Assembly: GCA_965197895.1 (NCBI GenBank)
Contig: OZ240232.1
Location: 714,318-778,317 of the forward strand
DNA length: 64,000 bases
Direction of reading: 5' to 3'
DNA from: Candidatus Versatilivoraceae bacterium
Lineage (GTDB): Bacteria; Acidobacteriota; Terriglobia; Versatilivoradales; Versatilivoraceae
Shown: piece by piece, positions 1 to 64,000 of the stretch
How the letters are laid out: the number at the start of each line of letters is the position of its first letter
Numbering within the stretch: position 1 is the first letter of the stretch
Notes under the pieces: generated by a model
What the model saw: the letters and a program-made list of their open reading frames with translations, nothing else
The model's database searches: none
Told to the model about the DNA's origin: nothing
Translations under genes and position numbers: made by a program

Positions 1-390
1 AGGCAGACAGGGACGTGCCAGCGCCAGGGGGTGGCGGTGTAGACCAGATCCAGATCCTCCTCGGCACAGAGACGTTCGAAATCACGTTCGCCACGGCTAT
101 AGAGCCTGGGCGCGGGTTGGCCGGCCTTCCGGATGATGGCGCCGGCTCGCTCGGCGTGGGCCACTCGGGTATCGCAAACAGCCGTGACCGCCGCGCCTTC
201 GATTCGCACCAGGTTTCTGATATGGCCTGTGCCCATGCCGCCCACACCGACGAAACCGATGCGGACCGGATTCGTGGACTTATGGCTGGCTCTGGCCGTT
301 TTGCCGACAGCCAGGTTCAATCCGGCGACGGCGCCGGATTTCACGAAGTCTCGACGACCGATGAAAGCACTCGTTGAGGGGGTTTCCATG
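1..390 (-). CDS. Gfo/Idh/MocA-family oxidoreductase, N-terminal part (gene runs off window start); TAT signal
   Basis: Minus-strand translation from ATG at 390: METPSTSAFIGRRDFVKSGAVAGLNLAV... (twin-arginine motif) followed by IGFVGVGGMGTGHIRNL Rossmann motif typical of Gfo/Idh/MocA. The +strand ORF 15..377 in the track is its shadow. Confidence 0.6.
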
Positions 391-803
391 CTCATGCCCT
401 TTCCTTTCACGTCATGCCCGTCAATATTCGGGTCTCTACTTAGCCATGGGGTGTAGCGACTTGCAGATCGATTATATGCCAGGCTGTGAGCCTTCGCTGA
501 GCGGCTGATTGCCTTTGAAAGCCGACCGTAGGGGCTTGGCTGCGAAATTGGACCTGAGCCTACCGCTTCGCTCACGCTGGCTTTGTTAACCACTCTTTTT
601 GTTTCAGGGCTTTACTCCAATCAGGTCCTCGTGGTATTCAACATGATATTCAATGGGAATGGTCAGGGAAAAGGCTTAGCGGTTCTCCAATCTTAAGCGA
701 AGAGCGGCGTCCGTTGGGGACTCACTCGACGAGGACAGGGATCCGTTGGCCACTGAAGGCGGCTGGCCGCTCCTATCGGCCCAAGCAACCACAGGAGGAC
801 AAA

Positions 804-1931
804 ATGAGAAACTACTGGGTGCTGATTCTGCTGTTCATCTGCGCAGTTTCACAAGCGTGCGCGCCCCAAGAAAAGATCACGCAGGTGGATGTGTTTACCT
901 CGGGACAGGATGGCTACCACACCTTCCGCATCCCGGCCATTGAGACGGCTCCCGACGGCTCTCTCGTGGTGTTTGCCGAAGCTCGCAAATACAACCGGCA
1001 CGATCCCGGCATGCATGGCAACGACATCGATCTGGTCTACAAACGGAGCACCGACCAGGGTAGGACCTGGTCGAAAATGGTGGTGCTCGATGACGCGGGG
1101 GAGCGCTGGAGTTCCTGTAACCCGGTCACACTGCTCGATGGCGGCACCGGGTGGGTATGGGTGTTTTACAACAGGACCAAGCCGGATCGGAGCAGCACGA
1201 CTTCCCGGGTCGGGACGGACGACTCCCAAGCCTGGACGCGTTACAGCCAGGACAACGGCCTCAACTGGTCGGAGCCCTTGGACATCACGGCAACGGTCCG
1301 TGACGTCGAGAACTGGGGCAGCGTTTTCTTTGGTCCGGGCGGCGCAATTCAGTCCGGCAAGGGGCGCCTGATCGTTCCGGTTTCTCAGACGACCGGGAAA
1401 ACCGAGGCTGAAGGCCAGCCCACTCCCAGCTTTTGGACGGCCTTCGCCATCTACAGCGACGATCACGGTAAGACGTGGAAACGCGGTCAGTTGGCGTCCC
1501 CCTCGACCAGCGAGAATCAACTGGTTGAACTTGCCGACGGAACCATCCTGATGGACGCTCGCCAGGATGAAGGCCCGACCCGATGGCTACTCCTCAGCAG
1601 TGATAGTGGAGAGACCTGGTCTCCTCCCAGAACCGGACAAGTCGTGCCACCCATTGCCTCGGGGATCGAGCGTTACTCACTGAAGTCGGCAGGTGCCGAC
1701 CGCAACCTGATTCTTTGGGCCGGCCCCAAGGGTCCCGGACGCCAGACGCTGGTCCTGCGTGCCAGCTACGACGAAGGGGAGACCTTCACCAACGAGAAAG
1801 TCATCTCGGATGAAAAGGTCGCCTATTCGGACATGACCCTCCTTAAGGACAAAAGCATCGGAGTCATCTGGGAGCGCGGCGGCTATGCCCACATCACCCT
1901 CTCGCGCTTCGACCTCGGGTTTCTGGAGTAA
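804..1931 (+). CDS. exo-alpha-sialidase (GH33), secreted
   Basis: Signal peptide MRNYWVLILLFICAVSQA with AGGAGG RBS 7 nt upstream of ATG 804. FRIP motif (YHTFRIPAI) and four Asp-box SxDxGxTW repeats (STDQGRTWS, SQDNGLNWS, SDDHGKTWK, SSDSGETWS). Confidence 0.85.
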   Translation: MRNYWVLILLFICAVSQACAPQEKITQVDVFTSGQDGYHTFRIPAIETAPDGSLVVFAEARKYNRHDPGMHGNDIDLVYKRSTDQGRTWSKMVVLDDAGERWSSCNPVTLLDGGTGWVWVFYNRTKPDRSSTTSRVGTDDSQAWTRYSQDNGLNWSEPLDITATVRDVENWGSVFFGPGGAIQSGKGRLIVPVSQTTGKTEAEGQPTPSFWTAFAIYSDDHGKTWKRGQLASPSTSENQLVELADGTILMDARQDEGPTRWLLLSSDSGETWSPPRTGQVVPPIASGIERYSLKSAGADRNLILWAGPKGPGRQTLVLRASYDEGETFTNEKVISDEKVAYSDMTLLKDKSIGVIWERGGYAHITLSRFDLGFLE

Positions 1932-2400
1932 GGGTCTCGAGCCTTGACGGCACTCCTCAGGGGAGTAGGGTGGTAGAAGGGTTATCCATGAAGGTCACGA
2001 AGGCACACGAAGGGTTATGGTGATCTTGCCCGCGTATCGGCGAAGCAGGCAAACTATCTCTGAGTGTCCCTTCGTGTCCTTGGTGGATCATTTCACAAAC
2101 CGCCGCCATTCCAACTTGCCGCCGCTGCCAAAGTGGATAAGGATACCCACTTTGTGGAAGAGAATGGGGCTCTGCTGGTGGGTTCAGACACCTCCGGTCC
2201 GGACTGACCCGGCACGCCCCTGAACATCGTGTGGATGCCCGCCAATGCCTCCCGCCCCTGTTTAGGTGGTGGATTTTGGGGCTCTTGGGGTCCTTGCCCC
2301 CAGCCGGTCTACAGGTTAGAATTCGCACATTCGGTTGAGTTGGTTTGGAAAGAGGCTGAGGTCAAAGAAGTCGAATCCCAAGTCGGGAATTGAGGGTCCT

Positions 2401-4683
2401 ATGCGTCGAAAGGTCATGCTCGCTGCAATGCTGTTGGTGATGGTTTGTGCCGCAACCTTCACCGCCGGGGAAAACGGCACCAATACGGGAAACGGGTTTC
2501 GAGACTCCTATGCGACTCTCAAACGGGCCCTTTGGACCACCTCCCGAGTCAAGGGATCGCCCGATCCCCCCAACCCTTTTCGGACCGAAGTGGCCTTTCC
2601 TCACTTGAAGTTCGAGCAACCACTGGAACTCACCACTGCTCCCGGAACTCGGCGATTGTTCGTGGTGGAACGTTTCGGGAAGATTTTTTCTTTTGCCGAG
2701 GATCCGGAAATTTCTGAGGCGGACTTGCTGATCGACCTTAAGAAGACCACCTATGGTTTGGCCTTCCACCCCCAGTTTCAGAAGAACGGCTACTTCTACG
2801 TCACCTACGTACTGGACCCCAACCAGGTCGACCCCAAGGGTACCCGCCTTTCGCGGTTTCAGGTCCAACCGGATAACCCCCTACGGGGCGATCCCGGTTC
2901 TGAAAAGATCCTTCTGGAATGGCTTTCCGGAGGTCACAACGGGGGTTGCCTCCGATTTGGCCCGGACGGTTACCTTTACATTGCCACGGGGGACGGCAGC
3001 GGTATTGCTGACGGGCATGACACCGGCCAGGACGTGTCTGACCTGCTGGCCTCCATTTTAAGGATCGATGTTGATCACCCCGATCCAGGCAAGAACTATG
3101 GGATTCCGACGGACAATCCTTTTGTGAACCGGAAGGAGGCACGCCCGGAGATCTGGGCTTATGGCTTGCGTCAGGTCTGGAAGATGAATTTCGACCGCAA
3201 GACCGGGCATCTCTGGGCCGGCGAAGTGGGCCAGGACCTCTGGGAAATGATCAACTTGATCCGGCCGGGAGGGAACTACGGTTGGAGTGTCCAGGAAGGA
3301 ACCCACCCCTTCCGACCGGAACGCAAGTTGGGTCCGACGCCCATTCTGGAGCCCATCGTCGAGCATGCGCACTCCGACTTTCGCTCCATTACCGGAGGCT
3401 TCGTCTACCGTGGAAAACGTCTGGCTGAAATCGAGGACACCTACGTCTACGGCGACTATGACACCGGACGCGTCTGGGGATTCCGCTATGACGGAAACCA
3501 GGTCAGTTTGCATCGCGAATTGGCAGATACCTCCCTCCGCATCGTTGATTTCGGACAATCGCACGACAGAGAATTGTATCTGCTGGATTTCATCGGCGGC
3601 CAGGTTCATCGGCTGGTCCCCTCTGCAACCGTGCATCACCCCAACCTCTTCCCCCGCCGGCTGAGCCAGGCGGGACTCTTTGCCTCGGTTCGGGATCACA
3701 AGCCCGCCCGAGGGCTTATTCCGTATTCCGTCAACTCGGAATTGTGGTCCGACGGAGCCGTGAAAGAGCGCTGGATCGCCTTACCCGGGGAGTCACAGAT
3801 TGCATTTAACACGGTGGAGTACCCACAGCCCGCCCCCGGCGCCCCTCGGGGTTGGCGTTTTCCTGACGGGACGGTGATCGTCAAAACGTTTTCCTTGGAA
3901 CTGGAGGCAGGGAACCCCTCCAGCCGCCACCGAGTCGAAACCCGCTTGCTCCACCAGGAATCCTTGGGTGGAACCGAAGAAGTGGGGGACCAGTACTGGA
4001 AGGGCTACTCCTACGTCTGGAATGAGGACCAGACCGACGCCGTCCTGGTCGAGTCGGAGGGTCTGGATCGCACCTATACCATTGCCGATCCGGAGGCTCC
4101 CAACGGGCAACGCGAGCAGGTCTGGCACTTCCCCAGTCGTGCCGAATGCACTCTTTGCCACACCGTGCCCGCCAAATATGTGCTGGGCTTGCAAACCTTG
4201 CAAATGAACAAGGAGCACGACTACGGGTGGGTAGTGGCTAATCAGTTGGAGGTGCTCCATCGGTTGGGGGTGTTCAGCAAACCTCTGCCCGCTCCGCCGG
4301 GCGAGTTTCCCAGGATCTACAATCACCTCGACCGTAGTCGTCCTCTAAATGATCGGGCCCGAGCTTACCTGCACTCCAACTGTGCCCATTGCCACCAAAA
4401 GTGGGGAGGTGGCAACGCTGATTTTCAGTTGCTGGCAACTCTTCCCCTGGAAGAGACCCAAACACTCCACGTTCCGCCCGCCCACGGCGATTTCGGCATC
4501 GCCAGGGGCCGGTTGCTGGCGCCAGGAGATCCAGAGCGGTCGTTGATCCTCTACCGCATGACCAAGCTGGGCTTGGGCCGCATGCCCCATATTGCCTCCA
4601 ACCTTGTCGACCAGCAGGCGGTGAAGCTGATTCAAGAGTGGATCTCGAGCTTGCCGGCTGAAGTCGCCGCCAAGAGACCCTGA
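2401..4683 (+). CDS. PQQ-dependent sugar dehydrogenase (GSDH/sorbosone DH beta-propeller) fused to C-terminal c-type cytochrome region
   Basis: Signal peptide MRRKVMLAAMLLVMVCAATFTA. Propeller motifs GGHNGGCLRFGPDGYLYIATGDGSG. Two CxxCH haem motifs (CTLCH, CAHCH) in the C-terminal ~200 aa, the arrangement seen in planctomycete-type haem-binding domains. Confidence 0.6.
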   Translation: MRRKVMLAAMLLVMVCAATFTAGENGTNTGNGFRDSYATLKRALWTTSRVKGSPDPPNPFRTEVAFPHLKFEQPLELTTAPGTRRLFVVERFGKIFSFAEDPEISEADLLIDLKKTTYGLAFHPQFQKNGYFYVTYVLDPNQVDPKGTRLSRFQVQPDNPLRGDPGSEKILLEWLSGGHNGGCLRFGPDGYLYIATGDGSGIADGHDTGQDVSDLLASILRIDVDHPDPGKNYGIPTDNPFVNRKEARPEIWAYGLRQVWKMNFDRKTGHLWAGEVGQDLWEMINLIRPGGNYGWSVQEGTHPFRPERKLGPTPILEPIVEHAHSDFRSITGGFVYRGKRLAEIEDTYVYGDYDTGRVWGFRYDGNQVSLHRELADTSLRIVDFGQSHDRELYLLDFIGGQVHRLVPSATVHHPNLFPRRLSQAGLFASVRDHKPARGLIPYSVNSELWSDGAVKERWIALPGESQIAFNTVEYPQPAPGAPRGWRFPDGTVIVKTFSLELEAGNPSSRHRVETRLLHQESLGGTEEVGDQYWKGYSYVWNEDQTDAVLVESEGLDRTYTIADPEAPNGQREQVWHFPSRAECTLCHTVPAKYVLGLQTLQMNKEHDYGWVVANQLEVLHRLGVFSKPLPAPPGEFPRIYNHLDRSRPLNDRARAYLHSNCAHCHQKWGGGNADFQLLATLPLEETQTLHVPPAHGDFGIARGRLLAPGDPERSLILYRMTKLGLGRMPHIASNLVDQQAVKLIQEWISSLPAEVAAKRP

Positions 4684-4716
4684 CTTTTGAATTGAAGCCG
4701 GCCCCCGTCCCTCCAA

Positions 4717-5106
4717 ATGAGGCCATCCCCCAAGTATCTCCGTCCGGCAAACCTGGCCATGGCACTGCTGTTTCTTTTTTGCATGGCCCTACAGGTCAAT
4801 GATCCCGATCCCCTGCACTGGATTGGTCTCTATGGTCTGGCTGGATTGAGTTGTTGCCTGAGCTACCTCGGTCGTTTGCCTCGACCCCTCCCTCTGGCGC
4901 TCGGCTTCTTGTCCTCTGCCTGGGCCGGGCTGATCTCTGTCCGGGTGTTCGGCAAGGGGCCGGCCTCCGACCTCTTTGGTTCTTTTGGGATGGTGAACCT
5001 GGCAGTTGAGGAAGCTCGGGAGATGATTGGACTGATTCTTATCGGATTGTGGATGGTCGTTTTGATCCTCTTCCCCAGTCGGACCGGCTCAACCCCTTCG
5101 GACTAA
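4717..5106 (+). CDS. small hydrophobic membrane protein, unknown function
   Basis: 129-aa ORF with 3-4 predicted TM helices; no recognisable family; weak RBS. Confidence 0.35.
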   Translation: MRPSPKYLRPANLAMALLFLFCMALQVNDPDPLHWIGLYGLAGLSCCLSYLGRLPRPLPLALGFLSSAWAGLISVRVFGKGPASDLFGSFGMVNLAVEEAREMIGLILIGLWMVVLILFPSRTGSTPSD

Positions 5107-5650
5107 GTGCGTGCCGGGTGTCTGCCTCAACGGCGGGTCGACGCGCGACTCTTGACAGTCCTTTGCCACTGGCGGATGCTGCGGATGCCCTGAGAGCATC
5201 TCCAATCGCTGTTCCCCTTTCCATGCGACAGCTCGCCGCGGCCGCCACGCGGCTGGCAGTCGATCTCGACCATCCCCTTTACGACTGCTTCTATCTCGCG
5301 CAGTGTGGAAGCCTTGCGCTGGGCCTTGGCAGAGCGGTGAGGCGGGAATGGTTTGAAGTGCTCGAGGTGAGCCAAGGGCCTGTCAGAAGGTTGGTGTCGG
5401 TGGCCAGGAACTCGAAATTGGCAGTCGCCGCGGAACGTTGCCGAAGATCCGAGCAACGTTAGCTTCCCAACCGGAAAGGATTTTTGAGGTAGGCTCTCGA
5501 GAAGGTCGCCCGGAAGTCAGGGGTCAGGAACTCAGCCATCGCCGAGCCCAACGATTCTCTTGATTCGAGAACATCCCCCAACTCACCGTGCGTCCTTGCA
5601 AGATATCCAGTTGGATGATCGGTCAAGGACCGCTCATCCAACTGTCGTCT

Positions 5651-5977
5651 TCAGCCCTTGAGCCGGTTGACCGTCCTCACTGCGAGTACGGTGACAACAC
5701 CGGAATACAGAGCGGTACTGATGTGACCGACGATAGCGTCCAGTTGACCGCCAATCAACGGGATGGCGTTCAGCACGTCCGCACCGGCGGAAGCGCCGAC
5801 CGCAACGGCAACAACCAGGTAGGCTGTCGCATCCTCAGCGTTGACGGCCACGGCAGCATAGACCAAGCCCGCAATGACCAGCAGGATGCCAATTGCGCCT
5901 GCATCCTGGATGCCGGGGGCAAAGGCCTTCACAATTGCCAGGATTGCCACCACCGCGACGATGATTCTAGTTAACAT
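5651..5977 (-). CDS. small Gly/Ala-rich membrane protein, unknown function
   Basis: 108-aa ORF, strongly hydrophobic (MLTRIIVAVVAILAIV...). Strong RBS GAGGGGAGAAG just upstream of ATG on minus strand. Confidence 0.5.
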   Translation of the reverse strand: MLTRIIVAVVAILAIVKAFAPGIQDAGAIGILLVIAGLVYAAVAVNAEDATAYLVVAVAVGASAGADVLNAIPLIGGQLDAIVGHISTALYSGVVTVLAVRTVNRLKG

Positions 5978-6648
5978 TTTCTTCTCCCCTCATTACTAGT
6001 GTATGTCACCGCACATCATCGACCTCCCGCAATGGACACCACGGCCATCAAGGGCCATCAAGGGGACGTTGCGCGGTGTGAGTGGGAGATATATATCAAG
6101 GCTGAAGAGTTTTGAATAGAAAAAAATTAAAGAAAGTTGCCGCTCGGAGCGCTCCTTCAAGAAATTTTCGTTGCTGCGCCATTGAATTAGGGAAAACCTT
6201 GCCAGGTTTTCCGACGGTGCCCGACGAAAGGAAAGACTTCAAAGCCCGCCAAGTGAGCCTGGAAGTCCCGGAAACGATGTGCCCCGTGGCGCTTCCCGGC
6301 ATGGAGAGCCGAGCCAATGTGGCCGATGCAAGCGACCGTCGAGAGAGAGTTGGTCGGACGCAGATGGCAAGTGGCCACCGCCACTCTCCGGGGGCTTTTG
6401 GGATTGAAGCACAGGGGAAGAAAACGTCCTGGTTTTTCTGGTTCTGACTCTCACGGGTCTGTTGTTTCTCTGCGTCAACCTGCGGTGCACTGGGTGCCGC
6501 CGCTTCGCGGCTGGGAGGAGAGATCGGTCCGTTAACCATGGGCTGACGCCCACGGCACCGTAATATCGCCGCTTCGCGGCTGGAAGAGATATAGCTCCTC
6601 ACTGAAGGAAAGAGACACCTGGGTTGCGGAGGAATGGGCAGAGTTTTC

Positions 6649-6675
6649 TTGACATCAAGTGACTGGTCATATAGC
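6649..6675 (+). promoter_or_regulatory. candidate sigma70-type promoter of phd-vapC operon, overlapping palindrome TGACtgGTCA (putative operator)
   Basis: TTGACA (6649-6654) then TATAGC/CATATA about 15-17 nt downstream. ATG of the antitoxin follows within ~10 nt (leaderless-like). Palindrome TGACTGGTCA lies in the spacer. Confidence 0.35.
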
Positions 6676-6683
6676 CTAGTCCT

Positions 6684-6923
6684 ATGGAAACCGTCAACGC
6701 CTCCGACTTCAAAGCCCGCTGCTTGGCGATTCTTGATCGCGTACAGGCGACCGGTGAACCTGTGGTCATCCTGAAGCGGGGTCGACCCGTGGCAGAGCTG
6801 CTTCCCGCAAGCCAAGGCCGAGCCAAGTATCCTCAGTTGGAACTGGCGGGAACGGTCAGCGTGGTCGGTGACATCGTTGGTCCGGTGGTCCCTGAAGAGG
6901 AATGGGAAAGCCTCCGCCCATGA
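6684..6923 (+). CDS. Phd/YefM-family antitoxin
   Basis: 79 aa, METVNASDFKARCLAILDRVQATGEPVVILKRGRPVAELLP; classic Phd/YefM N-terminus. Stop overlaps the next gene's start (ATGA). Confidence 0.8.
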   Translation: METVNASDFKARCLAILDRVQATGEPVVILKRGRPVAELLPASQGRAKYPQLELAGTVSVVGDIVGPVVPEEEWESLRP

Positions 6924-7318
6924 GCTTGCTGCTCGATACGCACGTGCTGCTCTGGTGGCTCAGCGATCCTGACCGACTCTCTCCCGCCCAGCGGGACGCC
7001 GTCGCGCGGGTCCATGCCGAATCACCGTTACTGGTGTCGGACATTTCACTCTGGGAAGTGGCGATGTTGCATAACCTGGGCCGGATCCGCCTGACGATTC
7101 CTCTGCGAGAGTGGCTGGGCAAAGCGGCGGCGCCCCCGTTGGTCCGGAGGCACGGTATCTCTCCGGCAATTGCGGCGGAAGTGGTCGCGCTGCCCGATTC
7201 CTTCCACCGGGACCCGGCCGACCGAATTTTGGTGGCGACCGCCCGGGTCCTGGGCGCGACGTTGTTGACCCAGGATCGCAGAATCGTCGAAGCGGCGGTA
7301 GTCGACACCTTGAGTTGA
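6920..7318 (+). CDS. vapC: VapC PIN-domain toxin (type II TA)
   Basis: MSLLLDTHVLLWW...DPADRILVATA...TLLTQD: PIN catalytic acidic residues in conserved positions. ATGA overlap with the upstream antitoxin. Confidence 0.8.
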   Translation: MSLLLDTHVLLWWLSDPDRLSPAQRDAVARVHAESPLLVSDISLWEVAMLHNLGRIRLTIPLREWLGKAAAPPLVRRHGISPAIAAEVVALPDSFHRDPADRILVATARVLGATLLTQDRRIVEAAVVDTLS

Positions 7319-7477
7319 TCAGGCGTCCTTCAGCCGTCGGCCGGTGTGGGGGATTGGATCCCTGGCCTTCTTCTCTGTGGCCATTGACGATCTCCCCATC
7401 CTGAGTGACACCCCTCGAGATCCGTCCCAGGCAAAGTCACGGGATCAACGGTGCCACGATTTCGATCAGCCACTCTC

Positions 7478-8368
7478 TCAATCTTGGGTGACAGGTCTCA
7501 GCAGTTCCTGATAAAGATCGGGACGACGCTTGCGAAGGGTAAAGTTGGTATGGGCGCGTGCCTTGGCGAACGATTCTGCCGTCAAGTCGGCCACAGCCAT
7601 GTCCGGCTGGATCTTTTTGGTTTGGGAATCCGCCAGCAGGGAGCCATCCGGGGCATAGATGAGCGTTCCTCCGGCATGGTAGGGCTGACGACGATACCTG
7701 GGACGATAAAACTCCACCGTTCCCGCTACGCCGGCCTGATTGGTGATCACGGCAAAGACACCGTTTTCCATGGCACGGAAGCGGTAAATGCTGAGTTGGT
7801 CTTTAGCCTTGCGAGCGACCGCCTCCTCCGTTTCCCTATTCCAGGGGCCGCTGCGCCCGGCACTGGGCATCAAGAAGACTTCGGCACCTTTAAGGGCCAG
7901 GATGCGGGCGACCTCGGGGTAGATGGCATCGTAGCAGACGATGATTCCGACTTTACATTTTCCGACGTCATGCACGGGCATGGAGCTGCCCCCCACATAC
8001 ATCAGGCCTTCGTCTTCGGACATGTGGACCTTGCGAGATTTTCCCAGGTAACCATCGGGTCCGACCAGCACCTGGCAGTTGAAGACCAGATCCCTTTCTT
8101 TTTCCGACATTCCCACCGATAACACCATCTTGAAATCTCGAGCGATCTTTTCCAGGCGTCGGAGGCTGGGTCCTCCCGGAACGGACTCCGCCGCCGACCA
8201 GCACTCCTCCGCCATCCAGTGGCCGTGGATTGCCAGTTCAGGGAACAGGGCCAGCTCCACGCCTCGGTCGGCAGCTCTTTTTGTCCAGCGTTTGATTTCC
8301 TCGAGATTCCGCTCGGCCTGCCCGAGCCGGCCATTCATCTGGATCCCAGCCACTCTGATGGTTTGCAA
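7478..8368 (-). CDS. carbon-nitrogen hydrolase (nitrilase superfamily)
   Basis: 296 aa. MQTIRVAGIQMNG...LALFPELAIHGH...CYDAIYPEV: E-K-C catalytic-triad context of the nitrilase/CN-hydrolase fold. Paralog of 44507..45409. Confidence 0.8.
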   Translation of the reverse strand: MQTIRVAGIQMNGRLGQAERNLEEIKRWTKRAADRGVELALFPELAIHGHWMAEECWSAAESVPGGPSLRRLEKIARDFKMVLSVGMSEKERDLVFNCQVLVGPDGYLGKSRKVHMSEDEGLMYVGGSSMPVHDVGKCKVGIIVCYDAIYPEVARILALKGAEVFLMPSAGRSGPWNRETEEAVARKAKDQLSIYRFRAMENGVFAVITNQAGVAGTVEFYRPRYRRQPYHAGGTLIYAPDGSLLADSQTKKIQPDMAVADLTAESFAKARAHTNFTLRKRRPDLYQELLRPVTQD

Positions 8369-8452
8369 GTGGTCCTTCCTCCTTGTCTCAGTTGGAGCCT
8401 CCCAAGCCGTGGGGCGACTTTCCGGGGCCGGGGACCGCCGCAGGTCCGCTCC

Positions 8453-10864
8453 TCAAAATCGAATGCTCCAGGTCCCCGACTCCAGGTACACGTCCAGAGC
8501 GACTCCTTTGAGGTAGTCGTAACAGAAGTAGTTGAGAGCTCCCAAAGCTCCCAGGTCAGAGGGGTCGCGCACGACGGCAGCCCAATGTTCAATAGCGGAT
8601 CTCAGCAAGGCCAAAGCTCTTTCCAGTCTGCGATTGGTTTCGGTGATGTTTTTTTCAAATGAGGGGGCATCCTTGTCGGCTCGGGCGTTCCGGGATTTCT
8701 GGTATGCCCGCCTGGCGCGACGTACTTCCTGCACGGCAGCGATGTAGTCCGTGCCGAAGTTCAACTGCCCCAGGAGCTGTCGGACATAGCTCTTGCCCGG
8801 GGGACGGCTTTTCCTCAGGGCCGATTCCACCAGGGGCGTGGCTTTGAGATAGTGGGCCCGCAGCTCATCCCATCCCGGGTTCGGACCCGAATCGGAATTC
8901 CAGTGCTTGCGCATCATGGTGGTGACCGGAAAGAGAAAACCCATGGCCACCCGGTCTCCGATGAGCGTGGCTTCTTCCAGGATGCGGTAGGCGTTAAGCA
9001 TGTCGGGCACGGCCCCCGGCCCGCACACCTGTTGTACCTGGTCCCGGTAGACGGATTCAGGGGTGAGGTTGGAGGACCAGGAAGCCTGAGCCAGGTAAGC
9101 CGTTCCCGCCTCCAGCTTGGTGACCAGGAACTGCCGGCCGAAGAAGCCGAAAACTTTGTACCGGTCCATCGCCTGGAAAATGCGATGGAGTGGCTGGGTC
9201 GGCAACTGGGGAAGGATGCCGATATTGTCATCTGCCAGCGTAGCCAGGACCGTCACCTTCATGGGACTGCGCTCGGCAAAGGCGAGCATTTCGGTGCGCT
9301 CCGCAGCCAGGGAGGTCAGATAGTCCATGGGGACCATCATCATGACTCGACCGGGGAAAATCTTGGGCATGACCGCATAGAATTCGTCACTGAAGGTGCT
9401 GACCACCACGGCCGCCTCGGGATTAGCCGTTTCCCGGAGAATTTGACCGTCATTGAGAAGCTTATCCAGCGTATCGGCGTTGGCCAGGGCCCCTTTGAGC
9501 TCTTCAACCGGTCGAGTTCCCCGGCGCACGCCAACCGGCAGGGTATTGGTTCTGGCCGATTGCAGCATTTGGTCAAGACTGAACTCGGGTTCGAGCTGAT
9601 ACTTGCGGTTCAAGCGGTCCCACATTTCCCGAAACTTTTCTCCTCCTCCCGGCAGCTCGGGTTGCGTCAGCCCATAGAAGTCGGCTTCCGGATAGGTGTT
9701 GACGTGAGCGCGGATGATGGTCTTATTCAGCTCCATCACGGCCGGATTGTCGGGGGTCATGTAGGGAAAAGCCTGAGGGTCAACCGCATACTCCGAGATT
9801 CCCAGGCGAGCGTTTCGGGCACCCTTCATTGCCTCCTTGGGGAGATATTCTCGATCGGACCATTGGGGAAGCTTCCAATTGAATTCGTTGGTGAACTGGT
9901 TGATTCTAAAGTTCAAGCCGGTTTGCATACCGCGGCGTTTGGCATAGGCAAACAACTCGTGCAAGAGCCCTTGGGCGGCCCTCACCCGTTCCCGGTACGT
10001 CCTGGCTCCGGCCAGTTCCGGGTTCACCAGTTGGCTTCGCCCCCCGAACAGCTCCCTGCCAATGGTTTCTGCATGAATCGGGACCCTCCAGCCATAGTGG
10101 AGGACTCCAGTGACTTTGGGTTGGTCCCTCATTTGGTAGTGAACGAAGGGTTGATGCGGGTAGATCTGCACGTAAAGGACGTTGAACTTCATCTTGGCCA
10201 ACTGATCGATCAGATGCCGGTAGTCCCGCATTCCGTAAAAGATGAGAGAAGTGGCCAGGTTGTTGATGGCACGGTAGGAACGGAATCGGAAACGGGGTTC
10301 CCGGGTCAGGTCCAGTTGCCGGGGCGGGAAGGGCTCCGGGACCTCCGGGAACACGTCCTTCTCCAGCAGGAAACGGACGCCGGCGCGTTCCAACAGCTCG
10401 TAGACCGCCCACAAAGTTGCCGCTGGACTGCCTCCTCCCAGAATGAGCAGCTCCCGGTCTCCGGCGGTCACCCTCCTCAAAACGATGCCTTGGTCGCTGA
10501 GCTGCGGCCAGGCGAAACGGTCAGAGATCTGTTTGAAGGCCGGATTGGTCTCAGGATTTCCGAGGACGATGGTGAGATCGGATCCTATGGCCGGGGTCCG
10601 GATCAGCTCGGCTTGAAGGCCATAGAGCTCTCTCAGGTAGCGGCGCAGTTCGTTGGCGGCAAAGTCTTCCAGTTCCGGTGCTTCAGGCCCTAAAACGATG
10701 GAGCAACGGATGGGCGGGTCTGGGGTTGGGACCGTCTCGGCTCCCAGTTGGGCCGGTGGATTCCCTGTGCTTAGCCAGAAGGCCACCGCCAGCAGGGGAG
10801 ACAGGCACCGTCCCGACCTTCTGATTCTCTGCTGTCTTGGGTTCATCGGGACCTCCAGTGTCAC
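8453..10864 (-). CDS. large secreted glycoside-hydrolase-like protein (family unresolved; DUF4838/GH20-GH67-GH115-like fold suspected)
   Basis: 803 aa with N-terminal signal peptide. Aromatic-rich TIM-barrel-like core. Sits in the glycan-degradation locus. Family assignment is inference only. Confidence 0.4.
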   Translation of the reverse strand: MTLEVPMNPRQQRIRRSGRCLSPLLAVAFWLSTGNPPAQLGAETVPTPDPPIRCSIVLGPEAPELEDFAANELRRYLRELYGLQAELIRTPAIGSDLTIVLGNPETNPAFKQISDRFAWPQLSDQGIVLRRVTAGDRELLILGGGSPAATLWAVYELLERAGVRFLLEKDVFPEVPEPFPPRQLDLTREPRFRFRSYRAINNLATSLIFYGMRDYRHLIDQLAKMKFNVLYVQIYPHQPFVHYQMRDQPKVTGVLHYGWRVPIHAETIGRELFGGRSQLVNPELAGARTYRERVRAAQGLLHELFAYAKRRGMQTGLNFRINQFTNEFNWKLPQWSDREYLPKEAMKGARNARLGISEYAVDPQAFPYMTPDNPAVMELNKTIIRAHVNTYPEADFYGLTQPELPGGGEKFREMWDRLNRKYQLEPEFSLDQMLQSARTNTLPVGVRRGTRPVEELKGALANADTLDKLLNDGQILRETANPEAAVVVSTFSDEFYAVMPKIFPGRVMMMVPMDYLTSLAAERTEMLAFAERSPMKVTVLATLADDNIGILPQLPTQPLHRIFQAMDRYKVFGFFGRQFLVTKLEAGTAYLAQASWSSNLTPESVYRDQVQQVCGPGAVPDMLNAYRILEEATLIGDRVAMGFLFPVTTMMRKHWNSDSGPNPGWDELRAHYLKATPLVESALRKSRPPGKSYVRQLLGQLNFGTDYIAAVQEVRRARRAYQKSRNARADKDAPSFEKNITETNRRLERALALLRSAIEHWAAVVRDPSDLGALGALNYFCYDYLKGVALDVYLESGTWSIRF

Positions 10865-10930
10865 GGGAAAGGAAACGCAACCAGTCTTGAATCGCTCTCC
10901 GCTTGCTTGCCGATTGCCGCCCGATGGGCA

Positions 10931-11689
10931 CTAAGGCTGGCAGGCTTGGCGATAGGAGGTGAGTTGCTCCGCCAGGAAACCCTCCAGGGTGACCGATTCA
11001 AAAAAGCGGGCTCCCTGGTGGTAGAGATCCTTGGCATCCTGATCGTCCTGGGGTGAGACGCCGATGTGGATACCGTATTGCTTGCCGATTTTCAGAGCTT
11101 TGTCGAGGGCCTGCAGCACCAGGGGATGGCTTGTTTCGATCGGGTGCCCATAAGCCGTGGACAGATCCCAGGGACCCATGTTGAAGATGTCGATTCCCGG
11201 AACGGCTGCAATGGCCTCCAGATTCTCGACCGCATCGGGTTCTTCCAGCATAAGCGCCACCAGGAGGTGGTCATTGGCTTCTTCAAGATAGGCCCGCGCG
11301 TCGGCCAATCCGTAGCCAATGGGCCGTCCGGGACCGGCGCCCCGCTTTCCCTGCGGGGGGTACTTGCAAAGCGAAACCGCCCGTTGGGCATCCTCGACGG
11401 TGCGAATGTGGGGAAAGAGGATGCCGCCGGCTCCGTGGTCCAGAGCTTGCTTGACCAGGGTTCGATCCACTCCCGGGGCCCGAAAGATGGGGGTGGCCCC
11501 GGTCGCCTGTACCGCCAGGATCATGGCATCCAGGCTGTCGCTGCCGATGGTTCCGTGCTCCCCGTCCAGCATGACGCACTCATACCCGGCCAGGCCGGCG
11601 ATCTCGGCCAGATTGGGATGGGGGGTTCGGACGGTGCAGGAGAAGACCGGTTTGCCTTCGCGAAGCAGGTCCTTCATTCGGTTCTGCAT
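10931..11689 (-). CDS. HpcH/HpaI-family aldolase (2-keto-3-deoxy-sugar-acid aldolase)
   Basis: Start chosen at MQNRMKDLLREGKPVFSCTVRTPHPNLAEIAGLAGYECVMLDGEHG (ATG 11689), which matches the HpcH/HpaI N-terminus. The track ORF extends to 11887, but the upstream part has no similarity. Confidence 0.7.
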   Translation of the reverse strand: MQNRMKDLLREGKPVFSCTVRTPHPNLAEIAGLAGYECVMLDGEHGTIGSDSLDAMILAVQATGATPIFRAPGVDRTLVKQALDHGAGGILFPHIRTVEDAQRAVSLCKYPPQGKRGAGPGRPIGYGLADARAYLEEANDHLLVALMLEEPDAVENLEAIAAVPGIDIFNMGPWDLSTAYGHPIETSHPLVLQALDKALKIGKQYGIHIGVSPQDDQDAKDLYHQGARFFESVTLEGFLAEQLTSYRQACQP

Positions 11690-11832
11690 GGGATCAAGAC
11701 TCCTCTGAGCGGTTTTAGTGGTCAGACAGGGGCCAAGCCATCCCCTATCCTGTCCCTCTATGTCGAATCCCCTATCCACATCGATGAACAGGGTGGACAA
11801 GATGAGTGGTCCGGGGCGAGCGACTTCCTCAG

Positions 11833-13755
11833 CTAGCTCATCCCATCCGGGACCCGAAATCCCTTGACTTTGGTCTGGATGGACCACACCGACGATTGGC
11901 CGACCATATAGAGCACGTCGTTGTTTTTACCGCCGAAAGTCAGGCTGACCGGGAACTGGGGACACCAGATGGTTCCGACGTAAACGCCGCTGGCATCGAA
12001 GACCTGAGCCCCGGAAAGGGTGGCCACGTAAAGACGGCCGTCCGTATCGACTGCCATGCCGTCGGCCTGGGAATTGAAGCGGTCCTTCACTTCTTTGGCA
12101 TCCAGCACCTCAGGCGTCAGGTTCAGCATGGCGAATTTGCGCTTGTTGGCGAGGGAACCGTCCTCTTGCACGTCGTAGGCATAGACGAAGTTTTCTCCCG
12201 GTTGCAGCCAGGTGTTGTTGACATAAAACGTTTTACCGTCGGGCGAAATTTCCACTCCGTTCGGGAAGGCATATTCGCCCGCCGGTATCACCACTTTGCT
12301 CCTGCCGCGGGGGTTGCGGTAGTAAACCTGGGTCCCCGGCATTTTCTTGGCGTCGGGTATGAACTGGGGATCGGTGACGTAGATACCGCCTTTCAGATCC
12401 ATCACCAGATCATTGGGGCCATCAATCCGGGTGCCGCCTACCCTGGAGAGCACGGTCCTCCGGATTCTGCCGCTCCGGGGATTCATCTCGATTACACGAT
12501 GGCCGAACATGTCGCAGACCAGGAGGTTGCCCCGCTTGGAGGCAATGGTTCCGTTGGTTTGCATCCCCGTGGCAATAGCCTTCCATTTCCCGTCCGGTGA
12601 CATGCGGATGGTTCGACTCTTGCTGACATCGCTGGACCAATCGTCCCTGAAGTGCATGTCAGAGAAATAGAGATTCCCTTTCAACCAGGTGGGACCCTCG
12701 GTAAAAGTAAACCCCTCGGCCAGCTTGACGGGCTTGACTTCCGGATCAACGACCTCATGGTACAGAGCGTTTTGTTTTTCCGCGTAAGAGATGTAGTCGG
12801 GCCGGACCGGCCAGAAAACGTCCAGGGCATCCGCTCCAAACTCTCCCATGTGACCGGAATGGACCATGCCACCGGGTTGCAGAAGGATATGTTGTTCCTC
12901 AGCCTTCATGGGGTAGCGGGCATCCATGATCCCCTCTTCCAGCGACCCACGGAGGGTGATCATCAATTGATCCTCGGGGTGGATGTGCAAGGGGAAGTTG
13001 GAATTGGGATCCATCCGAATCAAGCTCAGCATGGCGTTCTTCCCCCAGATGAGCCGGGAGAGGGCGCCGCTGCGCTTATAGGTCAGACCCTTGGCCGGCG
13101 GAGTCAGGGCTGTCCACTGGACATCGTTCAGATTGTAGACCTTGTCGGGCTCGATTGAAGGGGTCACACCCTGGTCGGGAAAGGAAACCCGCGTGCTGTC
13201 GCGGTGTGGCTTTCCGGCTGCGCTCAAATGGTCGAGGCGCACCGGAGAGAAGACTTCCAGAGCTTTGAGTCCTTCGCTGCCGGCCTTAAGGGAACGCTTG
13301 CTACCCGGAGTCAGGTAAAGCACGCTGTCCTTAGCCAACTCGAAGGTTTTATCCCCTACGGTACAAGTGGCGGAGCCTTGCTGCACCACCGTGATGAGCT
13401 CTTCATTAAGGGATTGTTCGGGATAGTGGCTGCCGGCCTCCATGTCGAGGAGTTCCAATAGTGCTCCTTCTCCCCAGGCCACTTTGGCTTTGACACCCTC
13501 GGCGATATCGATGACCGGGAGTTCCCGGGAGGGATAGATCTTGCCTGCCTCCAGGCTGGGCAGGACTTCCGTGTGGGGAATTTGGCGTTCACGCCCCTTG
13601 ATGTTGTTTTCCTCGATGACCGTTTGGTTGACGGCTCTCCAGGCATCCTGGGACGAGCATCCGGCAGCAACGGAGAACAAGATCCCGCAGACCAGCAAAA
13701 CCAACGATTGCGAACCTCGGTTGACCTGCTTCATGGTGGCTACTCCTTCTTTCAT
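11833..13755 (-). CDS. lipoprotein: bicupin domain fused to SMP-30/gluconolactonase/LRE-like beta-propeller
   Basis: Lipobox LVCGILFSVAAGCSS. Two cupin-like segments, then C-terminal NHL/SMP-30-like repeats (GPNDLVMDLKGGIYVTD, FPNGVEISPDGKTFYV, ADGMAVDTDGRLYVAT). Confidence 0.6.
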   Translation of the reverse strand: MKEGVATMKQVNRGSQSLVLLVCGILFSVAAGCSSQDAWRAVNQTVIEENNIKGRERQIPHTEVLPSLEAGKIYPSRELPVIDIAEGVKAKVAWGEGALLELLDMEAGSHYPEQSLNEELITVVQQGSATCTVGDKTFELAKDSVLYLTPGSKRSLKAGSEGLKALEVFSPVRLDHLSAAGKPHRDSTRVSFPDQGVTPSIEPDKVYNLNDVQWTALTPPAKGLTYKRSGALSRLIWGKNAMLSLIRMDPNSNFPLHIHPEDQLMITLRGSLEEGIMDARYPMKAEEQHILLQPGGMVHSGHMGEFGADALDVFWPVRPDYISYAEKQNALYHEVVDPEVKPVKLAEGFTFTEGPTWLKGNLYFSDMHFRDDWSSDVSKSRTIRMSPDGKWKAIATGMQTNGTIASKRGNLLVCDMFGHRVIEMNPRSGRIRRTVLSRVGGTRIDGPNDLVMDLKGGIYVTDPQFIPDAKKMPGTQVYYRNPRGRSKVVIPAGEYAFPNGVEISPDGKTFYVNNTWLQPGENFVYAYDVQEDGSLANKRKFAMLNLTPEVLDAKEVKDRFNSQADGMAVDTDGRLYVATLSGAQVFDASGVYVGTIWCPQFPVSLTFGGKNNDVLYMVGQSSVWSIQTKVKGFRVPDGMS

Positions 13756-13842
13756 TTGGAATGTAAGAATGACTCGACTTGGATTGTCCGGGACGACACT
13801 CCCGCAGCTCGGGCGTGAGTGCGCGAACCCGATCGGAATGGG

Positions 13843-15567
13843 CTAACCTCGACCATAGTTCAGATGGATCTCGACGCTCTGCACCGTGAGTTCCGGTTTC
13901 ATTCGGGGGTCGCGCTTCACCAGGCGGACCTGGATTTGATGGGTTCCCCGCTCTGCCTGATCGGGTGACAGCGACCAAACCAACCAACTGTTTTCCGTGA
14001 CCTCCGAGGGATTGTCCGGATCCTCGTCGGCCGCGTTCCGTATGGAGGGCTTCTCGAGCTGGCTTCCATCCAGACTCACCTCAACCCGGTCGGCCGGTGA
14101 GTGGTTTCCGAGCTCCAACTGCAGCTCGATCTTGCTCAGATTTCCGGCCTGAGCTTCTTTTCGGGTATCGTCGTAAATGCCCACCTGAAAGCGAGGCCCT
14201 TCTTCGGTCAGGGTGGGATAGAGCTTCACCGGAGTTTCCCCGTAGATACGGTCGTTCAAGTCGGCTCCGGCCCAAGCCCCCTCTTTGGGTTCACTGAAGG
14301 GCCAACCTCCAACGTAACGATGGAGGGCGGCGTAGACTTTGTCGGTCTGCTTCAAGGTTTGTGGAGCTCCAATGGTCGTGAGCAAGGGCCGCCGCGTTTT
14401 TTCGTTGGCGTGCCAATTGAACACATACATGCCGTCGGCGCCCCGTTCCCAATAGGCGCTGGCGGCTGCCATCACCATGGCCTGGTTCCACTTCTGGTGA
14501 GGCAACAGACCTTCATGGGGACCCCAGAAACCTGAGTCGAACCCTGTATAAAACGGAATACGCGAATCGTTCAGTAATTCCCGGAAAGCCTCCACCTCGA
14601 TCCCGTAGTCGGTGCCGGCTCCTCCTCCGGAAATGACCAGATCGCAAAGTCCTTCCCGGACCCAAGCCGGCAGGTCGTAGCCGATTCGCCGGCAGGACTC
14701 CATGGTGGTTGCCACCCTCACTGCCAGGTGAAGAGGCTTGCCCCGCTCCCGGCCGACTTGCTCCGTCATGCGGCGCAGCGCACGCTGCAGGTCTGTCAAG
14801 GTGTAGCGCAGCCGATAGGCATCGTCGGCCGGCAAGTGAAAGGCGTGTCGCTGCCAGTCCAACTCGATGCCGTCCCAATCGGCCAATCGACAAACCTCGG
14901 TCACGTGGCGCAGGCGGTGCTCCCTGACCTCAGGGATGGCGAAATTCCACGAAGCTGCAAACCACTTGGGGGCCTGTCGCGGCCCCAGGCACCATTCCGG
15001 GTGGTCTCGACGCAACTGGGTCAGCCCCAGCACGCGGGCATCAGCCATCTCCGAGACCTGCAAGCCGCGAAAGTGGTTGTCATTCATTCGTATGGAAGCG
15101 TAGACGTGCAACCCCAACTCGTGTCCTCTTTTAACCATGGCCCGGTAGGGGTTTTCACCCCGCTCGAACATGGCCCGAATCCCTTCGCTGTGCCGCATAT
15201 GCCGCACCGAATCGTACACGCGCCCTTTGGAATCGCCAATGATCTCCATGGATTGGGATGGCCACTTGGCTTCATGGGTCCCCATACACCAGAAATGAGC
15301 GCCGACCTGGGTATCCTTCATCGGGGCGTAGACTTTGTCCAGGAACTGGTCCAGGGACTGCGGATACTCCGAGTAGTTGTGGGGTGCCCCATCCCAGTTG
15401 TAGATGATGTTGTAAGCGGGCGGTTTAGGCCTTCTGTCGTTTGCCGGGCGGCCGGCAGGTCGAGGCCTGGAGACCCCGGAAGGTGTGGCCAGCCTTCCTC
15501 CCAGAGCAGCCACTCCAAGTGCTCCGGTTTCCAGGAAAGTCCGGCGAGTGTGTTCCATTTCGATCAC
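13843..15567 (-). CDS. TAT-exported protein, putative glycoside-hydrolase-like TIM barrel (GHL-type); function uncertain
   Basis: 574 aa; twin-arginine signal MEHTRRTFLETGALGVAALG. No confident family match from sequence alone. Confidence 0.4.
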   Translation of the reverse strand: MIEMEHTRRTFLETGALGVAALGGRLATPSGVSRPRPAGRPANDRRPKPPAYNIIYNWDGAPHNYSEYPQSLDQFLDKVYAPMKDTQVGAHFWCMGTHEAKWPSQSMEIIGDSKGRVYDSVRHMRHSEGIRAMFERGENPYRAMVKRGHELGLHVYASIRMNDNHFRGLQVSEMADARVLGLTQLRRDHPEWCLGPRQAPKWFAASWNFAIPEVREHRLRHVTEVCRLADWDGIELDWQRHAFHLPADDAYRLRYTLTDLQRALRRMTEQVGRERGKPLHLAVRVATTMESCRRIGYDLPAWVREGLCDLVISGGGAGTDYGIEVEAFRELLNDSRIPFYTGFDSGFWGPHEGLLPHQKWNQAMVMAAASAYWERGADGMYVFNWHANEKTRRPLLTTIGAPQTLKQTDKVYAALHRYVGGWPFSEPKEGAWAGADLNDRIYGETPVKLYPTLTEEGPRFQVGIYDDTRKEAQAGNLSKIELQLELGNHSPADRVEVSLDGSQLEKPSIRNAADEDPDNPSEVTENSWLVWSLSPDQAERGTHQIQVRLVKRDPRMKPELTVQSVEIHLNYGRG

Positions 15568-15621
15568 CTTTCTTCCCCGGGAAGGAGACCCTGCAGATAA
15601 GACCGGTCCCCACCAGGGGGC

Positions 15622-16887
15622 TCAGGCCCGGCAGAAATGAGAGGTTTCGGGCGCCCGGTAACGGATCTGCAGCTCAGGAGTATCGAGCTTGCGGTTTCCC
15701 TGGACTTTCGACTCCAGGCAATGGTCGAGGATCCCGCTGACGATCAACGTTCGTTCTACCGGATAGGGGGCTTGACCCGTTTCGATCATCTCCTCGATCT
15801 TTTCTGCCAGGCAGGCGGAATAGGCCACGTTGGGTGTGGGAGGGAGTTGAAACAAAATCGCCTGAGGTTGCGGAAGGCCTTGCAGCCGAGCCGCGAAGGT
15901 CCGGTCCTGGACGGCCCCGTTCAGCATGAGCAGGGTGGCCTGCAAGCCGTCCGAGTGCTCAATGAAGTAGGCAGCCGGTTCTTTGACGATCTTGGCCAAC
16001 TGGCCGTTGTTGGCCAGATCCTGAGGCCGGGCGTCGATCAAGGTATCCCCCAGGAGTTTGTTGGATCGCGACAAGGCCGCCTCCAGGAGCCTCTTGGACC
16101 ACCGGCCATCTTCACCGGCCTTCCACACGGCGTCACCTTGAATGAGTTGAACCGATTTCACGCCCGACTCGCCTCCCCGCCGTCGCTCCACCATGCACTG
16201 CATGGCTTCCAGGGCATGATAGTCGCTGGCGTCCGAGGATCCGACACCAACCATCAAGGCTTCCTCGATGACGCAGTCCAGGGGAAACTCAACGGCGGGA
16301 ATTCTCCAGGTCACCGGTAGCGAGGATCCGGCCAACATGGGGAACCCCAGTCTCTTGGAGGCCGCTACCATTTTCTTGGCCTTGGAGGTGTCGTAGGAGA
16401 GGTGTTTGTCATTGAACACCGGAACGGCACGCCCATCCTGCTCGAAGACGTCCACCACTTGTTGGAAAAGCTCGTAGCGCGGATAGAGAACCTGGCCCTT
16501 CTTGTTTCGGGGATAATCTCCATGTTCAATGATCAACAGGACGCCATCGACTGCCAGCTTGTCCCCACCGCACCGCAAGGCCTCCTGCACGCCGGGATAA
16601 ACCTGGAAACCGAACTCCTTGGCCCGGGACTGGCTTTGGTCTCCCTTGGGTTTTTGATCCACGTACAGCGAAACCACGTCCATTTCCGGAAGGTGCCACT
16701 GTCCTCTGCGGGGGTACCCCACCAGGAAGCGATCTCCGAAATGCTGGGCATGGGAGAGATACCGCCAAATGGAGGCGATAATGGCCAGCTTCTTCCGTTT
16801 CCTCGGCGCCTCTGTTGCGGAACAGCCAAGATGGGCAGCCAAGCCGGAGGCCGCAACGATTTCCAGGAAAGTTCGTCTGCTGAGCAT
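15622..16887 (-). CDS. TAT-exported conserved hypothetical protein (paralog 1 of tandem pair)
   Basis: MLSRRTFLEIVAASGLAAHLG TAT signal. Core is ~45% identical to the adjacent upstream ORF (YxSHAQHxxDRFLxGY, MDVVSxYVDQ, AVDGVLLIxEHGxYPRN, VPVFNDKHLS, LEAMQCMVERRRGGE). TGATG overlap with paralog 2's stop. Confidence 0.6.
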   Translation of the reverse strand: MLSRRTFLEIVAASGLAAHLGCSATEAPRKRKKLAIIASIWRYLSHAQHFGDRFLVGYPRRGQWHLPEMDVVSLYVDQKPKGDQSQSRAKEFGFQVYPGVQEALRCGGDKLAVDGVLLIIEHGDYPRNKKGQVLYPRYELFQQVVDVFEQDGRAVPVFNDKHLSYDTSKAKKMVAASKRLGFPMLAGSSLPVTWRIPAVEFPLDCVIEEALMVGVGSSDASDYHALEAMQCMVERRRGGESGVKSVQLIQGDAVWKAGEDGRWSKRLLEAALSRSNKLLGDTLIDARPQDLANNGQLAKIVKEPAAYFIEHSDGLQATLLMLNGAVQDRTFAARLQGLPQPQAILFQLPPTPNVAYSACLAEKIEEMIETGQAPYPVERTLIVSGILDHCLESKVQGNRKLDTPELQIRYRAPETSHFCRA

Positions 16888-18182
16888 CAGCTCCTCCAAA
16901 AGGTCGAAGCTTGAGTCGGTTGGTAGCGGATGTGCAAATGGGGGGTCTCCATGCGTTTTTGTCCTTGCCAGATGGATTCGACCCCAGCGGCCGTCAAGCC
17001 CGTCGTCAGCAGGGTGCGCTCCACCGGATAAGTGGCCTTTCCCGTGAGGAACATTTGCTCAACGTTATGGCATTGAGGACTGAAGAAGTTGCAAACTTCC
17101 CGGGGCGGCAGGAACACCTGAGTCGAAAACAATTCCTTCACTCCTTTTAGGCGCGCGGCAAAGGTGAAATCCTGCACCAATCCTTCCATCAACAGGATGG
17201 TGCCTTTGAGGCCGTCCAGATACTCGAATCGATAAGCGACGGGAGGGTTCTGCGTGATCAGGCCCGGGATCTCGTCCGGCTCGGGCAGGACGTGATTGAA
17301 CCCTTCCCGGCTGGGATTCAGCTTGTGGCTGCGGCAGAGGCAAGCCTGGAACAATTCAGGATCCCATCCGCCCGCCTGCCAGGATCCGGCTTTCATGGCT
17401 TCGTAGACGGGGGCTCCCCGCAGGGCATGGATGGCCGCGGCTCCGGTTTCCCCGCCGCGCCGGCGCTCGACCATGCACTGCAGGCCTTCCAAAGCGTGGA
17501 TGTCGTACCCGTCGATGCCTCCCACGGCCAGGCAAAGCGCTTCCTCGATCTCGGCGCCGAAGGGCATATCGATGGAGGGCAGCCGGGGCGTCACCGGAAG
17601 TGACGACCCGGCCATGAAGGCAAAATCCAACTCCCTGGAGGTGTCCACCATCTCCTTGGCCCATTCCCATTTCCAGGAAAGATGCTTGTCGTTGAATACC
17701 GGGACACTTCGCTTGCTGTCCCGGAAGACCTTGGCGATTTCCTGAAAGAATTCGTAGCGGGGGTAGAGCGTCTGTCCTTTCTCGTTCCTGGGATAGTTAC
17801 CGTGCTCGGCAATCAAGAGCACTCCGTCCACAGCCAGTTGGCTCCCCCCAAGGGTCAGGGCTTCCGCAATCGTTGGGTACTTTTTCATCGTGGGAAACCG
17901 TCGAAGACGATCGTGGATGAGCGTGTTCTTGGGAATCTGATCGACGTAGACGGACACCACATCCATGGGGGGGCGGTGGTGCCGATTTCCCCAACCGTAG
18001 CCCCAGAGGAACCGATCCACAATATGCTGGGCATGAGAATAACGGCGGTACTCGGTGACTACGGCTGCAATCCGGGGTCTCTTCCGGGAAGGAGCGGTGT
18101 AGGCGGCTCCTGCTGCCGTTGCCGGCGGTGATGCCGAAAGAAGGGTTTTTCGAGAAATTCCGGATGAAGACGCCTTGGGCAT
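16887..18182 (-). CDS. exported conserved hypothetical protein (paralog 2 of tandem pair)
   Basis: 431 aa sharing the same conserved blocks as 15622..16887. Degenerate signal (SRKTLLSASPPATAAGAAY). Confidence 0.6.
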   Translation of the reverse strand: MPKASSSGISRKTLLSASPPATAAGAAYTAPSRKRPRIAAVVTEYRRYSHAQHIVDRFLWGYGWGNRHHRPPMDVVSVYVDQIPKNTLIHDRLRRFPTMKKYPTIAEALTLGGSQLAVDGVLLIAEHGNYPRNEKGQTLYPRYEFFQEIAKVFRDSKRSVPVFNDKHLSWKWEWAKEMVDTSRELDFAFMAGSSLPVTPRLPSIDMPFGAEIEEALCLAVGGIDGYDIHALEGLQCMVERRRGGETGAAAIHALRGAPVYEAMKAGSWQAGGWDPELFQACLCRSHKLNPSREGFNHVLPEPDEIPGLITQNPPVAYRFEYLDGLKGTILLMEGLVQDFTFAARLKGVKELFSTQVFLPPREVCNFFSPQCHNVEQMFLTGKATYPVERTLLTTGLTAAGVESIWQGQKRMETPHLHIRYQPTQASTFWRS

Positions 18183-18771
18183 GACTGGACTTCAAGAACC
18201 GTGAGTTGAAGGCTAAAAAGGAACTTGCGCAAGGGTTAGAAGCATAATCAAGTGGGTCAAAAGAAGCAACGTGTTTCCGGGTCGGATTCCGGGTCGTCGG
18301 CGGCGTCCTCGGCGGGATGCTGCCGCTGCTGGTGTATGACTCCGGGGATCACATCAGCCCGGAGCAGCCGGTTTTGGATAACGCTGTCGGCCACGCTTAA
18401 GGCCCTCAGCGGTAGCCGGCATCGAAGGAACAACCCGGGGATATCCGGGGCAGTCCGGTAACATCCGTTTCATCTTCCTTTTTTGACTGACTTTGACTGG
18501 GCGGGTTCGCTTTCCTAGAATCATTGCCAACTGCTTCGAGTTCGTATTGCATTGGATCCGGAGCCACCTGTCAGGGCCCTTGCCCCGCGGCAAAACCTGG
18601 ACCCTGACAGGCTCAACCCGCACTGCTCACCCGGTCCCTCGGCGCAGGATGAAGAATGTTTTGTCGCCGGCAACTTGCCAGCCAACCATGGATTGCTTGC
18701 CGGCACACAGAGGGCACGCCCTGGTGAGAAATGCGGGCGAAAAGCCTGTTGGAAGTTGTTTCGAAACTCCT

Positions 18772-19791
18772 ATGGTCGTTCTCCCGGATTCATCCAAGAT
18801 TCTGATCATACGGTATGGCCGATTGGGGGACGTCGTACTCCTGATTCCAGCCGTGCGGGCTCTGCGCCAAAGGTTTCCTTCCGCTCACATCTCGGCTCTG
18901 GTGGATCAGCGATATTCCCCGGTTCTGGAGATGTGTTCCGCCATTGACGCCGTTGTCCCCGTGGACCGCATCGGAATGCGGGATAGTCCTTGGTGGTCAG
19001 GAACTCGAAGCGCTTTTCAATTGGCCGAAGGACTGCGAAGAGCTGAATATGACCTGGTGCTCGATTTTCACGGTTTTCGGGAAACCAACTTGCTGGCCTG
19101 GTACAGTCGGGCCCGTTGGAGGATTGGTCTCAAGAGGACAGAGCCTTCCTACCTGCCCTTCTGCTTTAACTTGGAGCCTGTCGTGGAGAACCAGAACCTG
19201 CATGTGGCCGAGCGGTTTCAATCACTGCTGGAACCCCTAGGGGTCGTCCCGGGGACGCAGGACATCTCTCTTGAGCTTCCCTCCGAGACCACAAGCAAAG
19301 CGGAGGCGTTCCTGCGGGAAGAACAGTTGGCCGGATGTACCGCCCTGATTGGAATGAACCTGGGGGCCAGCGCTGTCGACAAAATGTGGCCGGCTGCAAG
19401 CTTTGCGGCTCTTGCCGACAAACTTGCCCGGCGGTTCGATGTGGGAGTCCTCTTTCTTTGCGGACCCGAAGAAGAAGATCTTCTCAGGCAAGCCGAATCA
19501 GCTCTGGAGACCCATCGTTACGCTCTGGTGGGTCAGCTCGGATTGAAGGACTTGGCGGCGGTGGTCAGCCGGTGTGATTTGCTGGTGAGCAACGACTCCG
19601 GACCGATGCACTTTGGCCCTGCTTTGGGAGTCCCCACCCTGGGTTTGTTTAGTTTGAGCTCTCCCTTGCATTACCGGCCCTTGGGTGAGCACAGCCGTTT
19701 TTTGAGGAAGGTTCCGGTCGGAGAAATCCGGGTGGAGGAAGTCTTTGAGCAGGTCGTGGAAATGATGGGTCTAGTGACCGGTGGCCGGTGA
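18772..19791 (+). CDS. glycosyltransferase family 9 (ADP-heptose:LPS heptosyltransferase-like)
   Basis: KILIIRYGRLGDVVLLIPAVRALRQRFP N-terminus and C-terminal DSGPMHFGPALGVPTLGLF motif typical of GT9. Start chosen at ATG 18772. The last codons (GLVTGGR) are encoded by the first units of the heptamer array. Confidence 0.75.
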   Translation: MVVLPDSSKILIIRYGRLGDVVLLIPAVRALRQRFPSAHISALVDQRYSPVLEMCSAIDAVVPVDRIGMRDSPWWSGTRSAFQLAEGLRRAEYDLVLDFHGFRETNLLAWYSRARWRIGLKRTEPSYLPFCFNLEPVVENQNLHVAERFQSLLEPLGVVPGTQDISLELPSETTSKAEAFLREEQLAGCTALIGMNLGASAVDKMWPAASFAALADKLARRFDVGVLFLCGPEEEDLLRQAESALETHRYALVGQLGLKDLAAVVSRCDLLVSNDSGPMHFGPALGVPTLGLFSLSSPLHYRPLGEHSRFLRKVPVGEIRVEEVFEQVVEMMGLVTGGR

Positions 19792-19927
19792 CCGGTGGCC
19801 AGTGACCGGTGGCCAGTGACCGGTGGCCGGTGACCGGTGGTCAGTGACCGGTGACCAGTGACCGGTGACCAGTGACCGGTGGCCAGTGACCGGTGGCCAG
19901 TGGCCGGTGACCGGCGGCCGGTGGTCA
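19774..19927. repeat. tandem array of ~11 units of 14-bp GTGACCGGTGGCCA (alternating 7-mers GTGACCG/GTGGCCA)
   Basis: Read directly: gtgaccggtggccg gtgaccggtggcca ... with minor unit variants. Ends at ggtggtcAGATCTgtaagg immediately upstream of the four-helix-bundle gene. Confidence 0.9.
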
Positions 19928-19943
19928 GATCTGTAAGGGTTAG

Positions 19944-20333
19944 TTGCGAATGATGAATCCGTTAAAGAGCTATCAGGACTTGGAGGTCTGGAAGAAATCA
20001 ATCGAGCTAGCGGAGAGCGTCTATCAAATCTCTACTCGGTTTCCGCCGGAGGAGAGGTTCGGCGTGACCAGCCAAGTGCGGCGGACAGCAGTGTCGGTAG
20101 CGGCGAACATCGCGGAGGGAGCGGAACGTCACGGGACCGGAGAGTTTCTTCAATTTCTGGGAATCGCTAGCGGGTCGCTAGCGGAGTTGGAGACTATCTT
20201 GATTCTGGTGCATCGACTGCAGATGGTCACCTCCGAGCAGGCTGCCAGGCTGTTGGAACAAGCGGCGGAGGTTGGACGCCTGCTTAACGGCCTCAAGCGT
20301 TCACTGCGATCTAGAATGCGATCTAAAAACTGA
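19944..20333 (+). CDS. four-helix-bundle protein (TIGR02436 / 23S rRNA-intervening-sequence-protein family), copy 1
   Basis: 129 aa: SYQDLEVWKKSIELAESVYQISTRFPPEERFGVTSQVRRTAVSVAANIAEGAERHGTGEFLQFLGIASGSLAELETIL. This is the family consensus (xYxDLxVWQKA ... FxLTSQxRRAAVSIPSNIAEG ... FLxIAxGSLxELxT). Confidence 0.8.
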   Translation: MRMMNPLKSYQDLEVWKKSIELAESVYQISTRFPPEERFGVTSQVRRTAVSVAANIAEGAERHGTGEFLQFLGIASGSLAELETILILVHRLQMVTSEQAARLLEQAAEVGRLLNGLKRSLRSRMRSKN

Positions 20334-20350
20334 ATGGAGAGGACTTCCCC

Positions 20351-20418
20351 AGCCACCAGCCAGTGACCGGTGGCCAGTGACCGGTGGCCAGTGGCCGGTG
20401 ACCGGTGGCCGGTGGTCA
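20351..20418. repeat. second, shorter copy of the GTGACCG/GTGGCCA heptamer array
   Basis: cagccaccagcca gtgaccggtggcca gtgaccggtggcca gtggccggtgaccggtggccggtggtcagatct; part of the 491-bp duplication unit. Confidence 0.85.
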
Positions 20419-20434
20419 GATCTGTAAGGGTTAG

Positions 20435-20824
20435 TTGCGAATGATGAATCCGTTAAAGAGCTATCAGGACTTGGAGGTCTGGAAGAAATCAATCGAGCTA
20501 GCCGAGAGCGTCTATCAAATCTCTACTCGGTTTCCGCCGGAGGAGAGGTTCGGCGTGACCAGCCAAGTGCGGCGGACAGCCGTGTCGGTAGCGGCGAACA
20601 TCGCGGAGGGAGCGGAACGTCACGGGACCGGAGAGTTTCTTCAATTTCTGGGAATCGCTAGCGGGTCGCTAGCGGAGTTGGAGACTATCTTGATTCTGGT
20701 GCATCGACTGCAGATGGTCACCTCCGAGCAGGCTGCCAGGCTGTTGGAACAAGCGGCGGAGGTTGGACGCCTGCTTAACGGCCTCAAGCGTTCACTGCGA
20801 TCTAGAATGCGATCTAAAAACTGA
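20435..20824 (+). CDS. four-helix-bundle protein (TIGR02436 family), copy 2 (protein identical to copy 1)
   Basis: Nucleotide sequence differs from copy 1 at only two synonymous third-codon positions (gcg/gcc, gca/gcc); protein 100% identical. Confidence 0.8.
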   Translation: MRMMNPLKSYQDLEVWKKSIELAESVYQISTRFPPEERFGVTSQVRRTAVSVAANIAEGAERHGTGEFLQFLGIASGSLAELETILILVHRLQMVTSEQAARLLEQAAEVGRLLNGLKRSLRSRMRSKN

Positions 20825-20840
20825 ATGGAGAGGACTTCCC

Positions 20841-20946
20841 CAGCCACCAGCCACCGACCACCGACCACCGACCACCGACCACCGACCACCGACCACCGAC
20901 CACCGACCACCAGCCACCGACCACCGGCCACCGACCACCGGCCACT
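20841..20946. repeat. tandem array of 7-bp CACCGAC (CCACCGA) units, ~13 copies
   Basis: cagccaccagccaccgaccaccgaccaccgacc...; lies between 4HB copy 2 and the stop of the convergent cytochrome b/c gene. Confidence 0.9.
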
Positions 20947-20953
20947 GCAAAAG

Positions 20954-22603
20954 CTACTGGCGAGGATCCAGCGGGAGAGATTCCATGTAGGCGACGATGG
21001 CATTCATCTCGTCTTCAGGGAAATCGTAGGCCGGCATGATGCTCTGACGATCAAATTTCTGAGGATTACGGAAATGAGCGACCAGCCATTCTGCTGTTCT
21101 GCGCTGGCCGACGCCGTTGAGAGGGGGACCTGATTCCACTCCACTTCCGTTGACGATGTGGCAGGAGCCGCATTGGTTCTCCTGGTAAATCAGGGCACCT
21201 CGCATGGCGTAATCGGGGACCGCTTGCAGGGTCCCGGCGTTCTCCGGAGTGAGTTTCAGCAAGAAGGCGGTCAGGCAGTTCAGTTCTTCGTCGGGAATGG
21301 TCATGGCCGGCATGGGACTGCCGGGAACGACTTCGGAAGGATTTTTGAAGTGCTCGATGAGCCATTCGGTTGACTTTCGCTGTGCTACGTTGGCCAGCGT
21401 CGGTCCCATCTTGGGTTCACCCTCACCCAGATTGTGACAACTCGCACAATTTTCCCTACGATAGTAGGCTCTCCCGGCCATTTCCACCGGCGTGAGTTGT
21501 CTCCAGTCTGCCGTAGCCGGCAGCGTCTCCCGAGCGGGCTCCACCGGCTCGGGTGTGGTCATGACCGCTCCCACAGTCAAGCCCAGCCAGCCGGCCACAG
21601 CCAGACCGACCACGGCGAAGGCCGCCGTCCGCTGCTGGATTCGCTTGACCCTGCCGCGATCGAGAAAAGGAACGGCCATTAAGGCGATGATGGCCAGTGT
21701 GGGGAGAATGACGGCCCCGACCACTTCCCACGAACCCTCGAAGAACTTGAGCATCTGGAAGAGAAAGAGGAAGTACCATTCCGGCCGGGGGACATAGGTG
21801 CTGTCACTGGGATCGGCCAGACGCTCCAGGGGCACGTCCACGGCGGCGGCCAGGATAAACAGAACAATAAAGACGGCGAAAAAGGCCATCAAATCCTTGA
21901 AGGCTTGACCGGGATAGAATTTCTTCTTGGGTTTACCCACCGCTTTGGGGTCGGGAGTGACTCCATGCTTGCGAACCAGGTAGACGTGGAGCATCATCAT
22001 CAGCACCGTCAAGCCCGGCAGCATCAAGACATGAAGGGTATAAAAGCGAGTGAAGGTCGCCACACCGACGCCGTCGGAACCGCCAAGAAAATCAAGGACA
22101 TAGTCCCCGACCAGCGGAGCGAGGCCGGCAATCTGGACCGTTACCACCGTAGCCCAATAGGCCCGGTTATCCCAGGGGAGCAGGTAACCGGTCAATCCGA
22201 AGGCCAGCACCAACAGCAGCAGCAAAACCCCCAAAATCCAGGTGGCCTCCCGCGGCTTCTTGTAGGCTCCCCACAAGCCCACCTGAATCATGTGCAGCCC
22301 GACCACCACCACCATGAGGGTGGACCCCCAATGGTGGAGCCCCCGGATCAGACGTCCGCCAGTGATCTGGGTGACAATGTACTGGAGACTGTAATAGGCG
22401 TCGCCCGGTTGCGGGGCATAGTTGAAGGCCAGCAGAGTGCCGGTAAAGGCTTGCACAAAGAAGAGGAAAACGGCAACGCTGCCAAAGACCTGGTGCCAAC
22501 CACTCGAGGCCGGGATGTCTTCATAGAGGAAGTTCTTGACAGCCGTTTCGAATCCGGTGCGATGATCCGCCCAATTCAGGATTCTTCGAAGCAGATCCCT
22601 CAT
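20954..22603 (-). CDS. cytochrome b (bc-complex type) fused to C-terminal di-haem cytochrome c
   Basis: 549 aa; 8+ TM helices with conserved His pairs of cytochrome b. C-terminal CASCH and CGSCH haem c motifs. ATGA overlap with the upstream Rieske gene. Confidence 0.8.
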   Translation of the reverse strand: MRDLLRRILNWADHRTGFETAVKNFLYEDIPASSGWHQVFGSVAVFLFFVQAFTGTLLAFNYAPQPGDAYYSLQYIVTQITGGRLIRGLHHWGSTLMVVVVGLHMIQVGLWGAYKKPREATWILGVLLLLLVLAFGLTGYLLPWDNRAYWATVVTVQIAGLAPLVGDYVLDFLGGSDGVGVATFTRFYTLHVLMLPGLTVLMMMLHVYLVRKHGVTPDPKAVGKPKKKFYPGQAFKDLMAFFAVFIVLFILAAAVDVPLERLADPSDSTYVPRPEWYFLFLFQMLKFFEGSWEVVGAVILPTLAIIALMAVPFLDRGRVKRIQQRTAAFAVVGLAVAGWLGLTVGAVMTTPEPVEPARETLPATADWRQLTPVEMAGRAYYRRENCASCHNLGEGEPKMGPTLANVAQRKSTEWLIEHFKNPSEVVPGSPMPAMTIPDEELNCLTAFLLKLTPENAGTLQAVPDYAMRGALIYQENQCGSCHIVNGSGVESGPPLNGVGQRRTAEWLVAHFRNPQKFDRQSIMPAYDFPEDEMNAIVAYMESLPLDPRQ

Positions 22604-23109
22604 GCGCCAGTACTCTCCGGGATGGGTTGAACCGGACCGAGCCAGAGGCGGGTTCCTTCAGTTCGAGTTTCCAATCGATCCAGGGGTCGAGGGGCGGGTC
22701 CTTCCAGAACCTCTCCGATGACAGAAAAGCCGGAGGTATGGCAGGGACAAACGAACCGATTCCTGGCCTTGTTCCAATGGTAGCCACATCCCAGGTGGGT
22801 GCATCGCGGAGAAAACGCGATCACCTCCTGCTCGGTCTTGACCACCCAAGCCGTGGCCCTGACCGTGGAGGTCTTCCAGCCGTCGATCCGCTTGCGTTGG
22901 AAAATCAGTTCTCGGGGTTTGTTCAAGGGGAGAACCGATATGTCTCCCGCGTCAGTCCACCCCTTTCGGTCGTTGCCCTTTCTCCGAGTTGGAAGGAACA
23001 GGTAGCCGATCGCCGGGACCGCCAGCGCGGCAGCGATCAAGCTGCTCACTCCGTATATCATCCGCTGATAAAAGGTTCTGCGCGAGGTCAAGCGTTGATC
23101 CTGATCCAT
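22600..23109 (-). CDS. Rieske [2Fe-2S] iron-sulfur protein with TAT-like signal
   Basis: Start at MDQDQRLTSRRTFYQ (ATG 23109). Rieske boxes CTHLGC and CPCHTS. The track ORF extends upstream without similarity. Confidence 0.8.
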   Translation of the reverse strand: MDQDQRLTSRRTFYQRMIYGVSSLIAAALAVPAIGYLFLPTRRKGNDRKGWTDAGDISVLPLNKPRELIFQRKRIDGWKTSTVRATAWVVKTEQEVIAFSPRCTHLGCGYHWNKARNRFVCPCHTSGFSVIGEVLEGPAPRPLDRLETRTEGTRLWLGPVQPIPESTGA

Positions 23110-23428
23110 GACTTGAGATCCCTTTGAGGTATCAAAACAGCGAAAGCGGCGAGCCGCCAAACCGCCGCCTATTATGCCAGACCTGAACGATTGATCAGAA
23201 GGACAAAAAAACTGGGCCCGGATGCTGCTTCCGCCATTGGCGGACTTGGAAGCGCCTTGCCGGTGGCTTGACGGCTGCGATGTCAGGATGATGTTGGTCG
23301 TCTCTCCGGTTACGGCCGCGGAATGAAGTTGCCGAACGGAAACGGACCAGTGAACCCGGCGCTGCGCCCTGCCCCAGGCACACAACTTTTTCCTTGACAC
23401 ACTCTCAAGCGCATGGCATAACCTGCGC

Positions 23429-24094
23429 ATGTACCAGCAGCACTGCATTCTCGAAACCCTGACCTCGGAGGCGGGAGCGGCGCGGGTGGCGGCCTTGATG
23501 TCGGCGGAGACCTTCCCCAGCCGCACGGCGGCCGGTCGCCGGGTCTGCGAGGCGTTCGGTTTTCGGGATGCCGGGGGTCGCCTGCAGCAGGCAGGCTGCG
23601 TGAAAGCGTTGCGGGTGCTGGAGGCGGCGGGCCGGATTGGGCTGCCGGAACCGCTCAACAGGGGCGGGGGGAGGCAGCCTCGGGATCTGGGGGAAGGGGT
23701 CCCAGCGGCGGAGGGGGTGCCGGAGCGGGTGGAGGCGGTGGAGGGACTGAGGCTGGTGCTGGTGAGGGAGCAGGGGGAGCGGCATCGGTGGAATGGGCTG
23801 ATGGCACGGGAGCATCCGCGAGGGGCGGTGCGGCATGCGGGGGCACAGTTGCGCTATCTGATCGTCTCGGCGCATGGGACTCTGGGAGGGATGGGCTTTG
23901 CGGCCTCGGCGCTGGCGCTGGCGGCGCGGGACCGGTGGATGGGCTGGGAGGAGGCGACTCGGAAGCGGCAGTTGCACCGGGTGGTGGGGATGAGCCGGTT
24001 CCTGATCCGGGAAGGGGTGGAGTGCCGCAACCTGGCCTCGAAGGCGCTGGGGATGGTGCTGGGCCGGTTGGGAGAGGACTTCCAGCAGCGCTAC
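23429..24094 (+). pseudogene. 5' part of the IS4-family transposase gene (DUF4338-like N-domain), interrupted by nested IS
   Basis: ...LRYLIVSAHGTLGGMGFAASALALAARDRWMGWEEATRKRQLHRVVGMSRFLIREG...FQQRY then the insertion. Continues in-frame at 26183 as RYRPVLVETFVD... Confidence 0.6.
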
Positions 24095-26178
24095 CCCATC
24101 TTTAACACAGGAACGGGCGATGGGGGGGATTTTACCCCCATTTTGGCCCAAAACCACCTGTAAGTTGTTGATTCTTCGTAGGAGAAGCTGAAGTAGTGCC
24201 ATAATCGTATGGGAGGGGCTTGACCCCCTCGCCCCCCTCTGTTAGGGTCCCTCCCATGTTCATCCGCCGCACCCAGACCCGCTCCACTCCCTCCGGTCAG
24301 ACCTACTTCACCCACCGCCTCGTCCGCTCCCATCGCCTCTCAGGCAAGGTCCGCCAGCAGACCCTGCTCAACCTCGGTCGCCACTTCTCCATCCCCCGCC
24401 ATGACTGGCCCCTGCTGTGCCGCCGTCTCGACCAGATCCTCAGCGGTCAGTTGCCCTTGATCCAGGAGGGTTCGGCCCCGTTGGAGGAGGAAGCCCAACG
24501 CATGGCCGAGCGCTTGCTCGAGGGGGAAGCCGACGTGACCGGCACCGCTGGGGAGGCCTCTTCAGAAGACCTGCAGACGGTGGCGGTGGATTCGGTGGAG
24601 GTGACCCGTCCGCGCAGCGTCGGGGTGGAGCAGGTGGGCTGCTGGGTGCTGGAGCAGTTGGGGTTGGTGGAGTTGCTGGCCGAGTTGGGTCTGAATGGAC
24701 CGCTGCGGGCGGCGGCGGTGGGGGCGATTGTGGGCCGTCTGGCCCGTCCCGGCTCGGAACGGGCCACCTGGGGCTGGCTCGGCCGGCGCAGCGGCTTGGG
24801 CGAGTTGCTGGACTTTGACTTCCAGACACTGAGCCTGATGCAGATGTATCGGGCTTCAGACGCCCTGATGAGACACCGCCAGGCCATCGAGGCCCACCTG
24901 TTCACCCGGGCCATGGGTCTGTTCGATCTCGAGCCGACCGTCACCCTGTTCGATCTGACCAACACCTTCTTTGAGGGGGCGGCCCGCCGTCAACCCAAGG
25001 CCCAGCGGGGGCACTCGAAGGAGAAGCGCAGTGACTGTCCCCTGCTGACCCTGGGGTTGGTGCTGGACGGGGCCGGGTTTGTGCGCCGCTCGCAGGTCTT
25101 TGCCGGCCGGGTGGATGAGCACCGCACCCTGGCCGGGATGCTGGGGGCGCTCGAGGCGCCCCAGGGGGCCCTGGTGGTGATGGATCGGGGGGTGGCGACC
25201 GAGGATCGCATCGGGTGGTTGAGGGAGGAAGGGTACCGCTATGTGGTGGCCAGCCGCCAAGGCTCCCGGCAGTTCGACCCCGAACTGGCCCTGACCTTGG
25301 AGACCGCTTCCAAGGCCAGGTTACAGCTCCACAAGGAGGTCTCAGAGGACGGGGGGGAAGTGCGTCTCTACTGCCGTTCCGAGGAGCGGGCTCACAAGGA
25401 ACGGGGTATTGTCGAGCGTTTCAGCCGGCGCTTCGAGCAGGGGCTCGCCCGAATCTCCGAGGGGCTCTCACGGCCGCGGGCTCACAAGGGCATCGAGAAG
25501 GTCCGGGAACGGATCGGGCGGCTGAAGGAGCAGAGTCGCGGCGTGGCTCAACACTACACCATCGAGGTCCTCACCGACGAGAGCGGCCGCAAGGCGACGG
25601 CCCTGACCTGGAAGCGTCAGCCCCGCCAGGGCTCGATGGTCACCCATCCGGGGGTCTACTGCCTGCGCAGCAACCAGACCGACTGGGACGAGGAGAGCCT
25701 GTGGCGCACCTACGCCACTCTCACCGACGTGGAAGCGGTGTTTCGCTCCCTGAAGTCCGAGCTGGGCCTGCGCCCCATCTATCATCACAAGCCGGTGCGC
25801 TCGGAAGGCCACCTGTTCCTGACCGTCATCGCCTATCAACTGGTGCAGGTCATCCGCAAACGCCTCAAGCAGCGGGGCGACTCCTCCAGTTGGACCACGC
25901 TGCGGCGCATCCTGGAAGGACAGCAGCGGGTCACGGTGACCTTCCGGCGTGGGGACGGGCGGACCTTGCACGTGCGCAAGGCCACGCGGGCAGAAACTGA
26001 TCAGAAGGCCATCTACGACGCCCTGGGCATCGATCCCGCTCCCGGAGGGGTCCGCAAGATGATCGTCTGATCCCCCCCATATCGCCGGTTTCAACGCGTT
26101 TGTAGTGCCACTTGCGCGTTTCTGCCTTCGTAACCTGTTGATAATAAGCGTGTACTCGGAAGCCGCGTTAAAGATGGG
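24095..26178 (+). mobile_element. IS1634-family insertion sequence nested inside the IS4 transposase gene
   Basis: Perfect 12-bp terminal IRs CCCATCTTTAAC (24095-24106) / GTTAAAGATGGG (26167-26178). Flanking CTAC on both sides (24091-24094 and 26179-26182) is consistent with a 4-bp target-site duplication (TSD). Removing the element restores the in-frame host ORF. Confidence 0.75.
24256..26070 (+). CDS. IS1634-family (IS4 superfamily) DDE transposase
   Basis: 604 aa; motif GHSKEKRSDCPLLTLGL matches the IS1634 GxSKDxRxD signature. DDE region VVMDRGVATEDRIGWLREEGYRYVVASRQ. Confidence 0.75.
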   Translation: MFIRRTQTRSTPSGQTYFTHRLVRSHRLSGKVRQQTLLNLGRHFSIPRHDWPLLCRRLDQILSGQLPLIQEGSAPLEEEAQRMAERLLEGEADVTGTAGEASSEDLQTVAVDSVEVTRPRSVGVEQVGCWVLEQLGLVELLAELGLNGPLRAAAVGAIVGRLARPGSERATWGWLGRRSGLGELLDFDFQTLSLMQMYRASDALMRHRQAIEAHLFTRAMGLFDLEPTVTLFDLTNTFFEGAARRQPKAQRGHSKEKRSDCPLLTLGLVLDGAGFVRRSQVFAGRVDEHRTLAGMLGALEAPQGALVVMDRGVATEDRIGWLREEGYRYVVASRQGSRQFDPELALTLETASKARLQLHKEVSEDGGEVRLYCRSEERAHKERGIVERFSRRFEQGLARISEGLSRPRAHKGIEKVRERIGRLKEQSRGVAQHYTIEVLTDESGRKATALTWKRQPRQGSMVTHPGVYCLRSNQTDWDEESLWRTYATLTDVEAVFRSLKSELGLRPIYHHKPVRSEGHLFLTVIAYQLVQVIRKRLKQRGDSSSWTTLRRILEGQQRVTVTFRRGDGRTLHVRKATRAETDQKAIYDALGIDPAPGGVRKMIV

Positions 26179-26182
26179 CTAC

Positions 26183-27865
26183 CGCTACCGGCCGGTGCTG
26201 GTGGAGACCTTCGTGGATGAGGCGAGCCATCGGGGCACGAGTCTGAAGGCGACCAACTGGATCCGGGTGGGGGAGACGGCGGGACGGGGCCGGTTTGCGG
26301 CGACCGATGGGAAGGTCGCGGTGAAGGCGATCTACCTGTATCCTCTGGTAGAGGACTGGCGGGAACAGTTGGGGATCCTGCCGCCGGAGCCGATCCGGGG
26401 GCTGGGATGCGGGGAGGGGCTGGACCGGGAGGAATGGGCGGAGAACGAGTTGGGGGGAGCGCGGCTGGGGGATGAGCGCTTGAGCCGGCGGCTGGTGCGG
26501 AGCGCTTCGGTGCAGGCGGGGGCGCCGATGGCGTCGTTTCCCTCGGCGGCCCAGTCGGACAAGGCGATGGTGATGGGCTACTACCGGATGATCGACCAGC
26601 CGGCGGACTCGGAGGTGACGCCGGACAATATCCTGGCGCCGCACCGGGCGCGGACGCTGAGGCGGATGCAGGGGAAGGAGGTGGTGCTGTGCCTGCAGGA
26701 CGGGACGGATCTGAACTTCGCCGAGCATGAGGGCTGCCAGGGGCTGGGACTGATCGGCAAGAACCAGAGCGGATCGGGGACGCTGGGGCTGCACATGCAC
26801 TCGACGCTGGTGGTGGATGGGGAGGGGGTGCCGCTGGGGGTGCCTCAGATCCAGTACGAGGCGCCGGAGGCAACGGGACAGAAGGGCAAGCCGGCGCCGG
26901 AGCGCAAGACCCAGCGCTGGGTGGAGGGTTTGCGAGAGTGTGCGAGGTTGGCCTCGGAACTGGAGGGGGTGCGACCGGTGTCGGTGATGGACCGGGAGGG
27001 GGACAGCTTCGAACTGTTTGTGGAGCAGCGCCGGTTGGGGACGGTGGATCTGCTGGTGCGGGCGCAGCACAACCGGCGGTTGGGCAGGAAACTGCCCAAG
27101 CTGTTCGAGCGGGTGCGGGCGGCGCGGGCGCAGGCGGGGATGGAGATCGAGGTGGGGCGCCGTTCGGCGCGGCGGGCAACCCGCCAGCAGAAGGCGAGGG
27201 AGAAGCGGGAGGGGCGCTTGGCCCGGGTCGGGTTGCGCTGGCGCACAGTGGAGCTGGCGCCGCCGAGCAACGGGGACTTCACCGAGGAGGCCCCGGTCCG
27301 TCTGAATCTGGTCCACGTGCGGGAGGAGAGCGCCCCCGACGGAGTCCGACCGTTGGAGTGGTTCCTGTTGACCACCGTGGGGGTGAGGTCGAGCCGGGAG
27401 GCGAAACAGGTGTTGGAGTGGTATCGCCTGCGCTGGCGCATCGAGGACTGGCACCGGGTGCTGAAGACGGGCTGCAAGGCGGAATACCTGGGGCACCAGA
27501 GCGGGGATCGGATCGAGCGGGCGGTGACGATCAAGGCGGTGATCGCCTGGCGTCTGATGGCGATGACCCTGCTGGGCCGGGAGAGGCCGGAACTGCCGGC
27601 CGAGGTGCTGTTCTCCGATATGGAGATCCTGGCCCTGAAGGACTTCGCTCAAGACCGGAGGCTGCGCCTGCCCGACACTCTCGGACCTACGGTGGTGACC
27701 CTGGCGATGCTGGGTGGATATCTCAACCGGAACAACGACCGGCCGCCCGGCCACCAGAAAATCTGGGAAGGGTACGTGCGCCTGGCGACCATGGCCCAGA
27801 CTTACGAAAGACTCATCAAGCTGAACCGGACCAGCAATCTATATGAGAGGCTGCGTCCCGGTTGA
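26183..27865 (+). pseudogene. 3' part of the interrupted IS4-family (Tn5-like) transposase gene
   Basis: Aligns with Tn5 Tnp: GARLGDERLSRRLVRSASVQA ~ AALGDPRRTARLVNVAAQLA; catalytic D (LQDGTDLNF), D (VMDREGDSFE), E in YRLRWRIEDWHRVLKTG (YREK signature). Confidence 0.65.
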
Positions 27866-27951
27866 ACTTGTGGGTAAAGGGCAGGCTGCGCCTGCTCGCG
27901 GAGAAAATTCCAAAAGAGAGGTTGGCGCCCGGACCGATTCGATTGTATTCT

Positions 27952-29796
27952 ATGGGGGCTATGCGACGCTGCACTTGGCTGTGGGTCCTGACTTGGCTTT
28001 CGCTAGGACTTTCCTCCTCCCTGGCCCAGTCCCAGCCGCAGACCCCGACCTTCTCACTCACTGAGATCTCCGATCAGTTTCCTTCCAAGGGATTTGAACC
28101 CCGGATCGCTTTCTGGCGGGCTATCTTCACCCAGTACGGAGGCAGTGACGTCATCCTCCATGACAAGGATGACTTGCGACTGATTTATGAGGTCGTTCAG
28201 TTCAAACAGGGCATTGGTCGAGGCAAAACAACAGCCCGACGTCAAAGGAGAACACTGAGGGCTCGAATGAACCGGTTGGCTGTTGCCATGACTCGTCTGC
28301 AGACTCGCGGCTCTCAGTCGAAGAATCTAACCCCAGTGCAGCAGAATATCCTTAAGGTGCTCCGATCGGCCGGCCTTCAGCCGTCACCCTCCCTTTTCAG
28401 AAAGCTTCGCCGCAACATCCACGCCCAAAGGGGCGTGAAAGAGCGGTTCAGGAAAGGGATCGTTCGCTCCGGTCTTTACCTGGAGACTATGGAGGCCATT
28501 TTTGAGCGTCACGGACTTCCCAAGGAACTGGTGCGGCTGCCCCATGTGGAATCGTCATTCAATTATGCTTCGCGCTCCAGAAAGGGCGCCGCCGGAATTT
28601 GGCAATTCATGCCGAGGACAGGGAGAGCCTACAAGCTCAGGATCAGTCGTTCCATCGACCAGCGCCGGGATCCCATCGCCGCGACCGAAGCAGCAGCTCG
28701 CTACCTGAAAGACAGCTACCGGGATCTGGGGAGTTGGCCCCTGGCGGTCACCTCTTACAACCATGGCCAATATGGAATAGCTCGAGCCAAGCGGCGCCAC
28801 GGCCCCAATCTGCTCGACATCATAGCCAAATACAAATCCAGATCCTTTCGCTATGCCAGCAAGAACTTTTACGTCGAGTTTATGGCCGCCGTCGAGGTCT
28901 CCAAGAACTACCGGACCTACTTCGGGCCGCTGACTCTGTTAGAACCCCTCAAATACCAGGAGGTCTTGCTGACGAAGTCGGTTCGTCTCAGCAGCTTGAC
29001 CCGGATTGAGGGTCTTTCCCGAAACGTATTGCGAGAATACAACCCGCAATTCAGTGGCTACGTGTGGAGACGTTCGGGGGTGTTGCCGGGTGGGTTCAAG
29101 ATTCGCTTCCCTACCGACAAAGCGGAAGAGGCCCGATTGGCGTTGGCAAAGGCGCCGCCTGTCAGCCGGCGCGCGGCTTCAGCCAAACTGCCCCCTGACG
29201 GCTATCGAGTCCGGTGGGGTGATTCCCTGACGGTCATTGCCAGGAGATTTGGGACTTCGGTGAAAGCCATTCAGCGGCTGAATGACCTCCCAGGCACGCG
29301 GATCTACTCGGGCCAGGTCCTGAGGATACCCGGCTTGGGCCGAGCTTCGGCCAGTCAAGACGGTTCTACCCGAAAGCAGTCTGCCGGGGGCGCTTCCGCG
29401 AATTTCACGGCCTCGGCACCCAGCCACTATCGGGTCCGGCGGGGCGATTCACTGGGCCTTATCGCCGGCAGATTTGGCACGTCAGTGAGCGCTCTGCGCC
29501 GAATGAATGGTCTCAAGGGAACTCGGATTTACCCGGGCCAGGTATTGAAGTTGCCCGGGTCGCCTCAGGTTGCGGAGGGCCGCCCGAATTCAACCCGAAA
29601 GGGCTCGGCCAAAAGCAAGCAGCCGGCTCCTCCGAAGTCAGCTCGATCTCAGCCAAGGGTTTATCGGGTCCGGCGGGGAGATTCGCTGATTACGATCGCA
29701 CGACGGTTCGGGGCCTCGGTGAGTGAGATCCGGCGGGCTAACGGCTTGAAGGGGTCTCGCATTCTTGTGGGTCAGGTGCTCAAGATACCGCTGTAG
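27952..29796 (+). CDS. mltD: membrane-bound lytic murein transglycosylase D-like (SLT domain + 3 LysM), ends at in-frame TAG
   Basis: Signal MGAMRRCTWLWVLTWLSLGLSSSLAQS. SLT catalytic motif HVESSFNYASRSRKGAAGIWQFMPRTG. Three LysM repeats (YRVRWGDSLTVIARRFG, YRVRRGDSLGLIAGRFG, YRVRRGDSLITIARRFG). Confidence 0.8.
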   Translation: MGAMRRCTWLWVLTWLSLGLSSSLAQSQPQTPTFSLTEISDQFPSKGFEPRIAFWRAIFTQYGGSDVILHDKDDLRLIYEVVQFKQGIGRGKTTARRQRRTLRARMNRLAVAMTRLQTRGSQSKNLTPVQQNILKVLRSAGLQPSPSLFRKLRRNIHAQRGVKERFRKGIVRSGLYLETMEAIFERHGLPKELVRLPHVESSFNYASRSRKGAAGIWQFMPRTGRAYKLRISRSIDQRRDPIAATEAAARYLKDSYRDLGSWPLAVTSYNHGQYGIARAKRRHGPNLLDIIAKYKSRSFRYASKNFYVEFMAAVEVSKNYRTYFGPLTLLEPLKYQEVLLTKSVRLSSLTRIEGLSRNVLREYNPQFSGYVWRRSGVLPGGFKIRFPTDKAEEARLALAKAPPVSRRAASAKLPPDGYRVRWGDSLTVIARRFGTSVKAIQRLNDLPGTRIYSGQVLRIPGLGRASASQDGSTRKQSAGGASANFTASAPSHYRVRRGDSLGLIAGRFGTSVSALRRMNGLKGTRIYPGQVLKLPGSPQVAEGRPNSTRKGSAKSKQPAPPKSARSQPRVYRVRRGDSLITIARRFGASVSEIRRANGLKGSRILVGQVLKIPL

Positions 29797-30054
29797 GGAC
29801 GGGCACCGGAAGGGAGCCAACCGGTTCGGACGGCATCAACCTCGGCCACCCCCAAAGCGGCGCCGTCAGCCTCCGCCAACGGCCACTATCGACTGCAGCG
29901 CGGCGACTCCCTGGTCACCATCGCTCAAAAGTTCGAAGTCTCGGTCCATCAACTCAAAAAGGCCAACGCCATCAGGAGCCACCGGATTTATCCGGGTCAA
30001 GCCCTGATCGTGCCCGCCGAAAATGCCGGCGTTAATGGTGGGGACCAGCCTTAG
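29797..30054 (+). pseudogene. orphaned 4th LysM domain, in the same frame as mltD directly after TAG 29794-29796
   Basis: Frame-1 translation after the TAG: GRAPEGSQPVRTASTSATPKAAPSASANGHYRLQRGDSLVTIAQKFEVSVHQLKKANAIRSHRIYPGQALIVPAENAGVNGGDQP*. Linker plus LysM consensus identical in style to LysM1-3. Confidence 0.6.
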
Positions 30055-30057
30055 CCC

Positions 30058-31035
30058 ATGAAATCGAACCCCATCAGCCAGTTTGTCGAACGCCACTTCC
30101 GCCACTTCAATGCGGCGGCGTTAACCGATGCGGCAACCGGGTATCGGGAGATCATTGCATCGGGTGGACGCATGTTGCTGAGCCTGGCCGGTGCCCTGAG
30201 TACCGCCGAGATCGGGCTCAGCCTGGCGGAGATGATTCGAAAGGAAAAGGTCCACGCCATCAGCTGCACCGGAGCCAATCTGGAAGAGGATATTTTCAAC
30301 TTGCTGGCCCACGACGAGTATCTCCGCCTTCCCAACTATCGAGACCTGACCCCGGAAGCCGAGCAGGATCTCTTTAAACGCTCATTCAATCGCGTGACCG
30401 ACACCTGCATTCCGGAGAAGGCTGCCATGCTGAAGGTCGAACATGCGATCCGGGATATCTGGGAGCAGGCCGATGCCGAGGGGCAGAGATTCTTTCCCCA
30501 CGAATTTCTCTACCAGTTGCTGCGCAGCGACCGCCTGACCGGTTCCTACCAGATTGATCCCAAGGACAGCTGGCTGGTGGCGGCCTGCGAGAAGAACCTG
30601 CCCTTGTTCGTGCCGGGCTGGGAGGACTCGACCCTGGGAAACGTCTTTGCCTCCTACTGTATTAAGGGCTCCATCAAGAACCCCCATACGGTGCGCGGCG
30701 GCATTGAATACATGATGTTGCTGGCGGATTGGTATCAAGAGACGTCGCAGCAGGGCCCCATTGGCTTTTTTCAGATCGGAGGGGGTATCGCCGGCGACTT
30801 CGCCATCTGCGTGGTTCCCATGCTGAAGCTGGATCTGAAGCTGGAGAAAACGCCGCTTTGGAGTTATTTCTGCCAGATCAGCGATTCGGTCACCAGCTTC
30901 GGCTCCTATTCGGGGGCGGTGCCCAACGAGAAGATCACTTGGGGAAAGCTGGGAGTGGACACCCCCCGGTTCGTGATCGAATCCGATGCCACCATCGTGA
31001 CGCCGCTGATTTTTGCCTACGTTCTCGAAGAATGA
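30058..31035 (+). CDS. deoxyhypusine synthase-like / homospermidine synthase-like protein
   Basis: 325 aa; DHS-like NAD-binding fold motifs (IISCTGANLEEDIFNL, FQIGGGIAGDF). Family call from pattern memory; not verified. Confidence 0.5.
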   Translation: MKSNPISQFVERHFRHFNAAALTDAATGYREIIASGGRMLLSLAGALSTAEIGLSLAEMIRKEKVHAISCTGANLEEDIFNLLAHDEYLRLPNYRDLTPEAEQDLFKRSFNRVTDTCIPEKAAMLKVEHAIRDIWEQADAEGQRFFPHEFLYQLLRSDRLTGSYQIDPKDSWLVAACEKNLPLFVPGWEDSTLGNVFASYCIKGSIKNPHTVRGGIEYMMLLADWYQETSQQGPIGFFQIGGGIAGDFAICVVPMLKLDLKLEKTPLWSYFCQISDSVTSFGSYSGAVPNEKITWGKLGVDTPRFVIESDATIVTPLIFAYVLEE

Positions 31036-31043
31036 ACCCCGGC

Positions 31044-31075
31044 CGGTCACGGCCGTATCGCCCGGCTCTGTTTCT
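31044..31075 (+). terminator. possible intrinsic terminator after DHS-like gene
   Basis: cggccgGTCAcggccg hairpin (6-bp stem) followed by a T-rich tract (tctgtttctat). Weak. Confidence 0.25.
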
Positions 31076-31297
31076 ATCCCTGCTCAGGTTCGGGCCTCAA
31101 CAGAGCAGCTTTCTCCGCGAGGGGAAGCACCCACCCCGGCACTGGCTGCGCTCGCTCCAGCCCTCCGCCGGAGGGGACTACCCCGCTCACCACTGGCCAC
31201 TCAGTTTCAGGTCCGGGAATCTACATCAATCTTTTTCCTCCAACATTTTTCCTGTGATCCGGGAACCGTTATTGTCCGATAGCGTCAGCAACGGGTG

Positions 31298-32791
31298 TTA
31301 GCGCGAGTTCAACGGCGGCCGTCCCCAGAGGGTGAGCTCCGTCCTCACCAAGGGGCCGCTCAGGAAGAAGCTGGCCATGTAACCCAAGAGGAAGCTGACT
31401 CCAAACGAGATGGGGAAATAATGAATAAAATGGACGTCGGTCCAATTTTGCAGCCAAAGCGAGATGCTTAATGAAGGCAGCGTCCCCACAATCCAGCCCC
31501 GAAAATGGGCTCGCCTGGTCAACATTCCCAGTAGGAAGAGCGACAATACGGGACCACCAAAGAGACTCAGAAAGGCCGAGGCCGCTTTGAGGATCTCACC
31601 GATCCGGACCGTATAACAGGCGGCGCCAATGGCGAAGAGGCCCAAGACCAGGGTCAGCGTCCGCGCCAGCTTGACATCCGACTGGCTCGAGACCGGCTTG
31701 CGCCGAAAGGGCTTAACGAAATCGTTCATAATAACCGACGAGAGAGAGTTGATCCCCGAATCCAGGCTCGACATGGCCGCCGCCAGGATGGCCGTGATCA
31801 GCAATCCGGACACGCCGTCGGGAAGGGCGTGGATCACGTAGTAGGCAAGGACCTGGTCTCCCGTCACCCCCGAAGCCAGCCGGTCCGGGAAGGCCTGAAA
31901 GTAGGCGAACAGGCCCAATCCCACAAACAGAAGCAGGTTGATCAGGAAGAGATCGATCAGGGAATTCAGGATGGCCGCCTTGGCCATGCCGCGCGCATCC
32001 CGAACCGACAAGAGTCGCTGGACCGAGACCTGATCGGTGCCGTAGTCCTGCATTAACTGAAACAGGTAAGAGAGCGCCGCCCCCAGTGCGGTCATCTCAA
32101 ACCAGTCCAGCCTCCATTGCCAAACGTCCAGGCGTTGGGTTTCGCCGGCTAAGGCCATGATTTGGGCGGCGCCTCCCGGAACGCCTTCGATCAAAGCAAT
32201 GGCCATCCATACCGCGCCACCCGCCAGCAGGGTAAACTGGAGAACGTCCGTCCAGATCACCGCCGACAAGCCTCCCAAGGTGGCATAAGCCGTCGCGATA
32301 ATCCCCATCAATAGAATTGCTGGATAGAGGCCGATGCCGGTCATGACCGAGAGGGCCAAGGAAGGGGAATAGATGACTACGCCCAACCACCCCATTCGAG
32401 CCAGGCAGAACAATCCCGCCACGCACAGCCGTGCCGCTCTTCCGTACCGTTGATCGATGTATTCGTAGGCTGTGGTGACCCGTAACTGGCGGTAGAAGGG
32501 ATAGAATATGAGGATCAGCAGGGGCGCCACCACCGGGCTCACCAGGCCGATCACCATCATCGAGATGTTCTCTCGAAAGGCGATGCCGGGGACTCCCAGA
32601 AAGGAAGAAGCACTGGTGAGCGAGGCGAACATGCTGACCCCGACCGCGAGCCAGGGCATGCGGCGGCCCCCCAGGAAAAAATCCTCGGTGCTCCGTTGCT
32701 TTCCTGCCAGCCTCAGACCGATCCAGACCAGGACTGACAGGTAAATCACCAGAACAAACAGGTTCAGGCGACTGAATCCAACTGGGTCCAT
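31298..32791 (-). CDS. sodium:solute symporter (SSS) family transporter
   Basis: 497 aa, ~13 TM helices. SSS N-terminal region (FFLGGRRMPWLAVGVSMFASLTSASSFLGVPG) and signature around AYEYIDQRYG. Confidence 0.8.
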   Translation of the reverse strand: MDPVGFSRLNLFVLVIYLSVLVWIGLRLAGKQRSTEDFFLGGRRMPWLAVGVSMFASLTSASSFLGVPGIAFRENISMMVIGLVSPVVAPLLILIFYPFYRQLRVTTAYEYIDQRYGRAARLCVAGLFCLARMGWLGVVIYSPSLALSVMTGIGLYPAILLMGIIATAYATLGGLSAVIWTDVLQFTLLAGGAVWMAIALIEGVPGGAAQIMALAGETQRLDVWQWRLDWFEMTALGAALSYLFQLMQDYGTDQVSVQRLLSVRDARGMAKAAILNSLIDLFLINLLLFVGLGLFAYFQAFPDRLASGVTGDQVLAYYVIHALPDGVSGLLITAILAAAMSSLDSGINSLSSVIMNDFVKPFRRKPVSSQSDVKLARTLTLVLGLFAIGAACYTVRIGEILKAASAFLSLFGGPVLSLFLLGMLTRRAHFRGWIVGTLPSLSISLWLQNWTDVHFIHYFPISFGVSFLLGYMASFFLSGPLVRTELTLWGRPPLNSR

Positions 32792-33651
32792 TTCCTGTCT
32801 CTGACGGCTTTATTTGAGATCTGGAGAGGCGGAGGAAGAGCCAGGGAACCGGCTGGCCATGAGGGGCTGAGACTTGCCGGCATCCGCTCCTCCAATATGA
32901 TGGCTGGCGCGGTTGCTAGCATACCATGCCTGAGCCTGGGAAGCGGTGGAGCCGCGCGGTTAAGGGAATCCGATTCCGGGCGATTGCGGCCCGACCTTGG
33001 TAAGATGTTCCGGGTCGTCGCTATGGTGCAGCCCTCATTGGGGCGCTGACCTTCATGACCTCCCGCAATCCCTGGACCTGGAGCGGGGTTACCGAGGTTT
33101 ACGCCCTCAACCTGGTGTTGCTGACCTGGCCGGTTGCGGTCTGCCGGCCGCGTTGCTCCTGGGACTGGGAATCCTGATCTCCTTGGGCAAGCGGCAACCG
33201 TGGCCGAATCGCGCCTTGGTTATCTGTGGTCCAGGCTGAAACTGGGGGCGGATGGGTGTTCGGTGCTGCCCCGAGTGGGTCGATTCGACCCTTATCGCAA
33301 AGTTTGGATGAACTACCAGAGGGCCGTCGAAGCCCATTGGTTCGCGGTCATGCAAGTGATTGAATCTGCCGGCGCTTGCCAGCCCTGTGGGGTTTCTGGA
33401 TTCCTGCATTTGCAGGTTCGTTTAAATGCGTTTAAAAATCGTCCTACTACTTCAGGTCGGGAGAAACAATCAGACAAACATGGTTGGTGACACAGGTGCG
33501 AACAAATCGATTGGCCAACTTGAAGTGATATTCGATTCAACGTTCTGATACCACCGGGCCCGACGACGGCGGCAGCTTGGATGAGTCGTTGGGTTTGTTC
33601 TTCATCAAAGGGATTGGGGCCGCAACCATCAGTGAATAGCCGGTCGGGTTT

Positions 33652-34194
33652 TTATTCCAGGGTGGTGGCACGGACATTCTTGTCCGTGCTCCTGTTTGGG
33701 TCCCAGTCAGGAATGCTTGGGCTACTGCCACATTTGGGGATGGCTGCGTGATAAATCCAGTAGTGGCTGGGGTGAAGGTTGGCTTTAGACGGGTTCTCGG
33801 CGATATAGCGTTGAAAGCGCAAGTATTGGGATTCGTTGCGAACGATGTGATCGAAGGATTCCTCCAGCCGGAAGGTCCCGGAAGACCCCAGGATTTTGTT
33901 GGTTGCGCGGGCACTTGCTCCTTTGATGCCCTTCAGGAGGTCGGAGAGCCGACGGGTGCCCAGGGGTTCAATGAGCAGGTGAACATGGGGCGGCATGACC
34001 ACGGCGCCGTGAAGGCGATGCCGGTCGCTGTCGAAGCGCAGCAGGGCTTCGACGACTCTCTGGCGAATTTCTGGACGCGCTAGGGCACGCGAGCCGCTTC
34101 CGGCATCGAGCCATTGTTCCAGTCGGTCACCGAACCGCTTGTTGTAAATCTTCCATTGTGCTTGGGACCAGGGTTTGGGATTGCGCGTCTGCCT
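33652..34194 (-). pseudogene. REP-associated tyrosine transposase (RAYT / IS200-like TnpA_REP), N-terminally truncated remnant
   Basis: Minus-strand translation: ...RLHGAVVMPPHVHLLIEPLGTRRLSDLLKGIKGASARATNKILG...FDHIVRNESQYLRFQRYIAENPSKANL (HUH motif HVHLL; catalytic Y in YIAENP). Reading upstream hits a TAG at 34195-34197 with no Met and no N-terminal beta-strand motif. Confidence 0.6.
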
Positions 34195-34262
34195 CTATGG
34201 GTGTGTTTTCCTCCACTGTGAATTTGTAATGGTTGAGGAGAGGGAATAAGCCGCGCGATTGT

Positions 34263-34385
34263 TCAAGAAACCGTCGAAGTCGACGAAACCGGCCCTGTAT
34301 AGCTGTCTTTGGGAACCCAGCTATTCCGTACTTGATCGGCACGGAAAACATCATCCCAATCAAAACTGAAAAATACTTTCCTCAT
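34263..34385 (-). pseudogene. TIR-like (DUF1863/MTH538-type) domain gene remnant; only ~26 N-terminal residues in frame
   Basis: MRKVFFSFDWDDVFRADQVRNSWVPKD matches the family N-terminus (KRVFFSFHYxDVxRxNxVRNxW), then stops after 40 aa. A +1 frame continues ...YRAGFVDFDGFLNN (compare reAAGFFDASIWEE), suggesting a frameshift and downstream truncation by the RAYT. Confidence 0.5.
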
Positions 34386-34846
34386 AATGCCTTCATTCCG
34401 ATTATTACGAACACAATAAGGGCGAAGGTAACCTCGACCGAGTAGAAAATCATAAGAGTGACGGAAAAAATGGCGGCCAGCCAACTGCATTTGGGCTTAT
34501 GCCGGTGCTTCATAAGATCCATCTTGAAATCGGTATCGGATTGAATCCTGACATCATCATAAACTTGTCGAAACAACCGTTCCTGCCAAAGGAAGTATCC
34601 GTCCAGAATCCAGAATCCCAGGATGGGAAGAACAAGCGCCGGGATGATGTAGGGGCTTTGTAGATCATGTCTGGCGATTAAAACCATCGCGGCCACAATG
34701 AGGGTCATGCTCCAACTCTTGAGCAGGAAGGCGTTGTTTCCCAAACGGTTGATAATGGCTTGGGTCAGCTCCAAATGCTTGATGACTTTGTCTGCGCCGG
34801 TCATAAAATTGTTCTCCCAAGCGAGGTAGATTTCATATTGCACCAC
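34382..34846 (-). CDS. small multi-pass membrane protein (SLATT-like?), translationally coupled (ATGA) to the TIR-like remnant
   Basis: 154 aa, 3 predicted TM helices (MTLIVAAMVLIA, IIPALVLPILGFWILDGYFLW, LAAIFSVTLMIFYSVEVTFALIVFVIIG). Stop TGA overlaps ATG of the downstream TIR-like ORF. Region is visibly A+T-rich. Confidence 0.55.
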   Translation of the reverse strand: MVQYEIYLAWENNFMTGADKVIKHLELTQAIINRLGNNAFLLKSWSMTLIVAAMVLIARHDLQSPYIIPALVLPILGFWILDGYFLWQERLFRQVYDDVRIQSDTDFKMDLMKHRHKPKCSWLAAIFSVTLMIFYSVEVTFALIVFVIIGMKAL

Positions 34847-34952
34847 AACTTGTAATTTGGCTACCTGCCTTCAGCAATAAGGTGTAATCGCAAAATCAGT
34901 TCCCCTCCCAGGATGTCCGTTTGCCCTCTTGCTTACGAACTGTCCATTCCAA

Positions 34953-34993
34953 CCCCGGGGCGTGGGATTGGTTAAGCCTAGGCCCCGGGGCGT
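34953..34993. repeat. pair of CCCCGGGGCGT palindromic units (REP-like) 30 bp apart
   Basis: aaCCCCGGGGCGTgggattggttaagcctaggCCCCGGGGCGTccc, next to the RAYT remnant; a related aaccccggggtcagg occurs at ~56533. Confidence 0.35.
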
Positions 34994-35159
34994 CCCTGGG
35001 AGTCTGCGCCGTGGAACACTGCCGGGGCCTTCCGGTGGACTATGATCCCTATTATTGGCGAGAAATCCGCTGGGACAAGAACGTTCCACCCTATTCTCAG
35101 CAAAGTTTCGACCTTATTATGGAAGACTGTCCCTGAAAAATTTTCTGCGGCGCTGACTC

Positions 35160-36434
35160 TTAGGAGGCACCTGGTTTTTGGTCAGAGCGATCCAGGAAGT
35201 GCCAGACAAACCCGAGCAGAGAGAGTGTGGCGATGGTGATTGGAATGACCCAGACCCCCTGCTCGAGGGTTCCGCTGTGCTCTCCCACAAAGCCGATGAA
35301 GTAGGGCCCCATGGCGGCGCCCAAGTGTCCCAGCGCTTGGGTGAAGCCGAAGGCTTTGGCGGCTGTCCGGCGGAAGCGCAGGGCTGTAAAGGACTGCAAC
35401 GATATGGCGTCTCCACTCATTCCCATACCGGCGATGAAGATCAGGATCAGGCCGAGCTGGTAGCTCCCGCTGAGAATGGTCAGGACGTAGAAGATGGCTC
35501 CCACACCGGCGCTGCAGCCCAGTAGAATTCGCTCGGGGATCCGTCCTCCAAAATAGGTCCAGATCGTCCGTCCCACAATGAAGCCCGTGATGTTGGCAGC
35601 GATAATCGATCCAACTTGGGTCTCGGAGAGAGCCAATCGATCTGCATAAAGCCGACCGAGCCAGACCACCGCGCCCATCTGTCCGATTCCGTGCAGGGTA
35701 AAGGCCAGGCCGATGAGCCACAAGGGCAATGAGCGACAGAACTGCACCATTGCCTGAAACGACTCCAGCCACCGCCCACGCGATTCATCGCGACTTGGCG
35801 CCAGCGTGGAGGTCCCCGCCGGTATCGCGGGCACCGTCGGCAGGGTCAAAAGATATAGACTCATCAAGGCAATGTAGGGAATCCACCAGGGCCAACCCCC
35901 CTGCATCCAGGCACGGTCCAAATAGGCGCCCAGTCCTATCGGAGCCAGAGTGCCGCCAACGGCCATGGTCAAGGCCAAGGCCGCGAAGACTCGTTGGCGG
36001 GCCTCCAGAAAATGGTGGGCCGTCAGGGTTCCATAGACGACGATGAGCCAGGAGGTCCCCACCCCCATCAGGATGGCGCCTACTTGGGCCATGAGCCAGT
36101 TTTGGGCGGCGCCCAACAGTAGACAGCCCAGTCCTCCTAAAGCCAGGCCCCGCTTCACGGATTGGGCCGGGCCTCTACGAGCGGTGACCAACCCGGCTAC
36201 TATATTCCCGGCAAGAGCACCAATGAAGTAGAGCATCTCGACTCTGCCCTGCATTTCAAAGCCGGCCTGAAAGTATTTCTGGAAAACCTTGAAGGTGACC
36301 GGCAAGAGGTTGATGGTCATGCCCACCAGCAGGCTCAAGCCGATCGAAAACCAGAACAGTCTGTTCCGGATGGGGAGTTGTGGCTTTTGGCGGTGAGATG
36401 CAGGAGAGGCCGTGTCCGGCGAGTGCTCGTCCAT
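35160..36434 (-). CDS. MFS transporter
   Basis: 424 aa, 12 TM helices, MFS motif region (GLVTARRGP). Divergently oriented to the aminotransferase cluster. Confidence 0.8.
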   Translation of the reverse strand: MDEHSPDTASPASHRQKPQLPIRNRLFWFSIGLSLLVGMTINLLPVTFKVFQKYFQAGFEMQGRVEMLYFIGALAGNIVAGLVTARRGPAQSVKRGLALGGLGCLLLGAAQNWLMAQVGAILMGVGTSWLIVVYGTLTAHHFLEARQRVFAALALTMAVGGTLAPIGLGAYLDRAWMQGGWPWWIPYIALMSLYLLTLPTVPAIPAGTSTLAPSRDESRGRWLESFQAMVQFCRSLPLWLIGLAFTLHGIGQMGAVVWLGRLYADRLALSETQVGSIIAANITGFIVGRTIWTYFGGRIPERILLGCSAGVGAIFYVLTILSGSYQLGLILIFIAGMGMSGDAISLQSFTALRFRRTAAKAFGFTQALGHLGAAMGPYFIGFVGEHSGTLEQGVWVIPITIATLSLLGFVWHFLDRSDQKPGAS

Positions 36435-36747
36435 GGTCTGTGCTGTTTCCGAGCCCCTGCGGAGGCGGGAAATGGATTGAAACGGGATTCATGGCGCTGG
36501 ATTATTGTCTTTAAAACAACAACCCGACCCTCCGCTCCCCTCAAGGAAGGTTACGAGGTTCTTTGCACCCTGTTTCCTAAGATGCCCGGACCAGAGAAAA
36601 GTCCGGAACTGTCGAACAGGTGCCGAGCTGCTGAAAAGAGCGCAGCCTAGCAAAGAGAACCTGAGGTCGTCAACCGGTCAACTGGACTTCTACCGGCACC
36701 GGGCCGGCGCTGAGTGTGCTCGCGCGTCGATCCCGGGTGGGTTCGGT

Positions 36748-36779
36748 TTGACAGGGTAAGGGGCTTTCCTTAGGATAAT
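36748..36779 (+). promoter_or_regulatory. candidate promoter for aminotransferase operon
   Basis: TTGACA (36748-36753) - 17 nt - TAGGATAAT; ~45 nt upstream of ATG 36825. Confidence 0.3.
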
Positions 36780-36824
36780 TCGGACTTACGGATTAACTCC
36801 ATGCAGCGAAGCGAGGAACAGACC

Positions 36825-38120
36825 ATGTCCTCAACCCTCTCCCGGCTGCTCCGTGTGGATTTCCCCTCGGTTCAAACCCGGCTTAATGCCGAGGAGGAAG
36901 CCGTGGTGATCGAGACCCTTCGCAACGGTCCCACCTGGAGCCAAGGCGAGGAGCAGCGAGCCTTCGAGCGGGAATTCACCCAATACATCGGCTGTGCCGA
37001 CAGTATCGCCGTGAGCAGTTGCACCTCGGCGCTGGAGATGGCGGCCGCCCTGTGCGGCCTGGCCCCGGGAGACGAAGTGATTCTGCCGGCTCACACCTTC
37101 GTTTCCAGTGCCGTTCCTTTTGCCCGCACTGGGGCTCGATTGGTGTTCGCCGATATTGACCCGGCGACGCGGCTGCTCTCCGCGGAATTCGTCAAACCCT
37201 GTCTGACCGAGAGGACCAAGGCTATGGTGGTGGTGCATCTCTACGGTCTCCCGGCCGACATGGACCCGATTCTCCGCTTGGCGGAAGAGCATCATCTGAA
37301 GGTGGTGGAAGACGTGGCCCAGGCTCCGGGGGCGGTCTATAAGGGTCGGAAGGCGGGATCCATGGGAGACTTTGCGGCCTTCAGCTTCCACAACCAGAAG
37401 AATATTTCGACCCTGGGAGAAGGAGGTATGCTGACGGTCAGGAATCCTGCTGACGGAGAACGGGCCAGAAAGCTCCGCTGGATGGGCAATTGGCCTTTCG
37501 CCGGAGATCGCGGCCGCTACTGGGTTCCCGCAATGGGAAATCTGGTGAGCGGCATGCAGGGAGTCTGGCCCTTCAACTTCTGCCTCAGTGAAGTGCAATG
37601 TGCCGTGGGAAGGCGATTGCTCAGGCGGTTGGATGCGATCGATGCCCAGAGGCGGGCCCAGGCTGACTTGATCCGTTCAGCCTTGGCCGATGTCCCGGAG
37701 TTGTCCTTTCAGCAGGTCCCGGAGGGTCACGTTCACGCCTACCACCTGCTGGTGGCCCACTACGACAGCTCGAAATCTCAGGGCACGCGGGATGATCTGA
37801 TTCAACGACTTCATCAGGATTACGGGATCAAGTGTATTGTTCAGTATTGGCCTCTTTATCGGTCGGAGCTCTTCCAATCGTTCGGCTACGGGAACGTCCG
37901 TTTGCCCAATACCGATGAATTTTTTGACAACATGATCAGCTTTCCCTTCTGGTCGGACATGCCCGAGGCAACCTTGCATTATATGGCCGATGGCATTCGC
38001 GCGGCTGTGGAGAGTCTGCGACGGAGAGGCCAGGCTGAGCCCGTCGGCTTCCCGTCTGCTCCTCCCGTTTCGAGGGTCCCGGCCCGCGGCCGGCAGGTTT
38101 CTAACCGGCGACGCCGATAG
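36825..38120 (+). CDS. DegT/DnrJ/EryC1/StrS-family PLP aminotransferase (sugar aminotransferase type)
   Basis: CTSALEMAAALCGLAPGDEVILPAHTFVSSAVPF...VVHLYGLPADMD...FSFHNQKNISTLGEGGML: fold-type I sugar-aminotransferase hallmarks. Confidence 0.8.
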   Translation: MSSTLSRLLRVDFPSVQTRLNAEEEAVVIETLRNGPTWSQGEEQRAFEREFTQYIGCADSIAVSSCTSALEMAAALCGLAPGDEVILPAHTFVSSAVPFARTGARLVFADIDPATRLLSAEFVKPCLTERTKAMVVVHLYGLPADMDPILRLAEEHHLKVVEDVAQAPGAVYKGRKAGSMGDFAAFSFHNQKNISTLGEGGMLTVRNPADGERARKLRWMGNWPFAGDRGRYWVPAMGNLVSGMQGVWPFNFCLSEVQCAVGRRLLRRLDAIDAQRRAQADLIRSALADVPELSFQQVPEGHVHAYHLLVAHYDSSKSQGTRDDLIQRLHQDYGIKCIVQYWPLYRSELFQSFGYGNVRLPNTDEFFDNMISFPFWSDMPEATLHYMADGIRAAVESLRRRGQAEPVGFPSAPPVSRVPARGRQVSNRRRR

Positions 38121-38151
38121 AGTGGACAAGAAGAATTGCGAGGGAATCGGC

Positions 38152-39093
38152 ATGACTCCGCGAACAGTGTATTTCAACGGTAAATTCGTCAGCGAGCAGG
38201 AAGCTCGAGTCTCCATATTCGATTCCGCCCTGATGTTTGGAGACATGGTGTTCGACATGACGCGGACCTACGGGCAAAAGCCCTTCAGGCTCAAGGAGCA
38301 TTTGGAGCGGATCTATGCCGGGCTCAAGTATCTGGAGATCGATTGCGGCCTGACTCTGGACGAGATGGAGCGGGCCACCCTGGAGACCCTGGAAAGGAAC
38401 CTGCCGGTTGTGGACGGGGCCGACGTCCAGATCATGCATGACGTCTCCCGCGGTCCCCTGCCCGTGTACAAGAGCGTATTCGGAGGAGCCGTTCAACCCA
38501 CCGTTTCCATCAACTGCTGGCCCCTGTGGTGGCACTTGGCCGGCAACGGCCCCATGTACCGTTCGGGGGTTCATTCGGTGATTGTTCCCCAGCGATCGGT
38601 GCCGGCTCACCTCATTGAGCCCAAGGTCAAGAACAGAAGTCGCGTCTACTACCAGATGGCCAATCTGCAGGCCCACAAGGTCGATCCCGGGGCCTTTCCG
38701 CTACTGACGGATGATCAAGGGTTTATCACCGAAGGCAGCGGCTCCAATTTCTTCATTGTCCGCCAGGGTCGGGTGCTCACTGCCAAGAGCCACCATATTC
38801 TGGTGGGCGTGTCGCGGAATGCGGTCCTGGACCTGCTGACCTCCATGGCGGTGCCCTGGGCCGAGGAAGACTTCGGGGCCTACGAAGTCGTCAATGCCGA
38901 CGAGGCTTTCCACACCGCCACCACCTTCGCCGTCATGCCTTGCACGCGAATCAATGGCTTGCCCATTGGTGATGGGAAGCCCGGCCCGCTGACCCGAAAG
39001 CTCATCGCGGCCTGGAGCGAATTGGTGGGCCTCGATATCGTGGCTCAAGCCGATGAATATGCCGGGAAAGTCAAGGAGATGGGTGGGCCTTAG
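38152..39093 (+). CDS. class IV (branched-chain / D-amino-acid) aminotransferase family protein
   Basis: MTPRTVYFNGKFVSEQEARVSIFDSALMFGDMVFDMTRTY and EGSGSNFFIV motifs of the IlvE/DAAT fold-type IV family. Start chosen at ATG 38152. Confidence 0.75.
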   Translation: MTPRTVYFNGKFVSEQEARVSIFDSALMFGDMVFDMTRTYGQKPFRLKEHLERIYAGLKYLEIDCGLTLDEMERATLETLERNLPVVDGADVQIMHDVSRGPLPVYKSVFGGAVQPTVSINCWPLWWHLAGNGPMYRSGVHSVIVPQRSVPAHLIEPKVKNRSRVYYQMANLQAHKVDPGAFPLLTDDQGFITEGSGSNFFIVRQGRVLTAKSHHILVGVSRNAVLDLLTSMAVPWAEEDFGAYEVVNADEAFHTATTFAVMPCTRINGLPIGDGKPGPLTRKLIAAWSELVGLDIVAQADEYAGKVKEMGGP

Positions 39094-39147
39094 CGTGCAA
39101 GAGCCGTTCTTGCCCTTCCCCGGCAGCGAACCCGTTCCGGCTGGGAG

Positions 39148-40494
39148 TTGCAGGCCATGGCCATGAACGTTACCGATCTGACGCCTGTGGCCACCCGCCC
39201 GGTGGAGACTCGCTTCCGTCGCATCGGCACCCCCATTCCCGTTCCCGAGTCGATGGCGTTGATTCGACGACTGCGAGAGGTGGAACCGCAGTCGATGGCG
39301 GGCATGGTGCCCATTGTCTGGCATCAGGCCCAGGGATTTCTGGTCCGCGACCCCTATGGAAACCAGTGGATTGACCTGAGCAGCGGTATTGTGATGGCGA
39401 ATAGCGGTCATGCCCATCCCCGCATCCTCCAGGCCATCCGGCAACAGTTGGAGTCGCCGCTCCTGTTCACCTATGCCTATCCCTCGGAGGTCCGCCAGCG
39501 CCTTTTGAAGCGTCTGGTCAAGCTGGCGCCTCCCGGTCTGAACAAGGCCATCCTGTTTTCATCGGGAACGGAAGCCAACGAGTGTGCCATCAGTCTGATG
39601 AGGAGGCATGGCCGCAGGATTGCACCCGAGAAGACGGGGATCATTTCCCTGGAGGGGAACTACCACGGGCGGACGCTGGCAGCCAAGGCGGCCAGCGGGG
39701 GAGACGCTCGGGTCGACGGCATTCCACGCCAAAATCTGCGCCATTTTCAGCTTCCCCGTCCGACTGGGCGAGGGTTTGCGGCCGATCTGAAATCCTGCGG
39801 CTTGGCCCCGGACAACATCGCCGGCGTCATTCTGGAATCCATTCCCGGCGTCACCACCGCCTGCCATCCTCTGGAATATGTCCGGGAGTTGAGGGCTTGG
39901 GCCAGCCGACATCGGGTGTTGATTGCCGTGGACGAGATCCAGTGTGGTGTGGGCCGAACGGGGAAGATGTTCGCCTTCGAGCATTACGACATCGCTCCGG
40001 ATCTGATTACCTGCGGCAAGGGGTTGAGCTCCAGCTTGCCGGTTTCGGCCGTCATCGGGGCCAGGGAAGTGATGGACCTGGCTCCACCGGGCGAAATGTC
40101 CAGCACCTTCGGGGGTAATCCGGCCTGCGTGGCGGCGGCAGAGGCCAATCTCAAACTGATAGAAGAAGAAGGGCTGGTGGAGCGGGCAGCCTCGCTCGGA
40201 GAGCAACTTGAGCAGTGGTTGGCCCCCGTGGTCGAAAGGCATCCTCGATCGATTGGCCAGGTCAACGGCAAAGGGTTGTTTTATTCCATCCACCTGAGAA
40301 ATCCGGTCAGCGGAGATCCATGGGTGGAGAAGGCCGACCAAGTGGCCCTCGAAAGTGTCCGGCGGGGTGTTCTGCTGTTCGTGACGGGAAGGGGCTTCCT
40401 CAAGATCGTACCGCCTCTGATGATTGACCGGGAGGCCTTGCAGGAAGCTGTGGAGGTGGTCGTCGCTGTTCTGGATGCGGAGCTGACTCCATGA
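39148..40494 (+). CDS. class III PLP aminotransferase (omega-aminotransferase family)
   Basis: SGTEANECAISL, DEIQCGVGRTGKMFAFEHYDIAPDLITCGKGLSS: class-III signature with Schiff-base Lys in the TCGKG context. Confidence 0.8.
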   Translation: MQAMAMNVTDLTPVATRPVETRFRRIGTPIPVPESMALIRRLREVEPQSMAGMVPIVWHQAQGFLVRDPYGNQWIDLSSGIVMANSGHAHPRILQAIRQQLESPLLFTYAYPSEVRQRLLKRLVKLAPPGLNKAILFSSGTEANECAISLMRRHGRRIAPEKTGIISLEGNYHGRTLAAKAASGGDARVDGIPRQNLRHFQLPRPTGRGFAADLKSCGLAPDNIAGVILESIPGVTTACHPLEYVRELRAWASRHRVLIAVDEIQCGVGRTGKMFAFEHYDIAPDLITCGKGLSSSLPVSAVIGAREVMDLAPPGEMSSTFGGNPACVAAAEANLKLIEEEGLVERAASLGEQLEQWLAPVVERHPRSIGQVNGKGLFYSIHLRNPVSGDPWVEKADQVALESVRRGVLLFVTGRGFLKIVPPLMIDREALQEAVEVVVAVLDAELTP

Positions 40495-41261
40495 CAAAAC
40501 CCCTGACGGTGGATCTGGAAGGACGGTGCGCTCTGGTGACGGGAGGTGGAACCGGGATTGGTCGGGCCATCGCCATGGGATTGGCCCGCTGCAGCGCCCG
40601 AGTGGTGGTGAACTATTCCCGGAGTGCAACCGAGGCCCGGGACACCGTCGCCGAGATTATCCGGCAAGGGGGTCAAGCTGTATCGGTTCGAGCCGACGTC
40701 ACCGATGAGGAGCAGGTCAGGCTGGCCATAAGAATGGCGATCCGGACCTATGGGGGGCTGGATATTCTCATGGCCAATGCCGGGGGGCCGACCGAGCAGT
40801 GCCCAACCGCGGCCCTGTCCAGTGAGCGCTGGGACGAAGGATTGAACTTGAATTGCAAGTCGGTCTTCTTTTGTGTCAAGCACGCCATCCCGCTGTTGCC
40901 GGATGGTCACGGTCGTATCCTCATTACCTCGTCAATCAGCGCCCGCAGCGGAGGGGGGCCCGGGACCATAACCTATACGGCTGCTAAAGGAGCCTTGAAC
41001 AATCTCGTGCGGGGATGGGCCAAAGAGCTTGGACCTCGCGGCATTACGGTCAATGCCATCGCGCCGGGCGTGATCTGGACCCGTATCCACCAGCAGCGGA
41101 CCCCGCCGGAGGTCTACCGGGGCCTGATCGATCGAATTCCGCTGGGCCGCGATGGACGGCCGGAGGATTGCGTGGGGGCGGCGCTGTTCCTGGCCAGTCC
41201 GGAAGCTTCCTACGTCACCGGACAGATTCTGGAAGTCAACGGCGGGATGTTGATGCCGTAG
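40491..41261 (+). CDS. SDR-family oxidoreductase (3-oxoacyl-reductase-like)
   Basis: ALVTGGGTGIGRAIA (TGxxxGxG), NAGG, S...YxxxK spacing. ATGA overlap with the upstream aminotransferase. Confidence 0.8.
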   Translation: MTKPLTVDLEGRCALVTGGGTGIGRAIAMGLARCSARVVVNYSRSATEARDTVAEIIRQGGQAVSVRADVTDEEQVRLAIRMAIRTYGGLDILMANAGGPTEQCPTAALSSERWDEGLNLNCKSVFFCVKHAIPLLPDGHGRILITSSISARSGGGPGTITYTAAKGALNNLVRGWAKELGPRGITVNAIAPGVIWTRIHQQRTPPEVYRGLIDRIPLGRDGRPEDCVGAALFLASPEASYVTGQILEVNGGMLMP

Positions 41262-41302
41262 AGGGGATTTCTCACCAAAGGTAGGAATCGTCGACTCTCA
41301 AT

Positions 41303-41385
41303 CCACGAAGGGGATCCACGAAGAGCACGAAGGGGAAAAGAGATATCCACGAAGGGCCACGAAGGACGACGAAGGGCCACTAAGG
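41303..41385 (+). repeat. array A: 7 direct copies of (C)CACGAAGG spaced ~9-13 bp
   Basis: tCCACGAAGGggatCCACGAAGaGCACGAAGGggaaaagagatatCCACGAAGGgCCACGAAGGacGACGAAGGgCCACtAAGGgg. Confidence 0.85.
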
Positions 41386-41581
41386 GGTTGGAGAAGGCTC
41401 AAGAGGGATCCGCCAAAGGTCGGGAAGGGACTGACAAGAAACCCGCAAACGAGAGAGTGGTGGTGACTTGAGGCTCGTTGGTTTCGTGCAATAAATTCTA
41501 GATAGCCGATGGGACACAGTCGGCAGAGAAGGCAAGTGCCTCCGAACCAGACGAACGGTGCACGGCGTAAGGAGTTTTGAA

Positions 41582-41970
41582 ATGGGCAACGGTAGCGAGA
41601 GGCTTGAAGCACTGGCCAAAAAAATAAAACAGGATATCGAAAAAGGAGCGGCACCCAGATCGGAGAAGTTGACAGTCCGCGAGTTTATCGGCTGGTATGG
41701 AAACCGTAGACGAGGATCATGGCTTGTTAAGCATATCCGAAACAAAATGGAGGTATTGAAGCTTCGGACCGTCCCTGATTTCGAGTTCGCATATATTGAT
41801 TCAAGGATTGAGATCAGAACTGCAGATGGTTCACCCTCAGGAGGTCTTGAAGATCCTGTCCATCGTATCGGAACCCTTGCAGCAGCGCACAACAAGCCTA
41901 TGAGAGTTGCTCCGGATGACCGGCTCAAAGTGGCCACAACGAAAATGCAGTTAAATGATTTTTCTCAGCT
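41582..41970 (+). pseudogene. 5' part of a gene encoding N-terminal unknown domain + first CBS motif, interrupted by IS insertion
   Basis: AAGGAG RBS 7 nt before ATG 41582: MGNGSERLEALAKKIKQDIEKGAAPRSEKLTVREFIGWYGNRRRGSWLVKHIRNKMEVLKLRTVPDFEFAYIDSRIEI...KPMRVAPDDRLKVATTKMQLNDFSQL. The last codons of the track ORF (SLLQNS*) are IS inverted-repeat sequence. Confidence 0.6.
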
Positions 41971-43450
41971 GAGCCTTTTGCAAAATTCGTAGTGGAGCAT
42001 GTCATTTTGCTGGCTAACGTGATGTGCCACTCGTGACTACCCGACAGCAAAGGCACTTTTGAACGGAAATGTCCGGATCTGAAGGCCGGATCACAGGCGG
42101 TCGCCGGAAGCAGGCACAGCTTGCCTCATTCCTGCCCTACGGCGGGTGCTCATCCTGCATTGTCCGGGATCCGTCGCGACGGGCTCAAAGCATCAGGCGC
42201 ATCAACTGTTCCACCGTCAGCGCGAGAATGCCGAACATCAGGTGGCACCACACCTTGCCTGGGCCGCGAACCCTCACGTACCGCCCGCCAAACTCGTCCT
42301 TGAGCCGTCCGTTCACCCGCTCCACGGTCGAGCGTTCGCGGTAGCGCCTCGCCTCGGGAGACACTTGGCCGATGCGGCGCTGCGCCAGCGCCTCCCGCTT
42401 TCGTTCCGCTTTCACCTGCGGCCGCCTGCGGGGGTTGAGGTCGATGATCGGCACATGCCCCAGCTTTTGGCTGAAGGCCCGGATCTCCGGCGCGTCATAG
42501 GCGCTGTCCATCAGGTCGTAGAGGCTGTCGACCCGACTCGCGGTCAGCCTCGCCAGCGGGATCGCCGCCTGACTGTCGTGCACCGAGGCTGACGTCAGCA
42601 GGCAACTGACCGGAATGCCGCCGTCGATCGCGTCGATGTGCAGCTTGTAGCCGGTCCAGCTCTCCTGATATCCCTTGGCGTTGCGCTTGACGCCGATGTC
42701 GCAGACCTTCGGCAGGTCCTCCAGCATCTGCTCCAGCGTCATCGACGCCTGCCGCTGCAGACGGCGCGGCTCCTTCGGCCGTGGCTCGTCCTGGCGCGGC
42801 CGACCCCGCCGGCGCTTCGCTTTGGCCGTCGGGGCGGGCTTGGGCGCCGGCGACTCGCGTCCCGGGATCGTGGTCGAGTCCCTCGACACATGGCCCGCCA
42901 GGTGGCCCGCTAGCGTTCTGTCGAGCAGCGCCTCATGCAGGCGCCCCGGCAGGTCGCTGGCGGCAAATTCCGCAAAGGCGCGTGAGAAGGTCGCCTCGCT
43001 CGGCACCCCACCCGCCGCCTCCCAGCCGCACAGGCGGCGCAGCGTAGGTTCCGTCCTCAGCCGCTCCACCAGCCCCCGGGTGGTGGGCACATCCAGCACC
43101 GCCTTCGCCAGAAAGGCCCGCGCCAGCGCCCCACGATCCTTCAGCGGCCGGCCCCGCCAGCCCCCGCTGTAGGGCAGCCACTCCTCCACCCGCACCAGTT
43201 CCAGCACTCGGACGAGCCGCTCGTAGCGCTCGCCGAGGGGACCCAGTGCCTCCTCCAGCCAGGGGAACAGCTCCCGTTGAAACGTGAACCAGTGTCGTGA
43301 TAGGGTTTGTCTAAGGGGCAAGTTGGCTCTCCTTTCATCATGAGGATGGGGTATCTCCATGATACAACAGAGAGCGGACTTGTCCCCTCGATTGACCTAT
43401 TCCCTTACCTTTCCCGACAAAAAATCCCGCTACCTACGGAATTTTGCAAA
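41971..43450 (-). mobile_element. IS5/IS1182-like insertion sequence (1480 bp) with 22-23-bp IRs and 4-bp AGCT target-site duplication (TSD)
   Basis: IR-L GAGCCTTTTGCAAAATTCGTAG (41971-41992); IR-R revcomp of ctacggaattttgcaaaaggctc (43428-43450) = GAGCCTTTTGCAAAATTCCGTAG. AGCT at 41967-41970 and 43451-43454. Excision restores one continuous ORF. Confidence 0.75.
42185..43360 (-). CDS. IS5/IS1182-family DDE transposase
   Basis: 391 aa; DSAYD...IIDLNPRR...YRERSTVERVNGRLKDEFGGRYVRVRGPGKV...HLMFGILALT: C-terminal signature of the IS5/IS1182 group. Confidence 0.7.
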   Translation of the reverse strand: MEIPHPHDERRANLPLRQTLSRHWFTFQRELFPWLEEALGPLGERYERLVRVLELVRVEEWLPYSGGWRGRPLKDRGALARAFLAKAVLDVPTTRGLVERLRTEPTLRRLCGWEAAGGVPSEATFSRAFAEFAASDLPGRLHEALLDRTLAGHLAGHVSRDSTTIPGRESPAPKPAPTAKAKRRRGRPRQDEPRPKEPRRLQRQASMTLEQMLEDLPKVCDIGVKRNAKGYQESWTGYKLHIDAIDGGIPVSCLLTSASVHDSQAAIPLARLTASRVDSLYDLMDSAYDAPEIRAFSQKLGHVPIIDLNPRRRPQVKAERKREALAQRRIGQVSPEARRYRERSTVERVNGRLKDEFGGRYVRVRGPGKVWCHLMFGILALTVEQLMRLML

Positions 43451-43454
43451 AGGC

Positions 43455-44076
43455 TCAGCTACCTGTAATGACGGGCGAACGCACTGTAAAGGGAATCATC
43501 AGCTGGAAATCGATAGGCACGAGCTTCTCATTGGGGGGGCCGTGCGAGTGGGTTCGTGATTGCATGGAAGAATCGGTGGAAGAAATCTCTATTGACGCTC
43601 CTCTTTTTGAGGCTATTGGCTCCACTGCAAAACACGGATACTTGTTAGTGCGAGGCAAAGACAAGGCTGTAACTGGCATAGTGACGGAAACCGACGTTTC
43701 CAAACAGTTCATGCATCTCGCTGGCCCGTTCTTGCTCATCGGCGAAATAGAGGGCCACTTGCGCCAGTTGATTCATGGAAAGTTCACTGTTGAAGAAATG
43801 CAGTTAATATCCGAGGGTGAAGGGGGACAAGGCATTTCCGGTTCGGCAGACCTGACTTTTGGCGGATACTGTCGACTCCTGCAGAATCCAGAGTACTGGG
43901 AAAGGCTGAATCTGGGTGTCGATCGAGGGCAGTTCGTTGAACATCTGGAGTCCGTGAGAAAAATACGGAATGATGTCATGCATTTTGACCCCGATGGTTT
44001 GTCTCCTGAAGATGAAAGGATGTTGCGGGGTGTCGCTCGATTTCTTGAGACTTTGATCAGAAAAGGAGTGAAGTGA
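43455..44076 (+). pseudogene. 3' part of the interrupted gene: second CBS motif + C-terminal HEPN-like domain (Rx4H)
   Basis: After removing the IS and one AGCT, the frame continues ...DFSQLPVMTGERTVKGIISWKSIG...HGYLLVRGKDKAVTGIVTETDV (CBS) ...LTFGGYCRLLQNPEYWERLNLGVDRGQFVEHLESVRKIRNDVMHFDP (R-x4-H HEPN motif). The first 5 codons of the track ORF (MQKAQ) derive from the IS IR. Confidence 0.6.
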
Positions 44077-44265
44077 GAGGCGTACGTGCTGACGACGGTG
44101 GCGTCACGGTGGCGTCAACGTAGCCTTCAGGCAAGGTAGACTCATCATAGTGAAAATCTGCCGCCTCCACGGGGGCTTTCAAGATCAATTACTTGAGACC
44201 AATCCAACAGCTCGTACCGTCCAAAGTTCAGGCTATGCCGGGGGATGTTCCGGGGGACAAATAAT

Positions 44266-44323
44266 GAAGGGGAAAAAAGAAATCCACGAAGGGGCACGAA
44301 GGACCACGAAGGGACACGAAGAG
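44266..44323 (+). repeat. array B: 4 direct copies of CACGAAGG at ~10-bp phase; ~85% identical to the distal part of array A
   Basis: gaaggggaaaaaagaaatCCACGAAGGgGCACGAAGGaCCACGAAGGgaCACGAAGAg; aligns with gaaggggaaaagagatatccacgaagggccacgaaggacgacgaagggccactaagg from array A. Confidence 0.85.
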
Positions 44324-44452
44324 ACTGATTGCTGATTTCTGTTCGTTGATTGGGGAGTTGTGACAACTGATTTTGCCTTAAATCCAAATTCTACAATCCG
44401 AAATTCACGAAACTTGACTCATCTGTCAATGTCGTTTCGACTCAAGAGATCT

Positions 44453-44525
44453 AGCCACTGACCACTAGCCACTAGCCACTAGCCACTGACCACTGACCAC
44501 TAGCCACTAACCACTAACCACCGAC
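44453..44525. repeat. tandem array of ~10 heptamers CACT(G/A)(A/G)C / CACCGAC
   Basis: agCCACTGACCACTAGCCACTAGCCACTAGCCACTGACCACTGACCACTAGCCACTAACCACTAACCACCGAC. Overlaps the last 5 codons and stop (44507) of the minus-strand nitrilase-family gene; preceded by AGATCT. Confidence 0.9.
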
Positions 44526-45409
44526 TTGGCTTCCGTCAGGGCGCCGAAGAGTTCGGGACGTCTTTGGCGCAGGGTGTAGTTGGGTTGGCTGCGCGCTTCC
44601 CAGAGTTTTTCGGGGAGCAAATCGGCGATCAGAACTTCTTCCTGAATCTTCTCGAAGGAGGTTGCGGCAGCCACCTGTCCCAGCGGGTCCATGATCAGAC
44701 AGCCGCCAGCATGGTTAGGTTGGTTGGGGCTGTCCTTGGGGTAGGTGTCGACGATCCCGGCTCTTCCAGCCTGATTGCAGAGCACCGTATAGCAACTGTT
44801 TTCGTAGGCTCGGGCGGAAGCGATCATGTGGAAGTACCGGCCCGAATAGGCGGCCGCCTCTTTCTCCGACTCCGGATCGTCGGTCCACATCTTCAACCGG
44901 GCGGCGTGGGGCATCAGAATGACATCGGCCCCCTTCAGAGCCAGAATCCGGGGGACCTCGGGAAGGGAGTTGTCGTAACAGATGACCGTTCCCACCCGGC
45001 ATTTGCCGATGTCGAAGACGGGCATCTCCGAGCCGCCTTCGTAGTGAATGACCTCGTCCCGGGAGAGGTGAATTTTTCTCTGAGCCCCGATGTAGCCCTT
45101 CGGACCCACCAGAACCTGGGTGTTGTAGACGATATCGTTCTCTTTTTCGCTGAGGCCCACGCTGAGAAAGACATTCAAGGCTTGGGCCAGCAGGCAGAGG
45201 TGTTCGACGCTGCGGCCGTCGGGCACTGCCTCTGCCTGATACCAGGTATTGGGCGCGTTGTGTCCATGCACCACCAACTCGGGGAAGAGGACCAGGTCGG
45301 CGCCCGAATCTTTGGCGCGAGCCGCCCATTGGTCAATGGCACGCAAATTCTTTTCCGTCTGGCCCAGTAACCCGTTCATGGCGACCGCCGCAACTTTCAG
45401 TTTTTGCAT
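44507..45409 (-). CDS. carbon-nitrogen hydrolase (nitrilase superfamily), paralog 2
   Basis: MQKLKVAAVAMNGLLGQTEKNLRAIDQWAARAKDSGADLVLFPELVVHGH..., collinear with 7478..8368. Start chosen at ATG 45409. Confidence 0.8.
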   Translation of the reverse strand: MQKLKVAAVAMNGLLGQTEKNLRAIDQWAARAKDSGADLVLFPELVVHGHNAPNTWYQAEAVPDGRSVEHLCLLAQALNVFLSVGLSEKENDIVYNTQVLVGPKGYIGAQRKIHLSRDEVIHYEGGSEMPVFDIGKCRVGTVICYDNSLPEVPRILALKGADVILMPHAARLKMWTDDPESEKEAAAYSGRYFHMIASARAYENSCYTVLCNQAGRAGIVDTYPKDSPNQPNHAGGCLIMDPLGQVAAATSFEKIQEEVLIADLLPEKLWEARSQPNYTLRQRRPELFGALTEAKSVVSG

Positions 45410-45538
45410 GGGATCAAACCTCGCTTCACTTTGATTCTCACAGGTCTCAGGAAAGAAAACCGAAACCGCCGCCGCTGCCGGAACCACAAAGCACAACGGA
45501 ACCGGGGAGGACCGAGCCGGGCGACGGCAGGTCCGGGG

Positions 45539-46549
45539 TTACTGCCAGGCTCGAATCCTGGGCGGGCCTAAGGACCATCGCAAGTCCATGGCCAGAGGAA
45601 AGTGTTCGTCGATCTTGTCCAAGTGCTCCTGTGGGATCTGCAGCTGACTTCCGCGGATCGAACTTTCTAGTTGTTCGAGGTTGCGGATGCCCATAATCAC
45701 CGAGCTCACCCCAGGATGCCGCAACGCCCAGCCAATGGAATACTCGGCCAAGCTGACCCCCAGTTCTCCCGCCAACCCTCGGACGACTTCGATTCTCTGC
45801 CAAATGGGTTCCGATAGGGGGCGCATCCAACCGGGGTGTTCGGCCAGACGGCTCCCCCGAGGCGTCTCTCCCACCCGATACTTGCCGCTCAGCCATCCGC
45901 CGTGAAGCACCTGGTAGGGGGTGATGCCGATCCCGAATTTCTTGCAGAAAGCGATTTCGGAGATCTCTATTTCCCGGCGCAGCATGCTGTATGGCGGTTC
46001 GTAGGCGATCATCCTTTCCAAGGCGAAGCGATCGCTCAACCAGAGCATTTCGCACATCTGCCAGGCCAGATAATTGGAAACGCCGAAGTAGCGAATCTTG
46101 CCCTGCTTCACGAACAGATCGAGTGTGCGCAAACTTTCTTCAAAGGGAGTTTCCAGATCGGGCCAGTGGAGCATCAGGACGTCAATGCAGTCGGTCCGGA
46201 GCCTGCGGAGACAATTCTCCAATTCGGTCTGCAAGTGAATTCTGGAGCCTCCTTTTTGGTGGGGGCCGGGACCCAGGGCGTTGGCAATTTTCGTCAAAAG
46301 AACCACCTGGTTGCGCTTGCCCTTCAAAATCCTTCCCAGATACTCCTCCGCCACGCCTCCCGGGCTACCGACCGTGCGGTTGTAGCCCTCGTAGGAACTG
46401 GCCGTGTCAATAAAATAGACCCCACGATCGATGGCCTGGTGAATCAGTTGGGTGGCTTCCTTCTCGGTGGTCGGGTTCCCGAACAACATGGTTCCGAAGC
46501 AAATCGGGGAGACCGAGACACCGCTGGCTCCCAGCCTTCTAAGTTTCAT
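45539..46549 (-). CDS. aldo/keto reductase
   Basis: 336 aa; FIDTASSYEGYNRTVGSPGGVAEEYLG, IRYFGVSNY: AKR signatures. Confidence 0.8.
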   Translation of the reverse strand: MKLRRLGASGVSVSPICFGTMLFGNPTTEKEATQLIHQAIDRGVYFIDTASSYEGYNRTVGSPGGVAEEYLGRILKGKRNQVVLLTKIANALGPGPHQKGGSRIHLQTELENCLRRLRTDCIDVLMLHWPDLETPFEESLRTLDLFVKQGKIRYFGVSNYLAWQMCEMLWLSDRFALERMIAYEPPYSMLRREIEISEIAFCKKFGIGITPYQVLHGGWLSGKYRVGETPRGSRLAEHPGWMRPLSEPIWQRIEVVRGLAGELGVSLAEYSIGWALRHPGVSSVIMGIRNLEQLESSIRGSQLQIPQEHLDKIDEHFPLAMDLRWSLGPPRIRAWQ

Positions 46550-46852
46550 GATTGACTCTCAAGAGTATTCTCGCTTCGCACTCCGGACCTATCTGGCGGC
46601 AGGATGGTCTTCAGCGGTCCGCCGGTTGACAATTCCGGAGGCCGTTCATAGCATACGGAGTCACTAGAGGCTCAGTATTATTGACACTGTTCCGGGGCAA
46701 GTCAAGGAAGGGAACGGGCGTTCCGGCAGGGCGAGGCCTTCATCGAGGAATGCGCTGGTGGCGGCAGCCGAGAAACCCCGATCCGCGAGGCCTACTGTAC
46801 ATTTCGGGGCCCTATCCCTGAAAGGGTCGTCGGGCGGTTTCCGAGGTGGTCA

Positions 46853-48772
46853 ATGCAGGTCAACGACGCGTTGTCGATTGCAGTGGCGGGATGCGGCAGC
46901 TTCGGGAAGCAGATGGCGGATCTTTTGGGAACGCTTCCCGGCTTTCGCATCAGCGCCGTTTGCGACGTCGATTCGGAGAAAGCCCTGGCCCTGGGAAAGA
47001 AGCTGAACGTTCCGGCCCATACCTGCTTCGAGCGCTGCTTGGAAGAAAGTCGAGCGGAGGCGGTAGCTCTGTTTACTCCCAACCACCTCCATGCTCCCAT
47101 GGCCATCGCCGCCGCTGGTGCGGGGAAGCACATCTTCTGCGAAAAGCCGATGGCCATGAATGTCGAAGAATGCTACGCGATGGTGGAAGCCGCCGAGGCC
47201 AACCGGGTGAAGCTGATGGTGGGCCATAAGCGGCGACTGCGTCCGCAGTACGCCAAAATGGCCGAGATTGTCCACGGCCTGCGCTACGGCAGGCCCTTGG
47301 CGGTGCAGGTCAACGGGTTCTACGGCCGTGAGCTGTGGGGATGGTGGACAAGACGCGAGATGGGCGGGGGCCTGCTGTTTCATTCGGGAGTCCACGATCT
47401 CGATTTCTTGAGGTACGTGTGCGGCGAGGCGGGAACGGTTTTCGCTCGCAGTCCCGTCAAAACCGACCATGGCTGTGATTTTGAGGATGCTTTGGCGCTC
47501 CTGATTCAATTCGAGTCGGGCGCGGTCGCCACCCTGCAGGTGAGCCCGTTTTCTCCCCAACGAACCTTTCGGCAAGCCTTCGGAGTGCACATCGTCCTTG
47601 AGCGGGGAGACCTCATCTATGATCCGGTTCAGGTGGCTGTGACTGTGCAGGGCAGAGGTGAGAGCCCTGAGCGGTTTCAGTTCGACAACGAGGCTGGCTT
47701 TCGCGAGGCTTACCGCACCGAATTCGAGAGCTTTGCAGACTGGGTGACCCGTGATGCCGAGCCGGTGCTGACCGGTTGGGATGGCCTGCGCTGCGTCGAA
47801 ATCATGGAAGCCGCTCAAATTTCGGCCTACAGCGGCAGGCAGGTTCAGCTCCCCCTCCCGAAACGGCGGGCTCGACGGGTCCTGTCGGGCACCGTTTCCA
47901 TGACCCGCGAGTTGGGCGAGCCCACGCTCTTCGCCCGAGGCCTCTCCATGGCGGAAGGTCCTGCCTTTGACCGGCAGGGTCACCTGTTCGTGGCCAACTG
48001 TCGCGCCCACCACATCTCCAAAATTTCACCCGGCGGTGCGGTCAGCGATTTTCTCTCCACCGGAGGAAAGCCCCAGGGTGTCGCTCTTGCACCCGATGGA
48101 CACTTGTTCATTACCGACAATCAGAAGCGGATGATTTTTCGAGCAGATGCCGACGGCAGGTTCGAGCCATTCTGCAGCCGCTATGAAGATGGGAGCCCGC
48201 TGCGGGGTCCCAACGAGATCACCATGGCTGCCAACGGGCAGATTTACTTCACCGACCCCGGAACCGCCTGGCGGGGCCGACCGGGGGGAGCCGTTTCCCG
48301 GATCGGCGCGTCAGGGCGGGCCGAGCTGTTGGCCGATGGACTGGAATTCACCAACGGGCTGGACTTCACGCCCGACGGCAAGAGGCTCTACGTGGTTGAA
48401 ACCACGACAGGAAAGGTGCTGTGCGCCTCTTTGGATGCCGATGGGGCCCTGGCCGAACCGCTGAGCGAGTTCGTTCGCTTCGAAGGCAGCGTCGGACCCG
48501 ACGGCATTCGCTTTGCTGCCAGCGGGAACCTCTACGTCACTCTTTTTGGTCGTGGCCAGGTGGCGGTCGTGAGCCCGCAAGGCAAGGTGGTCGACCGTCT
48601 CCGCGTACCGGGCTTGTTTCCGACCAATGTCATTTTCAGGGGGAGTTCGCTGTTGGTCTGCGAAGGGCAGACCGGCTCGATCTGGAAGTTCGACGTGGGT
48701 GAGGAGGGCGTTCCCTCCTATGCCCAGAGGATCTGGCAGGGAGCATTGGAAACCGATTCATGGTCCAGCTAG
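46853..48772 (+). CDS. Gfo/Idh/MocA oxidoreductase fused to C-terminal SMP-30/gluconolactonase/LRE-like beta-propeller
   Basis: N-terminus IAVAGCGSFGKQMADLL...TPNHLHAPMAIAAAGAGKHIFCEKPMA (Gfo/Idh/MocA). C-terminal ~300 aa with lactonase-like repeats (GPAFDRQGHLFVANC, GVALAPDGHLFITD, NGLDFTPDGKRLYVVE, PDGIRFAASGNLYVT). Confidence 0.7.
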   Translation: MQVNDALSIAVAGCGSFGKQMADLLGTLPGFRISAVCDVDSEKALALGKKLNVPAHTCFERCLEESRAEAVALFTPNHLHAPMAIAAAGAGKHIFCEKPMAMNVEECYAMVEAAEANRVKLMVGHKRRLRPQYAKMAEIVHGLRYGRPLAVQVNGFYGRELWGWWTRREMGGGLLFHSGVHDLDFLRYVCGEAGTVFARSPVKTDHGCDFEDALALLIQFESGAVATLQVSPFSPQRTFRQAFGVHIVLERGDLIYDPVQVAVTVQGRGESPERFQFDNEAGFREAYRTEFESFADWVTRDAEPVLTGWDGLRCVEIMEAAQISAYSGRQVQLPLPKRRARRVLSGTVSMTRELGEPTLFARGLSMAEGPAFDRQGHLFVANCRAHHISKISPGGAVSDFLSTGGKPQGVALAPDGHLFITDNQKRMIFRADADGRFEPFCSRYEDGSPLRGPNEITMAANGQIYFTDPGTAWRGRPGGAVSRIGASGRAELLADGLEFTNGLDFTPDGKRLYVVETTTGKVLCASLDADGALAEPLSEFVRFEGSVGPDGIRFAASGNLYVTLFGRGQVAVVSPQGKVVDRLRVPGLFPTNVIFRGSSLLVCEGQTGSIWKFDVGEEGVPSYAQRIWQGALETDSWSS

Positions 48773-48965
48773 ATCCAAAGACGGGATCTGATTCAGACTC
48801 GACGGAGGGGCCTGAAAGAACTAATGTTGCCTGCAAACAAACCATCAAAGCTAAACTGATCCGATCAGCATCGCCCCGAACTCTCTTTTAGTGCGGAGCC
48901 TCAAATGCCCCAATGGCGCTGACGAAAATGGAATCGTCCGGCGGATCATCAGGGCTTTCCTTAGC

Positions 48966-49949
48966 TTAGGAGGTCCCGACGTAAGGATCCGCCAGTTTCT
49001 TGATCTCGGTAGCGGCGGCTTTCGCGCGCTCAGCCATGAAATCGGCGATCTGAACTACACTAACGTTCTTCGTTGCCTTGTGGGCGAGAATACCCGCGCA
49101 TAGTCCAACCAACAAAGCCACCCAAACTGGCCCACCCACCAGCGAGTACGCCGCGAGTGTGGCGCCTGTGCCGATGCCACCCTTGAGGTGACCGTCAACG
49201 AAGTTGGCATACTCGCCCGTCTGACGCGCCTTATGAAACGCTTTGGCCAGGGCGACAACGGTGACGATCAGCAGCAATGGATTCCCGCCAGCGACCGCGT
49301 ACACACCCATCCCGCTGGCGAGCTTGGAGAAGGCCTCGGTGTTGGCGCGATTCCAATGCAGCGCCAGAGCGACAACACCAATGACGCCGCTGAATAGCTC
49401 GGGCCCATCGTAGCTGTTGAGATCGTAGAACCAGTCTCTAGGGATGCGGAATTCCGATTGCAGAAATCCGGAGACTTGGTCATAAGTTGCTTTGTCCCAG
49501 TTGGCCAGCGGCAACCCCTTGGGGGTCGTCATGTCCCGGAAAATTCCCTGGAGGAATCCCATCGCCTCCTCGATGATGGTGTCCTCGGGCGATGCGTCGC
49601 GGACCGCCTTGACGGCCCCCGCGATGGTGTGTCCTCCATCGAATAATCTGTGGTTGCCTCCGCCGATACGGGTCGCAAGGTACCCGGCATCCATCGTTTT
49701 GTCGTAGATGGTAGCCGATCCATCTACTATGTCTTGCAAGAGCCCATTCAGGTCCCTGGACAGATCACTGGCCAACAACCCCTGTGTTGTGGTCAGCAGC
49801 CCGTCGGCCAGAGAGATGGCCGAATCCCGAGCCTTTCTGGATCCGGTTGTCACCCCGCCAACTACCGCACGGGCCGCTTTCGATGTCTTCTTCGGAACCG
49901 CCTGAATGGATCCCAACACCGACGATGTCGCATCCTTGATCTTCTTCAT
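48966..49949 (-). CDS. hypothetical protein with soluble N-domain and C-terminal 2-3 TM anchor; last gene of BNR-nudC-ODH operon
   Basis: Start chosen at MKKIKDATSS (ATG 49949), since the track ORF upstream overlaps the neighbouring gene. C-terminal TM segments (NPLLLIVTVVALAKAF, LVGGPVWVALLVGLCAGILA). No recognisable family; somewhat lower G+C by eye. Confidence 0.5.
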   Translation of the reverse strand: MKKIKDATSSVLGSIQAVPKKTSKAARAVVGGVTTGSRKARDSAISLADGLLTTTQGLLASDLSRDLNGLLQDIVDGSATIYDKTMDAGYLATRIGGGNHRLFDGGHTIAGAVKAVRDASPEDTIIEEAMGFLQGIFRDMTTPKGLPLANWDKATYDQVSGFLQSEFRIPRDWFYDLNSYDGPELFSGVIGVVALALHWNRANTEAFSKLASGMGVYAVAGGNPLLLIVTVVALAKAFHKARQTGEYANFVDGHLKGGIGTGATLAAYSLVGGPVWVALLVGLCAGILAHKATKNVSVVQIADFMAERAKAAATEIKKLADPYVGTS

Positions 49950-50008
49950 CGAGGTAATCCTATTCTTGAGCTTGCTAATACTACGCCCTTTCAATCGAGA
50001 AACGCGGG

Positions 50009-51103
50009 CTACAGGGAGGCGGTTCGCAGGAAAGCCCGCAGGCACTCCTTGCTCATCCCGGCGATTCCCAGTCGGTTCACGCCTCGTCCCTCCTTCCAGC
50101 CGTCGAAACCCATGATGATGGATCCGATGTCGACCAGGCTGCGCAGGGTCGGCGTGGGCACCTGATATTGACTGCCCACGGATGACCATGCAGCCAGGCC
50201 GTAGGGGATGTCTTCCGTCAGCCAGCGGCTCTCCAGGGTCCCGGGCGCCTTCAGGCGAGTCAGCATCCAGCTTCCGTTGATGGCGGCCCACAAGTCTCCC
50301 CGGGGTCCGAAGCCGGCCTGGTGGAAGGCTTCCTCGACGGGACAGAGGTCATAGCCCAAGGCCCTGGCCACGGCGAGGCGCTCTTCATCCACCTGCCGAA
50401 TGACCTTGACCACCGAGGGTGTGACTCCCTCTTCATAAAAGTAAAACTCCCCCTTGGAGTATTCCACCCGGCCGGCATTAAGGAGAACGCCGGCGGGATG
50501 GACGACGGGGTTCATGGCGGCCAGACCGCAGGCCATCACGTCGGGATAGGTCTGCATTCCGGGGAAGAGCGGCTCCAGCGCCTCCTGGACCCTGGCGGTT
50601 TCCGAAGCCGGCAGTACGCCGAGTCCGAGGCCGCTCACCGCGCCCCAGATAGTGGCCGTGTCCGGCGCCGTTTTTCGGCAGACATAGGGCGCCGTGTCGA
50701 CCTCAGCCAGTGTGGCTTGGGCCCCACCCCGGCTGCGCAGGATCCGGGACCATTCCAGTGTGCCCAGAGTCCCCGGCATCAAAACCACCGTATGGCGGGC
50801 GCTGAGATGGGGAGCACAGACCTCGGCGAACGGTTTGTGGGCGTATGCCGGGACGATCAGGAGAACCAGATCGGAAGCGGCCAGGGCTTCCCGGATGTCG
50901 GTCGTCAGACAATGGATCCTGGCCGGACCCTGACCGCAAACGCCTGCCAGGTGAATGACTCCGGAGTCTTTAATGGGATCCAGGCTGGTTTCAAAGCCTT
51001 CAATCTCGAAAAGGGTGACCTTAAACCCTCGCAGGGTCAGGCCGGCTGCAGTCGAGAATGCGGTGTTGCCGCCTCCCAGGATGGTGATGGATTGCTTTGG
51101 CAT
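50009..51103 (-). CDS. NAD/NADP opine (octopine/nopaline) dehydrogenase-family protein
   Basis: N-terminal Rossmann ITILGGGNTAFSTAAGLTLRGFKVTLFE and ~360-aa length fit the ODH family; moderate certainty. Confidence 0.5.
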   Translation of the reverse strand: MPKQSITILGGGNTAFSTAAGLTLRGFKVTLFEIEGFETSLDPIKDSGVIHLAGVCGQGPARIHCLTTDIREALAASDLVLLIVPAYAHKPFAEVCAPHLSARHTVVLMPGTLGTLEWSRILRSRGGAQATLAEVDTAPYVCRKTAPDTATIWGAVSGLGLGVLPASETARVQEALEPLFPGMQTYPDVMACGLAAMNPVVHPAGVLLNAGRVEYSKGEFYFYEEGVTPSVVKVIRQVDEERLAVARALGYDLCPVEEAFHQAGFGPRGDLWAAINGSWMLTRLKAPGTLESRWLTEDIPYGLAAWSSVGSQYQVPTPTLRSLVDIGSIIMGFDGWKEGRGVNRLGIAGMSKECLRAFLRTASL

Positions 51104-51278
51104 TGAAAAGACCTCGCTTTCGACTTTTTAGTCAACCTCGGCTTCGGCGCACGAGCATTCTTTTTTCTGACCGGGATGAGAGCCGGAAAACTCAGTGCAG
51201 CCTGTGAAGCTGAGAACCTTTTTCAGGGAAGCCAAGTGGGTTTCCGGTCTCTCGAGGTAACTCCGGCGGCCGGCTTCC

Positions 51279-52109
51279 CTAGGAAGAGCAGGTGATTTCC
51301 TGGAGGAATCCATCGATCAGACGGCGGGCGATGCTCAGGGGAGGCGGAAGCTTGGGCAGGTCGGTGGATCGGCACCACCGGGCATCCTCGATCTCGGCCG
51401 GGTCAATCTTCAGCTCTCCCCCGGCGTGCTCGGCTCTGTAGCCGATCATCAGCGAATGGGGGAAGGGCCAGGGCTGGCTGGCGACGTAGCGGACGTTCTT
51501 AACCCGTAAGCCCACCTCCTCCATCACTTCTCTTTCAACGGCCTCCTCCAGGGTTTCGCCCGGCTCGACAAAGCCGGCCAGGATGCTGTACATGCCCTCC
51601 GGAAAGTGAGGGGAACGACTCAGGAGCAATGCGTCGCCCCGGGCGATGAGCACAATAATGGCCGGAGCCAATCGGGGAAAGCTTTCCAGCCCGCAACGGG
51701 GACAAACGCGGGCACGCTCCGTTTCGTGGGTTGTCGTCGGGGATCCGCATCTCCCGCAGAATTGGTGGTTACGGTCCCACTCCACGATCTGCTTGGCGCG
51801 GCCCGCCAGGGCGAACAGCTCCTCCCCCAGGGAAGGGTAGAGTGCGCGCAGATTGTCGAAGGCCATGCCGGTGGCAGGTTGGCTTCGTTCATGCAGCTCT
51901 GCCGAGAAGCAGTGGCGGCCCTTCAAAACACCCAGGTACTGACTGCGAATGCAATCCAAGCCCGACTCGGAGGGATTTCCCAACAGAGGGATGGAGACCG
52001 ATCCATCCCGGACCCGGACCAGGAGGAGATCTCCACGGAAGGCAAACCACCAGGCGGCGGTTTGAAGGATCCCCGGGGGAGTGACTGCCGGAAGGAAGGA
52101 CTTGGGCAT
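51279..52109 (-). CDS. nudC: NAD+ diphosphatase NudC (Nudix hydrolase with zinc ribbon)
   Basis: Zinc ribbon CGRCGSPTTTHETERARVCPRCG, then Nudix box GFVEPGETLEEAVEREVMEEVG. Confidence 0.8.
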   Translation of the reverse strand: MPKSFLPAVTPPGILQTAAWWFAFRGDLLLVRVRDGSVSIPLLGNPSESGLDCIRSQYLGVLKGRHCFSAELHERSQPATGMAFDNLRALYPSLGEELFALAGRAKQIVEWDRNHQFCGRCGSPTTTHETERARVCPRCGLESFPRLAPAIIVLIARGDALLLSRSPHFPEGMYSILAGFVEPGETLEEAVEREVMEEVGLRVKNVRYVASQPWPFPHSLMIGYRAEHAGGELKIDPAEIEDARWCRSTDLPKLPPPLSIARRLIDGFLQEITCSS

Positions 52110-52150
52110 GGTCTTGGTGACGGCGTCCCGATTGATTTCTCCCTTTCCCG

Positions 52151-53398
52151 CTAATCGAGGGACCAGCGAGCCTGGCGCAGCACGGCACGATCCGGGCGGG
52201 AAGCCATTTCCAAATGACGCTGCACGCGCTGCTTGGACGGCGGTGCCTTGGGGGGAGGGGAATCCATCACTTCATACCAGGCAGTCAGCAGGGAACCATC
52301 CTCCAGTTCCACGGTGGAGGGGTAGCCGAGGTCGCTTGAGGTGCCGTCGCCGGAGATGATCATGGCGGAAGACCAGGTGCGTCCCTGGTCCTGGCTGATG
52401 CGTGCCTGGTTTCCCAGGGGCGGACGCCGATGGCCGTAGGTCATCAGCAGCCGCCCGTCCCGTAGCCGCATCAGGTGGGAGGGAAGCCCCCACACACCGA
52501 TGGGCCGGGGAACGGGCCAGGTCTTTCCTCCATCGACGGATTCGCTTTGGAGCGTCTCCCGTTCGTTGGCTTTATTGTGGTTTCGGATGTGGGCAATGAG
52601 GGCTCCGTCCGAGATTTCGACGGCATGGAGTTCATGGTAACCCTCGACGTCATCGCCGGACCGGGTTGGAATTTCAGCCAGCCAGCGCCAGCTCCGACCG
52701 TCGTCGGTGGACTCGCAAACCCCAATGCGCCCCTTGGATTGTCCGCTTTGGCCGTACCAGAAGATTTTGCCGGCGTAGAGCAGCCGCCCGTCGGAAAGTT
52801 GTATGGGTCCATGGGGGCTGTTGACCGGACAGCGGTAAGGAGCTGACCAACTGCGGCCGCCGTCGGTGGATCGGATCATCCAGCTCCCCAATTCGAGGTC
52901 GCGCTCGGCGGCCGTGATGCGACGATGGATGGCCTGCCAGCGCTCCAGTTTCCGGCGAGGCCAGACCCCCTGCCGGTTCGATTCGAGCCCTTCGGCCCGG
53001 GCCAGGATGGCGGCGTAGCCCACCGAAGTGAAGGTGGTGACCAGCAGCGTTCCCTCCGCGGTCTCCATCACCCCGGCATCTCGGTCGTCGACGGGACCGT
53101 CGATCAGCACGCGAGGAAAACTCCAATGCCCCCCTTCGTCCTTGGATCGCATCAACTCGACCCGGCCGAACGGGCAAACATGCGATTCTCGTCCTCCCGA
53201 GCACACCAGCAGCAACTCGCCATTACGGCGCCTCGCCAGTGTGGGCCAGCCGTGATAGAGCCGGGGTTGCATGCTGATCACCCTCTTGGCGTGAATTCGA
53301 GCGGGGGGAGCAGCCAGTGCCAATCTGCCAAAGGCCAGTCCGGAGGTCAGGGTTCCGATCCCTTGAAGTATTTGCCGACGGGTCGCTGCGCCTTCCAT
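52151..53398 (-). CDS. TAT-exported BNR/Asp-box repeat protein (sialidase-like beta-propeller)
   Basis: TAT signal RRQILQGIGTLTSGLAFGRLALAAP. Asp-boxes SKDEGGHWS, STDGGRSWS, STDDGRSWR, SVDGGKTWP, SQDQGRTWS. No FRIP motif. Confidence 0.7.
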   Translation of the reverse strand: MEGAATRRQILQGIGTLTSGLAFGRLALAAPPARIHAKRVISMQPRLYHGWPTLARRRNGELLLVCSGGRESHVCPFGRVELMRSKDEGGHWSFPRVLIDGPVDDRDAGVMETAEGTLLVTTFTSVGYAAILARAEGLESNRQGVWPRRKLERWQAIHRRITAAERDLELGSWMIRSTDGGRSWSAPYRCPVNSPHGPIQLSDGRLLYAGKIFWYGQSGQSKGRIGVCESTDDGRSWRWLAEIPTRSGDDVEGYHELHAVEISDGALIAHIRNHNKANERETLQSESVDGGKTWPVPRPIGVWGLPSHLMRLRDGRLLMTYGHRRPPLGNQARISQDQGRTWSSAMIISGDGTSSDLGYPSTVELEDGSLLTAWYEVMDSPPPKAPPSKQRVQRHLEMASRPDRAVLRQARWSLD

Positions 53399-53518
53399 GA
53401 TTGTCCTCCGAAGTCTTTTGGGGATGATGGTCTGGAGTGGGAGTATAGGCTCAAGCCTCGGCTCCCATCAACCCCTTTGCACCGTTTTCAGCCGTGTCCC
53501 GTCCGGGAAGCCGGCGCC

Positions 53519-54634
53519 TTATTGATAAGCCAATGCCTGCACGGGATCGCTGCTGGCGGCCTTGAGTGCCGGGTAGAGCGCGCCGACAATCCCGCTGATG
53601 GAGACGAACAGCACGGTCAGTATCACCCAGATTAGTGGAATGACGAGGGGCTGAGCAGGGTAGAGAAGTTGGATGATTTGCTGACCTATAATGGTCAGCA
53701 GGAATCCGGTGAGAAGGCCCGCCACACAGAGAACCACCACTTCCATCAGCACCAGGTTGACGATATAGCCTTTCGAGGCTCCCAGGGACTTAAAGATGCC
53801 GATCTCCCGGGTCCTTTCCGCGATGGTGGTGTACATGGACAGGAAACAGGCGAAGGAGCCGATAGAAATGGCCAGACCGATGACCCCACTGAGGAACGCG
53901 CCATAGGCCGGAGGCCTTCCATTCCTCAACAAGGAGACCCACTCCCGCATCGAGGACACGCTGATGTTCGGAATCAGCTCCCGGATTTGGGTGATGGCGG
54001 CCTTTATTTGGTCTGAATCCTTGAGTTTCACCAGAAAGGTTGAAGCCTGACCTGCCCTGTCCGTGATCGTTTGCAAACTCCGGATGGGCAGATAGACCCT
54101 GCCTCCCATGCCATTTCTAAAGATGCCCACCACCCGGAAAGACTCTCCCTTCAATTCGAAACGATCTCCCACTGCCAGGCCATTCGATTTGGCGTGCAGG
54201 TCGTCGATAAGGGCTTCTTGGGTTGCAGGACCGCTGAAACCTCGGCCCTCGAGGTACTCCAAATGGCCGGCGACGGCTTCAAAGCTCGGCAAATCGATTC
54301 CGTAAACGGTCAACCAGCTTCCGCGGAGCCGAGCCAGGAAAAGAATGGGTACGACGGCCTCCACAGTTTCGAGCTGACGCAGGGTTTCGGCAGCAGACTC
54401 AGGAATAATGGTGCTGCCGGTGGTGAAAAAGAGCGGCGGCGCATTGGCGGGCCGAATGATGATGTCTGCGCCGATGTTCTGTTGACGGTTGGCATTGTCC
54501 TGAATCATGCCGTTGGCAATACCCATCACCAACAGGATCAACACCACTTCAAGGCTGATGGCCAGAACGCTGACCAGGGCTCGCACCGGGCGGTGAATGA
54601 CGTTTGCGAAGACTACTTTAAGGGTTGTCATCAA
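53519..54634 (-). CDS. ABC transporter permease, FtsX/MacB-like
   Basis: 371 aa: N-terminal TM, large periplasmic domain, 3 C-terminal TMs with FtsX signature (ERTREIGIFKSLGAS). No adjacent ATPase gene. Confidence 0.75.
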   Translation of the reverse strand: MMTTLKVVFANVIHRPVRALVSVLAISLEVVLILLVMGIANGMIQDNANRQQNIGADIIIRPANAPPLFFTTGSTIIPESAAETLRQLETVEAVVPILFLARLRGSWLTVYGIDLPSFEAVAGHLEYLEGRGFSGPATQEALIDDLHAKSNGLAVGDRFELKGESFRVVGIFRNGMGGRVYLPIRSLQTITDRAGQASTFLVKLKDSDQIKAAITQIRELIPNISVSSMREWVSLLRNGRPPAYGAFLSGVIGLAISIGSFACFLSMYTTIAERTREIGIFKSLGASKGYIVNLVLMEVVVLCVAGLLTGFLLTIIGQQIIQLLYPAQPLVIPLIWVILTVLFVSISGIVGALYPALKAASSDPVQALAYQ

Positions 54635-54935
54635 TCGGCGGTGGTCGCCGGCTCCGTCCTCAGGGAATGCTGGACTCGAGAGGGGGTCCCAGGGACCCGC
54701 TTGCAGGTCGAGCGCATTTTAGCATGATCGTCCCATCCCTGGTGCTTCCTGGTTTGAGCCCTGTCGGTAACCTGTGAAATGTCGTGGGTCAATCACAGGG
54801 GGAATGGCCGGTCATGAGCCTGTGAAAAAGGGAAGAATAGGGGACGGTTTGACTCTTGCCCGCAGTCACGAAGGATAGACTTCCACAAAATCACAGTTTC
54901 AATGGTCCGCAGTGCCGGCAGGGAGCGCGCGGGAC

Positions 54936-56213
54936 CTAAAAACGAAAATTCTTGAGCCTCTCCACCACGGAACGAGGCGCTTCCACTTCCAACAGGATCT
55001 GGTTGTCTCGATAGTCCCGATGAACCAGCCTACCCTTGGCATAGAGTTGAGAGAGCAGGGACCCTTGGTGAGAATCCACTCGAAATCTGGCCCGGACCAG
55101 CGGGTCGTCGGTGATGGAAGCGTCGATCTTATCCAAGAGCGCAGAGATTCCTTGTCGTTCCAGGGCCGATACGAACAGCATCTCGTTATCCGGGGAAGGC
55201 CTCGGCGGCCGATCGAGGAGGTCGGTCTTGTTGTAGACCTCGATGAGTGGCTTGCCCGAATCACCCAGCTCCTCCAAGACCTTCAGAACCGAGGCTCTCT
55301 GGTGCTCTGCTCGGGGGCTGGAGCTGTCGATCACATGCAAGAGCAACTGTGCTTCTCCAATTTCTTCCAGAGTGGCCCGGAATGCCGAAACCAAAGTGGC
55401 TGGAAGCTTGCTGATGAAACCGACCGTGTCCGACAGGATGATTTCCCGCTTGGAGGGCAGCCGGATGCGGCGCAGCAAGGGATCCAGGGTGGCGAAGAGC
55501 TGGTGGGAGGTCAGGGTTTCCGATCGTGTCAGCGCGTTGAAGAGGGTGGATTTGCCGGCGTTGGTGTAGCCGACCAGCGACACGGTCGGAACAGGGACCG
55601 ATTGGCGAAAGGAGCGATGCAACTGTCGGTGAGATCTCACCCGCTGGAGTTCTCTTTTAATCTTGTAAATCCTTTGATGAATCTTTCGTTGATCCGTCTC
55701 CAGCTTGGTCTCGCCGGGCCCGCGAGTGCCGATACCTCCTCCCAAGCGGGACAGTTCGACGCCTCGGCCGGCCAATCGCGGCAGCCAATAGTCGAGTTGA
55801 GCCAGCTCGACCTGGAGCTTCCCCTCCCGAGTGCGAGCGCGATGGGCGAAGATGTCCAGGATGAGTTGCGTTCGGTCGAGGACTTTGCAGTCGAGAACGC
55901 GCTCGATATTCCGTTGCTGGGCGGGGGAAAGATTTTCATCGAAGATGACCGTGTCGGCCTGGTGCCGCTGCACGAATTGTCTCAGCAAATCCACTTTGCC
56001 CTTGCCGATCAAATAAGCCGGGTCATATCGGGACCGTTGCTGCACCAGACGTCCGGCGACCGTGGCCCGGGCTGCGGCAGCCAGCGAAGCGAGTTCATCC
56101 AGGGACTCTTCCAAGCTCAAAAGAGTTCCGTTGGCAGGGGCCGGCTTGGCCGGCCGCTTCAACTCACATCCCACCAGGATGACCTTCTCCCTGTCAAACA
56201 CGGCTTGGACCAT
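54936..56213 (-). CDS. hflX: GTPase HflX
   Basis: G-domain GYTNAGKSTLFNALT, DTVGF, NKTD, plus the HflX N-terminal domain. Start placed at MVQAVFDREKVILVG (ATG 56213) so as not to overlap hfq. Confidence 0.8.
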   Translation of the reverse strand: MVQAVFDREKVILVGCELKRPAKPAPANGTLLSLEESLDELASLAAAARATVAGRLVQQRSRYDPAYLIGKGKVDLLRQFVQRHQADTVIFDENLSPAQQRNIERVLDCKVLDRTQLILDIFAHRARTREGKLQVELAQLDYWLPRLAGRGVELSRLGGGIGTRGPGETKLETDQRKIHQRIYKIKRELQRVRSHRQLHRSFRQSVPVPTVSLVGYTNAGKSTLFNALTRSETLTSHQLFATLDPLLRRIRLPSKREIILSDTVGFISKLPATLVSAFRATLEEIGEAQLLLHVIDSSSPRAEHQRASVLKVLEELGDSGKPLIEVYNKTDLLDRPPRPSPDNEMLFVSALERQGISALLDKIDASITDDPLVRARFRVDSHQGSLLSQLYAKGRLVHRDYRDNQILLEVEAPRSVVERLKNFRF

Positions 56214-56214
56214 T

Positions 56215-56508
56215 TCAATTCGAAGGTTCCGGCTTCGAAGGCGTCGCTTTCCCGGAAGCGGATTCGGAAGGGACTGGCGCACGCTGCGAACCCGTGGCCG
56301 GTGACTTGCCTGGCAAGACCGTCGAGATGGCGTGTTTGAAGATGAGCTGGTCCTGGTGGTTGGATTCCAGAATGACCGCGTACTTGTCGAAGCTCTTGAT
56401 CCTGCCAGTCAGCTTGACACCGCTCATCAGGAAAACGGTCACGACCAGCTTGTCTCTGCGAAGATTGTTGAGAAAAACATCTTGGATGTTGTGCGCTTGC
56501 TTTTCCAT
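56215..56508 (-). CDS. hfq: RNA chaperone Hfq (with extended C-terminal tail)
   Basis: Sm1/Sm2: [41 protein letters not shown]...[10 protein letters not shown]. Start at [10 protein letters not shown] (ATG 56508). Confidence 0.85.
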
Positions 56509-56638
56509 CAGTTCCTTACATCCTGAGGTCAACCCCGGGGTCAGGCACCCTATCGCCGGAAAACAGGAAGGCTCCAACCCCGATTCTGAACCCAGGCTCG
56601 GTCAATGGGGTTCCCACAATCAACCAACCTTGAGAACG

Positions 56639-57625
56639 CTAAGAATAAATCGGGAGCATGGGATCAGGCAACCTCCCCCCCGGGAGCGTCGTGCCACCAC
56701 GGAAAAAACCCATCACATGAGCCTCAATGGCTGCTTCGAGTGGTCCTTCATTCCCAAATCCATGAAACCAAATCACGTCCGCTTCCTTGCGAAACCAGGT
56801 CAACTGACGCTTGGCATATTGCCGCGTGGCCTGTTTGGTTGCGGCCACGGCCGCCTGCAGCGAAATCTTGCCTTGCAGGTAGTGGAGCACCTGAAGGTAA
56901 CCAAGGGATTGGAGAGGCTTGCAGGTCGGCGAGTAGCCCTTTTCCAAAATGGACTGAACTTCTTCCACGAGTCCATCGGAGAACATGCGGTCGACACGCT
57001 CCTCGATCCTCTCATAGAGTCGGGGCCGCGGCGGGTTGAGTCCGATCTTCAGCAGGTGGAACCCCTGCAATTTTTCGGTAGCCCTGTGAAAGTGACTCGA
57101 GAGCGGTTTGGCGGTGAGGAAAAAAACTTCCAGGGCCCGAATGATCTTGGGCCGGTCCCGGGGCGAGGTGCGCCGGGCCGAATCCCGGTCCACTCTCGCC
57201 AGCAATCGGTGGAGGTGTGCTTCCCCCTTGCGCTGAGCCTGCTGTTGGAATCGTCGTCGCAGAGCTTGACACCGGGACGGACCGTCGAACAGGCCGGTGA
57301 GCAAGGCTCGAAGATAGAGGCCCGTCCCACCGACCACCAGCGGCAGGTTTCCCCGCTCTTTGATGCCAGCCAGGACTTCTCGGCCTTGATTCATGTACTG
57401 GCCGGCTGTGAACTGCCGGTCCGGATTGAGAAAATCGATCAGGTGGTGGGTGATGCCGTCCTGTTCGTGCTTGAGAACCTTTGACGTTCCGATATCCAGG
57501 AGCCGATAAACTTGAACGGAGTCACAGCCGACGATCTCACCCCGGAATCGATGGGCAAGGCGGAGCGCCAGACTCGATTTTCCACTTGCGGTCGGTCCCA
57601 GGACGGCGATGAGGGGTGTTTTCAT
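56639..57625 (-). CDS. miaA: tRNA dimethylallyltransferase MiaA
   Basis: P-loop AVLGPTASGKSSLAL, DSVQVYRLLDIGTSK, LVVGGTGLY. Conserved miaA-hfq-hflX gene order. Confidence 0.85.
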   Translation of the reverse strand: MKTPLIAVLGPTASGKSSLALRLAHRFRGEIVGCDSVQVYRLLDIGTSKVLKHEQDGITHHLIDFLNPDRQFTAGQYMNQGREVLAGIKERGNLPLVVGGTGLYLRALLTGLFDGPSRCQALRRRFQQQAQRKGEAHLHRLLARVDRDSARRTSPRDRPKIIRALEVFFLTAKPLSSHFHRATEKLQGFHLLKIGLNPPRPRLYERIEERVDRMFSDGLVEEVQSILEKGYSPTCKPLQSLGYLQVLHYLQGKISLQAAVAATKQATRQYAKRQLTWFRKEADVIWFHGFGNEGPLEAAIEAHVMGFFRGGTTLPGGRLPDPMLPIYS

Positions 57626-58306
57626 CAAGACCAAAGCCAGAAACGTAAGGTCAGATACGCGAACAGCAGCGTGGCCAGGATGCAGAGTCCTAATTGTTGA
57701 GCGCGCGAAGGCCTCATCGCCCCGACCTTTATCCCGCTTTTGGACAATGTACTCAATCCGGGTTCCAAAGTAAACAGCAGGATTCAGGTTGGATGAAAGC
57801 CCTCGCCGCAAGGAGCCGGTCGCCTCACCGGGACTGATCCCAATCTCTCACAGGATCTTTGAGATCGATGGAATGTGTTTCGATCCTTTGACACCGGTGA
57901 TCCTCCCGGATCCAGGGAACCGGTGCTACCGTCTGCGGTGAGACATTGGGGTTGAGGCCGGCTCCGGCAGAAGCGGGGATTAGGCGGATTGGCACCTTTT
58001 CCACTTGGAGCCGGTCGTTCGTGCTACCCTTGGGTCTGAGGGCCTGAAGGAAAAGGCCGAAGAGGCGAAAAGGTTTCCAGCTTCGTACTCTCCTGGGACA
58101 CCACGATCAATAGAGACAGTGCGGATGCCGCCTCAACCCGGGCCGGCGGCATGCTCCACCCCAAAGGCTCCTGGTGATGGCTGGTGTGCGGTCCGAGCTG
58201 CCTGGAACGAGAGCAGCCCTCAATCCGGCTAACCCAATGGCCTGCCGGGCCGTTTAGGGGTCTCAAGAGTTGAAGCCTTACGGATTGTCTGCCGACCGTA
58301 CCGACC

Positions 58307-59530
58307 ATGAACAAACGGACTAAAGTCTACGGATTCCTGCTCTTGTTGGCGGTGCTGGCGGGCGCGGCTTATGTTTTCAGGCAGAAGCCCAGCGCCAAGA
58401 CCACTTCCGCCGGGAGCCCCGCGGCCGACTCCGGCGGTCAAGTGAGCCGTTCGTCCGCAACCCCGGTTGAGTTGGCCTCTGCCAGACAGGATCGGATTGC
58501 CACCCATTTATCCTCTACCTCCAATTTGAGGGCGCTAAGGGAAATCGAGGTGATGGCTCAAACCGATGGGATCGTCAAGAGTCTCCTGGTGGAAGAAGGC
58601 GACTTTGTCAGGCGGGAACAACTCCTGGGGAGCTTGGACGATCGGAAGCTGCAGATTCAGCTACAGCTCTCTCGGCAAAAGCTGGCCCAGGCGAAGTTGC
58701 AGTTGGAGAAAGCCCGCATTCGCCGGGAGAAGGCCAAGGTTCAGATTGCCAACACCGAGAATGAGAGGCAACGATTGAAGGAGGCCTACGAGGAGCAACT
58801 GATCAGCGAGCGGGAATATGCCCAGGTCCAATATCAACTGGATGAGTTGGGCCACGACGAGCGGGTTTCGGCGTCTGAAACCAGAGAGCTTTCCCACCGC
58901 GTGCAGGAACTGGAAACGGAGATTCGCAGATCTCAACTGGAAATTTCCCATACCCGGATCCAGGCTCCCTTCAGCGGCCGCATTACGGAACGCACCATGG
59001 AGCTGGGAAAGAGCGTGCAGAACTCCGAAAAGCTCTTCAAGCTGGGAGCCTTCTCTCCTCTGTATGCCGATGTCTTCCTGTCGGAACGGGAGGCGCGGCG
59101 GGTGCACCCCGGCCAGAAGGCCTCCATTCGCCTGGGTGCGGATGAATCCACTCAATGCGTCGGAAGGGTCCTGCGGCTCAGTCCGGTGGTCGACAAGTCC
59201 AGCGGCACGGTCAAAATAACGGTGGAATTAACCCCTGAGGCCGAGGGATTCATGCCGGGGGGATTTGTCAGGGTGGCCATTCAGACCGATATTCGCCCCA
59301 ATGCGATTGTGGTGCCCAGACGAGCCGTGATCGAGAGGGATGGAGAAGCGTTCGTTTTTCTGGCCAAGGATGGGGTGGCCAAGCGCGTTGCAGTGAGCCT
59401 GGGCTATGAAGAGGATGGCAATATCGAGATCTTGCAGGGGATCTCTCGCGGGGATCAGGTGGTGGTTGCCGGACAGGGTGGATTGGCGGACGGATCCGAG
59501 ATTAAAAAGGTCCAGGGTGAGACTTCCTAG
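58307..59530 (+). CDS. RND efflux periplasmic adaptor subunit (HlyD/MFP family)
   Basis: N-terminal TM anchor, long coiled-coil segment, beta-barrel/lipoyl motifs; directly upstream of the RND permease. Confidence 0.8.
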   Translation: MNKRTKVYGFLLLLAVLAGAAYVFRQKPSAKTTSAGSPAADSGGQVSRSSATPVELASARQDRIATHLSSTSNLRALREIEVMAQTDGIVKSLLVEEGDFVRREQLLGSLDDRKLQIQLQLSRQKLAQAKLQLEKARIRREKAKVQIANTENERQRLKEAYEEQLISEREYAQVQYQLDELGHDERVSASETRELSHRVQELETEIRRSQLEISHTRIQAPFSGRITERTMELGKSVQNSEKLFKLGAFSPLYADVFLSEREARRVHPGQKASIRLGADESTQCVGRVLRLSPVVDKSSGTVKITVELTPEAEGFMPGGFVRVAIQTDIRPNAIVVPRRAVIERDGEAFVFLAKDGVAKRVAVSLGYEEDGNIEILQGISRGDQVVVAGQGGLADGSEIKKVQGETS

Positions 59531-59786
59531 CCTCCTCCCGGGGAGGCATCTGAAAAGCGCTCGACCGCCGGCGATGGAACCCCGACCGAGCTCCGTCCTA
59601 TTGAGATGCTTGAGGGTGCCGGCCTGCACCACCATCAGCCCCCCTTTGCCGGGCTGGATTCAATGCCAGGGTCCCCGTCAACGGTTGGGATCGGCTAATG
59701 ACCCTTCATGAGGCCTTGCCCGGGATGACCTCCGTTGGCGCCCCTTCCCGGTCCCCGTTTCCAACGCCCCTTCCTATCTGTAAGCG

Positions 59787-62700
59787 ATGATCAGAACCGC
59801 CATTCGACGTCCGGTGACTGTCTCCATGTTTGTGGTTGCGGTGGCTCTCTTCGGCCTCGTCTCCGTGGAGCGGATGGCCTTCAACCTGCTGCCGGATATT
59901 GCCTACCCCGCCCTCACCATTCTGACCGACTACGAGGACGCGGCTCCGGAAGAAATCGAAAACTTGATCACCCGTCCCATCGAGGAGGTGGTGGGCGTGG
60001 TGGGTGGGTTGACCCGGGTGGAGTCCATCTCGAGGTCAGGTCAGTCGGAGGTCGTTTTGGAGTTCAACTGGCAGACCAATATGGACGTGGCAACCCTGGA
60101 AGTCAGAGAAAAGCTGGATTTCCTGCAGCTACCACGCGATGCCGAGCGGCCCGTGCTATTGCGCTTCGATCCCTCTTACGATCCCATCATGCGGCTGCAG
60201 TTCTCGGGAGACTTGAGTCTCAGCAGGCTGCGCTACATTGCCGACGAGGACCTCAAGAAGAGCTTGGAGTCCACCGAGGGAGTCGCGGCCATTAAGGTCG
60301 TGGGGGGGCTGGAAGAGCAGATTCGCATTGAGATCGACGAGAAGCGCCTGGCGGAGCTGAGGATCCCCATAACCGAAGTGACGCAAGTGCTCATGCGGGA
60401 GAATCTGAATCAAGCTTCCGGGAGCCTGTATGACCTGGATGCCAACTATCTGGTCCGCATGTTGAATCAGTTCCGTTCCGTAGAAGAGATCGAAGGCATC
60501 ATCCTCCGTGATTCAGAGGGGAGACAGGTTGTTCTGGGTGAGGTCGCGGATGTCCGGCGGGGAACCAAGGACCGGGAGGTGATTGCCCGCATCGACGGCC
60601 GGGAAAGCGTGGAATTGGCGGTCTACAAAGAGGGTGACGCCAATACGGTCACGGTTGCCCGGGCCGTAGAGGGGAAGCTGGAGAAGCTGCGACAGGATGG
60701 AACCTTGACGGATAACGTCCGGATCCGGAACGTCTTCAATCAAGCCCAGTTCATCCAACAAGCCGTTGACAACGTATTGTGGTCAGCGGTCTGGGGAGCG
60801 GTGCTGGCCACCGTCGTCTTGTACCTGTTTTTGCGTCACCTGCGGAGCACGCTCATGGTGGCCATTTCCATCCCCATTTCGATCATGGTGACCTTCGCCC
60901 TGATGTACCAGATGGATATCTCTCTGAACATCATGTCGCTGGGCGGCATTGCCCTGGGCGTGGGCATGTTGGTGGACAACTCCATTGTGGTGCTGGAAGC
61001 GGTGCGCCGCCAGGATCAATCGGACCGGCCGCTGTCCGAGGCCGTGTATCAGGGAACTCGCGAGGTGGGAACGGCCGTCACCGCTTCCACCTTGACCACC
61101 TTGGCCGTGTTCTTGCCCTTGGTATTTGTGGAAGGTATTGCGGGACAATTGTTCAAGGACCAGGCCTTGACCATCATCTTCTCCCTGTCGGCTTCCCTCC
61201 TGGTGGCGCTGACCTTCATTCCCATGGTCCTGGCTCTGCAAATCAAGCCACCTTCCCTTTCCCCGTTGGGCAGTGCCCCGCAGGCTTCTCCGGATGCCCA
61301 CCGCCCCCGGCCCAAGGGGGCGGCGGGACGGTTCCTTCCCCTTGTCTGGAACATGCTGCGTCGGATGGTCCTGTTTCTTTTTTGGGACCTTCCCGTCGTG
61401 ATTCTGGCGGACGTTCGTGTCGGTCTGCAATGGCTTGGCCAAGGGATGCTGCGAGTCATGGGTCCGGTCCTGAAGATCTTTGAGTCGGGCCTCGCGGCCC
61501 TCAGAGGACGTTATCCGGGATGGCTCGAGTTGGCGCTGGATCATAAAGGGAGGGTCTTTGCGGCAACGGGTCTGCTGGTGGTCGTCAGCATCGGTCTTTT
61601 TTTTCAACTGGGAACCGAATTGATCCCGCCCCTGACTCAGGGAGAATTTGCCTTTGAGGTGCGCTTGGCGGAGGGAACGCCGCTTGCGGTTACGGACCAA
61701 CTCTTGGGGGCTGTCGAGAACCAGGTGGCTGAATTTGGCGAGGTTGAAACAGTCTTCTCCAGCGCAGGCGGCAGCAACGAGAATCAGTTTGCCCGGCAGC
61801 TTCAGGAGGAGCATGTGGGTCAACTGCATGTGGTGATGAAAAATCGGGAGGATAAAGGTGCCGAGGTTGAGGTCATTGAGCGCGTCCGCAGGAGGCTGAG
61901 CCAATACCCCGAGCTGACCTTCACCTTCCGTCGACCGACGTTGTTCAGTTTCAAGACTCCGATCGAAGTGGAGATTTACGCCTACGATTTGAATCAACTT
62001 CGGACAGCCGCCCGGCAAGTGGCCGCTCGCATGGAACGCGTCCCTGGGCTCAAGGACGTCAAAACCACCACCAGGCTGGGGAATCCTGAGATCCACGTGC
62101 GTTTCGATCGAGAACGGCTGGCTCGCCTGAACTTGGACGAAAGTTCGATTGCCAACATCTTGAAAAACAAAATTCGCGGCGACGTGGCTTCGCGCTACCG
62201 CGAAGAGGACAAGCAGATCGACATCCTGGTTCGCGCGGCCGAATCGGATCGTGACGCCATCCAGGACCTGAAGGATCTGGTCATCAACATGGGAAGCCGG
62301 GCTTTCTCGGCGACCGCTGGTGGCTCAGGTTCGGGGTTTGCTTCCGGTAACGGATCGTCCCAGGAGTCCGAAGCTCGCTCGGACGCAGGGTCGGGTCAAA
62401 GCACCGATTCGGAGTCCGGAGCCGGGGGCACCGTGCCGATTCGCTTGAACTCGGTAGCAGACATCAGCATACGGAGAGGGCCCGGCGAAGTGCGGCGCAT
62501 CGGTTCGCAGCGAGCGGCGCTGGTGTCGGCCAACCTGAGCGGTATGGATCTGGGCCGGGCATCACGGGCGATCCAAGCCGAGCTTCAAGATCTTCGCGAG
62601 CGGCTTCCGACTACGGTCAGCTTGTCCTTGGCAGGGCAAAACCAGGAGCTTTCAACCTCCTATCGAAGTCTGCTCATGGCTCTGGCTTTGGCTGTGTTTC

Positions 62701-63203
62701 TGGTCTACCTGGTCATGGCCTCTCAGTTTGAATCCTTCATTCATCCTTTCGTTATCATGTTCACGGTTCCGCTTGGATTGGTCGGTGTGATCCTGGCGTT
62801 GGCTCTGACGGGAACCACGCTGAGCGTGGTGGTGTTGCTGGGCTTGATCATCCTGTCGGGTATCGTGGTCAACAACGCCATCCTTCTGGTGGACTACACC
62901 AACCGGCTCCGCCGGGCCGGCCGGGGCAAGCGCGCGGCTCTGGTACAAGCCGGGAAGGTCAGACTGCGACCTATCTTGATGACCACCCTCACCACCGTCT
63001 TGGGGTTGATCCCCATGGCGCTCGGTTGGGGAGAAGGTGCCGAAATTCGTGCTCCCATGGCCATCGCCGTCATGGGTGGCCTGCTGTTTTCCGCCCTGTT
63101 GACATTGTTTTTCATTCCGGTGGTCTACGAACTGGTGGATCGAAAGGTCATGCAGGCCGATGGTGCGCCGACCGTCGGTCCTGGACCGTTGGTGAGTCCC
63201 TGA
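59787..63203 (+). CDS. RND efflux permease (AcrB/HAE-type), with a low-complexity Gly/Ser/Asp-rich insertion
   Basis: 1138 aa, 12 TM, AcrB-like N-terminus MIRTAIRRPVTVSMFVVAVALFG. Insertion SATAGGSGSGFASGNGSSQESEARSDAGSGQSTDSESGAGG at ~62300-62440. Confidence 0.85.
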   Translation: MIRTAIRRPVTVSMFVVAVALFGLVSVERMAFNLLPDIAYPALTILTDYEDAAPEEIENLITRPIEEVVGVVGGLTRVESISRSGQSEVVLEFNWQTNMDVATLEVREKLDFLQLPRDAERPVLLRFDPSYDPIMRLQFSGDLSLSRLRYIADEDLKKSLESTEGVAAIKVVGGLEEQIRIEIDEKRLAELRIPITEVTQVLMRENLNQASGSLYDLDANYLVRMLNQFRSVEEIEGIILRDSEGRQVVLGEVADVRRGTKDREVIARIDGRESVELAVYKEGDANTVTVARAVEGKLEKLRQDGTLTDNVRIRNVFNQAQFIQQAVDNVLWSAVWGAVLATVVLYLFLRHLRSTLMVAISIPISIMVTFALMYQMDISLNIMSLGGIALGVGMLVDNSIVVLEAVRRQDQSDRPLSEAVYQGTREVGTAVTASTLTTLAVFLPLVFVEGIAGQLFKDQALTIIFSLSASLLVALTFIPMVLALQIKPPSLSPLGSAPQASPDAHRPRPKGAAGRFLPLVWNMLRRMVLFLFWDLPVVILADVRVGLQWLGQGMLRVMGPVLKIFESGLAALRGRYPGWLELALDHKGRVFAATGLLVVVSIGLFFQLGTELIPPLTQGEFAFEVRLAEGTPLAVTDQLLGAVENQVAEFGEVETVFSSAGGSNENQFARQLQEEHVGQLHVVMKNREDKGAEVEVIERVRRRLSQYPELTFTFRRPTLFSFKTPIEVEIYAYDLNQLRTAARQVAARMERVPGLKDVKTTTRLGNPEIHVRFDRERLARLNLDESSIANILKNKIRGDVASRYREEDKQIDILVRAAESDRDAIQDLKDLVINMGSRAFSATAGGSGSGFASGNGSSQESEARSDAGSGQSTDSESGAGGTVPIRLNSVADISIRRGPGEVRRIGSQRAALVSANLSGMDLGRASRAIQAELQDLRERLPTTVSLSLAGQNQELSTSYRSLLMALALAVFLVYLVMASQFESFIHPFVIMFTVPLGLVGVILALALTGTTLSVVVLLGLIILSGIVVNNAILLVDYTNRLRRAGRGKRAALVQAGKVRLRPILMTTLTTVLGLIPMALGWGEGAEIRAPMAIAVMGGLLFSALLTLFFIPVVYELVDRKVMQADGAPTVGPGPLVSP

Positions 63204-63262
63204 GTCGCGGGACGTTTGGAGCCAAGGACAATTGGCCGCAGAAGCCGGTTGAGGGAAGGAGT

Positions 63263-64000
63263 CATGGCCGTGAAAGAACGAGACGGGGCCGGCAGCCGCT
63301 CTGACAATCTTTCAAGGTCCGGACTGAGACTGGCGGACTTTTCCATCCGTTACCCGGTGACCCTCCTCATGCTCTGCCTGTGCCTCCTGGTCTTGGGAGC
63401 CATCTCCTTGACCAGGATTCCGCTGGTCCTGACACCGGACATCGACTTTCCCGGAGTTTTCGTGATCGTCCCCTACTCGAATGCCACTCCGGCTCAGGTT
63501 CAGGAGTCCATTACGCGTCCCCTGGAAGAGGCGCTGGCAACCATTCCCAAGGTTCAAAGGATGGTTTCCAGTTCTTCTGCCAATCAAGCCCAGATCCAAC
63601 TGTTTTCGGGCTGGAGCACCAACGTGGACTGGCTGCGCTCGGAGGTCCGGGACAAGGTGGAACAGGTGCGGCCGGAGCTGCCGGACGACGTGGAACGGAT
63701 TATGGTGAATAACTTCAGTACCAGCGACCTCCCCATACTCAGAGGCCGGATCTCCTCGGGTCGAGACCTCCGTGGATCTTATGATTTTCTGGATGCCAAG
63801 GTCCGAATGCCGCTGGAGCGCATCCCGGGCGTCGCCGAGGCGCAAATCAGCGGGCTCGGCCGTCGGGAAGTGAATATCTATCTTCGGCTCGACGACATCA
63901 AGCGGTTTCGGGTCGACGTGGCTCAATTGTTCCAACGCATGGACGATGCCAATCTCAACCTCTCCCTGGGTCGAATCCAGGACGGTGGCACTCGCTACGA
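63263..64000 (+). CDS. second RND efflux permease, N-terminal part (runs off window end)
   Basis: Frame from ATG 63263: MAVKERDG...FSIRYPVTLLMLCLCLLVLGAISLTRIPLVLTPDIDFPGVFVIVPYSNATPAQVQESITRPLEEAL, an AcrB-family N-terminus. Not in the ORF track because no stop falls inside the window. Confidence 0.7.

Follow-up and report, generated by a model that had tools for sequence, protein, structure and literature searches.

A duplicated four-helix-bundle gene between inverted heptanucleotide arrays: a probable insertion cassette resembling the intervening sequences of 23S rRNA

Few small orphan families in bacteria are as widespread as the TIGR02436/PF05635 proteins. In cyanobacterial and other genomes, arrays of heptanucleotides have lacked an explanation since 1990, when the tandem repeats of cyanobacteria known as STRR were reportedly described by Mazel et al. 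Rickettsia palindromic elements (RPEs), said to have been found by Ogata et al. in 2000, are inserted in coding sequence. In phasevarions, the phase-variable Type III mod genes, simple-sequence repeats lie inside the methyltransferase ORF. The intervening sequences (IVSs) of 23S rRNA are known in Coxiella as elements of 428-444 nt with a 28-bp terminal inverted-repeat stem and an ORF of the PF05635 family in the loop (PMC4990558). The Coxiella IVS is cut out by RNase III and has been horizontally transferred, and its ORF is decaying and seemingly untranslated (PMC4990558). TAACTGA heptanucleotide repeats have also been reported (PMC4679880), together with the LSSRs of Mrazek et al. 2007, as these are cited in the same paper.

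The locus described here is probably a small insertion cassette of the 23S rRNA IVS type, in which a four-helix-bundle gene lies within inverted heptanucleotide arrays. The repeated unit consists of a G-rich heptamer array, a 23-nt leader, the PF05635/TIGR02436 gene, a 23-nt trailer and then an array of the reverse-complement type. In the window (the whole 64-kb stretch of DNA that was analysed), the parts are arranged as follows, the leaders and trailers being read directly from the sequence.

19773..19928, + strand: left (upstream) arm, about 22 heptamers AGTGACC/GGTGGCC/GGTGACC (RGTGRCC); TRF period 14 (a double unit), 11.1 copies, score 235
19869..20853, + strand: whole tandem duplication, two 491-bp units; TRF period 491, 2.0 copies, 99% matches, score 1949
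19927..19949, + strand: leader 1, AGATCTGTAAGGGTTAGTTGCGA, with an SD-like TAAGGG 10 nt before the ATG
19950..20333, + strand: four-helix-bundle gene copy 1, 127 aa plus stop; matches to PF05635, TIGR02436 and PDB 2GSC
20334..20356, + strand: trailer 1, ATGGAGAGGACTTCCCCAGCCAC
20357..20417, + strand: duplication junction and inter-copy array; same junction in L001 and L002, two other strain loci
20418..20440, + strand: leader 2, identical to leader 1
20441..20824, + strand: four-helix-bundle gene copy 2, with two synonymous differences from copy 1, at 20503 and 20581
20825..20847, + strand: trailer 2, identical to trailer 1
20848..20945, + strand: right (downstream) arm, about 14 heptamers CCACCGA; TRF period 7, 13.6 copies, score 162

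The two units lie head to tail. In a base-by-base comparison at offset 491, positions 19869-20362 and 20360-20853 repeat each other over 494 bp with three mismatches, one within the array (19915, C/T) and two within the coding sequence (20012, G/C, and 20090, A/C). The two coding differences fall on the third base of Ala codons (GCG/GCC and GCA/GCC), and the proteins are therefore identical. An earlier note on this DNA had described a near-identical tandem duplication with only synonymous differences, which TRF and the offset comparison bear out for the window; across strains the latter part fails, since the four copies of L001 show two amino-acid changes and a 4-codon deletion among them. The same note had given the proteins as identical at 129 aa. 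Their identity stands, but 129 aa is the length of the mechanical ORF with its TTG start at 19944/20435, and translation more likely begins with the ATG at 19950/20441, for a protein of 127 aa. The window holds these two copies of the gene and no others. They are placed, as had been stated, between a GT9 gene on the + strand, whose stop codon (19789-19791) falls within the upstream array, and a cytochrome b/c gene on the - strand with its stop at 20954.

The heptamer array noted earlier on the 3' side of the gene is present, but it is only half of the picture, as the long left arm lies upstream. This left arm is G-rich on the sense strand of the gene, and its length is different in each strain. 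The right arm is of the reverse-complement type and reaches to within 8 nt of the cytochrome b/c stop codon. The inverted-repeat arms of the window measure 57-111 nt and are 75-82% complementary, and the left array is, in addition, complementary to itself. These two genes are flanked by 76% of all period-7 array bases in the window. Within the unit, the leader part ...TTGCGAAT[G/T]ATGA and the trailer core GGACTTCCC are kept at the DNA level in cassettes of other phyla. The AGATCT found at the array boundary was considered as a special site and rejected; it is not conserved in other cassettes and is plain AGAT followed by the first CT of a CTRRCCA unit.

The family assignment made in the earlier note is confirmed. 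The protein matches PF05635 over profile positions 1-106 of 106 (E=4e-37, 127 bits, cut-off 33.8), TIGR02436 (E=9e-35, 119 bits, cut-off 24) and NF008911 (140.6 bits, cut-off 137). Its solved relatives are 2GSC (XCC0516, E=4e-23) and 2RLD (E=6e-7), with five chains deposited in each, and 2GSC has been described as a homopentameric toroid (PMC4990558). By these matches, the protein is related in sequence to solved four-helix-bundle pentamers. The protein has a pI of 9.6 and is under purifying selection, with a median dN/dS of 0.12 in intergenic copies and of 0.16 in copies embedded in other genes. Weak matches to bAvd (PF22296, 32.6 bits) and to the NCBIfam Avd model (NF033474, 32.7 bits), as well as the reported enrichment of PF05635 near DGRs (PMC10053308), raise the question whether the gene is the DGR accessory protein Avd or a DGR remnant. 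Like Avd, the protein belongs to the four-helix-bundle fold family, is small and basic and has five-chain solved relatives. Unlike Avd, it scores below the curated cut-offs (40 bits for PF22296, 80 bits for NF033474) and has neither a reverse transcriptase nor a template/variable repeat (TR/VR) pair at its locus; its neighbours in four strains are GT9, cytochrome b/c, Rieske and SLT/LysM genes. The identity with Avd was rejected, and a DGR origin of the gene is hardly credible.

The copy number is polymorphic within the species. The same gap between GT9 and cytochrome b carries one copy in L003, two in L002, four in L001 and two in the window, and the flanks of these three loci, which come from other assemblies of the same species, are 98.9-99.9% identical to those of the window. 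In the multi-copy strain loci, a common junction, CAGCCA joined to GTGACCGG, fuses the first 6 nt of the downstream arm, via a 3-nt CCA overlap, to the upstream array, of which the last 55 nt are retained in the window (20357..20417). The inter-copy arrays measure 44-68 nt. The strain loci differ by copy-specific SNPs, by a 12-bp indel and by array lengths. With its near-identical head-to-tail units, a common junction and copy-number differences between conspecifics, the locus qualifies as a recent tandem duplication.

Low-complexity arrays such as those flanking the unit are poorly handled by short-read assemblers, and the duplication might have arisen as an expansion of repeats in a repetitive intergenic gap during assembly. 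An assembler that collapsed or expanded repeats would, however, not be expected to produce a common junction with differing SNPs, indel and array lengths. The copies differ at three positions, the four contigs are independent, with one, two, two and four copies, and the same cassette has been duplicated independently in Caldilineaceae. Contig names of the form ctgN_45x_rc resemble, as we take it, those of a long-read metagenome assembler. The doubt raised earlier about the copy number is answered by the independent assemblies of the species; the duplication is real, and an artefact is very improbable.

The founding junction runs from array to array with a 3-nt overlap, which indicates one illegitimate event (microhomology or slippage) between the arms of the cassette itself. 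This founding duplication was followed by unequal homologous exchange, or conversion, between units of 491 bp and by slippage of heptamers. The earlier reading, in which a duplication took place very recently or gene conversion acted, perhaps through the flanking microsatellites, gains support from the array junction and from the variable copy number across assemblies. It is nevertheless incomplete, since what is duplicated appears to be an insertion cassette whose arms are inverted arrays, an arrangement found throughout the family.

Amplification of the gene could also be adaptive. With up to four copies in a strain (L001, assembled as a 5.5-Mb contig with 45x coverage), a protein under purifying selection and family members that often lie in CRISPR-Cas, restriction-modification and integrase neighbourhoods, the gene might benefit its host through regulation or defence, the arrays serving merely as substrate. 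Against this dosage effect, the protein has no PADLOC match, no sigma-70-like promoter was found in 19600-21100, and the changes among the L001 copies look like neutral drift. In addition, one- and two-copy haplotypes coexist at similar depth in the single sample from which both L002 and L003 come. We regard selection for dosage as improbable. A search for carriage by phages gave no match among 50,697 phage records. Empty sites for the window locus were sought in a metagenome scan with the cytochrome b/c protein, which returned only relatives of 57-71% identity. None of the 80 nearest cytochrome b loci is a strict empty site, as synteny has been lost, and none has a GT9 or four-helix-bundle gene near. 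The scan shows the cassette to be lineage-specific at this locus and gives no insertion boundary.

The arrangement of array, gene and array is a property of the whole family. In the close subfamily (61-79% amino-acid identity, more than 10 phyla), period-7 arrays stand directly before and after the gene at 80 genome loci. Distant plasmid-borne relatives (33-52% identity) have arrays of 7 or 8 nt at the gene borders in 21 of 21 cases and use more than 15 different array units. Plasmid copies are carried by, among others, Nostoc punctiforme, Anabaena sp. 90 and Calothrix. Array coverage is 33% in the 100 nt on either side of the gene, 4.5% in the farther flanks and 1.6% in the CDS. Within a locus, the two arms co-vary: own-locus arms match at 17.5 of 21 positions vs 13.6 for cross-locus pairs (permutation p=5e-5), and the own partner arm ranks first in 13 of 22 loci. 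The polarity is fixed: the GC skew is +0.40 upstream and -0.33 downstream, with the same direction in all 29 loci compared (p=4e-9). At two loci (L168 and L183) the arrays are direct, not inverted. Members of the close subfamily all use similar heptamers, and pairing with the own arm therefore brings no advantage there over pairing with a foreign one (-68.6 vs -63.4 kcal/mol). The question of arm matching was settled only by the use of the distant relatives.

Relatives of the cassette are also found inside protein-coding genes. At 72 of the 80 close-subfamily loci, from more than 10 phyla, the host frame runs through the gene with 0 stops. The third frame holds 1-11 stops, and intergenic copies, including those of the window, hold 1-4. 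Most of the 72 loci carry the cassette in frame within a Type III methyltransferase gene, with both frames open. One example is L026, a relative from Desulfobacterium sp. N47, and the insert would add roughly 160 aa to the host protein. The occupied site reads FGEPDI-TVTSGQWLVAS...[gene]...SLTTGHWSQVTV-HGVDVF, and the empty site reads FGEPDI-DILDAxDGQIQVKV-NGVDVF and has no heptamers. Arrays and gene arrive together as one inserted unit. A second in-frame insertion was identified in a LysM/M28 ORF (L040). A single insertion that spread along with the host gene is the probable ancestor of the approximately 70 methyltransferase-embedded copies, which therefore do not count as independent; dS between these copies is about 1 or saturated.

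The IVSs of Coxiella burnetii and Leptospira (PMC4990558) share several features with the cassette. Both are of about 430-490 nt and have terminal inverted repeats around a PF05635 ORF; both also show a sporadic distribution, horizontal spread, a transcribed host gene and a position that tolerates interruption. In the window, the terminal inverted repeats can form a stem, with a pairing energy of z=-7.6 against shuffles, and the S23p/PF05635 ORF lies in the loop. The differences concern location, arms and ORF. IVSs occupy helix 9, 25 or 45 of the rRNA, whereas the window cassette lies between protein-coding genes and its relatives lie in frame inside them; Rfam finds no rRNA, 23S or 16S, in 19400-21200. 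The arms of the cassette are locus-specific tandem arrays of 7-8-nt units, in contrast to the unique 28-bp stem of Coxiella, and its ORF is under purifying selection, whereas that of Coxiella is decaying. The cassette also differs from a transposable element. It has no transposase, no target-site duplication can be recognised at the window or methyltransferase boundaries, and its termini are inverted, but as tandem arrays. No mobility enzyme was found to accompany the cassette, and neither transposition nor insertion was caught in progress.

A cassette of this type would be without a promoter of its own and would be transcribed by read-through from the host gene, in this case the same-strand GT9 gene. 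The trailer holds two weak terminator-like hairpins on its minus strand, a number within chance expectation, and the search for known RNA families in and around the arrays gave only sub-threshold miRNA-hairpin matches. Once transcribed, the 5' arm, rich in G, and the 3' arm, rich in C, might pair as a long stem around the ORF, as in the IVSs excised by RNase III; this part of the proposal is tentative and seems somewhat doubtful. The basic, Avd-like and probably pentameric protein may bind nucleic acid and in this way aid the persistence or spread of the cassette. Arm mismatches outside the window comprise 36 G:U and 28 A:C, with no clear excess of G:U in support of an RNA stem; the 27 A:C mismatches of the window are not independent, because they derive from about two unit-level differences.

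DNA-level conversion alone could keep the matching arms alike. A broader alternative is that both the making and the upkeep of the arms take place on DNA with the help of the protein, an RNA stem having no role. A slipping or templated polymerase, or a reverse transcriptase, would act with the Avd-like protein and add short G-rich repeats to both 3' ends of a chromosome break, between which the gene would be captured. This mode of synthesis would account for the matching of the arms, for units specific to the locus and for the inward polarity of the G-rich strand. This agrees with the G-rich strand of the arms, which runs 5' to 3' towards the gene in 29 of 29 comparisons, with units that are locus-specific although both arms match, and with the lack of a clear G:U excess over A:C. 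The family is, moreover, the closest relative of DGR Avd, a reverse transcriptase partner, and hairpins of arrays free of cargo are present in some methyltransferase orthologues and absent in others. Nevertheless, no polymerase or reverse transcriptase is linked to the genes at any locus examined, and inverted-repeat conversion with slippage could yield the same pattern in the absence of a dedicated enzyme. The LysM/M28 insertion (L040) brought methyltransferase-type arms along, which were therefore transported and not made anew. Synthesis of the arms in this manner is unlikely, and an insertion cassette of the IVS type remains the preferred reading.

The arrays of the cassette, as head-to-tail copies of a 7-nt unit longer than expected by chance, belong to the STRR/LSSR class. 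They resemble STRR-type repeats in their short 7-nt units, in a patchy distribution that suggests horizontal spread and in their frequent position directly upstream of start codons. The STRR and LSSR reports differ in treating the arrays alone. In the literature, no report was found that ties heptanucleotide arrays to PF05635 genes, nor one of locus-specific inverted array arms or of a fixed G-rich-inward polarity. Like RPEs, the relatives' cassette and the cargo-less array hairpins lie in frame in protein-coding genes and are read through without a stop. RPEs carry no gene, whereas the insert of the embedded cassettes bears, overprinted in its +1 frame, a gene that is complete and under selection, and the window copy is intergenic.

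These observations suggest a more speculative possibility, that the PF05635/TIGR02436 genes and the bacterial STRR-type arrays of 7-8 nt are halves of one self-propagating system, a proposal that we regard as unlikely. Within it, short G-rich repeats at both 3' ends of the insertion site would be recognised by the Avd-like pentamer, or synthesised by a polymerase with its help, which would result in matched inverted arms with a locus-specific unit. The cassette could live in rRNA, in intergenic gaps or in frame within proteins because its arms and body are kept stop-free. If true, this would be a new class of mobile element and would provide a function for a large orphan family. PF05635 genes and arrays co-occur at every examined locus in a fixed geometry of matched arms, a locus-specific unit and an inward-running G-rich strand, and rRNA intervening sequences, repeat arrays and an Avd-like protein are linked in this way as one testable object. 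Co-existing strains that differ in the copy number of a 490-bp unit make for a simple experimental system, and in the methyltransferase-embedded cassette two overlapping frames are maintained across more than 10 phyla.

The arms make their locus unstable. Besides the change of copy number in the present species, they yield inversion, independent duplication and frameshifts of one unit elsewhere. Orthologous loci (L079/L081 vs L072/L080) hold the cassette in opposite orientations, and the independent tandem duplication in Caldilineaceae is seen in L055 relative to L052/L058. In 3 of 60 loci, a variant of ±7 nt leaves the methyltransferase truncated. As in phasevarions, the gain or loss of one 7-nt unit shifts the frame and truncates the enzyme; unlike in phasevarions, the arrays are short, imperfect and part of an inserted cassette, and the likeness, which is known here from the comparison between loci, excludes the window locus. 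Annotations of such loci call for caution, as gene callers split the host methyltransferase and label the arrays 'intergenic'.

The tandem duplication of a small four-helix-bundle (FHB) gene with two synonymous Ala differences, described in the earlier note, was confirmed by TRF, which reported a 491-bp-period array at 19869-20853 (2.0 copies, 99% matches), and by a base-by-base comparison of 19869-20362 with 20360-20853. The comparison gave three mismatches at offset 491:

19915, C/T, in the repeat array
20012, G/C, coding sequence, third position of an Ala codon
20090, A/C, coding sequence, third position of an Ala codon

The mechanical ORFs of both copies comprise 129 aa with a TTG start. 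An ATG lies six bases inside (19950/20441), preceded by TAAGGG at a suitable distance, and gives a 127-aa protein. The protein matches PF05635 over the full profile (127 bits) and TIGR02436 (119 bits), scores below the cut-offs of the models for Avd, the accessory protein of diversity-generating retroelements (DGR), and has 2GSC (E=4e-23), then 2RLD, as closest solved structures. Only these two copies were found by tblastn in the 64-kb window. They are flanked by a co-oriented GT9 glycosyltransferase gene and by a convergent cytochrome b/c gene. The C-terminal tail of both copies contains a 12-bp tandem duplication (20303-20326; TGCGATCTAGAA/TGCGATCTAAAA), which is absent in one of the four copies on the sibling contig L001 (5396-5419 vs 5890-5901), giving 123 aa. 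Being kept or lost among copies, it represents a second, smaller slippage polymorphism within the gene.

The unit had been described as the gene with its leader and a 3' heptamer array. This was correct, with the addition that the gene has heptamer arrays upstream as well as downstream:

19773-19928, upstream array, RGTGRCC units, 156 nt, enclosing the GT9 stop codon
20851-20945, downstream array, CCACCGA units of reverse-complement type, 95 nt, stopping just short of the cytochrome b/c stop

These arms measure 57-111 nt, with 75-82% complementarity. All 27 mismatches of the best 111-nt arm alignment (19800-19910 vs 20837-20947) are A:C, so that a transcript of the opposite strand, from the cytochrome b side, could pair almost perfectly via G:U, but this uniformity may be chance, because the mismatches stem from about two unit-level differences. 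A solo heptamer array of about 10 CTAGCCA/CTGACCA units at 44451-44521 overlaps the stop of a carbon-nitrogen hydrolase gene (44507-45496, minus strand). Its boundary, AGAT followed by CTRRCCA, equals the inner left-arm end at 19927, and no FHB gene lies beside it.

An exact-protein look-up led to three further metagenome contigs that contain this GT9-to-cytochrome b gap; their flanks are 98.9-99.9% identical to those of the window, and they therefore represent strains of one species. The gap holds one copy in L003, two in L002 and in the window, and four in L001 (a 5.5-Mb contig); L002 and L003 come from one sample and have similar depth. All multi-copy loci have a common junction: the downstream arm contributes its initial six bases (CAGCCA), and these pass through a CCA overlap into the upstream array. 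The arrays between copies measure 44-68 nt, the outer arrays differ in length in every strain, an L001 copy other than the 123-aa one carries two amino-acid changes, and SNP states are distributed as a mosaic over copies and strains. Taken together, these sequence features point to a single illegitimate event at the outset, between the arms of the cassette itself, followed by unequal exchange or conversion between 491-bp units and by array slippage. The suggestion of a very recent duplication or gene conversion, possibly mediated by the flanking arrays, holds. An assembly artefact, the refuting case named at the time, would not yield copy-specific differences in four independent contigs.

The nearest homologues of the protein are 65-82% identical and belong to widely different phyla. 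A scan of species-representative genomes gave a close subfamily of 80 loci (61-79% identity) in Chloroflexota, Latescibacterota, Poribacteria, Verrucomicrobiota, Nitrospirota, Desulfobacterota, Bacillota, Proteobacteria, Acidobacteriota, Planctomycetota, Cyanobacteriota, and others. At most of these loci, a CAGTGGY-type period-7 array ends about 20 nt ahead of the start codon and its reverse complement starts about 20 nt past the stop. The window leader (TTGCGAAT[G/T]ATGA) and trailer (GGACTTCCC) show recognisable homology to these cassettes at the DNA level.

The same design extends to 21 distant relatives (33-52% identity) on plasmids of Nostocales, other cyanobacteria, Gemmatirosa, Azospirillum, and Riemerella. 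In all 21, tandem repeats of a 7- or 8-nt unit adjoin the gene, in most cases on both sides. The unit is locus-specific, e.g., AGGGTGT, AGTAGGG, TCAGAAT, AGGGAAC, AAAAGGG, AGGAGATA, GGTTTAA, or GAGGGCAG, and the two units of a locus, upstream and downstream, are usually reverse complements of each other; at two loci the arrays are direct, not inverted. Of the 100 nt flanking the gene on each side, 33% is array sequence; the share drops to 4.5% in flanks lying farther out and to 1.6% inside the coding sequence. When arms were compared among 22 loci, the best inverted match over 21 nt had a mean of 17.5 if both arms came from one locus and of 13.6 ± 1.9 if they came from different loci; in 13 loci an arm's true partner ranked first, and none of 20,000 permutations attained the observed mean. 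In every one of 29 loci, the 80 nt upstream had a higher GC skew than the 80 nt downstream (+0.40 vs -0.33, p=4e-9), which means that in inverted arms the G-rich strand always runs 5' to 3' toward the gene. Four plasmid loci carry distant members as single small inserts with their own arrays, lying between cas6 and cas4 (two plasmids), between cas10 and cmr3, or between the two ribonucleotide reductase subunit genes (L167, L168, L175, and L165).

At most of the 80 close-subfamily loci, the sequence beyond the arrays is also conserved and encodes a Type III restriction-modification methyltransferase of roughly 1100 aa (PF01555; PADLOC MTase_III, 1282 bits). The methyltransferase frame crosses the arrays, translated as ...TSGQWLVAS... 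and ...SLTTGHWS..., and also the entire FHB gene, which lies in the +1 frame. Of the 80 loci, 72 have no stop in this host frame, against 1-11 stops in the third frame; intergenic cassettes, including both window copies, have 1-4 stops in the same frame. Thousands of methyltransferases without the insert read FGEPDI-DILDAxDGQIQVKV-NGVDVF with no heptamers there, so that arrays, leader, gene, and trailer constitute one inserted unit of about 480 bp. A 1952-aa LysM/peptidase M28 ORF of a Poribacteria genome (L040) also hosts the cassette in frame, again with arms of the methyltransferase type. In this copy (2860-3480), the FHB ATG is replaced by ACG, an in-frame TTG occurs 12 nt upstream, and a block of 40 nt in the outer left array occurs twice.

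Array hairpins without cargo occur in frame at two other methyltransferase sites, in some orthologues only. They consist of an array, a 12-15-nt spacer, and an inverted array (L008, 2604-2680; L006, 2480-2700; L004, 2086-2234 and 2611-2680), translated for example as SGQWPVVSGQKKNAQATGHRPRATEH, and are missing in the orthologues L014, L020, and L031. Median dN/dS is 0.12 for intergenic and 0.16 for embedded cassettes, with dS near or past saturation; the low ratios indicate that the FHB protein is selected in both settings, and the saturation that the embedded copies are old. They probably derive from one insertion that spread with a highly conserved host gene, and therefore are not counted as independent insertions.

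The arrays are the site of three kinds of rearrangement: copy-number change, inversion, and gain or loss of units. An independent copy-number change was found in Caldilineaceae, where L055 has two tandem copies and L052 and L058 have one at the same locus. Between L079/L081 and L072/L080 the flanking genes are shared (77-89% identity) and the cassette interior is flipped, with breakpoints within the arms; re-insertion the other way round may instead have given this orientation. The spacing of two host anchors is exactly 498 nt in 56 of 60 embedded cassettes. One heptamer was lost in two of the 60 and gained in one, and the methyltransferase frame then stops within the array in all three. A single heptamer gained or lost in the upstream arm puts the methyltransferase out of frame at L010, L015, and L019 (about 2940-2985), with a stop inside the array; this could reflect phase-variation-like switching of a Type III mod gene or simple decay.

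The closest described object is the intervening sequence (IVS) of 23S rRNA. In Coxiella, the horizontally acquired IVS measures 428-444 nt, its bordering inverted repeats form a 28-bp stem, an ORF of the same PF05635 family lies in the loop, and RNase III excises it (PMC4990558). The window cassette is alike in size and layout and is therefore read as an IVS-type passenger cassette; unlike the rRNA IVS, it is placed between protein-coding genes. An IVS-type element with tandem-array arms outside rRNA is its likely core description. No promoter-like site was found at the window cassette and embedded copies lie inside ORFs, so the economical assumption is that the cassette would be transcribed by read-through from the host gene, here GT9. 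Its arms could then pair with each other in the transcript. Compared with shuffled controls, the arms have a much lower pairing energy (z about -4 to -8), and their mismatch spectrum shows no clear G:U-compatible excess; conversion between inverted repeats could also maintain matching arms. RNA-level processing of the cassette is proposed only tentatively. The FHB protein is basic (pI 9.6); its relatives include pentameric four-helix bundles and Avd, which handles nucleic acids and to which PF05635 has been likened (PMC10053308). The protein matched no known defence protein in PADLOC. That protein and arrays form one self-propagating system seems unlikely.

Heptamer arrays have been reported alone, for example the TAACTGA repeats that precede start codons in Beggiatoaceae, cyanobacteria, and Bacteroidetes (PMC4679880), and strain-specific adjacent four-helix-bundle genes with best hits in Chloroflexi are known from Arthrospira (PMC8700078). 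In open-access full text, where absence is no proof of novelty, neither a link between the FHB family and flanking arrays nor the overprinted arrangement within Type III mod genes was found described. That a small multi-copy gene was recently duplicated in tandem would be ordinary in itself; the finding gains value from the cassette architecture that it exposes and from the family-wide hold of this architecture.

Other elements were observed in the window. A 4.5-kb segment next to the Rieske/cytochrome b operon (23373-27884) is absent from L001-L003 and contains two DDE transposases, which identifies it as a strain-specific IS-type insertion:

23429-24160, DruA-like fragment
24220-26067, DDE transposase
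26105-27862, DDE transposase, Tn5-like

Direct arrays of a 10-nt unit (CCACGAAGGG) at 41300-41386 and 44285-44325 bracket about 2.9 kb, which may represent a further insert bounded by arrays, differing in unit and in cargo:

42185-43360, minus strand, transposase of an IS splitting the bracketed gene
43444-44076, CBS-domain part of the IS-split gene

What the first reader, a model, noticed from the sequence alone, without database searches (positions are those of the whole stretch)
34263..34846. Decayed two-gene conflict module: multi-TM protein translationally coupled to a TIR-like (DUF1863) remnant, next to a truncated RAYT
On the minus strand a 154-aa three-TM protein ends in TGA overlapping the ATG (ATGA) of an ORF that begins MRKVFFSFDWDDVFRADQVRNSW. 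This is a close match to the N-terminal strand-loop of MTH538/DUF1863 TIR-like domains, but the ORF terminates after 40 aa. An alternative frame continues with ...RAGFVDFDGFLNN, indicating a frameshift, and the remainder is replaced by a RAYT remnant. Small TM (SLATT-type) proteins operonic with TIR/SMODS/SLOG domains are predicted nucleotide-signalling conflict systems. This looks like a pseudogenised example inside a ~1-kb A+T-rich islet between a symporter and an MFS gene.
Basis: partly seen in the sequence, partly recalled or inferred. Interest (0 to 1): 0.55.

Follow-up and report, generated by a model that had tools for sequence, protein, structure and literature searches.

The report
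Eroded type V Thoeris defence operon
This is the wreck of a known two-gene anti-phage system (type V Thoeris): the small membrane "killer" gene is intact, but its TIR sensor gene is cut down to about 35 codons and joined to scraps of a restriction enzyme gene and a transposase-like gene. It is an ordinary decayed defence islet, not a new system.

Summary
On the minus strand, an intact 140-aa three-segment membrane protein (34382-34804) ends in an ATGA overlap with a 40-codon ORF. That ORF is the 5' stump of a ThsB-type TIR gene. The proposed frameshift is real: a 1-nt deletion near 34295, after which AGFVD continues.

1. The membrane protein is not SLATT. It belongs to the ThsF / PADLOC PDC-M50A family and is 42% identical (E 1e-30) to the gene next to the experimentally validated Bacillus thuringiensis type V Thoeris ThsB. 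That system uses 3'cADPR to activate a membrane effector.
2. Only the TIR half has decayed. thsF is intact and typical of its family.
3. TIR homology stops at 34279. It is followed by a 29-codon internal fragment of a type IIG restriction-methylase gene (34276-34190), and only then by the RAYT-like gene. The RAYT-like gene lost its 5' end in a strain-specific 418-bp deletion; sibling strains keep that DNA but carry a nonsense codon.

Among 82 related loci, which are mostly marine-symbiont-type MAGs, about half have thsF without an adjacent thsB. Those thsF genes still show dN/dS of about 0.1-0.3. This orphan-effector pattern is the one modestly interesting lead.

The parts
34382..34804 (-). 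thsF-like gene: intact 140-aa three-segment membrane protein (type V Thoeris effector family, equal to PADLOC PDC-M50A), stop codon included
   Evidence: PDC-M50A E 2.2e-36. An identical 140-aa protein is in the databases, with 680 homologues. It is 42% identical, E 1e-30, hhalign probability 99.7, to the gene next to the validated B. thuringiensis ThsB. Three hydrophobic segments. AF2 pLDDT 94.4. One deviation at 38 conserved columns.
34279..34385 (-). thsB (ThsB-type TIR) 5' stump. Codons 1-30 are in frame (34385-34296). A 1-nt deletion lies at ~34295/34294. AGFVD follows in the shifted frame (34293-34279). The ATG overlaps the thsF stop (ATGA).
   Evidence: PADLOC ThsB 1.6e-8 and PDC-M50B 2.5e-7. 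tblastn gives 77-80% identity to residues 1-30 of intact partners. The DNA alignment shows the 1-nt deletion. blastn homology to other loci ends at L001 4526, which equals window 34279. Three of 19 invariant residues are changed: W14F, N17D, G27D.
34263..34385 (-). The 40-codon ORF as it reads today (MRKVFF...STVS*). Its last ~10 codons are out-of-frame TIR and type IIG sequence.
34190..34276 (-). Internal fragment of a type IIG restriction-methyltransferase gene (RRFLEQSRGLFPLLNHYKFTVEENTPIE). It is 29 codons here and ~86 codons in sibling strains.
   Evidence: The sibling-strain version matches PADLOC REase_MTase_IIG at E 1.7e-13, profile positions 333-413 of 1110. It is 67% identical to type IIG genes upstream of thsF in L025 and L038, with homology starting at ORF residue 30, which equals window 34276.
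34189..34193 (.). Junction of a 418-bp deletion relative to sibling strains. The aligned blocks overlap by 5 nt (short microhomology).
   Evidence: blastn of L001-L003 against the window. Sequence.
33652..34191 (-). 3' three quarters of a RAYT-like / IS200-like Y1 (HUH) transposase-like gene. It corresponds to residues 48-226 of the sibling-strain gene; the N-terminal 47 codons are deleted.
   Evidence: NCBIfam REP_Tyr_transpos 9.6e-10 for the window ORF and 1.2e-12 for the reconstructed protein, both below the cut-off. Pfam Y1_Tnp 24.2 bits against a threshold of 23 on the reconstructed protein. tblastn residues 48-226 match 34191-33655. Siblings carry TAA where the window has CAA at 34158-34156.
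34805..35159 (-). Intergenic region upstream of thsF. Homology to other thsF loci begins only ~13 nt before the ATG (~34817). It contains a unique 38-nt hairpin at 34953-34990.
   Evidence: No promoter or terminator signal above shuffled expectation.

Best explanation
The locus is the eroded remainder of a horizontally acquired type V Thoeris anti-phage operon (thsF-thsB).

How the intact system works (from the literature): the ThsB TIR protein senses phage infection and makes 3'cADPR from NAD+. The small three-helix membrane protein ThsF, predicted to form a ring-shaped homo-oligomer, binds the signal and disrupts the membrane, which aborts the infection.

What is left here:
- thsF is intact.
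- thsB is reduced to about 35 codons. It carries a 1-nt deletion and substitutions at invariant residues, and it is fused to an internal scrap of a type IIG restriction-methylase gene.
- A RAYT-like Y1 transposase-like gene follows. It is itself dead, through a 418-bp deletion in this strain and a nonsense codon in sibling strains.

Without its signal generator, this locus cannot mount Thoeris defence on its own.

Inferred, not shown: the intact thsF is more likely retained than merely not yet decayed, and it could still be triggered by 3'cADPR made by a ThsB encoded elsewhere in the genome.
For: Identity of the TM gene:
- PADLOC PDC-M50A E 2.2e-36. The same model hits the gene next to the experimentally validated B. 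thuringiensis DAR 81934 ThsB at 1.8e-48.
- Direct comparison with that gene gives 42% identity, E 1e-30, and hhalign probability 99.7.
- The neighbour of a TIR that Yirmiya et al. list as 'DUF2270 - Type V' (IMG 2642724563 = P0271) is 45% identical, E 3e-33.
- On plasmids, homologues sit next to B. thuringiensis-type ThsB genes.

Identity of the stump:
- PADLOC ThsB and PDC-M50B hits.
- 80% identity to the start of an intact partner that scores PF08937 ThsB_TIR at 6.3e-25.

Operon architecture:
- 31 of 82 related loci have an intact thsB immediately next to thsF, often with the same ATGA overlap, and sometimes two or three tandem thsB genes.

Decay:
- 1-nt deletion.
- Changes at invariant residues.
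- Type IIG fragment.
- 418-bp deletion here versus TAA in siblings.

Foreign origin:
- GC 0.46-0.48 against 0.595 for the window.
- 66-80% nucleotide identity of the thsF-thsB unit across different phyla.

Retention of thsF:
- thsF genes without an adjacent thsB have dN/dS of 0.09-0.3 in close pairs that share the orphan arrangement. The median is 0.138, against 0.153 for paired genes.
- The window copy has only 1 of 38 conserved columns changed.

Mechanism: 3'cADPR signalling, three TM helices and an AF3 heptameric channel come from doi 10.64898/2025.12.03.692087.
Against: - Nothing here shows expression or activity of thsF.
- The lineage-specific contrast between the TIR stump (3 of 19 invariant residues changed) and thsF (2 of 39) is not significant (Fisher p = 0.32). 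For this genome, 'retained' versus 'not yet decayed' therefore stays open.
- No other thsB is present in the 64-kb window, and the rest of the genome could not be searched.
- The loci were ascertained through intact thsF, so the excess of orphan thsF is partly a selection effect.
- The experimental link rests on one preprint. A second type V system in that preprint did not respond to 3'cADPR.
- The preprint's 'DUF2270' label is not reproduced by Pfam hmmscan.
Confidence: 0.85

Rival explanations
1. Pure relic. The whole module, thsF included, is non-functional. thsF is intact only because it is short (420 nt) and the TIR loss is recent. It will decay like its neighbours.
For: - Every other element of the islet is a pseudogene or a fragment.
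- The thsF-versus-stump substitution contrast is not significant (p = 0.32).
- A membrane-disrupting effector with no activator has no obvious benefit.
- No promoter signal above background was found upstream.
Against: - The TIR stump has had time to collect a frameshift and three hits at invariant residues, while thsF has no stop, no indel and one conservative-site change.
- The same allele is fixed in five contigs from different samples.
- Orphan thsF genes in other lineages that share the orphan state by descent (for example L029/L048 and L075/L080) evolve at dN/dS of 0.15-0.19.
Confidence: 0.35
2. One reading: a SLATT-type 2TM effector coupled to a DUF1863 TIR, as in the SLATT/SMODS/SLOG conflict systems (type VII Thoeris-like, cADPR-activated).
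For: - General architecture: a small TM protein operonic with a TIR.
- SLATT-TIR pairs do exist as type VII Thoeris.
- One distant homologue is fused to a SLOG domain (P0218), so the TM domain does associate with nucleotide-sensor domains.
Against: - No SLATT Pfam hit in 32 close homologues at E<=10 or in 39 distant ones at E<=1.
- The protein has three hydrophobic segments rather than a 2TM core.
- It has a strong, specific match to the ThsF / PDC-M50A family, including the validated type V effector.
Confidence: 0.04
3. The small membrane protein is a housekeeping or transport-associated protein, for example an accessory to the neighbouring MFS or SSF transporters. On this view its adjacency to a TIR scrap is incidental.
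For: - It lies between two transporter genes, on the same strand as both.
- There is no Pfam annotation, only sub-threshold DUF3278 and 8xMP hits.
Against: - Homology to other loci covers only thsF-thsB and starts 13 nt before the ATG. The flanks differ in every locus.
- Neighbours elsewhere are defence genes: type I and type IIG RM, AAA/OLD-like ATPases, Cas9, GmrSD, Gabija-like.
- The GC content is foreign.
Confidence: 0.02

Closest known systems
Type V Thoeris (ThsB + ThsF), Yirmiya et al., bioRxiv 2025, doi 10.64898/2025.12.03.692087
   Same: - The TM protein is a clear homologue of the effector gene of the validated B. thuringiensis DAR 81934 system: 42% identity, E 1e-30, the same PADLOC model, similar length (140 vs 141 aa), and three membrane helices, as the preprint reports for ThsF.
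- The partner gene is a ThsB-type TIR.
- Intact relatives form a tight two-gene operon, sometimes with several thsB copies.
   Different: - Here thsB is a ~35-codon frameshifted stump, so the system is incomplete.
- Gene order is thsF then thsB, whereas B. thuringiensis has thsB then thsF.
- The TIR subtype (PF08937, 'FFSFDWDD') differs from the long-N-terminus TIR of the validated system, although the preprint's Table S1 lists PF08937-type TIRs under type V too.
- The preprint's DUF2270 label is not reproduced by hmmscan.
PADLOC-DB v2 candidate system PDC-M50 (PDC-M50A + PDC-M50B)
   Same: The TM protein hits all four PDC-M50A models (best 2.2e-36) and the stump hits PDC-M50B (2.5e-7). Intact partners hit PDC-M50B at 5e-53.
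   Different: PDC-M50 was only a bioinformatic candidate, and no paper in the library mentions it. Searches show it is the same thing as type V Thoeris. The B component here is not intact.
SLATT-TIR systems (type VII Thoeris; Burroughs et al. SLATT conflict systems)
   Same: The logic is the same: a TIR-made nucleotide activates a small oligomerising membrane effector.
   Different: There is no detectable sequence relationship to SLATT. The protein has three rather than two hydrophobic segments. The signal differs: cADPR in type VII, 3'cADPR in type V.
RAYT / IS200-IS605 Y1 (HUH) transposases
   Same: The neighbouring gene has the HVHLLI (HUH) motif. It matches NCBIfam REP_Tyr_transpos and Pfam Y1_Tnp.
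   Different: Scores are below the NCBIfam cut-off (47.9 vs 80 bits). No REP-like repeat arrays flank it. It is a pseudogene in every strain seen.

Membership tests
Type V Thoeris | Effector homologous to ThsF of an experimentally validated system | tested here: met
   42% identity, BLASTP E 1e-30, hhalign probability 99.7, to the 141-aa gene directly downstream of the validated B. thuringiensis DAR 81934 ThsB. Both hit PDC-M50A.
Type V Thoeris | Effector with three membrane-spanning helices | tested here: met
   Kyte-Doolittle segments at 25-44, 51-72 and 107-140. AF2 helices, pLDDT 94.4.
Type V Thoeris | Intact adjacent ThsB TIR gene (the signal generator) | tested here: not met
   Only ~35 codons remain, with a 1-nt deletion. 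Homology ends at 34279. There is no other ThsB-type TIR in the window.
Type V Thoeris | 3'cADPR production on infection and 3'cADPR-triggered effector toxicity / phage defence | not testable with these tools
   Experimental property, known only from the preprint.
Type V Thoeris | Ring-shaped homo-oligomer (AF3 heptamer) with positively charged inter-protomer pockets | not tested
   Only a monomer could be modelled. No solved structural relative was found (Foldseek against PDB, all E>1).
PADLOC PDC-M50 | Both PDC-M50A and PDC-M50B genes present and adjacent | tested here: inconclusive
   A is present in full (2.2e-36). B is present only as a stump (2.5e-7 over 29 residues).
SLATT (SMODS and SLOG-associating 2TM effector) | Match to a SLATT profile (the Pfam SLATT families) | tested here: not met
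   No SLATT family appeared among the hits for 32 close homologues at E<=10 or 39 distant ones at E<=1.
SLATT (SMODS and SLOG-associating 2TM effector) | Two-TM core topology | tested here: not met
   Three hydrophobic segments.
Pfam DUF2270 (PF10028) | Score above the Pfam gathering threshold (25 bits) | tested here: not met
   No hit for the window protein. Only 7 of 39 distant relatives give weak hits, best E 0.005. The validated ThsF itself gives none.
ThsB_TIR (PF08937 / DUF1863) | Match to the PF08937 profile | tested here: inconclusive
   The stump alone, even after frameshift correction, gives no Pfam hit because it is too short. It is 80% identical to the start of an intact partner that scores 87.9 bits on PF08937. 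It also hits PADLOC ThsB at 1.6e-8.
RAYT (REP-associated tyrosine transposase) | NCBIfam NF047646 above its cut-off, HUH motif, and flanking REP arrays | tested here: inconclusive
   47.9 bits against a cut-off of 80. Y1_Tnp 24.2 against 23. The HVHLLI motif is present. No direct repeat families were found in 32700-35300.
Type IIG restriction-methyltransferase | Full-length REase-MTase (~1100 aa) | tested here: not met
   Only profile positions 333-413 of 1110 survive in sibling strains, and 29 codons in the window.

The most novel reading that the evidence does not exclude
Orphan thsF genes, this one included, are kept by selection in marine-symbiont-type lineages (Poribacteria, Binatia, Nitrospirales and others). 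They would act as stand-alone 'receivers' that can be fired in trans by 3'cADPR-type signals made by ThsB proteins encoded elsewhere in the genome, or conceivably by neighbouring cells or the TIR-rich animal host. On this reading, repeated loss of the adjacent TIR is tolerated or even favoured.
Probability: 0.25. Interest if true: 0.55.

Novelty: new member of a known kind. Interest (0 to 1): 0.3.

Why it matters
For annotation, it shows three things:
- The PADLOC candidate PDC-M50 and the newly validated type V Thoeris are the same system.
- ThsF homologues are missed by Pfam.
- Such modules can persist as half-systems.

For biology, the only wider point is the pattern seen in related loci. 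The signal-generating TIR gene is lost again and again, through nonsense codons, frameshifts, truncations and one interrupting insertion. The membrane effector meanwhile stays intact and constrained. If that reflects trans-activation, defence effectors and sensors are more modular than the operon view implies. The locus itself is an ordinary decayed defence islet.

Tried and rejected
- Pfam and NCBIfam on the TM protein and on the stump gave nothing above threshold. The TM protein had only sub-threshold DUF3278 and 8xMP hits; the stump had no hit at all.
- I first assumed the 'RAGFVDFDGFLNN' frame was entirely type IIG-derived and that the frameshift idea was wrong. The DNA alignment and the L025 comparison showed that AGFVD is TIR and the rest is type IIG.
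- The first AF2 run, with only close homologues, gave pLDDT 62 and was unusable. A diverse alignment fixed this, giving pLDDT 94.4.
- Foldseek against PDB gave no match with E<1. The AFDB50 library was not available, so a structural test against DUF2270 or SLATT models could not be made.
- Promoter/terminator scan, Rfam scan and repeat search around the islet found nothing above background.
- A Fisher test of invariant-site changes, stump versus thsF, was not significant (p = 0.32). It is not used as evidence.
- A literature search for 'PDC-M50' and for Thoeris in sponge symbionts returned nothing.

Full report
OBSERVATION

- An ORF at 34382..34846 (154 aa from a GTG) encodes a small hydrophobic protein. 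An identical 140-aa protein in the databases, and 680 homologues of 135-148 aa, place the true start at the ATG at 34804.
- A Kyte-Doolittle scan finds three hydrophobic segments, at residues 25-44, 51-72 and 107-140.
- The TGA stop overlaps the ATG of a 40-codon ORF, MRKVFFSFDWDDVFRADQVRNSWVPKDSYTGPVSSTSTVS* (34263..34385).
- GC content falls to 0.44-0.49 over 34200-34950, against 0.595 for the window.
- The flanking genes are an MFS transporter (35160..36434) and an SSF symporter (31298..32791), both on the same strand.

WHAT THE TWO GENES ARE

Pfam and NCBIfam give nothing above threshold for either product. PADLOC does.

- The membrane protein hits all four PDC-M50A models (best E 2.2e-36).
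- The 40-aa product hits ThsB (1.6e-8) and PDC-M50B (2.5e-7).

A scan of species-representative genomes found 253 loci that encode a relative of the membrane protein. I examined the best 80 of them plus two other contigs.

- In 31 of these 82 loci, an intact TIR gene of 145-196 aa lies directly next to it, nearly always immediately downstream.
- Many of these pairs show the same 4-nt ATGA overlap. Several loci have two or three tandem TIR genes.
- One such partner scores 87.9 bits on Pfam PF08937 ThsB_TIR.
- The window's stump is 77-80% identical to the first 30 residues of these partners.

LINK TO AN EXPERIMENTALLY CHARACTERISED SYSTEM

Yirmiya et al. (bioRxiv, 3 Dec 2025, doi 10.64898/2025.12.03.692087) define type V Thoeris. 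Their main findings are:

- The TIR protein ThsB makes 3'cADPR on infection.
- The effector ThsF has three membrane helices, is modelled by AF3 as a heptameric channel, and is toxic when 3'cADPR is supplied.

I traced two of their entries.

1. The TIR listed in their Table S1 as 'DUF2270 - Type V' (IMG 2642724563) is identical to P0271. Its upstream neighbour is a 137-aa protein that is 45% identical to the window protein (E 3e-33).
2. The validated B. thuringiensis DAR 81934 ThsB is identical to P0391.
   - The next gene on its contig encodes 141 aa.
   - That protein is 42% identical to the window protein (BLASTP E 1e-30; hhalign probability 99.7).
   - It hits the same PADLOC model at 1.8e-48.

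On plasmids of Priestia, Terribacillus and Klebsiella, homologues of the window protein again lie beside B. thuringiensis-type ThsB genes.

The membrane protein is therefore a ThsF homologue, and PADLOC's untested candidate PDC-M50 is the same thing as type V Thoeris.

The SLATT idea is not supported.

- No SLATT model appears for 32 close homologues at E<=10 or for 39 distant ones at E<=1.
- The preprint's 'DUF2270' label is also not reproduced by hmmscan, even for the validated ThsF. Only 7 of 39 distant relatives give weak hits.

The family is large: 4226 representatives at 50% clustering. One member is fused to a SLOG domain, which fits a role as a nucleotide-gated membrane module.

A monomer AF2 model built on a diverse alignment is confident (pLDDT 94.4). 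It has no solved structural relative.

ANATOMY OF THE DECAY

- thsB stump.
- A DNA alignment of the stump with six intact thsB genes shows a 1-nt deletion after ATACAG (~34295/34294).
  - Nucleotide homology to all other thsF-thsB loci begins ~13 nt before the thsF ATG. It ends at window 34279.
  - Within the first 30 codons, the stump differs at three residues that are invariant in 17 intact partners (W14F, N17D, G27D).
- Type IIG fragment.
  - From 34276 the sequence is, in another frame, an internal fragment of a type IIG restriction-methyltransferase gene.
  - In sibling strains this fragment matches PADLOC REase_MTase_IIG at E 1.7e-13 (profile positions 333-413 of 1110). It is 67% identical to type IIG genes that lie upstream of thsF in two other loci.
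- Strain-specific deletion.
  - Four contigs of the same species from other samples are 98-99.9% identical to the window here.
  - The three of them that extend far enough (L001-L003) contain 418 bp that the window lacks (junction 34189-34193, short microhomology).
  - The missing piece holds the rest of the type IIG fragment and the first 47 codons of the RAYT-like gene (RRNLPHW...YWVTFRL).
- RAYT-like gene.
  - The three sibling contigs that reach this codon carry a TAA where the window has CAA (34158-34156).
  - The RAYT-like gene is therefore dead in every strain, by two independent lesions.
  - It has the HUH motif. Its scores are marginal: REP_Tyr_transpos 47.9 bits against a cut-off of 80, and Y1_Tnp 24.2 against 23. 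No REP arrays are nearby.

IS thsF ALSO DECAYING?

It has no stop codon or indel. It deviates at only 1 of 38 columns that are at least 95% conserved, which is typical for the family.

The contrast with the stump (3 of 19 invariant residues changed, against 2 of 39) is not significant (p = 0.32). For this genome alone the question stays open.

Across the family the picture is clearer. Of the 82 loci:

- 31 have an intact adjacent thsB;
- 9 have thsB remnants;
- 40 have no ThsB-type TIR within 400 nt;
- 2 end too close to thsF to judge.

Decayed thsB genes seen across these loci include nonsense codons, truncations and one gene split by ~1.25 kb of intervening DNA (L030).

Pairwise dN/dS of thsF is 0.138 (median) among orphans and 0.153 among paired genes. 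Close orphan pairs that share the same downstream gene, and so inherited the orphan state, give 0.15-0.19. On plasmids, thsF and thsB counts are nearly equal (130 vs 124 records).

Two caveats apply. The loci were found through thsF, so decayed thsF copies are under-sampled. Pairwise Nei-Gojobori estimates are also crude.

EXPLANATION

The islet is a horizontally acquired type V Thoeris operon that has lost its signal generator. It sits in a small graveyard of defence and mobile-element fragments. By itself it cannot signal.

I think it somewhat more likely than not that thsF remains a functional gene able to respond to 3'cADPR from a ThsB encoded elsewhere. One Poribacteria genome carries three thsF copies: one with an intact thsB, one with a nonsense thsB and one orphan (L065, L066, L068). 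This part is inference.

The main rival is a neutral relic. The SLATT and housekeeping readings are effectively excluded.

VERDICT

This is a decayed new member of a known kind, and interest is low to moderate. The recurrent survival of orphan ThsF in lineages typical of marine sponge and coral microbiomes is the only lead worth following. That ecological assignment rests on the MAG names and on my own knowledge; sample metadata were not checked.

Noticed in passing
L038 3414-3899 and L052 3426-3914 (thsB codon 14); window 34346-34344: The same Trp14 codon of thsB is knocked out independently in two phyla: TGG to TAG in an Arenicellales MAG and TGG to TGA in a Poribacteria MAG. It is TTC (Phe) in the window's stump.
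   Followed up: partly
L007-L086 (genome-contig hits): Most of the 80 best thsF loci come from MAGs of Poribacteria, Binatia and Nitrospirales, with others from Latescibacteria, Opitutales, Gammaproteobacteria and more. Amino-acid identity is 52-75% across phyla, and some genomes carry up to three copies (L065, L066, L068). This suggests horizontal spread within one type of community. Habitat metadata were not checked.
   Followed up: partly
L005-L086: About half of the thsF genes have no adjacent ThsB-type TIR yet evolve at dN/dS of ~0.1-0.3. Their downstream neighbours vary: AAA/OLD-like ATPase, HsdR, an aminotransferase, an AtpZ-like protein.
   Followed up: partly
P0218 (378 aa, from the representative library): This protein is a fusion of a SLOG cluster2 domain (Pfam E 1.7e-15) with a C-terminal ThsF-like TM domain. 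A second fusion (P0205, 362 aa) has an unannotated N-terminal part.
   Followed up: no
L096 3273-3698; L087 1001-1414: The validated type V effector and the preprint's 'DUF2270' neighbours do not match Pfam PF10028 by hmmscan. They do match PADLOC PDC-M50A at 1e-46 to 1e-48. The published Pfam label and the candidate-system name therefore refer to the same family under different names.
   Followed up: yes
L001 4616-5033 vs window 34189-34193; L001 ~5068 vs window 34158-34156: Within one species, the RAYT-like gene is inactivated in two ways: a 418-bp deletion in the window strain and a CAA to TAA nonsense change in three other contigs. The ancestor therefore had an intact copy quite recently.
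   Followed up: yes
L025 303-560 and L038 3-179: Type IIG RM sequence 67% identical to the window/L001 fragment lies about 2.5-3 kb upstream of thsF, on the same strand, in two other MAGs. The two defence modules therefore appear to travel in the same islands.
   Followed up: partly
window 34953-34990: A 38-nt G+C-rich hairpin (CCCCGGGGCGTGGGATT..AAGCCTAGGCCCCGGGG) lies in the intergenic region upstream of thsF. It is unique in the window and its function is unknown.
   Followed up: partly
L030 3425-3739 and 4990-5163: A thsB gene is split into two collinear halves by ~1.25 kb of intervening DNA, presumably an insertion element. This is another mode of thsB inactivation.
   Followed up: no
L087-L090 (JGI/ENA metagenome contigs): A thsF-thsB pair sits immediately upstream of a Cas9 gene on several contigs.
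   Followed up: no

What the first reader, a model, noticed from the sequence alone, without database searches (positions are those of the whole stretch)
41303..44323. A single HEPN-type gene bracketed by ~10-bp-phased CACGAAGG direct-repeat arrays
Two arrays of the octamer CACGAAGG lie in direct orientation, with 7 copies at 41303-41385 and 4 copies at 44284-44323. Units are spaced 9-13 bp, roughly one helical turn. About 55 bp spanning each array are ~85% identical (gaaggggaaaagagatatccacgaagggccacgaagg...). Excluding the IS, the two repeats delimit a ~1.4-kb segment carrying exactly one gene (the CBS-HEPN candidate), ~185 bp from array A and ~190 bp from array B. The segment is visibly A+T-richer than its flanks and sits between conserved metabolic genes. 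Possible readings: (i) att-like or recombination direct repeats of a small integrated gene cassette; (ii) iteron-like or response-regulator binding arrays; (iii) a previously undescribed cassette type. Single-gene cassettes bounded by phased octamer arrays are not a textbook mobile-element architecture.
Basis: seen in the sequence. Interest (0 to 1): 0.75.

Follow-up and report, generated by a model that had tools for sequence, protein, structure and literature searches.

The report
Dispersed octamer repeats beside a defence gene
The two CACGAAGG arrays are real, but they are copies of an intergenic repeat found in many bacterial phyla and do not mark the ends of a gene cassette; the gene between them is a known one-gene anti-phage system (DS-11), here broken by an insertion sequence.

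Summary
Array A (41304-41385, 7 units) and array B (44285-44322, 4 units) are direct repeats flanking one low-GC gene.

The cassette reading does not hold.
1. A third CACGAAGG array sits at 1987-2085 as a hairpin between ordinary metabolic genes.
2. The same arrays occur in over 100 genomes from many phyla, beside unrelated genes.
3. Array B is missing from the seven other sequenced versions of this locus that keep the gene and have readable downstream DNA. Distant homologues of the gene have no arrays.

The gene is DS-11, a validated CBS+HEPN one-protein anti-phage system. It is split here by an IS5/IS1182-type element, and by a different IS in a sister strain.

A closer relative has an empty site (SDR, 143 bp, CN-hydrolase). 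The gene's synonymous sites are also far more similar between lineages than those of its neighbours.

Unexpected lead: in their complete form these arrays are inverted pairs enclosing a small GxxExxY/PDDEXK_3 nuclease gene. Both arms switch unit type together (CACGAAG, CACAGAG, CGCAGAG and others). This resembles the REPIN/RAYT relationship. I found no description of it in Rfam or in the papers searched.

The parts
41304..41385 (+). Array A: 7 CACGAAGG-type units, mostly 10-bp period. A solo (one-armed) copy of the dispersed repeat, at the left edge of the accessory block.
   Evidence: Present with 3-7 units in every related locus read that carries the gene. No secondary structure of its own (z = -0.6).
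41336..41430 (+). About 95-bp module (leader, units and 3' tail GGTTGGAGAAGGCTCAAGAGGGATCCGCC). It recurs at a non-homologous locus in a Candidatus Versatilivorator genome.
   Evidence: 94% identity to L061 5591-5685(-), which lies between an HpcH aldolase gene and a SnoaL_3 gene.
41582..41970 (+). DS-11 (CBS+HEPN anti-phage gene), 5' part, up to the IS insertion point.
   Evidence: The restored ORF is 334 aa. Pfam CBS. NCBIfam NF053863 DS11_antiphage, E = 4.6e-102.
41971..43460 (-). IS5/IS1182-type insertion sequence. Transposase ORF 42185-43360, terminal inverted repeats GAGCCTTTTGCAAAATTCG, 4-bp AGCT duplication. It splits DS-11.
   Evidence: The site is empty in the 99.4%-identical contig L001.
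43461..44076 (+). DS-11, 3' part, with the R299-N-D-V-M-H304 (Rx4H) HEPN motif.
   Evidence: R299, N300 and H304 invariant in 42 homologues. The C-terminal region is all-helical in the AF2 model.
44266..44322 (+). Array B: leader GAAGGGGAAAAAAGAAATC plus 4 units. A lineage-specific extra copy of the module, in the variable slot downstream of DS-11.
   Evidence: Absent from the same slot in L122, L124, L210, L211, L212 and L215. Unstructured (z = +0.65).
44451..44521 (+). Heptamer array (CCACTGA/CCACTAG/CCACTAA), about 10 units. It is the conserved right edge of the accessory block and abuts the CN-hydrolase stop.
   Evidence: Shorter versions sit at the same edge in L122, L124, L210, L212 and L215. 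Homology with the empty site resumes at 44524.
1987..2085 (.). Third CACGAAGG element in the window, in its complete hairpin form: 3 units (+), a 55-nt spacer, then 2 units (-). It lies between a BNR sialidase-like gene and a glucose/sorbosone dehydrogenase gene.
   Evidence: Folding gives dG = -56.2 kcal/mol, z = -5.7.

Best explanation
Arrays A and B are solo arms of a widespread class of dispersed intergenic repeats. The arms are built from tandem 9-10-bp units, here CACGAAGG.

**The complete element.** It is an inverted pair of arrays: 5'-(CACGAAG-N1-3)x3 ... (N1-3-CTTCGTG)x3-3'. The pair forms a long hairpin. In many bacteria it encloses a small GxxExxY/PDDEXK_3 nuclease gene of about 123 aa. 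Gene-less hairpins and single arms are scattered between ordinary genes.

**In this lineage.** In this acidobacterial lineage (Versatilivorator-like), a 60-95-bp one-armed module has been copied to several intergenic sites.
- Array A lies at the left edge of an accessory block that occupies a variable hotspot between an SDR gene and a CN-hydrolase gene. The block carries the one-gene anti-phage system DS-11 (CBS sensor plus HEPN RNase).
- Array B is a later, strain-specific copy in the variable slot downstream of DS-11.
- The bracketing of one gene is therefore a coincidence of two independent copies, not a cassette architecture.

**Shown:** dispersal, polymorphism, arm polarity, arm co-variation, the association with PDDEXK_3, the empty site, and lateral exchange of the DS-11 block.

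**Inferred:**
- The units are binding sites or ends used by the associated nuclease, or they form an RNA stem that insulates the inserted gene.
- Solo arms are decayed or non-autonomous derivatives.
- The two 55-bp direct copies can recombine, by gene conversion or by deleting DS-11.
For: **Dispersal**
- A third array lies in the window between unrelated metabolic genes.
- 94 of 121 arrays are intergenic on a crude ORF map.
- The 104 array-adjacent ORFs hit 140 Pfam families.
- There are 116 three-unit hits in IMG/VR, against well under one by my rough estimate, which assumed about 60 Gb for that collection.

**Polarity of paired arms**
- 26 '+ then -' against 0 '- then +' in genomes.
- 13 against 0 in viral contigs.

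**Link to PDDEXK_3**
- All 4 PDDEXK_3 genes in the array loci abut arrays.
- In an unbiased set of 80 PDDEXK_3 loci, 11 of the 13 closest relatives have '[+ arm] gene [- arm]' CACGAAG arrays.
- At least 50 of 75 loci have flanking inverted arrays.
- 47 of 78 have a repeated CNCNNNG heptamer on both sides. In 38 of those the two sides carry the same one of seven recurring heptamers.

**This locus**
- Array B is absent in sister loci.
- There is an empty site in L209.
- The module recurs at an unrelated locus in L061 at 94% identity.
- L001's array A matches the window's array B better than the window's array A does.

**Gene identity:**
Against: - No PDDEXK_3 gene lies in the window or in 697 kb of array-bearing viral contigs. 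A partner nuclease for this host is therefore unproven.
- No target-site duplication was evident around the PDDEXK_3 elements, so transposition is not shown.
- Array A is present in every genome that has DS-11 at this slot and is missing from the empty site. Its upstream region is 95-96% conserved. A role in DS-11 expression or in acquiring the block cannot be excluded.
- Part of the 120 genome hits must be chance two-unit matches; by my rough arithmetic about 1,400 are expected in 596 Gb.
Confidence: 0.72

Rival explanations
1. Cassette boundaries: A and B are att-like or recombination direct repeats that delimit a mobile single-gene cassette.
For: - Two roughly 85%-identical direct modules flank exactly one low-GC gene.
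- The block is absent from a close relative and has been laterally exchanged.
- Array A is always at the block's left edge.
Against: - Array B is missing from the seven other versions of the locus that keep the gene and have readable downstream DNA. The conserved right edge is a heptamer array 130 bp beyond B.
- The region highly similar between lineages ends about 25 bp after the stop codon, well before B.
- All nine close homologue loci sit in the same slot, so there is no sign of movement to new sites.
- Distant DS-11 genes have no arrays.
- The arrays are dispersed next to unrelated genes.
Confidence: 0.06
2. Regulatory array: array A is a phased set of binding sites for a transcription factor (for example an OmpR/PhoB-type response regulator) that controls DS-11.
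For: - 10-bp phasing.
- It sits about 85-190 bp upstream of a hand-read TTGAGG-N17-ATAAAT element at about 41468-41497.
- It is conserved upstream of DS-11 in all related loci read.
- The upstream non-coding DNA is 95-96% identical between lineages.
Against: - The same units occur as hairpins and arms between unrelated genes in many phyla, after stop codons and between convergent genes.
- Unit number varies from 3 to 7 among near relatives.
- In other strains array A is interrupted by an IS (L123) and by a group II intron (L122), with the gene left intact.
- Array B lies downstream of the gene.
- The consensus promoter scan found nothing on the + strand.
Confidence: 0.12
3. RNA-level element: the arrays act in transcripts as processing, stabilising or terminating stems, as in the ORF-containing intervening sequences of 23S rRNA that RNase III cuts out.
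For: - The complete form is a very stable hairpin (dG -56 kcal/mol, z = -5.7).
- Arms co-vary.
- PDDEXK_3 ORFs sit exactly inside the stem, 0-25 nt from each arm, often inside operons such as between two ABC ATPase genes in L017.
- A 23S_rRNA_IVP-family gene pair in this window is likewise flanked by inverted short-unit arrays.
Against: - Arrays A and B are single arms with no predicted structure (z = -0.6 and +0.65), so this cannot be their present function.
- The strand bias of solo arms relative to flanking genes is weak (16 against 7).
- There is no Rfam family and no terminator-like T tract.
- An inverted DNA repeat is expected for transposon ends too.
Confidence: 0.1

Closest known systems
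REP/REPIN elements and their RAYT transposases (PMC3116915, PMC3337134)
   Same: - Short intergenic repeats at many sites in a genome.
- The functional unit is an inverted pair that forms a hairpin.
- The associated protein gene is itself flanked by the repeats in inverted orientation.
- The repeat sequence co-varies with the protein subfamily.
- Singlets (solo arms) occur as decay products.
   Different: - The arms are tandem arrays of 3 or more 9-10-bp units, not a single 20-40-bp palindrome with a GTAG/CGTC tag.
- The associated gene is a roughly 123-aa PD-(D/E)XK (GxxExxY, PF13366) protein, not an IS200/IS605-type tyrosine transposase.
- The gene sits inside the hairpin loop.
- The same unit sequence is shared across phyla.
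- Mobility is not demonstrated.
DS-11, a one-protein CBS+HEPN anti-phage system (DefensePredictor, PMC13092281; NCBIfam NF053863)
   Same: - The restored 334-aa protein matches the equivalog model over 293 residues, above its cutoff.
- It has a CBS pair followed by a helical domain with an invariant Rx4H.
- It is a solitary gene, about 10% lower in GC than its surroundings.
   Different: - Here it is a pseudogene, split by an IS at codon 130; a second IS splits it in the sister strain.
- It has an extra N-terminal domain of about 110 aa with no assignment.
- The host is an uncultured acidobacterium rather than E. coli.
Integron gene cassettes with attC sites
   Same: Single, often promoterless accessory genes separated by imperfect palindromes. 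Some array-rich contigs (L027) look superficially like this.
   Different: - No R''/L''-L'/R' core sites (RYYYAAC...GTTRRRY).
- A and B are direct and non-palindromic.
- The arrays lie between housekeeping genes in operons.
- No integrase was seen next to them.
ORF-containing 23S rRNA intervening sequences / four-helix-bundle (PF05635) genes, and cyanobacterial STRR heptamer arrays (from memory: Mazel et al. 1990)
   Same: A small non-essential ORF is enclosed by inverted repeats. The window's own PF05635 gene pair (19944-20824) is flanked by inverted heptamer arrays. The heptamer TGACCAC resembles STRR2 TGACCAA.
   Different: - The location is intergenic, not inside rRNA.
- The units are 8-10 nt (CACGAAGG) rather than heptamers.
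- The association with STRRs rests on memory and was not tested.

Membership tests
DS-11 (CBS+HEPN one-protein anti-phage system) | Match to the curated equivalog model NF053863 above its cutoff | tested here: met
   E = 4.6e-102, 341.2 bits against a cutoff of 260; residues 33-325 cover model positions 1-305 of 305.
DS-11 (CBS+HEPN one-protein anti-phage system) | CBS pair | tested here: met
   Pfam CBS, 2 stretches. The profile hits PDB CBS proteins. The AF2 model superposes on CBS pairs with target-normalised TM about 0.8.
DS-11 (CBS+HEPN one-protein anti-phage system) | HEPN domain with a catalytic Rx4-6H motif | tested here: met
   R299-N-D-V-M-H304. R299, N300 and H304 are invariant in 42 homologues. 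The C-terminal region is all-helical. There was no Pfam HEPN hit and no HEPN among the top 50 listed PDB fold matches, so the fold assignment rests on the motif, the NCBIfam model and PMC13092281.
DS-11 (CBS+HEPN one-protein anti-phage system) | Intact gene that confers phage resistance | tested here: not met
   The ORF is interrupted by an IS at 41971-43460. Defence activity cannot be tested here. Intact orthologues exist in L122, L124 and others.
REPIN/RAYT system | Dispersed intergenic repeat whose functional form is an inverted doublet forming a hairpin | tested here: met
   Window 1987-2085. 26 inverted pairs in genomes and 13 in viral contigs, all with the same polarity.
REPIN/RAYT system | Associated IS200/IS605-type tyrosine transposase (RAYT) flanked by the repeats | tested here: not met
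   The flanked gene is PF13366/TIGR04256, a PD-(D/E)XK-fold protein. No RAYT was seen.
REPIN/RAYT system | REP unit of 20-40 bp with a conserved GTAG or CGTC tag | tested here: not met
   The arms are tandem 9-10-bp CACGAAG units with outer CAC...GTG.
Integron cassette / attC | attC imperfect palindrome with RYYYAAC ... GTTRRRY core sites at the cassette end | tested here: not met
   A and B are direct purine-rich arrays without a partner arm or structure. Reading the sequence shows no core sites.
Integron cassette / attC | IntI integrase and attI nearby | not tested
   The whole window was not screened for integrases. The genes within 10 kb are metabolic.
Iterons of a plasmid or phage replication origin | Array next to a rep/initiator gene in a replicon origin | tested here: not met
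   The flanks are chromosomal SDR, aminotransferase, CN-hydrolase and aldo-keto reductase genes, conserved in synteny in ten related loci.
TIR transposon / MITE | Terminal inverted repeats plus a target-site duplication | tested here: inconclusive
   The PDDEXK_3 elements and hairpins have 25-36-bp inverted arms, but no consistent duplication was visible outside the arms. A and B have no partner arm.

The most novel reading that the evidence does not exclude
Small GxxExxY/PDDEXK_3 nuclease genes enclosed by inverted arrays of tandem 9-10-bp units form an undescribed, cross-phylum family of selfish or domesticated elements. The unit type co-varies between the two arms and, loosely, with protein similarity to the query. 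Gene-less hairpins and solo arms, including arrays A and B and the 1987-2085 hairpin here, would be their non-autonomous derivatives. This would be a PD-(D/E)XK analogue of the REPIN/RAYT system. Array A may also have served as the entry point through which the DS-11 block was acquired at this hotspot.
Probability: 0.35. Interest if true: 0.75.

Novelty: new variant of a known kind. Interest (0 to 1): 0.45.

Why it matters
For the finding as written, the result is deflationary. There is no new cassette type. The gene is a known defence system that has been inactivated twice by IS elements, in an ordinary variable hotspot.

The follow-up has more value in three ways.
1. It identifies a very widespread class of intergenic repeats (tandem CAC-purine-rich units forming polar inverted arrays). 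I found no description of it in Rfam or in the papers searched.
2. It links this class to one of the most abundant uncharacterised small nuclease families, GxxExxY/PF13366. That gives the family a testable role: binding or cutting its own flanking arrays.
3. It offers a second, independent example of a repeat-plus-enzyme partnership like REPIN/RAYT. It may also help explain short tandem-unit arrays seen in many environmental genomes.

Tried and rejected
- **Rfam.** Whole window at gathering threshold, array regions at E<=1, and six PDDEXK_3/array loci at E<=0.1. No family matched; the only hits were a spurious plant miRNA-precursor hairpin and a weak RAGATH-32 match inside the IS.
- **tRNA genes as integration targets.** None in the window.
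- **PADLOC-DB 2023.** No hit for the gene. The family was only added to NCBIfam later.
- **Literature.** Searches for the octamer returned only primers. Searches for 15-16-mers of the arrays returned nothing. GxxExxY/PDDEXK_3/PF13366 appear only in a superfamily table and one passing mention.
- **DnaA-box cluster idea** (some units read TTATCCACG/TTATCCACA). Rejected: most copies start CACCAC or AACCAC, the arrangement is a hairpin, and there is no origin context.
- **CsrA/GGA-motif sponge idea.** Rejected: GGA is present only when the spacer happens to start with A.
- **attC idea.** Rejected (see membership test).
- **Promoter and terminator scans** of 41200-44600 found nothing relevant.
- **Strand bias of solo arms** relative to neighbouring genes was 16 against 7, too weak to use.
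- **Target-site duplications** around PDDEXK_3 elements were not evident.
- **Fold search** of the full-length model returned only CBS pairs, so it did not independently confirm HEPN.
- **PDDEXK_3 genes** in the window and in array-bearing viral contigs: none.
Full report
**1. The observation**

The octamer CACGAAGG occurs 12 times in the window against 2.8 expected. Eleven units, allowing one mismatch, form two + strand arrays.
- Array A spans 41304-41385 with 7 units, spaced 13, 9, 22, 10, 10, 10 bp.
- Array B spans 44285-44322 with 4 units, spaced 10, 10, 10 bp.

A module of about 55-60 bp, made of a leader plus units, is shared by A and B.

Between the arrays lies one gene, interrupted by an insertion sequence.
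- The IS occupies 41971-43460. It has terminal inverted repeats GAGCCTTTTGCAAAATTCG, a 4-bp AGCT duplication, and a DDE_Tnp_1/DUF772 transposase of IS5/IS1182 type.
- Removing the IS restores a 334-aa ORF.
- The restored segment is 1531 bp with GC 0.51, against 0.595 for the window.

It missed two things.
- A third CACGAAGG element at 1987-2085 has 3 units on the + strand, a 55-nt spacer, then 2 units on the - strand. It folds into a hairpin of -56 kcal/mol, z = -5.7. It lies between a BNR sialidase-like gene and a glucose/sorbosone dehydrogenase gene.
- A heptamer array (CCACTRR)n sits at 44451-44521.

**2. The gene**

- The restored protein has a CBS pair.
- Its C-terminal domain is helical. 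R299-x4-H304 is invariant across 42 homologues.
- It matches the NCBIfam equivalog NF053863, 'DS11_antiphage, CBS domain-containing anti-phage protein', at 341 bits against a cutoff of 260.
- DS-11 is a one-protein CBS+HEPN system validated experimentally in the DefensePredictor study. There, mutations in the CBS adenine contact and in the HEPN catalytic residues abolished defence (PMC13092281).
- The family is large: 2355 homologues at E<1e-10.
- The gene is typically solitary and about 10% lower in GC than its surroundings.

In the window it is a pseudogene. In the 99.4%-identical metagenome contig L001 the window's IS is absent. There a different IS, a copy of window 24092-26178, is inserted at the position equivalent to about 43648. 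That makes two independent inactivations.

**3. The locus in relatives**

I examined nine further loci carrying a close DS-11 homologue (82-92% amino-acid identity; L122, L123, L124, L210-L215). All are in the same slot, SDR then DS-11 then CN-hydrolase. The intergenic DNA of L213 and L214 was not read; they carry the same called genes as L212.
- Array A is present in every locus I read, immediately after the SDR stop, with 3 to 7 units.
- In L122 an ORF-less group II intron is inserted inside array A (Rfam RF02003 at 84 bits, RF00029 at 41 bits).
- In L123 an ISAZ013-type IS is inserted inside array A.
- Array B is found only in the window and L001.
- The slot downstream of DS-11 is variable. 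It holds a roughly 250-bp MITE with the same ends as the window's IS (L122, L124), a DUF29 gene (L210), a NYN gene (L215), or a 70-aa ORF (L212-L214).
- The conserved right edge of the block is the short heptamer array next to the CN-hydrolase stop.
- L209 has flanks closer to the window (85-88% nucleotide identity) than those of L122/L124 (82-83%). It carries SDR, 143 bp, CN-hydrolase, with neither the gene nor any array. This is an empty site.
- Identity at 4-fold degenerate sites between the window and L122/L124/L123 is 0.87-0.92 for DS-11 but 0.60-0.76 for the four flanking genes. The non-coding 200 bp upstream of DS-11 is 95-96% identical.

The block is therefore accessory and has been exchanged among lineages more recently than its neighbours diverged.

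DS-11 homologues at 55-60% identity, in three unrelated genomes, have no CACGAAGG arrays.

**4. What the arrays are**

*Distribution.*
Some of these must be chance; by my rough arithmetic about 1,400 two-unit matches are expected in 596 Gb.
- Many are multi-unit arrays, from Acidobacteriota, Desulfobacterota/Binatia, Chloroflexota, Planctomycetota, Verrucomicrobiota, Gemmatimonadota, Bacteroidota and others.
- A three-unit pattern gave 116 hits in IMG/VR, against well under one by my rough estimate, which assumed about 60 Gb for that collection.

*Form.*
- The arrays are mostly intergenic: 94 of 121 on a crude ORF map.
- The unit period is 9 bp (139 cases) or 10 bp (64 cases).
- The 104 adjacent ORFs hit 140 different Pfam families, so they are ordinary genes.
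- When two arms are paired, the order is always CACGAAG arm first and CTTCGTG arm second: 26 to 0 in genomes and 13 to 0 in viral contigs. Gaps between arms are 12-400 bp.

*In this lineage.* The 95 bp at 41336-41430 recur at 94% identity at a non-homologous site in a Candidatus Versatilivorator genome (Acidobacteriota), between an HpcH aldolase gene and a SnoaL_3 gene. The arrays thus belong to a dispersed repeat family, with a lineage-specific one-armed module.

**5. An unexpected association**

The only recurrent special family next to arrays was PF13366/TIGR04256 (PDDEXK_3, 'GxxExxY protein'), in 4 of 104 adjacent ORFs. In each case the gene, of roughly 123-139 aa, abuts an array. In L056 and L017 it lies between arms; in L056 the gaps are 0 and 6 bp. 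In L017 it is inserted between two ABC-ATPase genes.

I then ran the reverse test, which is not biased by the arrays. A metagenome scan for relatives of these proteins returned 80 loci.
- 11 of the 13 closest relatives carry '[+ arm] gene [- arm]' CACGAAG arrays.
- At least 50 of 75 loci have significant flanking inverted arrays of tandem units.
- 47 of 78 have a repeated C-N-C-N-N-N-G heptamer on both sides.
- In 38 of those the same type appears on both sides in inverted orientation. The types are CACAGAG, CACGAAG, CGCAGAG, CACGGAG, CGCAAAG and CGCGGAG, plus two elements that carry CTCTGTG on both sides (the reverse complement of CACAGAG).
- Three loci with the same host context (histidine kinase then response regulator) carry either CACGAAG/CTTCGTG or CACGGAG/CTCCGTG arms. 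This is a compensatory switch in both arms.

The stereotyped element is tCAC-(CAC[GA][AG]AG-N1-2)x3, then 5-25 nt, the ORF, 2-10 nt, then (N1-2-CT[TC][CT]GTG)x3-GTGa.

The architecture parallels REPIN/RAYT systems (PMC3116915, PMC3337134), with a PD-(D/E)XK protein in place of a tyrosine transposase and tandem-unit arms in place of REP palindromes.

I found no Rfam family and no paper describing it.

The window offers a sibling case. Two tandem copies of a 23S_rRNA_IVP/four-helix-bundle gene (19944-20333 and 20435-20824) are flanked by inverted heptamer arrays.

**6. Mechanism and its limits**

*Shown:*
- dispersal of the repeat;
- fixed polarity of paired arms;
- co-variation between arms;
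- the association with GxxExxY genes;
- gain or loss of a solo module (array B) between close relatives;
- sequence exchange between copies, since L001's array A matches the window's array B better than the window's array A does.

*Inferred:* the units are recognition sites or ends for the nuclease, or they form an RNA stem that insulates the inserted ORF in the manner of an rRNA intervening sequence. Solo arms such as A and B would then be non-autonomous or decayed derivatives.

A and B have no structure of their own. No partner nuclease gene is in the window. No target duplication was seen. Mobility therefore remains unproven.

Array A travels with the DS-11 block and sits at its very edge. 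A role in DS-11 regulation or in acquisition of the block cannot be excluded, and I keep both as minority rivals.

**7. Verdict**

The gene is already known (DS-11). The arrays are a new variant of dispersed REP-like repeats. The link to GxxExxY nucleases is the part worth following up.

Noticed in passing
window 19773-20945: Two tandem, near-identical copies of a 129-aa 23S_rRNA_IVP/four-helix-bundle gene (19944-20333 and 20435-20824; PF05635, TIGR02436). They are part of a 491-bp tandem duplication. On the left they are flanked by (GGCCAGTGACCGGT)n arrays and on the right by (CCACCGA)n, in inverted relation. They lie between a heptosyltransferase gene and a cytochrome b-type gene. This is a second small-gene family enclosed by short-unit arrays.
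   Followed up: partly
L122 6790-7680 (orthologue of window ~41312): An ORF-less group II intron of about 880 nt (RF02003 at 84 bits, RF00029 at 41 bits) is inserted in the + orientation inside array A of a sister genome, right after the first CACGAAGG unit.
   Followed up: partly
window 24092-26178 and L001 8016-10103: A 2.1-kb IS (604-aa DDE_Tnp_1 transposase) present elsewhere in the window is inserted in the DS-11 gene of the 99.4%-identical strain L001. That strain lacks the window's own IS. This makes two independent knock-outs of the same defence gene.
   Followed up: yes
L122/L124 ~9139-9390; L210/L211 downstream of DS-11; L123 9059-10554: The IS family that splits DS-11 in the window repeatedly targets this locus. 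There is a full copy (91% identical) 70 bp after the DS-11 stop in L123, and MITE-like derivatives of about 250 bp with the same terminal repeats in L122, L124 and L210/L211.
   Followed up: partly
window 41582-44076 vs L122/L123/L124: DS-11 has 87-92% identical 4-fold degenerate sites between lineages whose flanking genes have 60-76%. The closest relative by flanks (L209) lacks the gene. The defence block has been exchanged laterally within this hotspot.
   Followed up: yes
window 44451-44521: The heptamer array (CCACTGA/CCACTAG/CCACTAA)n overlaps the 3' end of the CN-hydrolase ORF call and marks the right edge of the accessory block. Read as (TGACCAC)n it resembles the cyanobacterial STRR2 heptamer TGACCAA (from memory, not tested).
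   Followed up: no
L137, L138, L139 (metagenome contigs): The same host context (histidine kinase gene, PDDEXK_3 element, response regulator gene) carries CACGAAG/CTTCGTG arms in two contigs and CACGGAG/CTCCGTG arms in the third. Both arms changed together.
   Followed up: partly
L251/L293 (IMGVR_UViG_3300038701_003367) and other IMG/VR contigs: Some putative viral contigs carry many three-unit CACGAAG arms, at least 9 in 39 kb, all on one strand, with no PDDEXK_3 gene detectable in 697 kb of such loci.
   Followed up: partly
L001 7180-7250 vs window 44262-44330 and 41322-41390: Array A of the sister strain matches the window's array B better than the window's array A at four positions (GGGGCACGAAGGACCACGAAGGGACACGAAG). 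This suggests gene conversion between the two direct copies.
   Followed up: partly
L027 (Balneolaceae contig, 1-4100): Five small genes on one strand (PDDEXK_3, SnoaL, cupin, DUF4440 and an unknown) are separated by CACGAAG-type arms in almost every spacer. The layout looks superficially like an integron cassette array.
   Followed up: no

Follow-up and report, generated by a model that had tools for sequence, protein, structure and literature searches.

The locus at positions 41582-44076 of the window (the whole 64-kb stretch of DNA analysed here) is, in our estimate with a probability of about 0.88, a copy of the anti-phage gene DS-11 that reached the chromosome by horizontal transfer and was lately knocked out by an IS1182-family element. 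DS-11 is a one-protein system combining CBS and HEPN domains, and it has been validated in E. coli (DefensePredictor, Science 2026; PMC13092281). The protein rebuilt from the window is a new, inactivated member of this already described family.

Two open reading frames on the same strand, 41582-41992 and 43444-44076, flank a GC-rich segment that carries a minus-strand transposase gene. The first-pass annotation had taken them for one gene split by an insertion sequence, and our reconstruction bears this out. Deletion of positions 41971-43460 (1490 bp, the insertion sequence plus one AGCT) joins both parts in frame and restores an ORF of 334 residues, close to the ~340 first proposed, with the protein junction …NDFSQL/PVMTGERTVKG… (the slash marks the insertion point). 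The features of the locus are as follows, in order of position.

41329..41384, plus strand: first of two copies of a 56-nt direct repeat, upstream of the gene; the repeat, a CCACGAAGGG-like decamer array, brackets the cassette
41582..41970, plus strand: 5' part of the gene, codons 1-129 and two bases of codon 130
41582-41836, plus strand: N-terminal module, residues 1 to ~85, followed by a linker modeled at low confidence
41960-41962, plus strand: codon of Phe-127 (Tyr-157 in DS-11), at the start of CBS1 on the 5' part
41967..41970, no strand: left 4-bp AGCT copy of the target-site duplication, single in the empty sites of L001 and L002
41971..43456, minus strand: insertion sequence assigned to the IS1182 family, 1486 bp, with its left repeat at 41971-41992 and its right repeat at 43434-43456
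42185..43360, minus strand: transposase ORF, 391 residues, with DUF772 and DDE_Tnp_1 domains found by domain search
43457..43460, no strand: right 4-bp AGCT copy, from inspection of the flanks and the empty sites
43461..44076, plus strand: 3' part of the gene, from the last base of codon 130 through residues 131-334 to the stop
ending at 43686, plus strand: remainder of the CBS pair, up to residue ~205
43687-44073, plus strand: HEPN-like domain, residues 206-334
43966-43968, plus strand: codon of Arg-299
43981-43983, plus strand: codon of His-304
44266..44321, plus strand: second copy of the 56-nt direct repeat, downstream of the gene, sharing 89% identity with the first

We compared the rebuilt ORF with its relatives. 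The 18 closest full-length homologs are 334-337 residues long and 82-92% identical to it, and all of those that we aligned (6 of the 18) run gapless across the junction. The contig encoding the closest homolog (L001) is syntenic with the window and contains an intact gene, in the order DegT, two aminotransferases, SDR, DS-11-like gene, CN-hydrolase, aldo-keto reductase and GFO/SGL. At the empty insertion site its sequence is …TTTTTCTCAGCT/ACCTGTAATG…, AGCT being present once, and a second locus, L002, has the same empty site, again with one AGCT. Related genomes hold the intact gene at the same locus, where the empty site may also be written …TCTCAGCT/ACCTGTAATG…. In the window, AGCT flanks both ends of the element, as had been noted at first pass. 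This tetranucleotide is a palindrome, and in formal terms it might belong to the inverted repeat; the single AGCT in the two empty sites identifies it as a target-site duplication. An assembly artefact was ruled out by the precise duplication, by the empty sites and by other copies of the insertion sequence elsewhere.

The element measures 1486 bp rather than the 1480 bp first estimated. It is delimited by perfect 18-nt terminal inverted repeats, GAGCCTTTTGCAAAATTC starting at 41971 and its reverse complement ending at 43456, and the repeats stretch to ~22/23 nt with one indel. In the 64-kb window, GAGCCTTTTGCAAAATTC has exactly two copies, in inverted orientation, against 0.06 matches expected. 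The best tblastn matches of the transposase are annotated IS1182 transposases of the ISUnCu17 type, with 44-50% identity along the whole sequence; the first-pass description of the element was IS5/IS1182-like. It shares with this family a transposase with DUF772 and DDE_Tnp_1 domains, terminal inverted repeats and a 4-bp duplication, but with 391 residues its transposase is short, and it scores 98.9 bits against the NCBIfam IS1182 model, under the cut-off of 270. The element is assigned to the IS1182 family by its best matches, its duplication and its repeats, and because of the low model score its subgroup is uncertain. Copies of 91% identity occupy different sites in L002 and in L004, and in L001 a MITE-like derivative of 247 bp, flanked by a GGCT duplication, follows the intact gene at a distance of 136 bp. 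No record in the collection searched was identical to the transposase sequence. The Rfam search gave no match at gathering score, its one chance-level match lying inside the element.

The insertion site falls between Leu-130 and Pro-131, within the invariant 'SQLPVM' strand of CBS1 and three residues past Phe-127. Both ORF ends carry codons derived from the element, as first suggested: the upstream ORF closes with six such codons (SLLQNS and stop), and the downstream ORF (43444-44076, 210 residues) starts at a TTG within the right repeat (MQKAQ). The N-terminal fragment hence comprises 130 residues and the six element-encoded codons, and the C-terminal fragment lacks half of CBS1 and any detectable promoter. 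Because the element cuts within the first CBS strand, neither fragment can form a Bateman module, which leaves the window copy of the gene non-functional. The element inserted recently, given that the duplication is perfect, that the ORF is free of other lesions and that the site is empty in a 99.4%-identical strain (L084).

Family membership is established with the reconstructed ORF only. It matches the NCBIfam equivalog NF053863 (DS11_antiphage) with 341.2 bits over a cut-off of 260, residues 33-325 covering model positions 1-305 of 305. In BLASTP it is 38% identical, along its entire length, to E. coli DS-11 (WP_000257686.1, the reference protein, taken from strain KE47; E 7e-84, query 6-328, subject 7-359). 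The two proteins have the same collinear architecture of N-terminal module, CBS pair and HEPN domain (DeWeirdt et al.). They differ in length (334 residues here, 365 in E. coli), with a shorter linker after the N-terminal module here, in the residue at the ligand-contact position (Phe here, Tyr there) and in that our copy, from an Acidobacteriota-like host, is split by an insertion sequence and inactive. The PADLOC 2023 library, which is older than DS-11, contains no match to the rebuilt protein.

In E. coli DS-11, each of the mutations Y157A (CBS pair), R330A and H335A (both HEPN domain) abolishes defence, and an AlphaFold3 model presents the protein as a dimer with bound ATP (PMC13092281). 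Tyr-157, Arg-330 and His-335 correspond to Phe-127, Arg-299 and His-304 of the rebuilt protein. Arg-299, Asn-300 and His-304 are each conserved in 199 of 200 homologs; position 127 is Tyr in 107 of them and Phe in 93, and nothing else is found there. The above-cut-off family match and the conserved defence residues support, by analogy, the first-pass proposal that a sensor-gated HEPN RNase was inactivated here by an insertion sequence, an idea that is no longer new since DS-11 was published in 2025/2026. Protection from phage was shown for the E. coli protein, at 38% identity, and is putative for the protein described here.

We next consider the domains one by one. The CBS pair, already recognized at first pass, is firmly assigned: Pfam CBS matches the rebuilt protein in two stretches (E 7.9e-10), and a Foldseek search of the PDB with the full-length model (pLDDT 74) returned CBS-pair structures only among its top 50 (probability 1.0, TMt up to 0.79). 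The C-terminal domain contains the predicted Rx4H motif as R299-N-D-V-M-H304, which is nearly invariant, and an AF2 model of residues 207-334 is all-helical (pLDDT 85, pTM 0.80). The structural comparison suggested earlier confirmed the CBS pair for the full-length model, but for the C-terminal domain model it produced no significant PDB match; the highest TM-score, 0.37 at E 2.4, was to the HepT toxin 6m6u_G. No significant match was found in BFVD either, and a PDB profile search with the C-terminal domain came back empty. In Pfam, HEPN_Swt1 (PF18731) matches 22 of 43 diverse homolog C-terminal domains (best E 2.2e-4), one of them collinearly over profile positions 6-111 of 115; HEPN_RiboL-PSP is matched by three members and HEPN_Apea by one. 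All of these matches are below the gathering score, HEPN_Swt1 being by far the commonest, and the C-terminal domain of the window's own protein matches none of these families. Taken from sequence together with the published mutants, the assignment as a HEPN domain is well supported.

Fusions of CBS and HEPN domains have been noted before, with the CBS-fused HEPN domains placed in the Swt1/Abi2 clade, a placement with which our HEPN_Swt1 matches are consistent, and a role proposed in RNA-stability signalling, not in defence (Anantharaman et al. 2013, PMC3710099). The CBS-HEPN and CBS-HEPN-HD proteins of that study (alr3009, a Pelobacter protein) likewise pair a CBS sensor with a Swt1-like HEPN domain and an active Rx4H motif, but the window protein has no HD domain, and its N-terminal module is absent from the description given there (PMC3710099). 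The predicted logic of a nucleotide sensor that gates a dimeric HEPN RNase also recalls a second group of proteins, with which the window protein is related in sequence through the HEPN superfamily only. In Csm6/Csx1 of type III CRISPR systems, a nucleotide-binding CARF sensor gates the dimeric HEPN RNase; here, a CBS pair takes the place of CARF, and there is no cyclase partner gene.

The N-terminal module of ~80-85 residues, described at first pass as unrecognized, indeed has no credible match among Pfam and PDB profiles; matches to CFAP115 and to designed repeats were discarded as sums of weak repeats. It corresponds to NF053863 model positions 1-78. Arg-44 is invariant in this module, and Arg-33, Arg-43, Arg-53, Asp-66 and Phe-67 are invariant or almost so. 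Its secondary-structure elements are predicted in the order alpha-beta-alpha-alpha-beta-beta, from which we infer a resemblance to winged-helix domains. A profile search of 1.84 billion representatives retrieved 1172 proteins at E≤0.001. Variants of 430-690 residues contain two tandem modules before CBS-HEPN, another protein (P0217) has two modules ahead of a TerB domain, and in unrelated proteins (P0223 and P0243) it is found twice at or near the C terminus. Its occurrence outside DS-11, in tandem, with TerB and in unrelated proteins, indicates that the module is an independent evolutionary unit.

The gene has been disrupted more than once. Over 6.4 kb upstream, locus L084 and the window share 99.4% identity; in L084 the site used in the window is empty, and an IS1634-family element of 2.08 kb interrupts the gene at codon ~192. 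The same element, with a transposase 98% identical to that in L084, interrupts the ortholog at codon ~49 in a Candidatus Versatilivorator MAG (L004), and a further copy, 96.8% identical, is found at 24095-26178 of the window. One 1-kb ORF has thus suffered three independent knock-outs, caused by two IS families. Two truncated homologs (P0019 in L085 and P0020 in L086) were rejected as additional knock-outs, on account of a contig end and of a low-coverage, indel-rich assembly.

What drove these insertions can be read in different ways. We give even odds to the view that they were neutral: a dispensable, AT-rich gene would be a tolerated and sequence-preferred target, and selection would not act on the cost or toxicity of a HEPN protein. 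Both IS1634-family insertions occurred on the same 8-nt motif, CTTGTTAR, which makes target preference in such a gene a serious alternative to selection. These genomes are, moreover, rich in insertion sequences: at least two insertion sequences are found in the 64-kb window, more transposases surround the gene in L002 and L086, and the MITE derivative lies just 3' of the gene in L001. Against neutrality, three independent insertions hit a single 1-kb ORF while its six neighbors are intact in all compared loci, a pattern that purifying selection on the neighbors would also give. Two more elaborate readings seem doubtful to us. In the first, the repeated knock-outs in near-clonal strains would mean that a DS-11 whose upkeep is costly or self-toxic is actively selected against, or that the population is polymorphic for an on/off state, with the cassette being laterally swapped into a fixed chromosomal hotspot marked by decamer arrays. 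In the second, the N-terminal module would be an undescribed nucleic-acid-binding sensor that sets what DS-11 recognizes.

We then analyzed the genomic context of the gene. The nearest genomic relatives of the window belong to Candidatus Versatilivorator (Acidobacteriota). Most genes in the window serve metabolism or the cell envelope, and its 64 kb include no defence island. The first-pass annotation had suggested looking for intact orthologs and for defence islands around them; intact orthologs exist, but homologs are mostly located outside such islands. Among 106 neighbor genes of 32 diverse homologs most are metabolic and few belong to defence families (ThsB-like TIR, McrBC, PD-T4-3 and Vsr). 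DS-11 homologs are therefore mostly solitary, which fits the premise of the DefensePredictor paper.

Several features set the gene apart from its surroundings. Its GC content is 49%, compared with 65% for the insertion sequence and 59.5% for the window as a whole. When the window is compared with L001, the DS-11-like gene has a dS of 0.135, whereas the six flanking genes range from 0.46 to 0.77; dN/dS is 0.28 for the gene and 0.09-0.14 for the flanks. With a dS so far below that of its flanks, the cassette was exchanged between the lineages long after their split, at the same locus. Low GC content and low dS together indicate recent lateral acquisition or exchange. Decamer arrays resembling CCACGAAGGG are found upstream of the gene in all related loci; the downstream array, which completes the 56-nt direct repeat, is restricted to the window and the near-identical strain L084.

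The same data bear on an improbable alternative, in which the intact protein regulates RNA stability in response to nucleotides, as a housekeeping rather than an immune function, and its loss is ordinary gene decay. Such a role has been proposed for CBS-HEPN fusions (Anantharaman et al. 2013, PMC3710099), and it would agree with the fixed position between SDR and CN-hydrolase genes in several genomes, with the metabolic neighbors and with the small number of homologs that have defence neighbors. It is opposed by the equivalog-level match to the family of an experimentally defensive protein, by a GC content 10 points under that of the genome, by a dS 4-5 times below that of the flanks, which points to lateral exchange, by the higher dN/dS (0.28 versus 0.09-0.14) and by the dispensability of the gene, given repeated knock-outs in near-identical strains. 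That the split gene is still active, its 210-residue C-terminal ORF being expressed from the end of the element as an unregulated RNase or its fragments reassembling, is very improbable: the in-frame TTG start in the right repeat and the whole HEPN domain would allow for it, but the promoter scan found no outward-facing plus-strand promoter, its sole match being the transposase's own sigma-70-like site (43386-43359, minus strand), the Bateman module is severed in CBS1, and unregulated HEPN activity is expected to be toxic.

Our preferred reading of an inactivated DS-11 copy suggests how the intact protein may have worked. The 334-residue protein would carry a CBS (Bateman) pair between the conserved N-terminal module and a HEPN domain of the Swt1/Abi2 type. 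If it acts like E. coli DS-11, its CBS pair may bind an adenine-containing ligand and control a dimeric HEPN RNase with Arg-299 and His-304 as putative catalytic residues. Upon infection, the RNase would degrade RNA and halt phage growth, probably via growth arrest or abortive infection. The sequences compared here show how the gene is built, to which family it belongs, which residues are conserved, that the site is empty elsewhere and that insertions occurred independently; defence activity and the mutant phenotypes are known from the published work in E. coli. For this organism, the RNase activity, the ligand and abortive infection are all inferred from the E. coli system.

The published basic picture of DS-11 is unchanged by these data, to which we add some modest new points: the recurrent disruption by insertion sequences, the traces of lateral exchange and the modularity of the N-terminal domain. 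This domain, an unannotated and separate evolutionary unit, merits structural study. DS-11, validated in E. coli alone, is extended here to Acidobacteriota-like environmental genomes, with abundant homologs: we found 2357 proteins at E≤1e-5 and 387 loci in a scan of GTDB species-representative genomes, the phyla including Chloroflexota, Acidobacteriota, Cyanobacteria, Proteobacteria and Verrucomicrobiota. The locus provides a natural example of the turnover of a DS-11-type gene, and it bears on the cost of HEPN-based immunity.

We compared the DS-11 gene, which encodes an N-terminal module, a CBS pair and a HEPN domain and is split in the window by an IS1182-family element, to its counterparts in related loci. 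In a strain locus 99.4% identical to the window (L084) and in a Ca. Versatilivorator MAG (L004), the ortholog is split independently by an IS1634-family element, at two other codons. The transposases of these two copies are 98% identical, and a CTTGTTAR motif is the target of both insertions. The same family is represented in the window itself.

IS1634-family elements
L084 6578-8661 (window-equivalent 43645-43648): element at codon ~192 of the ortholog
L004 5914-8000 (window-equivalent 41726-41729): element at codon ~49 of the ortholog
Window 24095-26178: copy 96.8% identical to that in L084, with a CTAC duplication
Window 24220-26067: transposase ORF of the window copy, 616 aa

Relatives of the IS1182-family element are found near intact DS-11 genes. 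In the related locus L001, a 247-bp MITE-like derivative (11141-11387) shares the element's terminal repeats, shows a GGCT duplication and is located 136 bp downstream of the gene. L002, from another related genome, has an intact gene with several transposases around it (7924-20944), together with a PIN-domain gene and an HTH_upst_double_PIN protein of 2068 aa; a copy of the IS1182-family element, 91% identical, begins ~60 bp past the gene's stop.

The DS-11 cassette is bracketed by arrays of CACGAAGG-containing decamers, present as 56-nt direct repeats. Twelve copies of the decamer are seen in the window versus 2.8 expected, and the arrays have no Rfam match. The array near 2 kb follows an unrelated gene and has an inverted copy.

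Decamer arrays in the window
41304-41365: array at the cassette
44285-44312: array at the cassette
1996-2076: array near 2 kb

A heptamer array (44451-44500) also adjoins the cassette and is similar to those at 19745-20962, where long 7-nt repeat arrays of the GTGACCG/GTGGCCA and CCACCGA types enclose a 491-bp tandem duplication. The duplication carries two 129-aa ORFs (19944-20330 and 20435-20821) that are 100% identical to each other. Our Pfam survey of the window ORFs returned two 23S_rRNA_IVP/bAvd-like matches, which are probably these twin ORFs.

Further arrangements of the N-terminal module, including occurrences outside DS-11, were seen in the profile-search proteins P0217, P0223, P0243, P0139 and P0165. 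One such arrangement places tandem modules ahead of a TerB domain; in a 445-aa and a 933-aa protein, both without Pfam domains, the tandem modules are found at or near the C-terminus. Long CBS-HEPN variants contain the module in duplicate. CBS-domain proteins from haloarchaeal and Streptomyces plasmids (H4-H9) share 26-30% identity with the DS-11 protein, align only over residues ~90/112-305/309, a stretch that covers the CBS pair and runs through the HEPN domain as far as its motif, and are without the N-module.

Between the window and L001, dS is 0.135 for the DS-11 gene (41582-44076), whereas it ranges from 0.46 to 0.77 for six flanking genes (38150-41261 and 44507-48772); the respective dN/dS values are 0.28 and 0.09-0.14. 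These contrasts in sequence divergence suggest that the DS-11 cassette was recently replaced by lateral transfer at a conserved locus.
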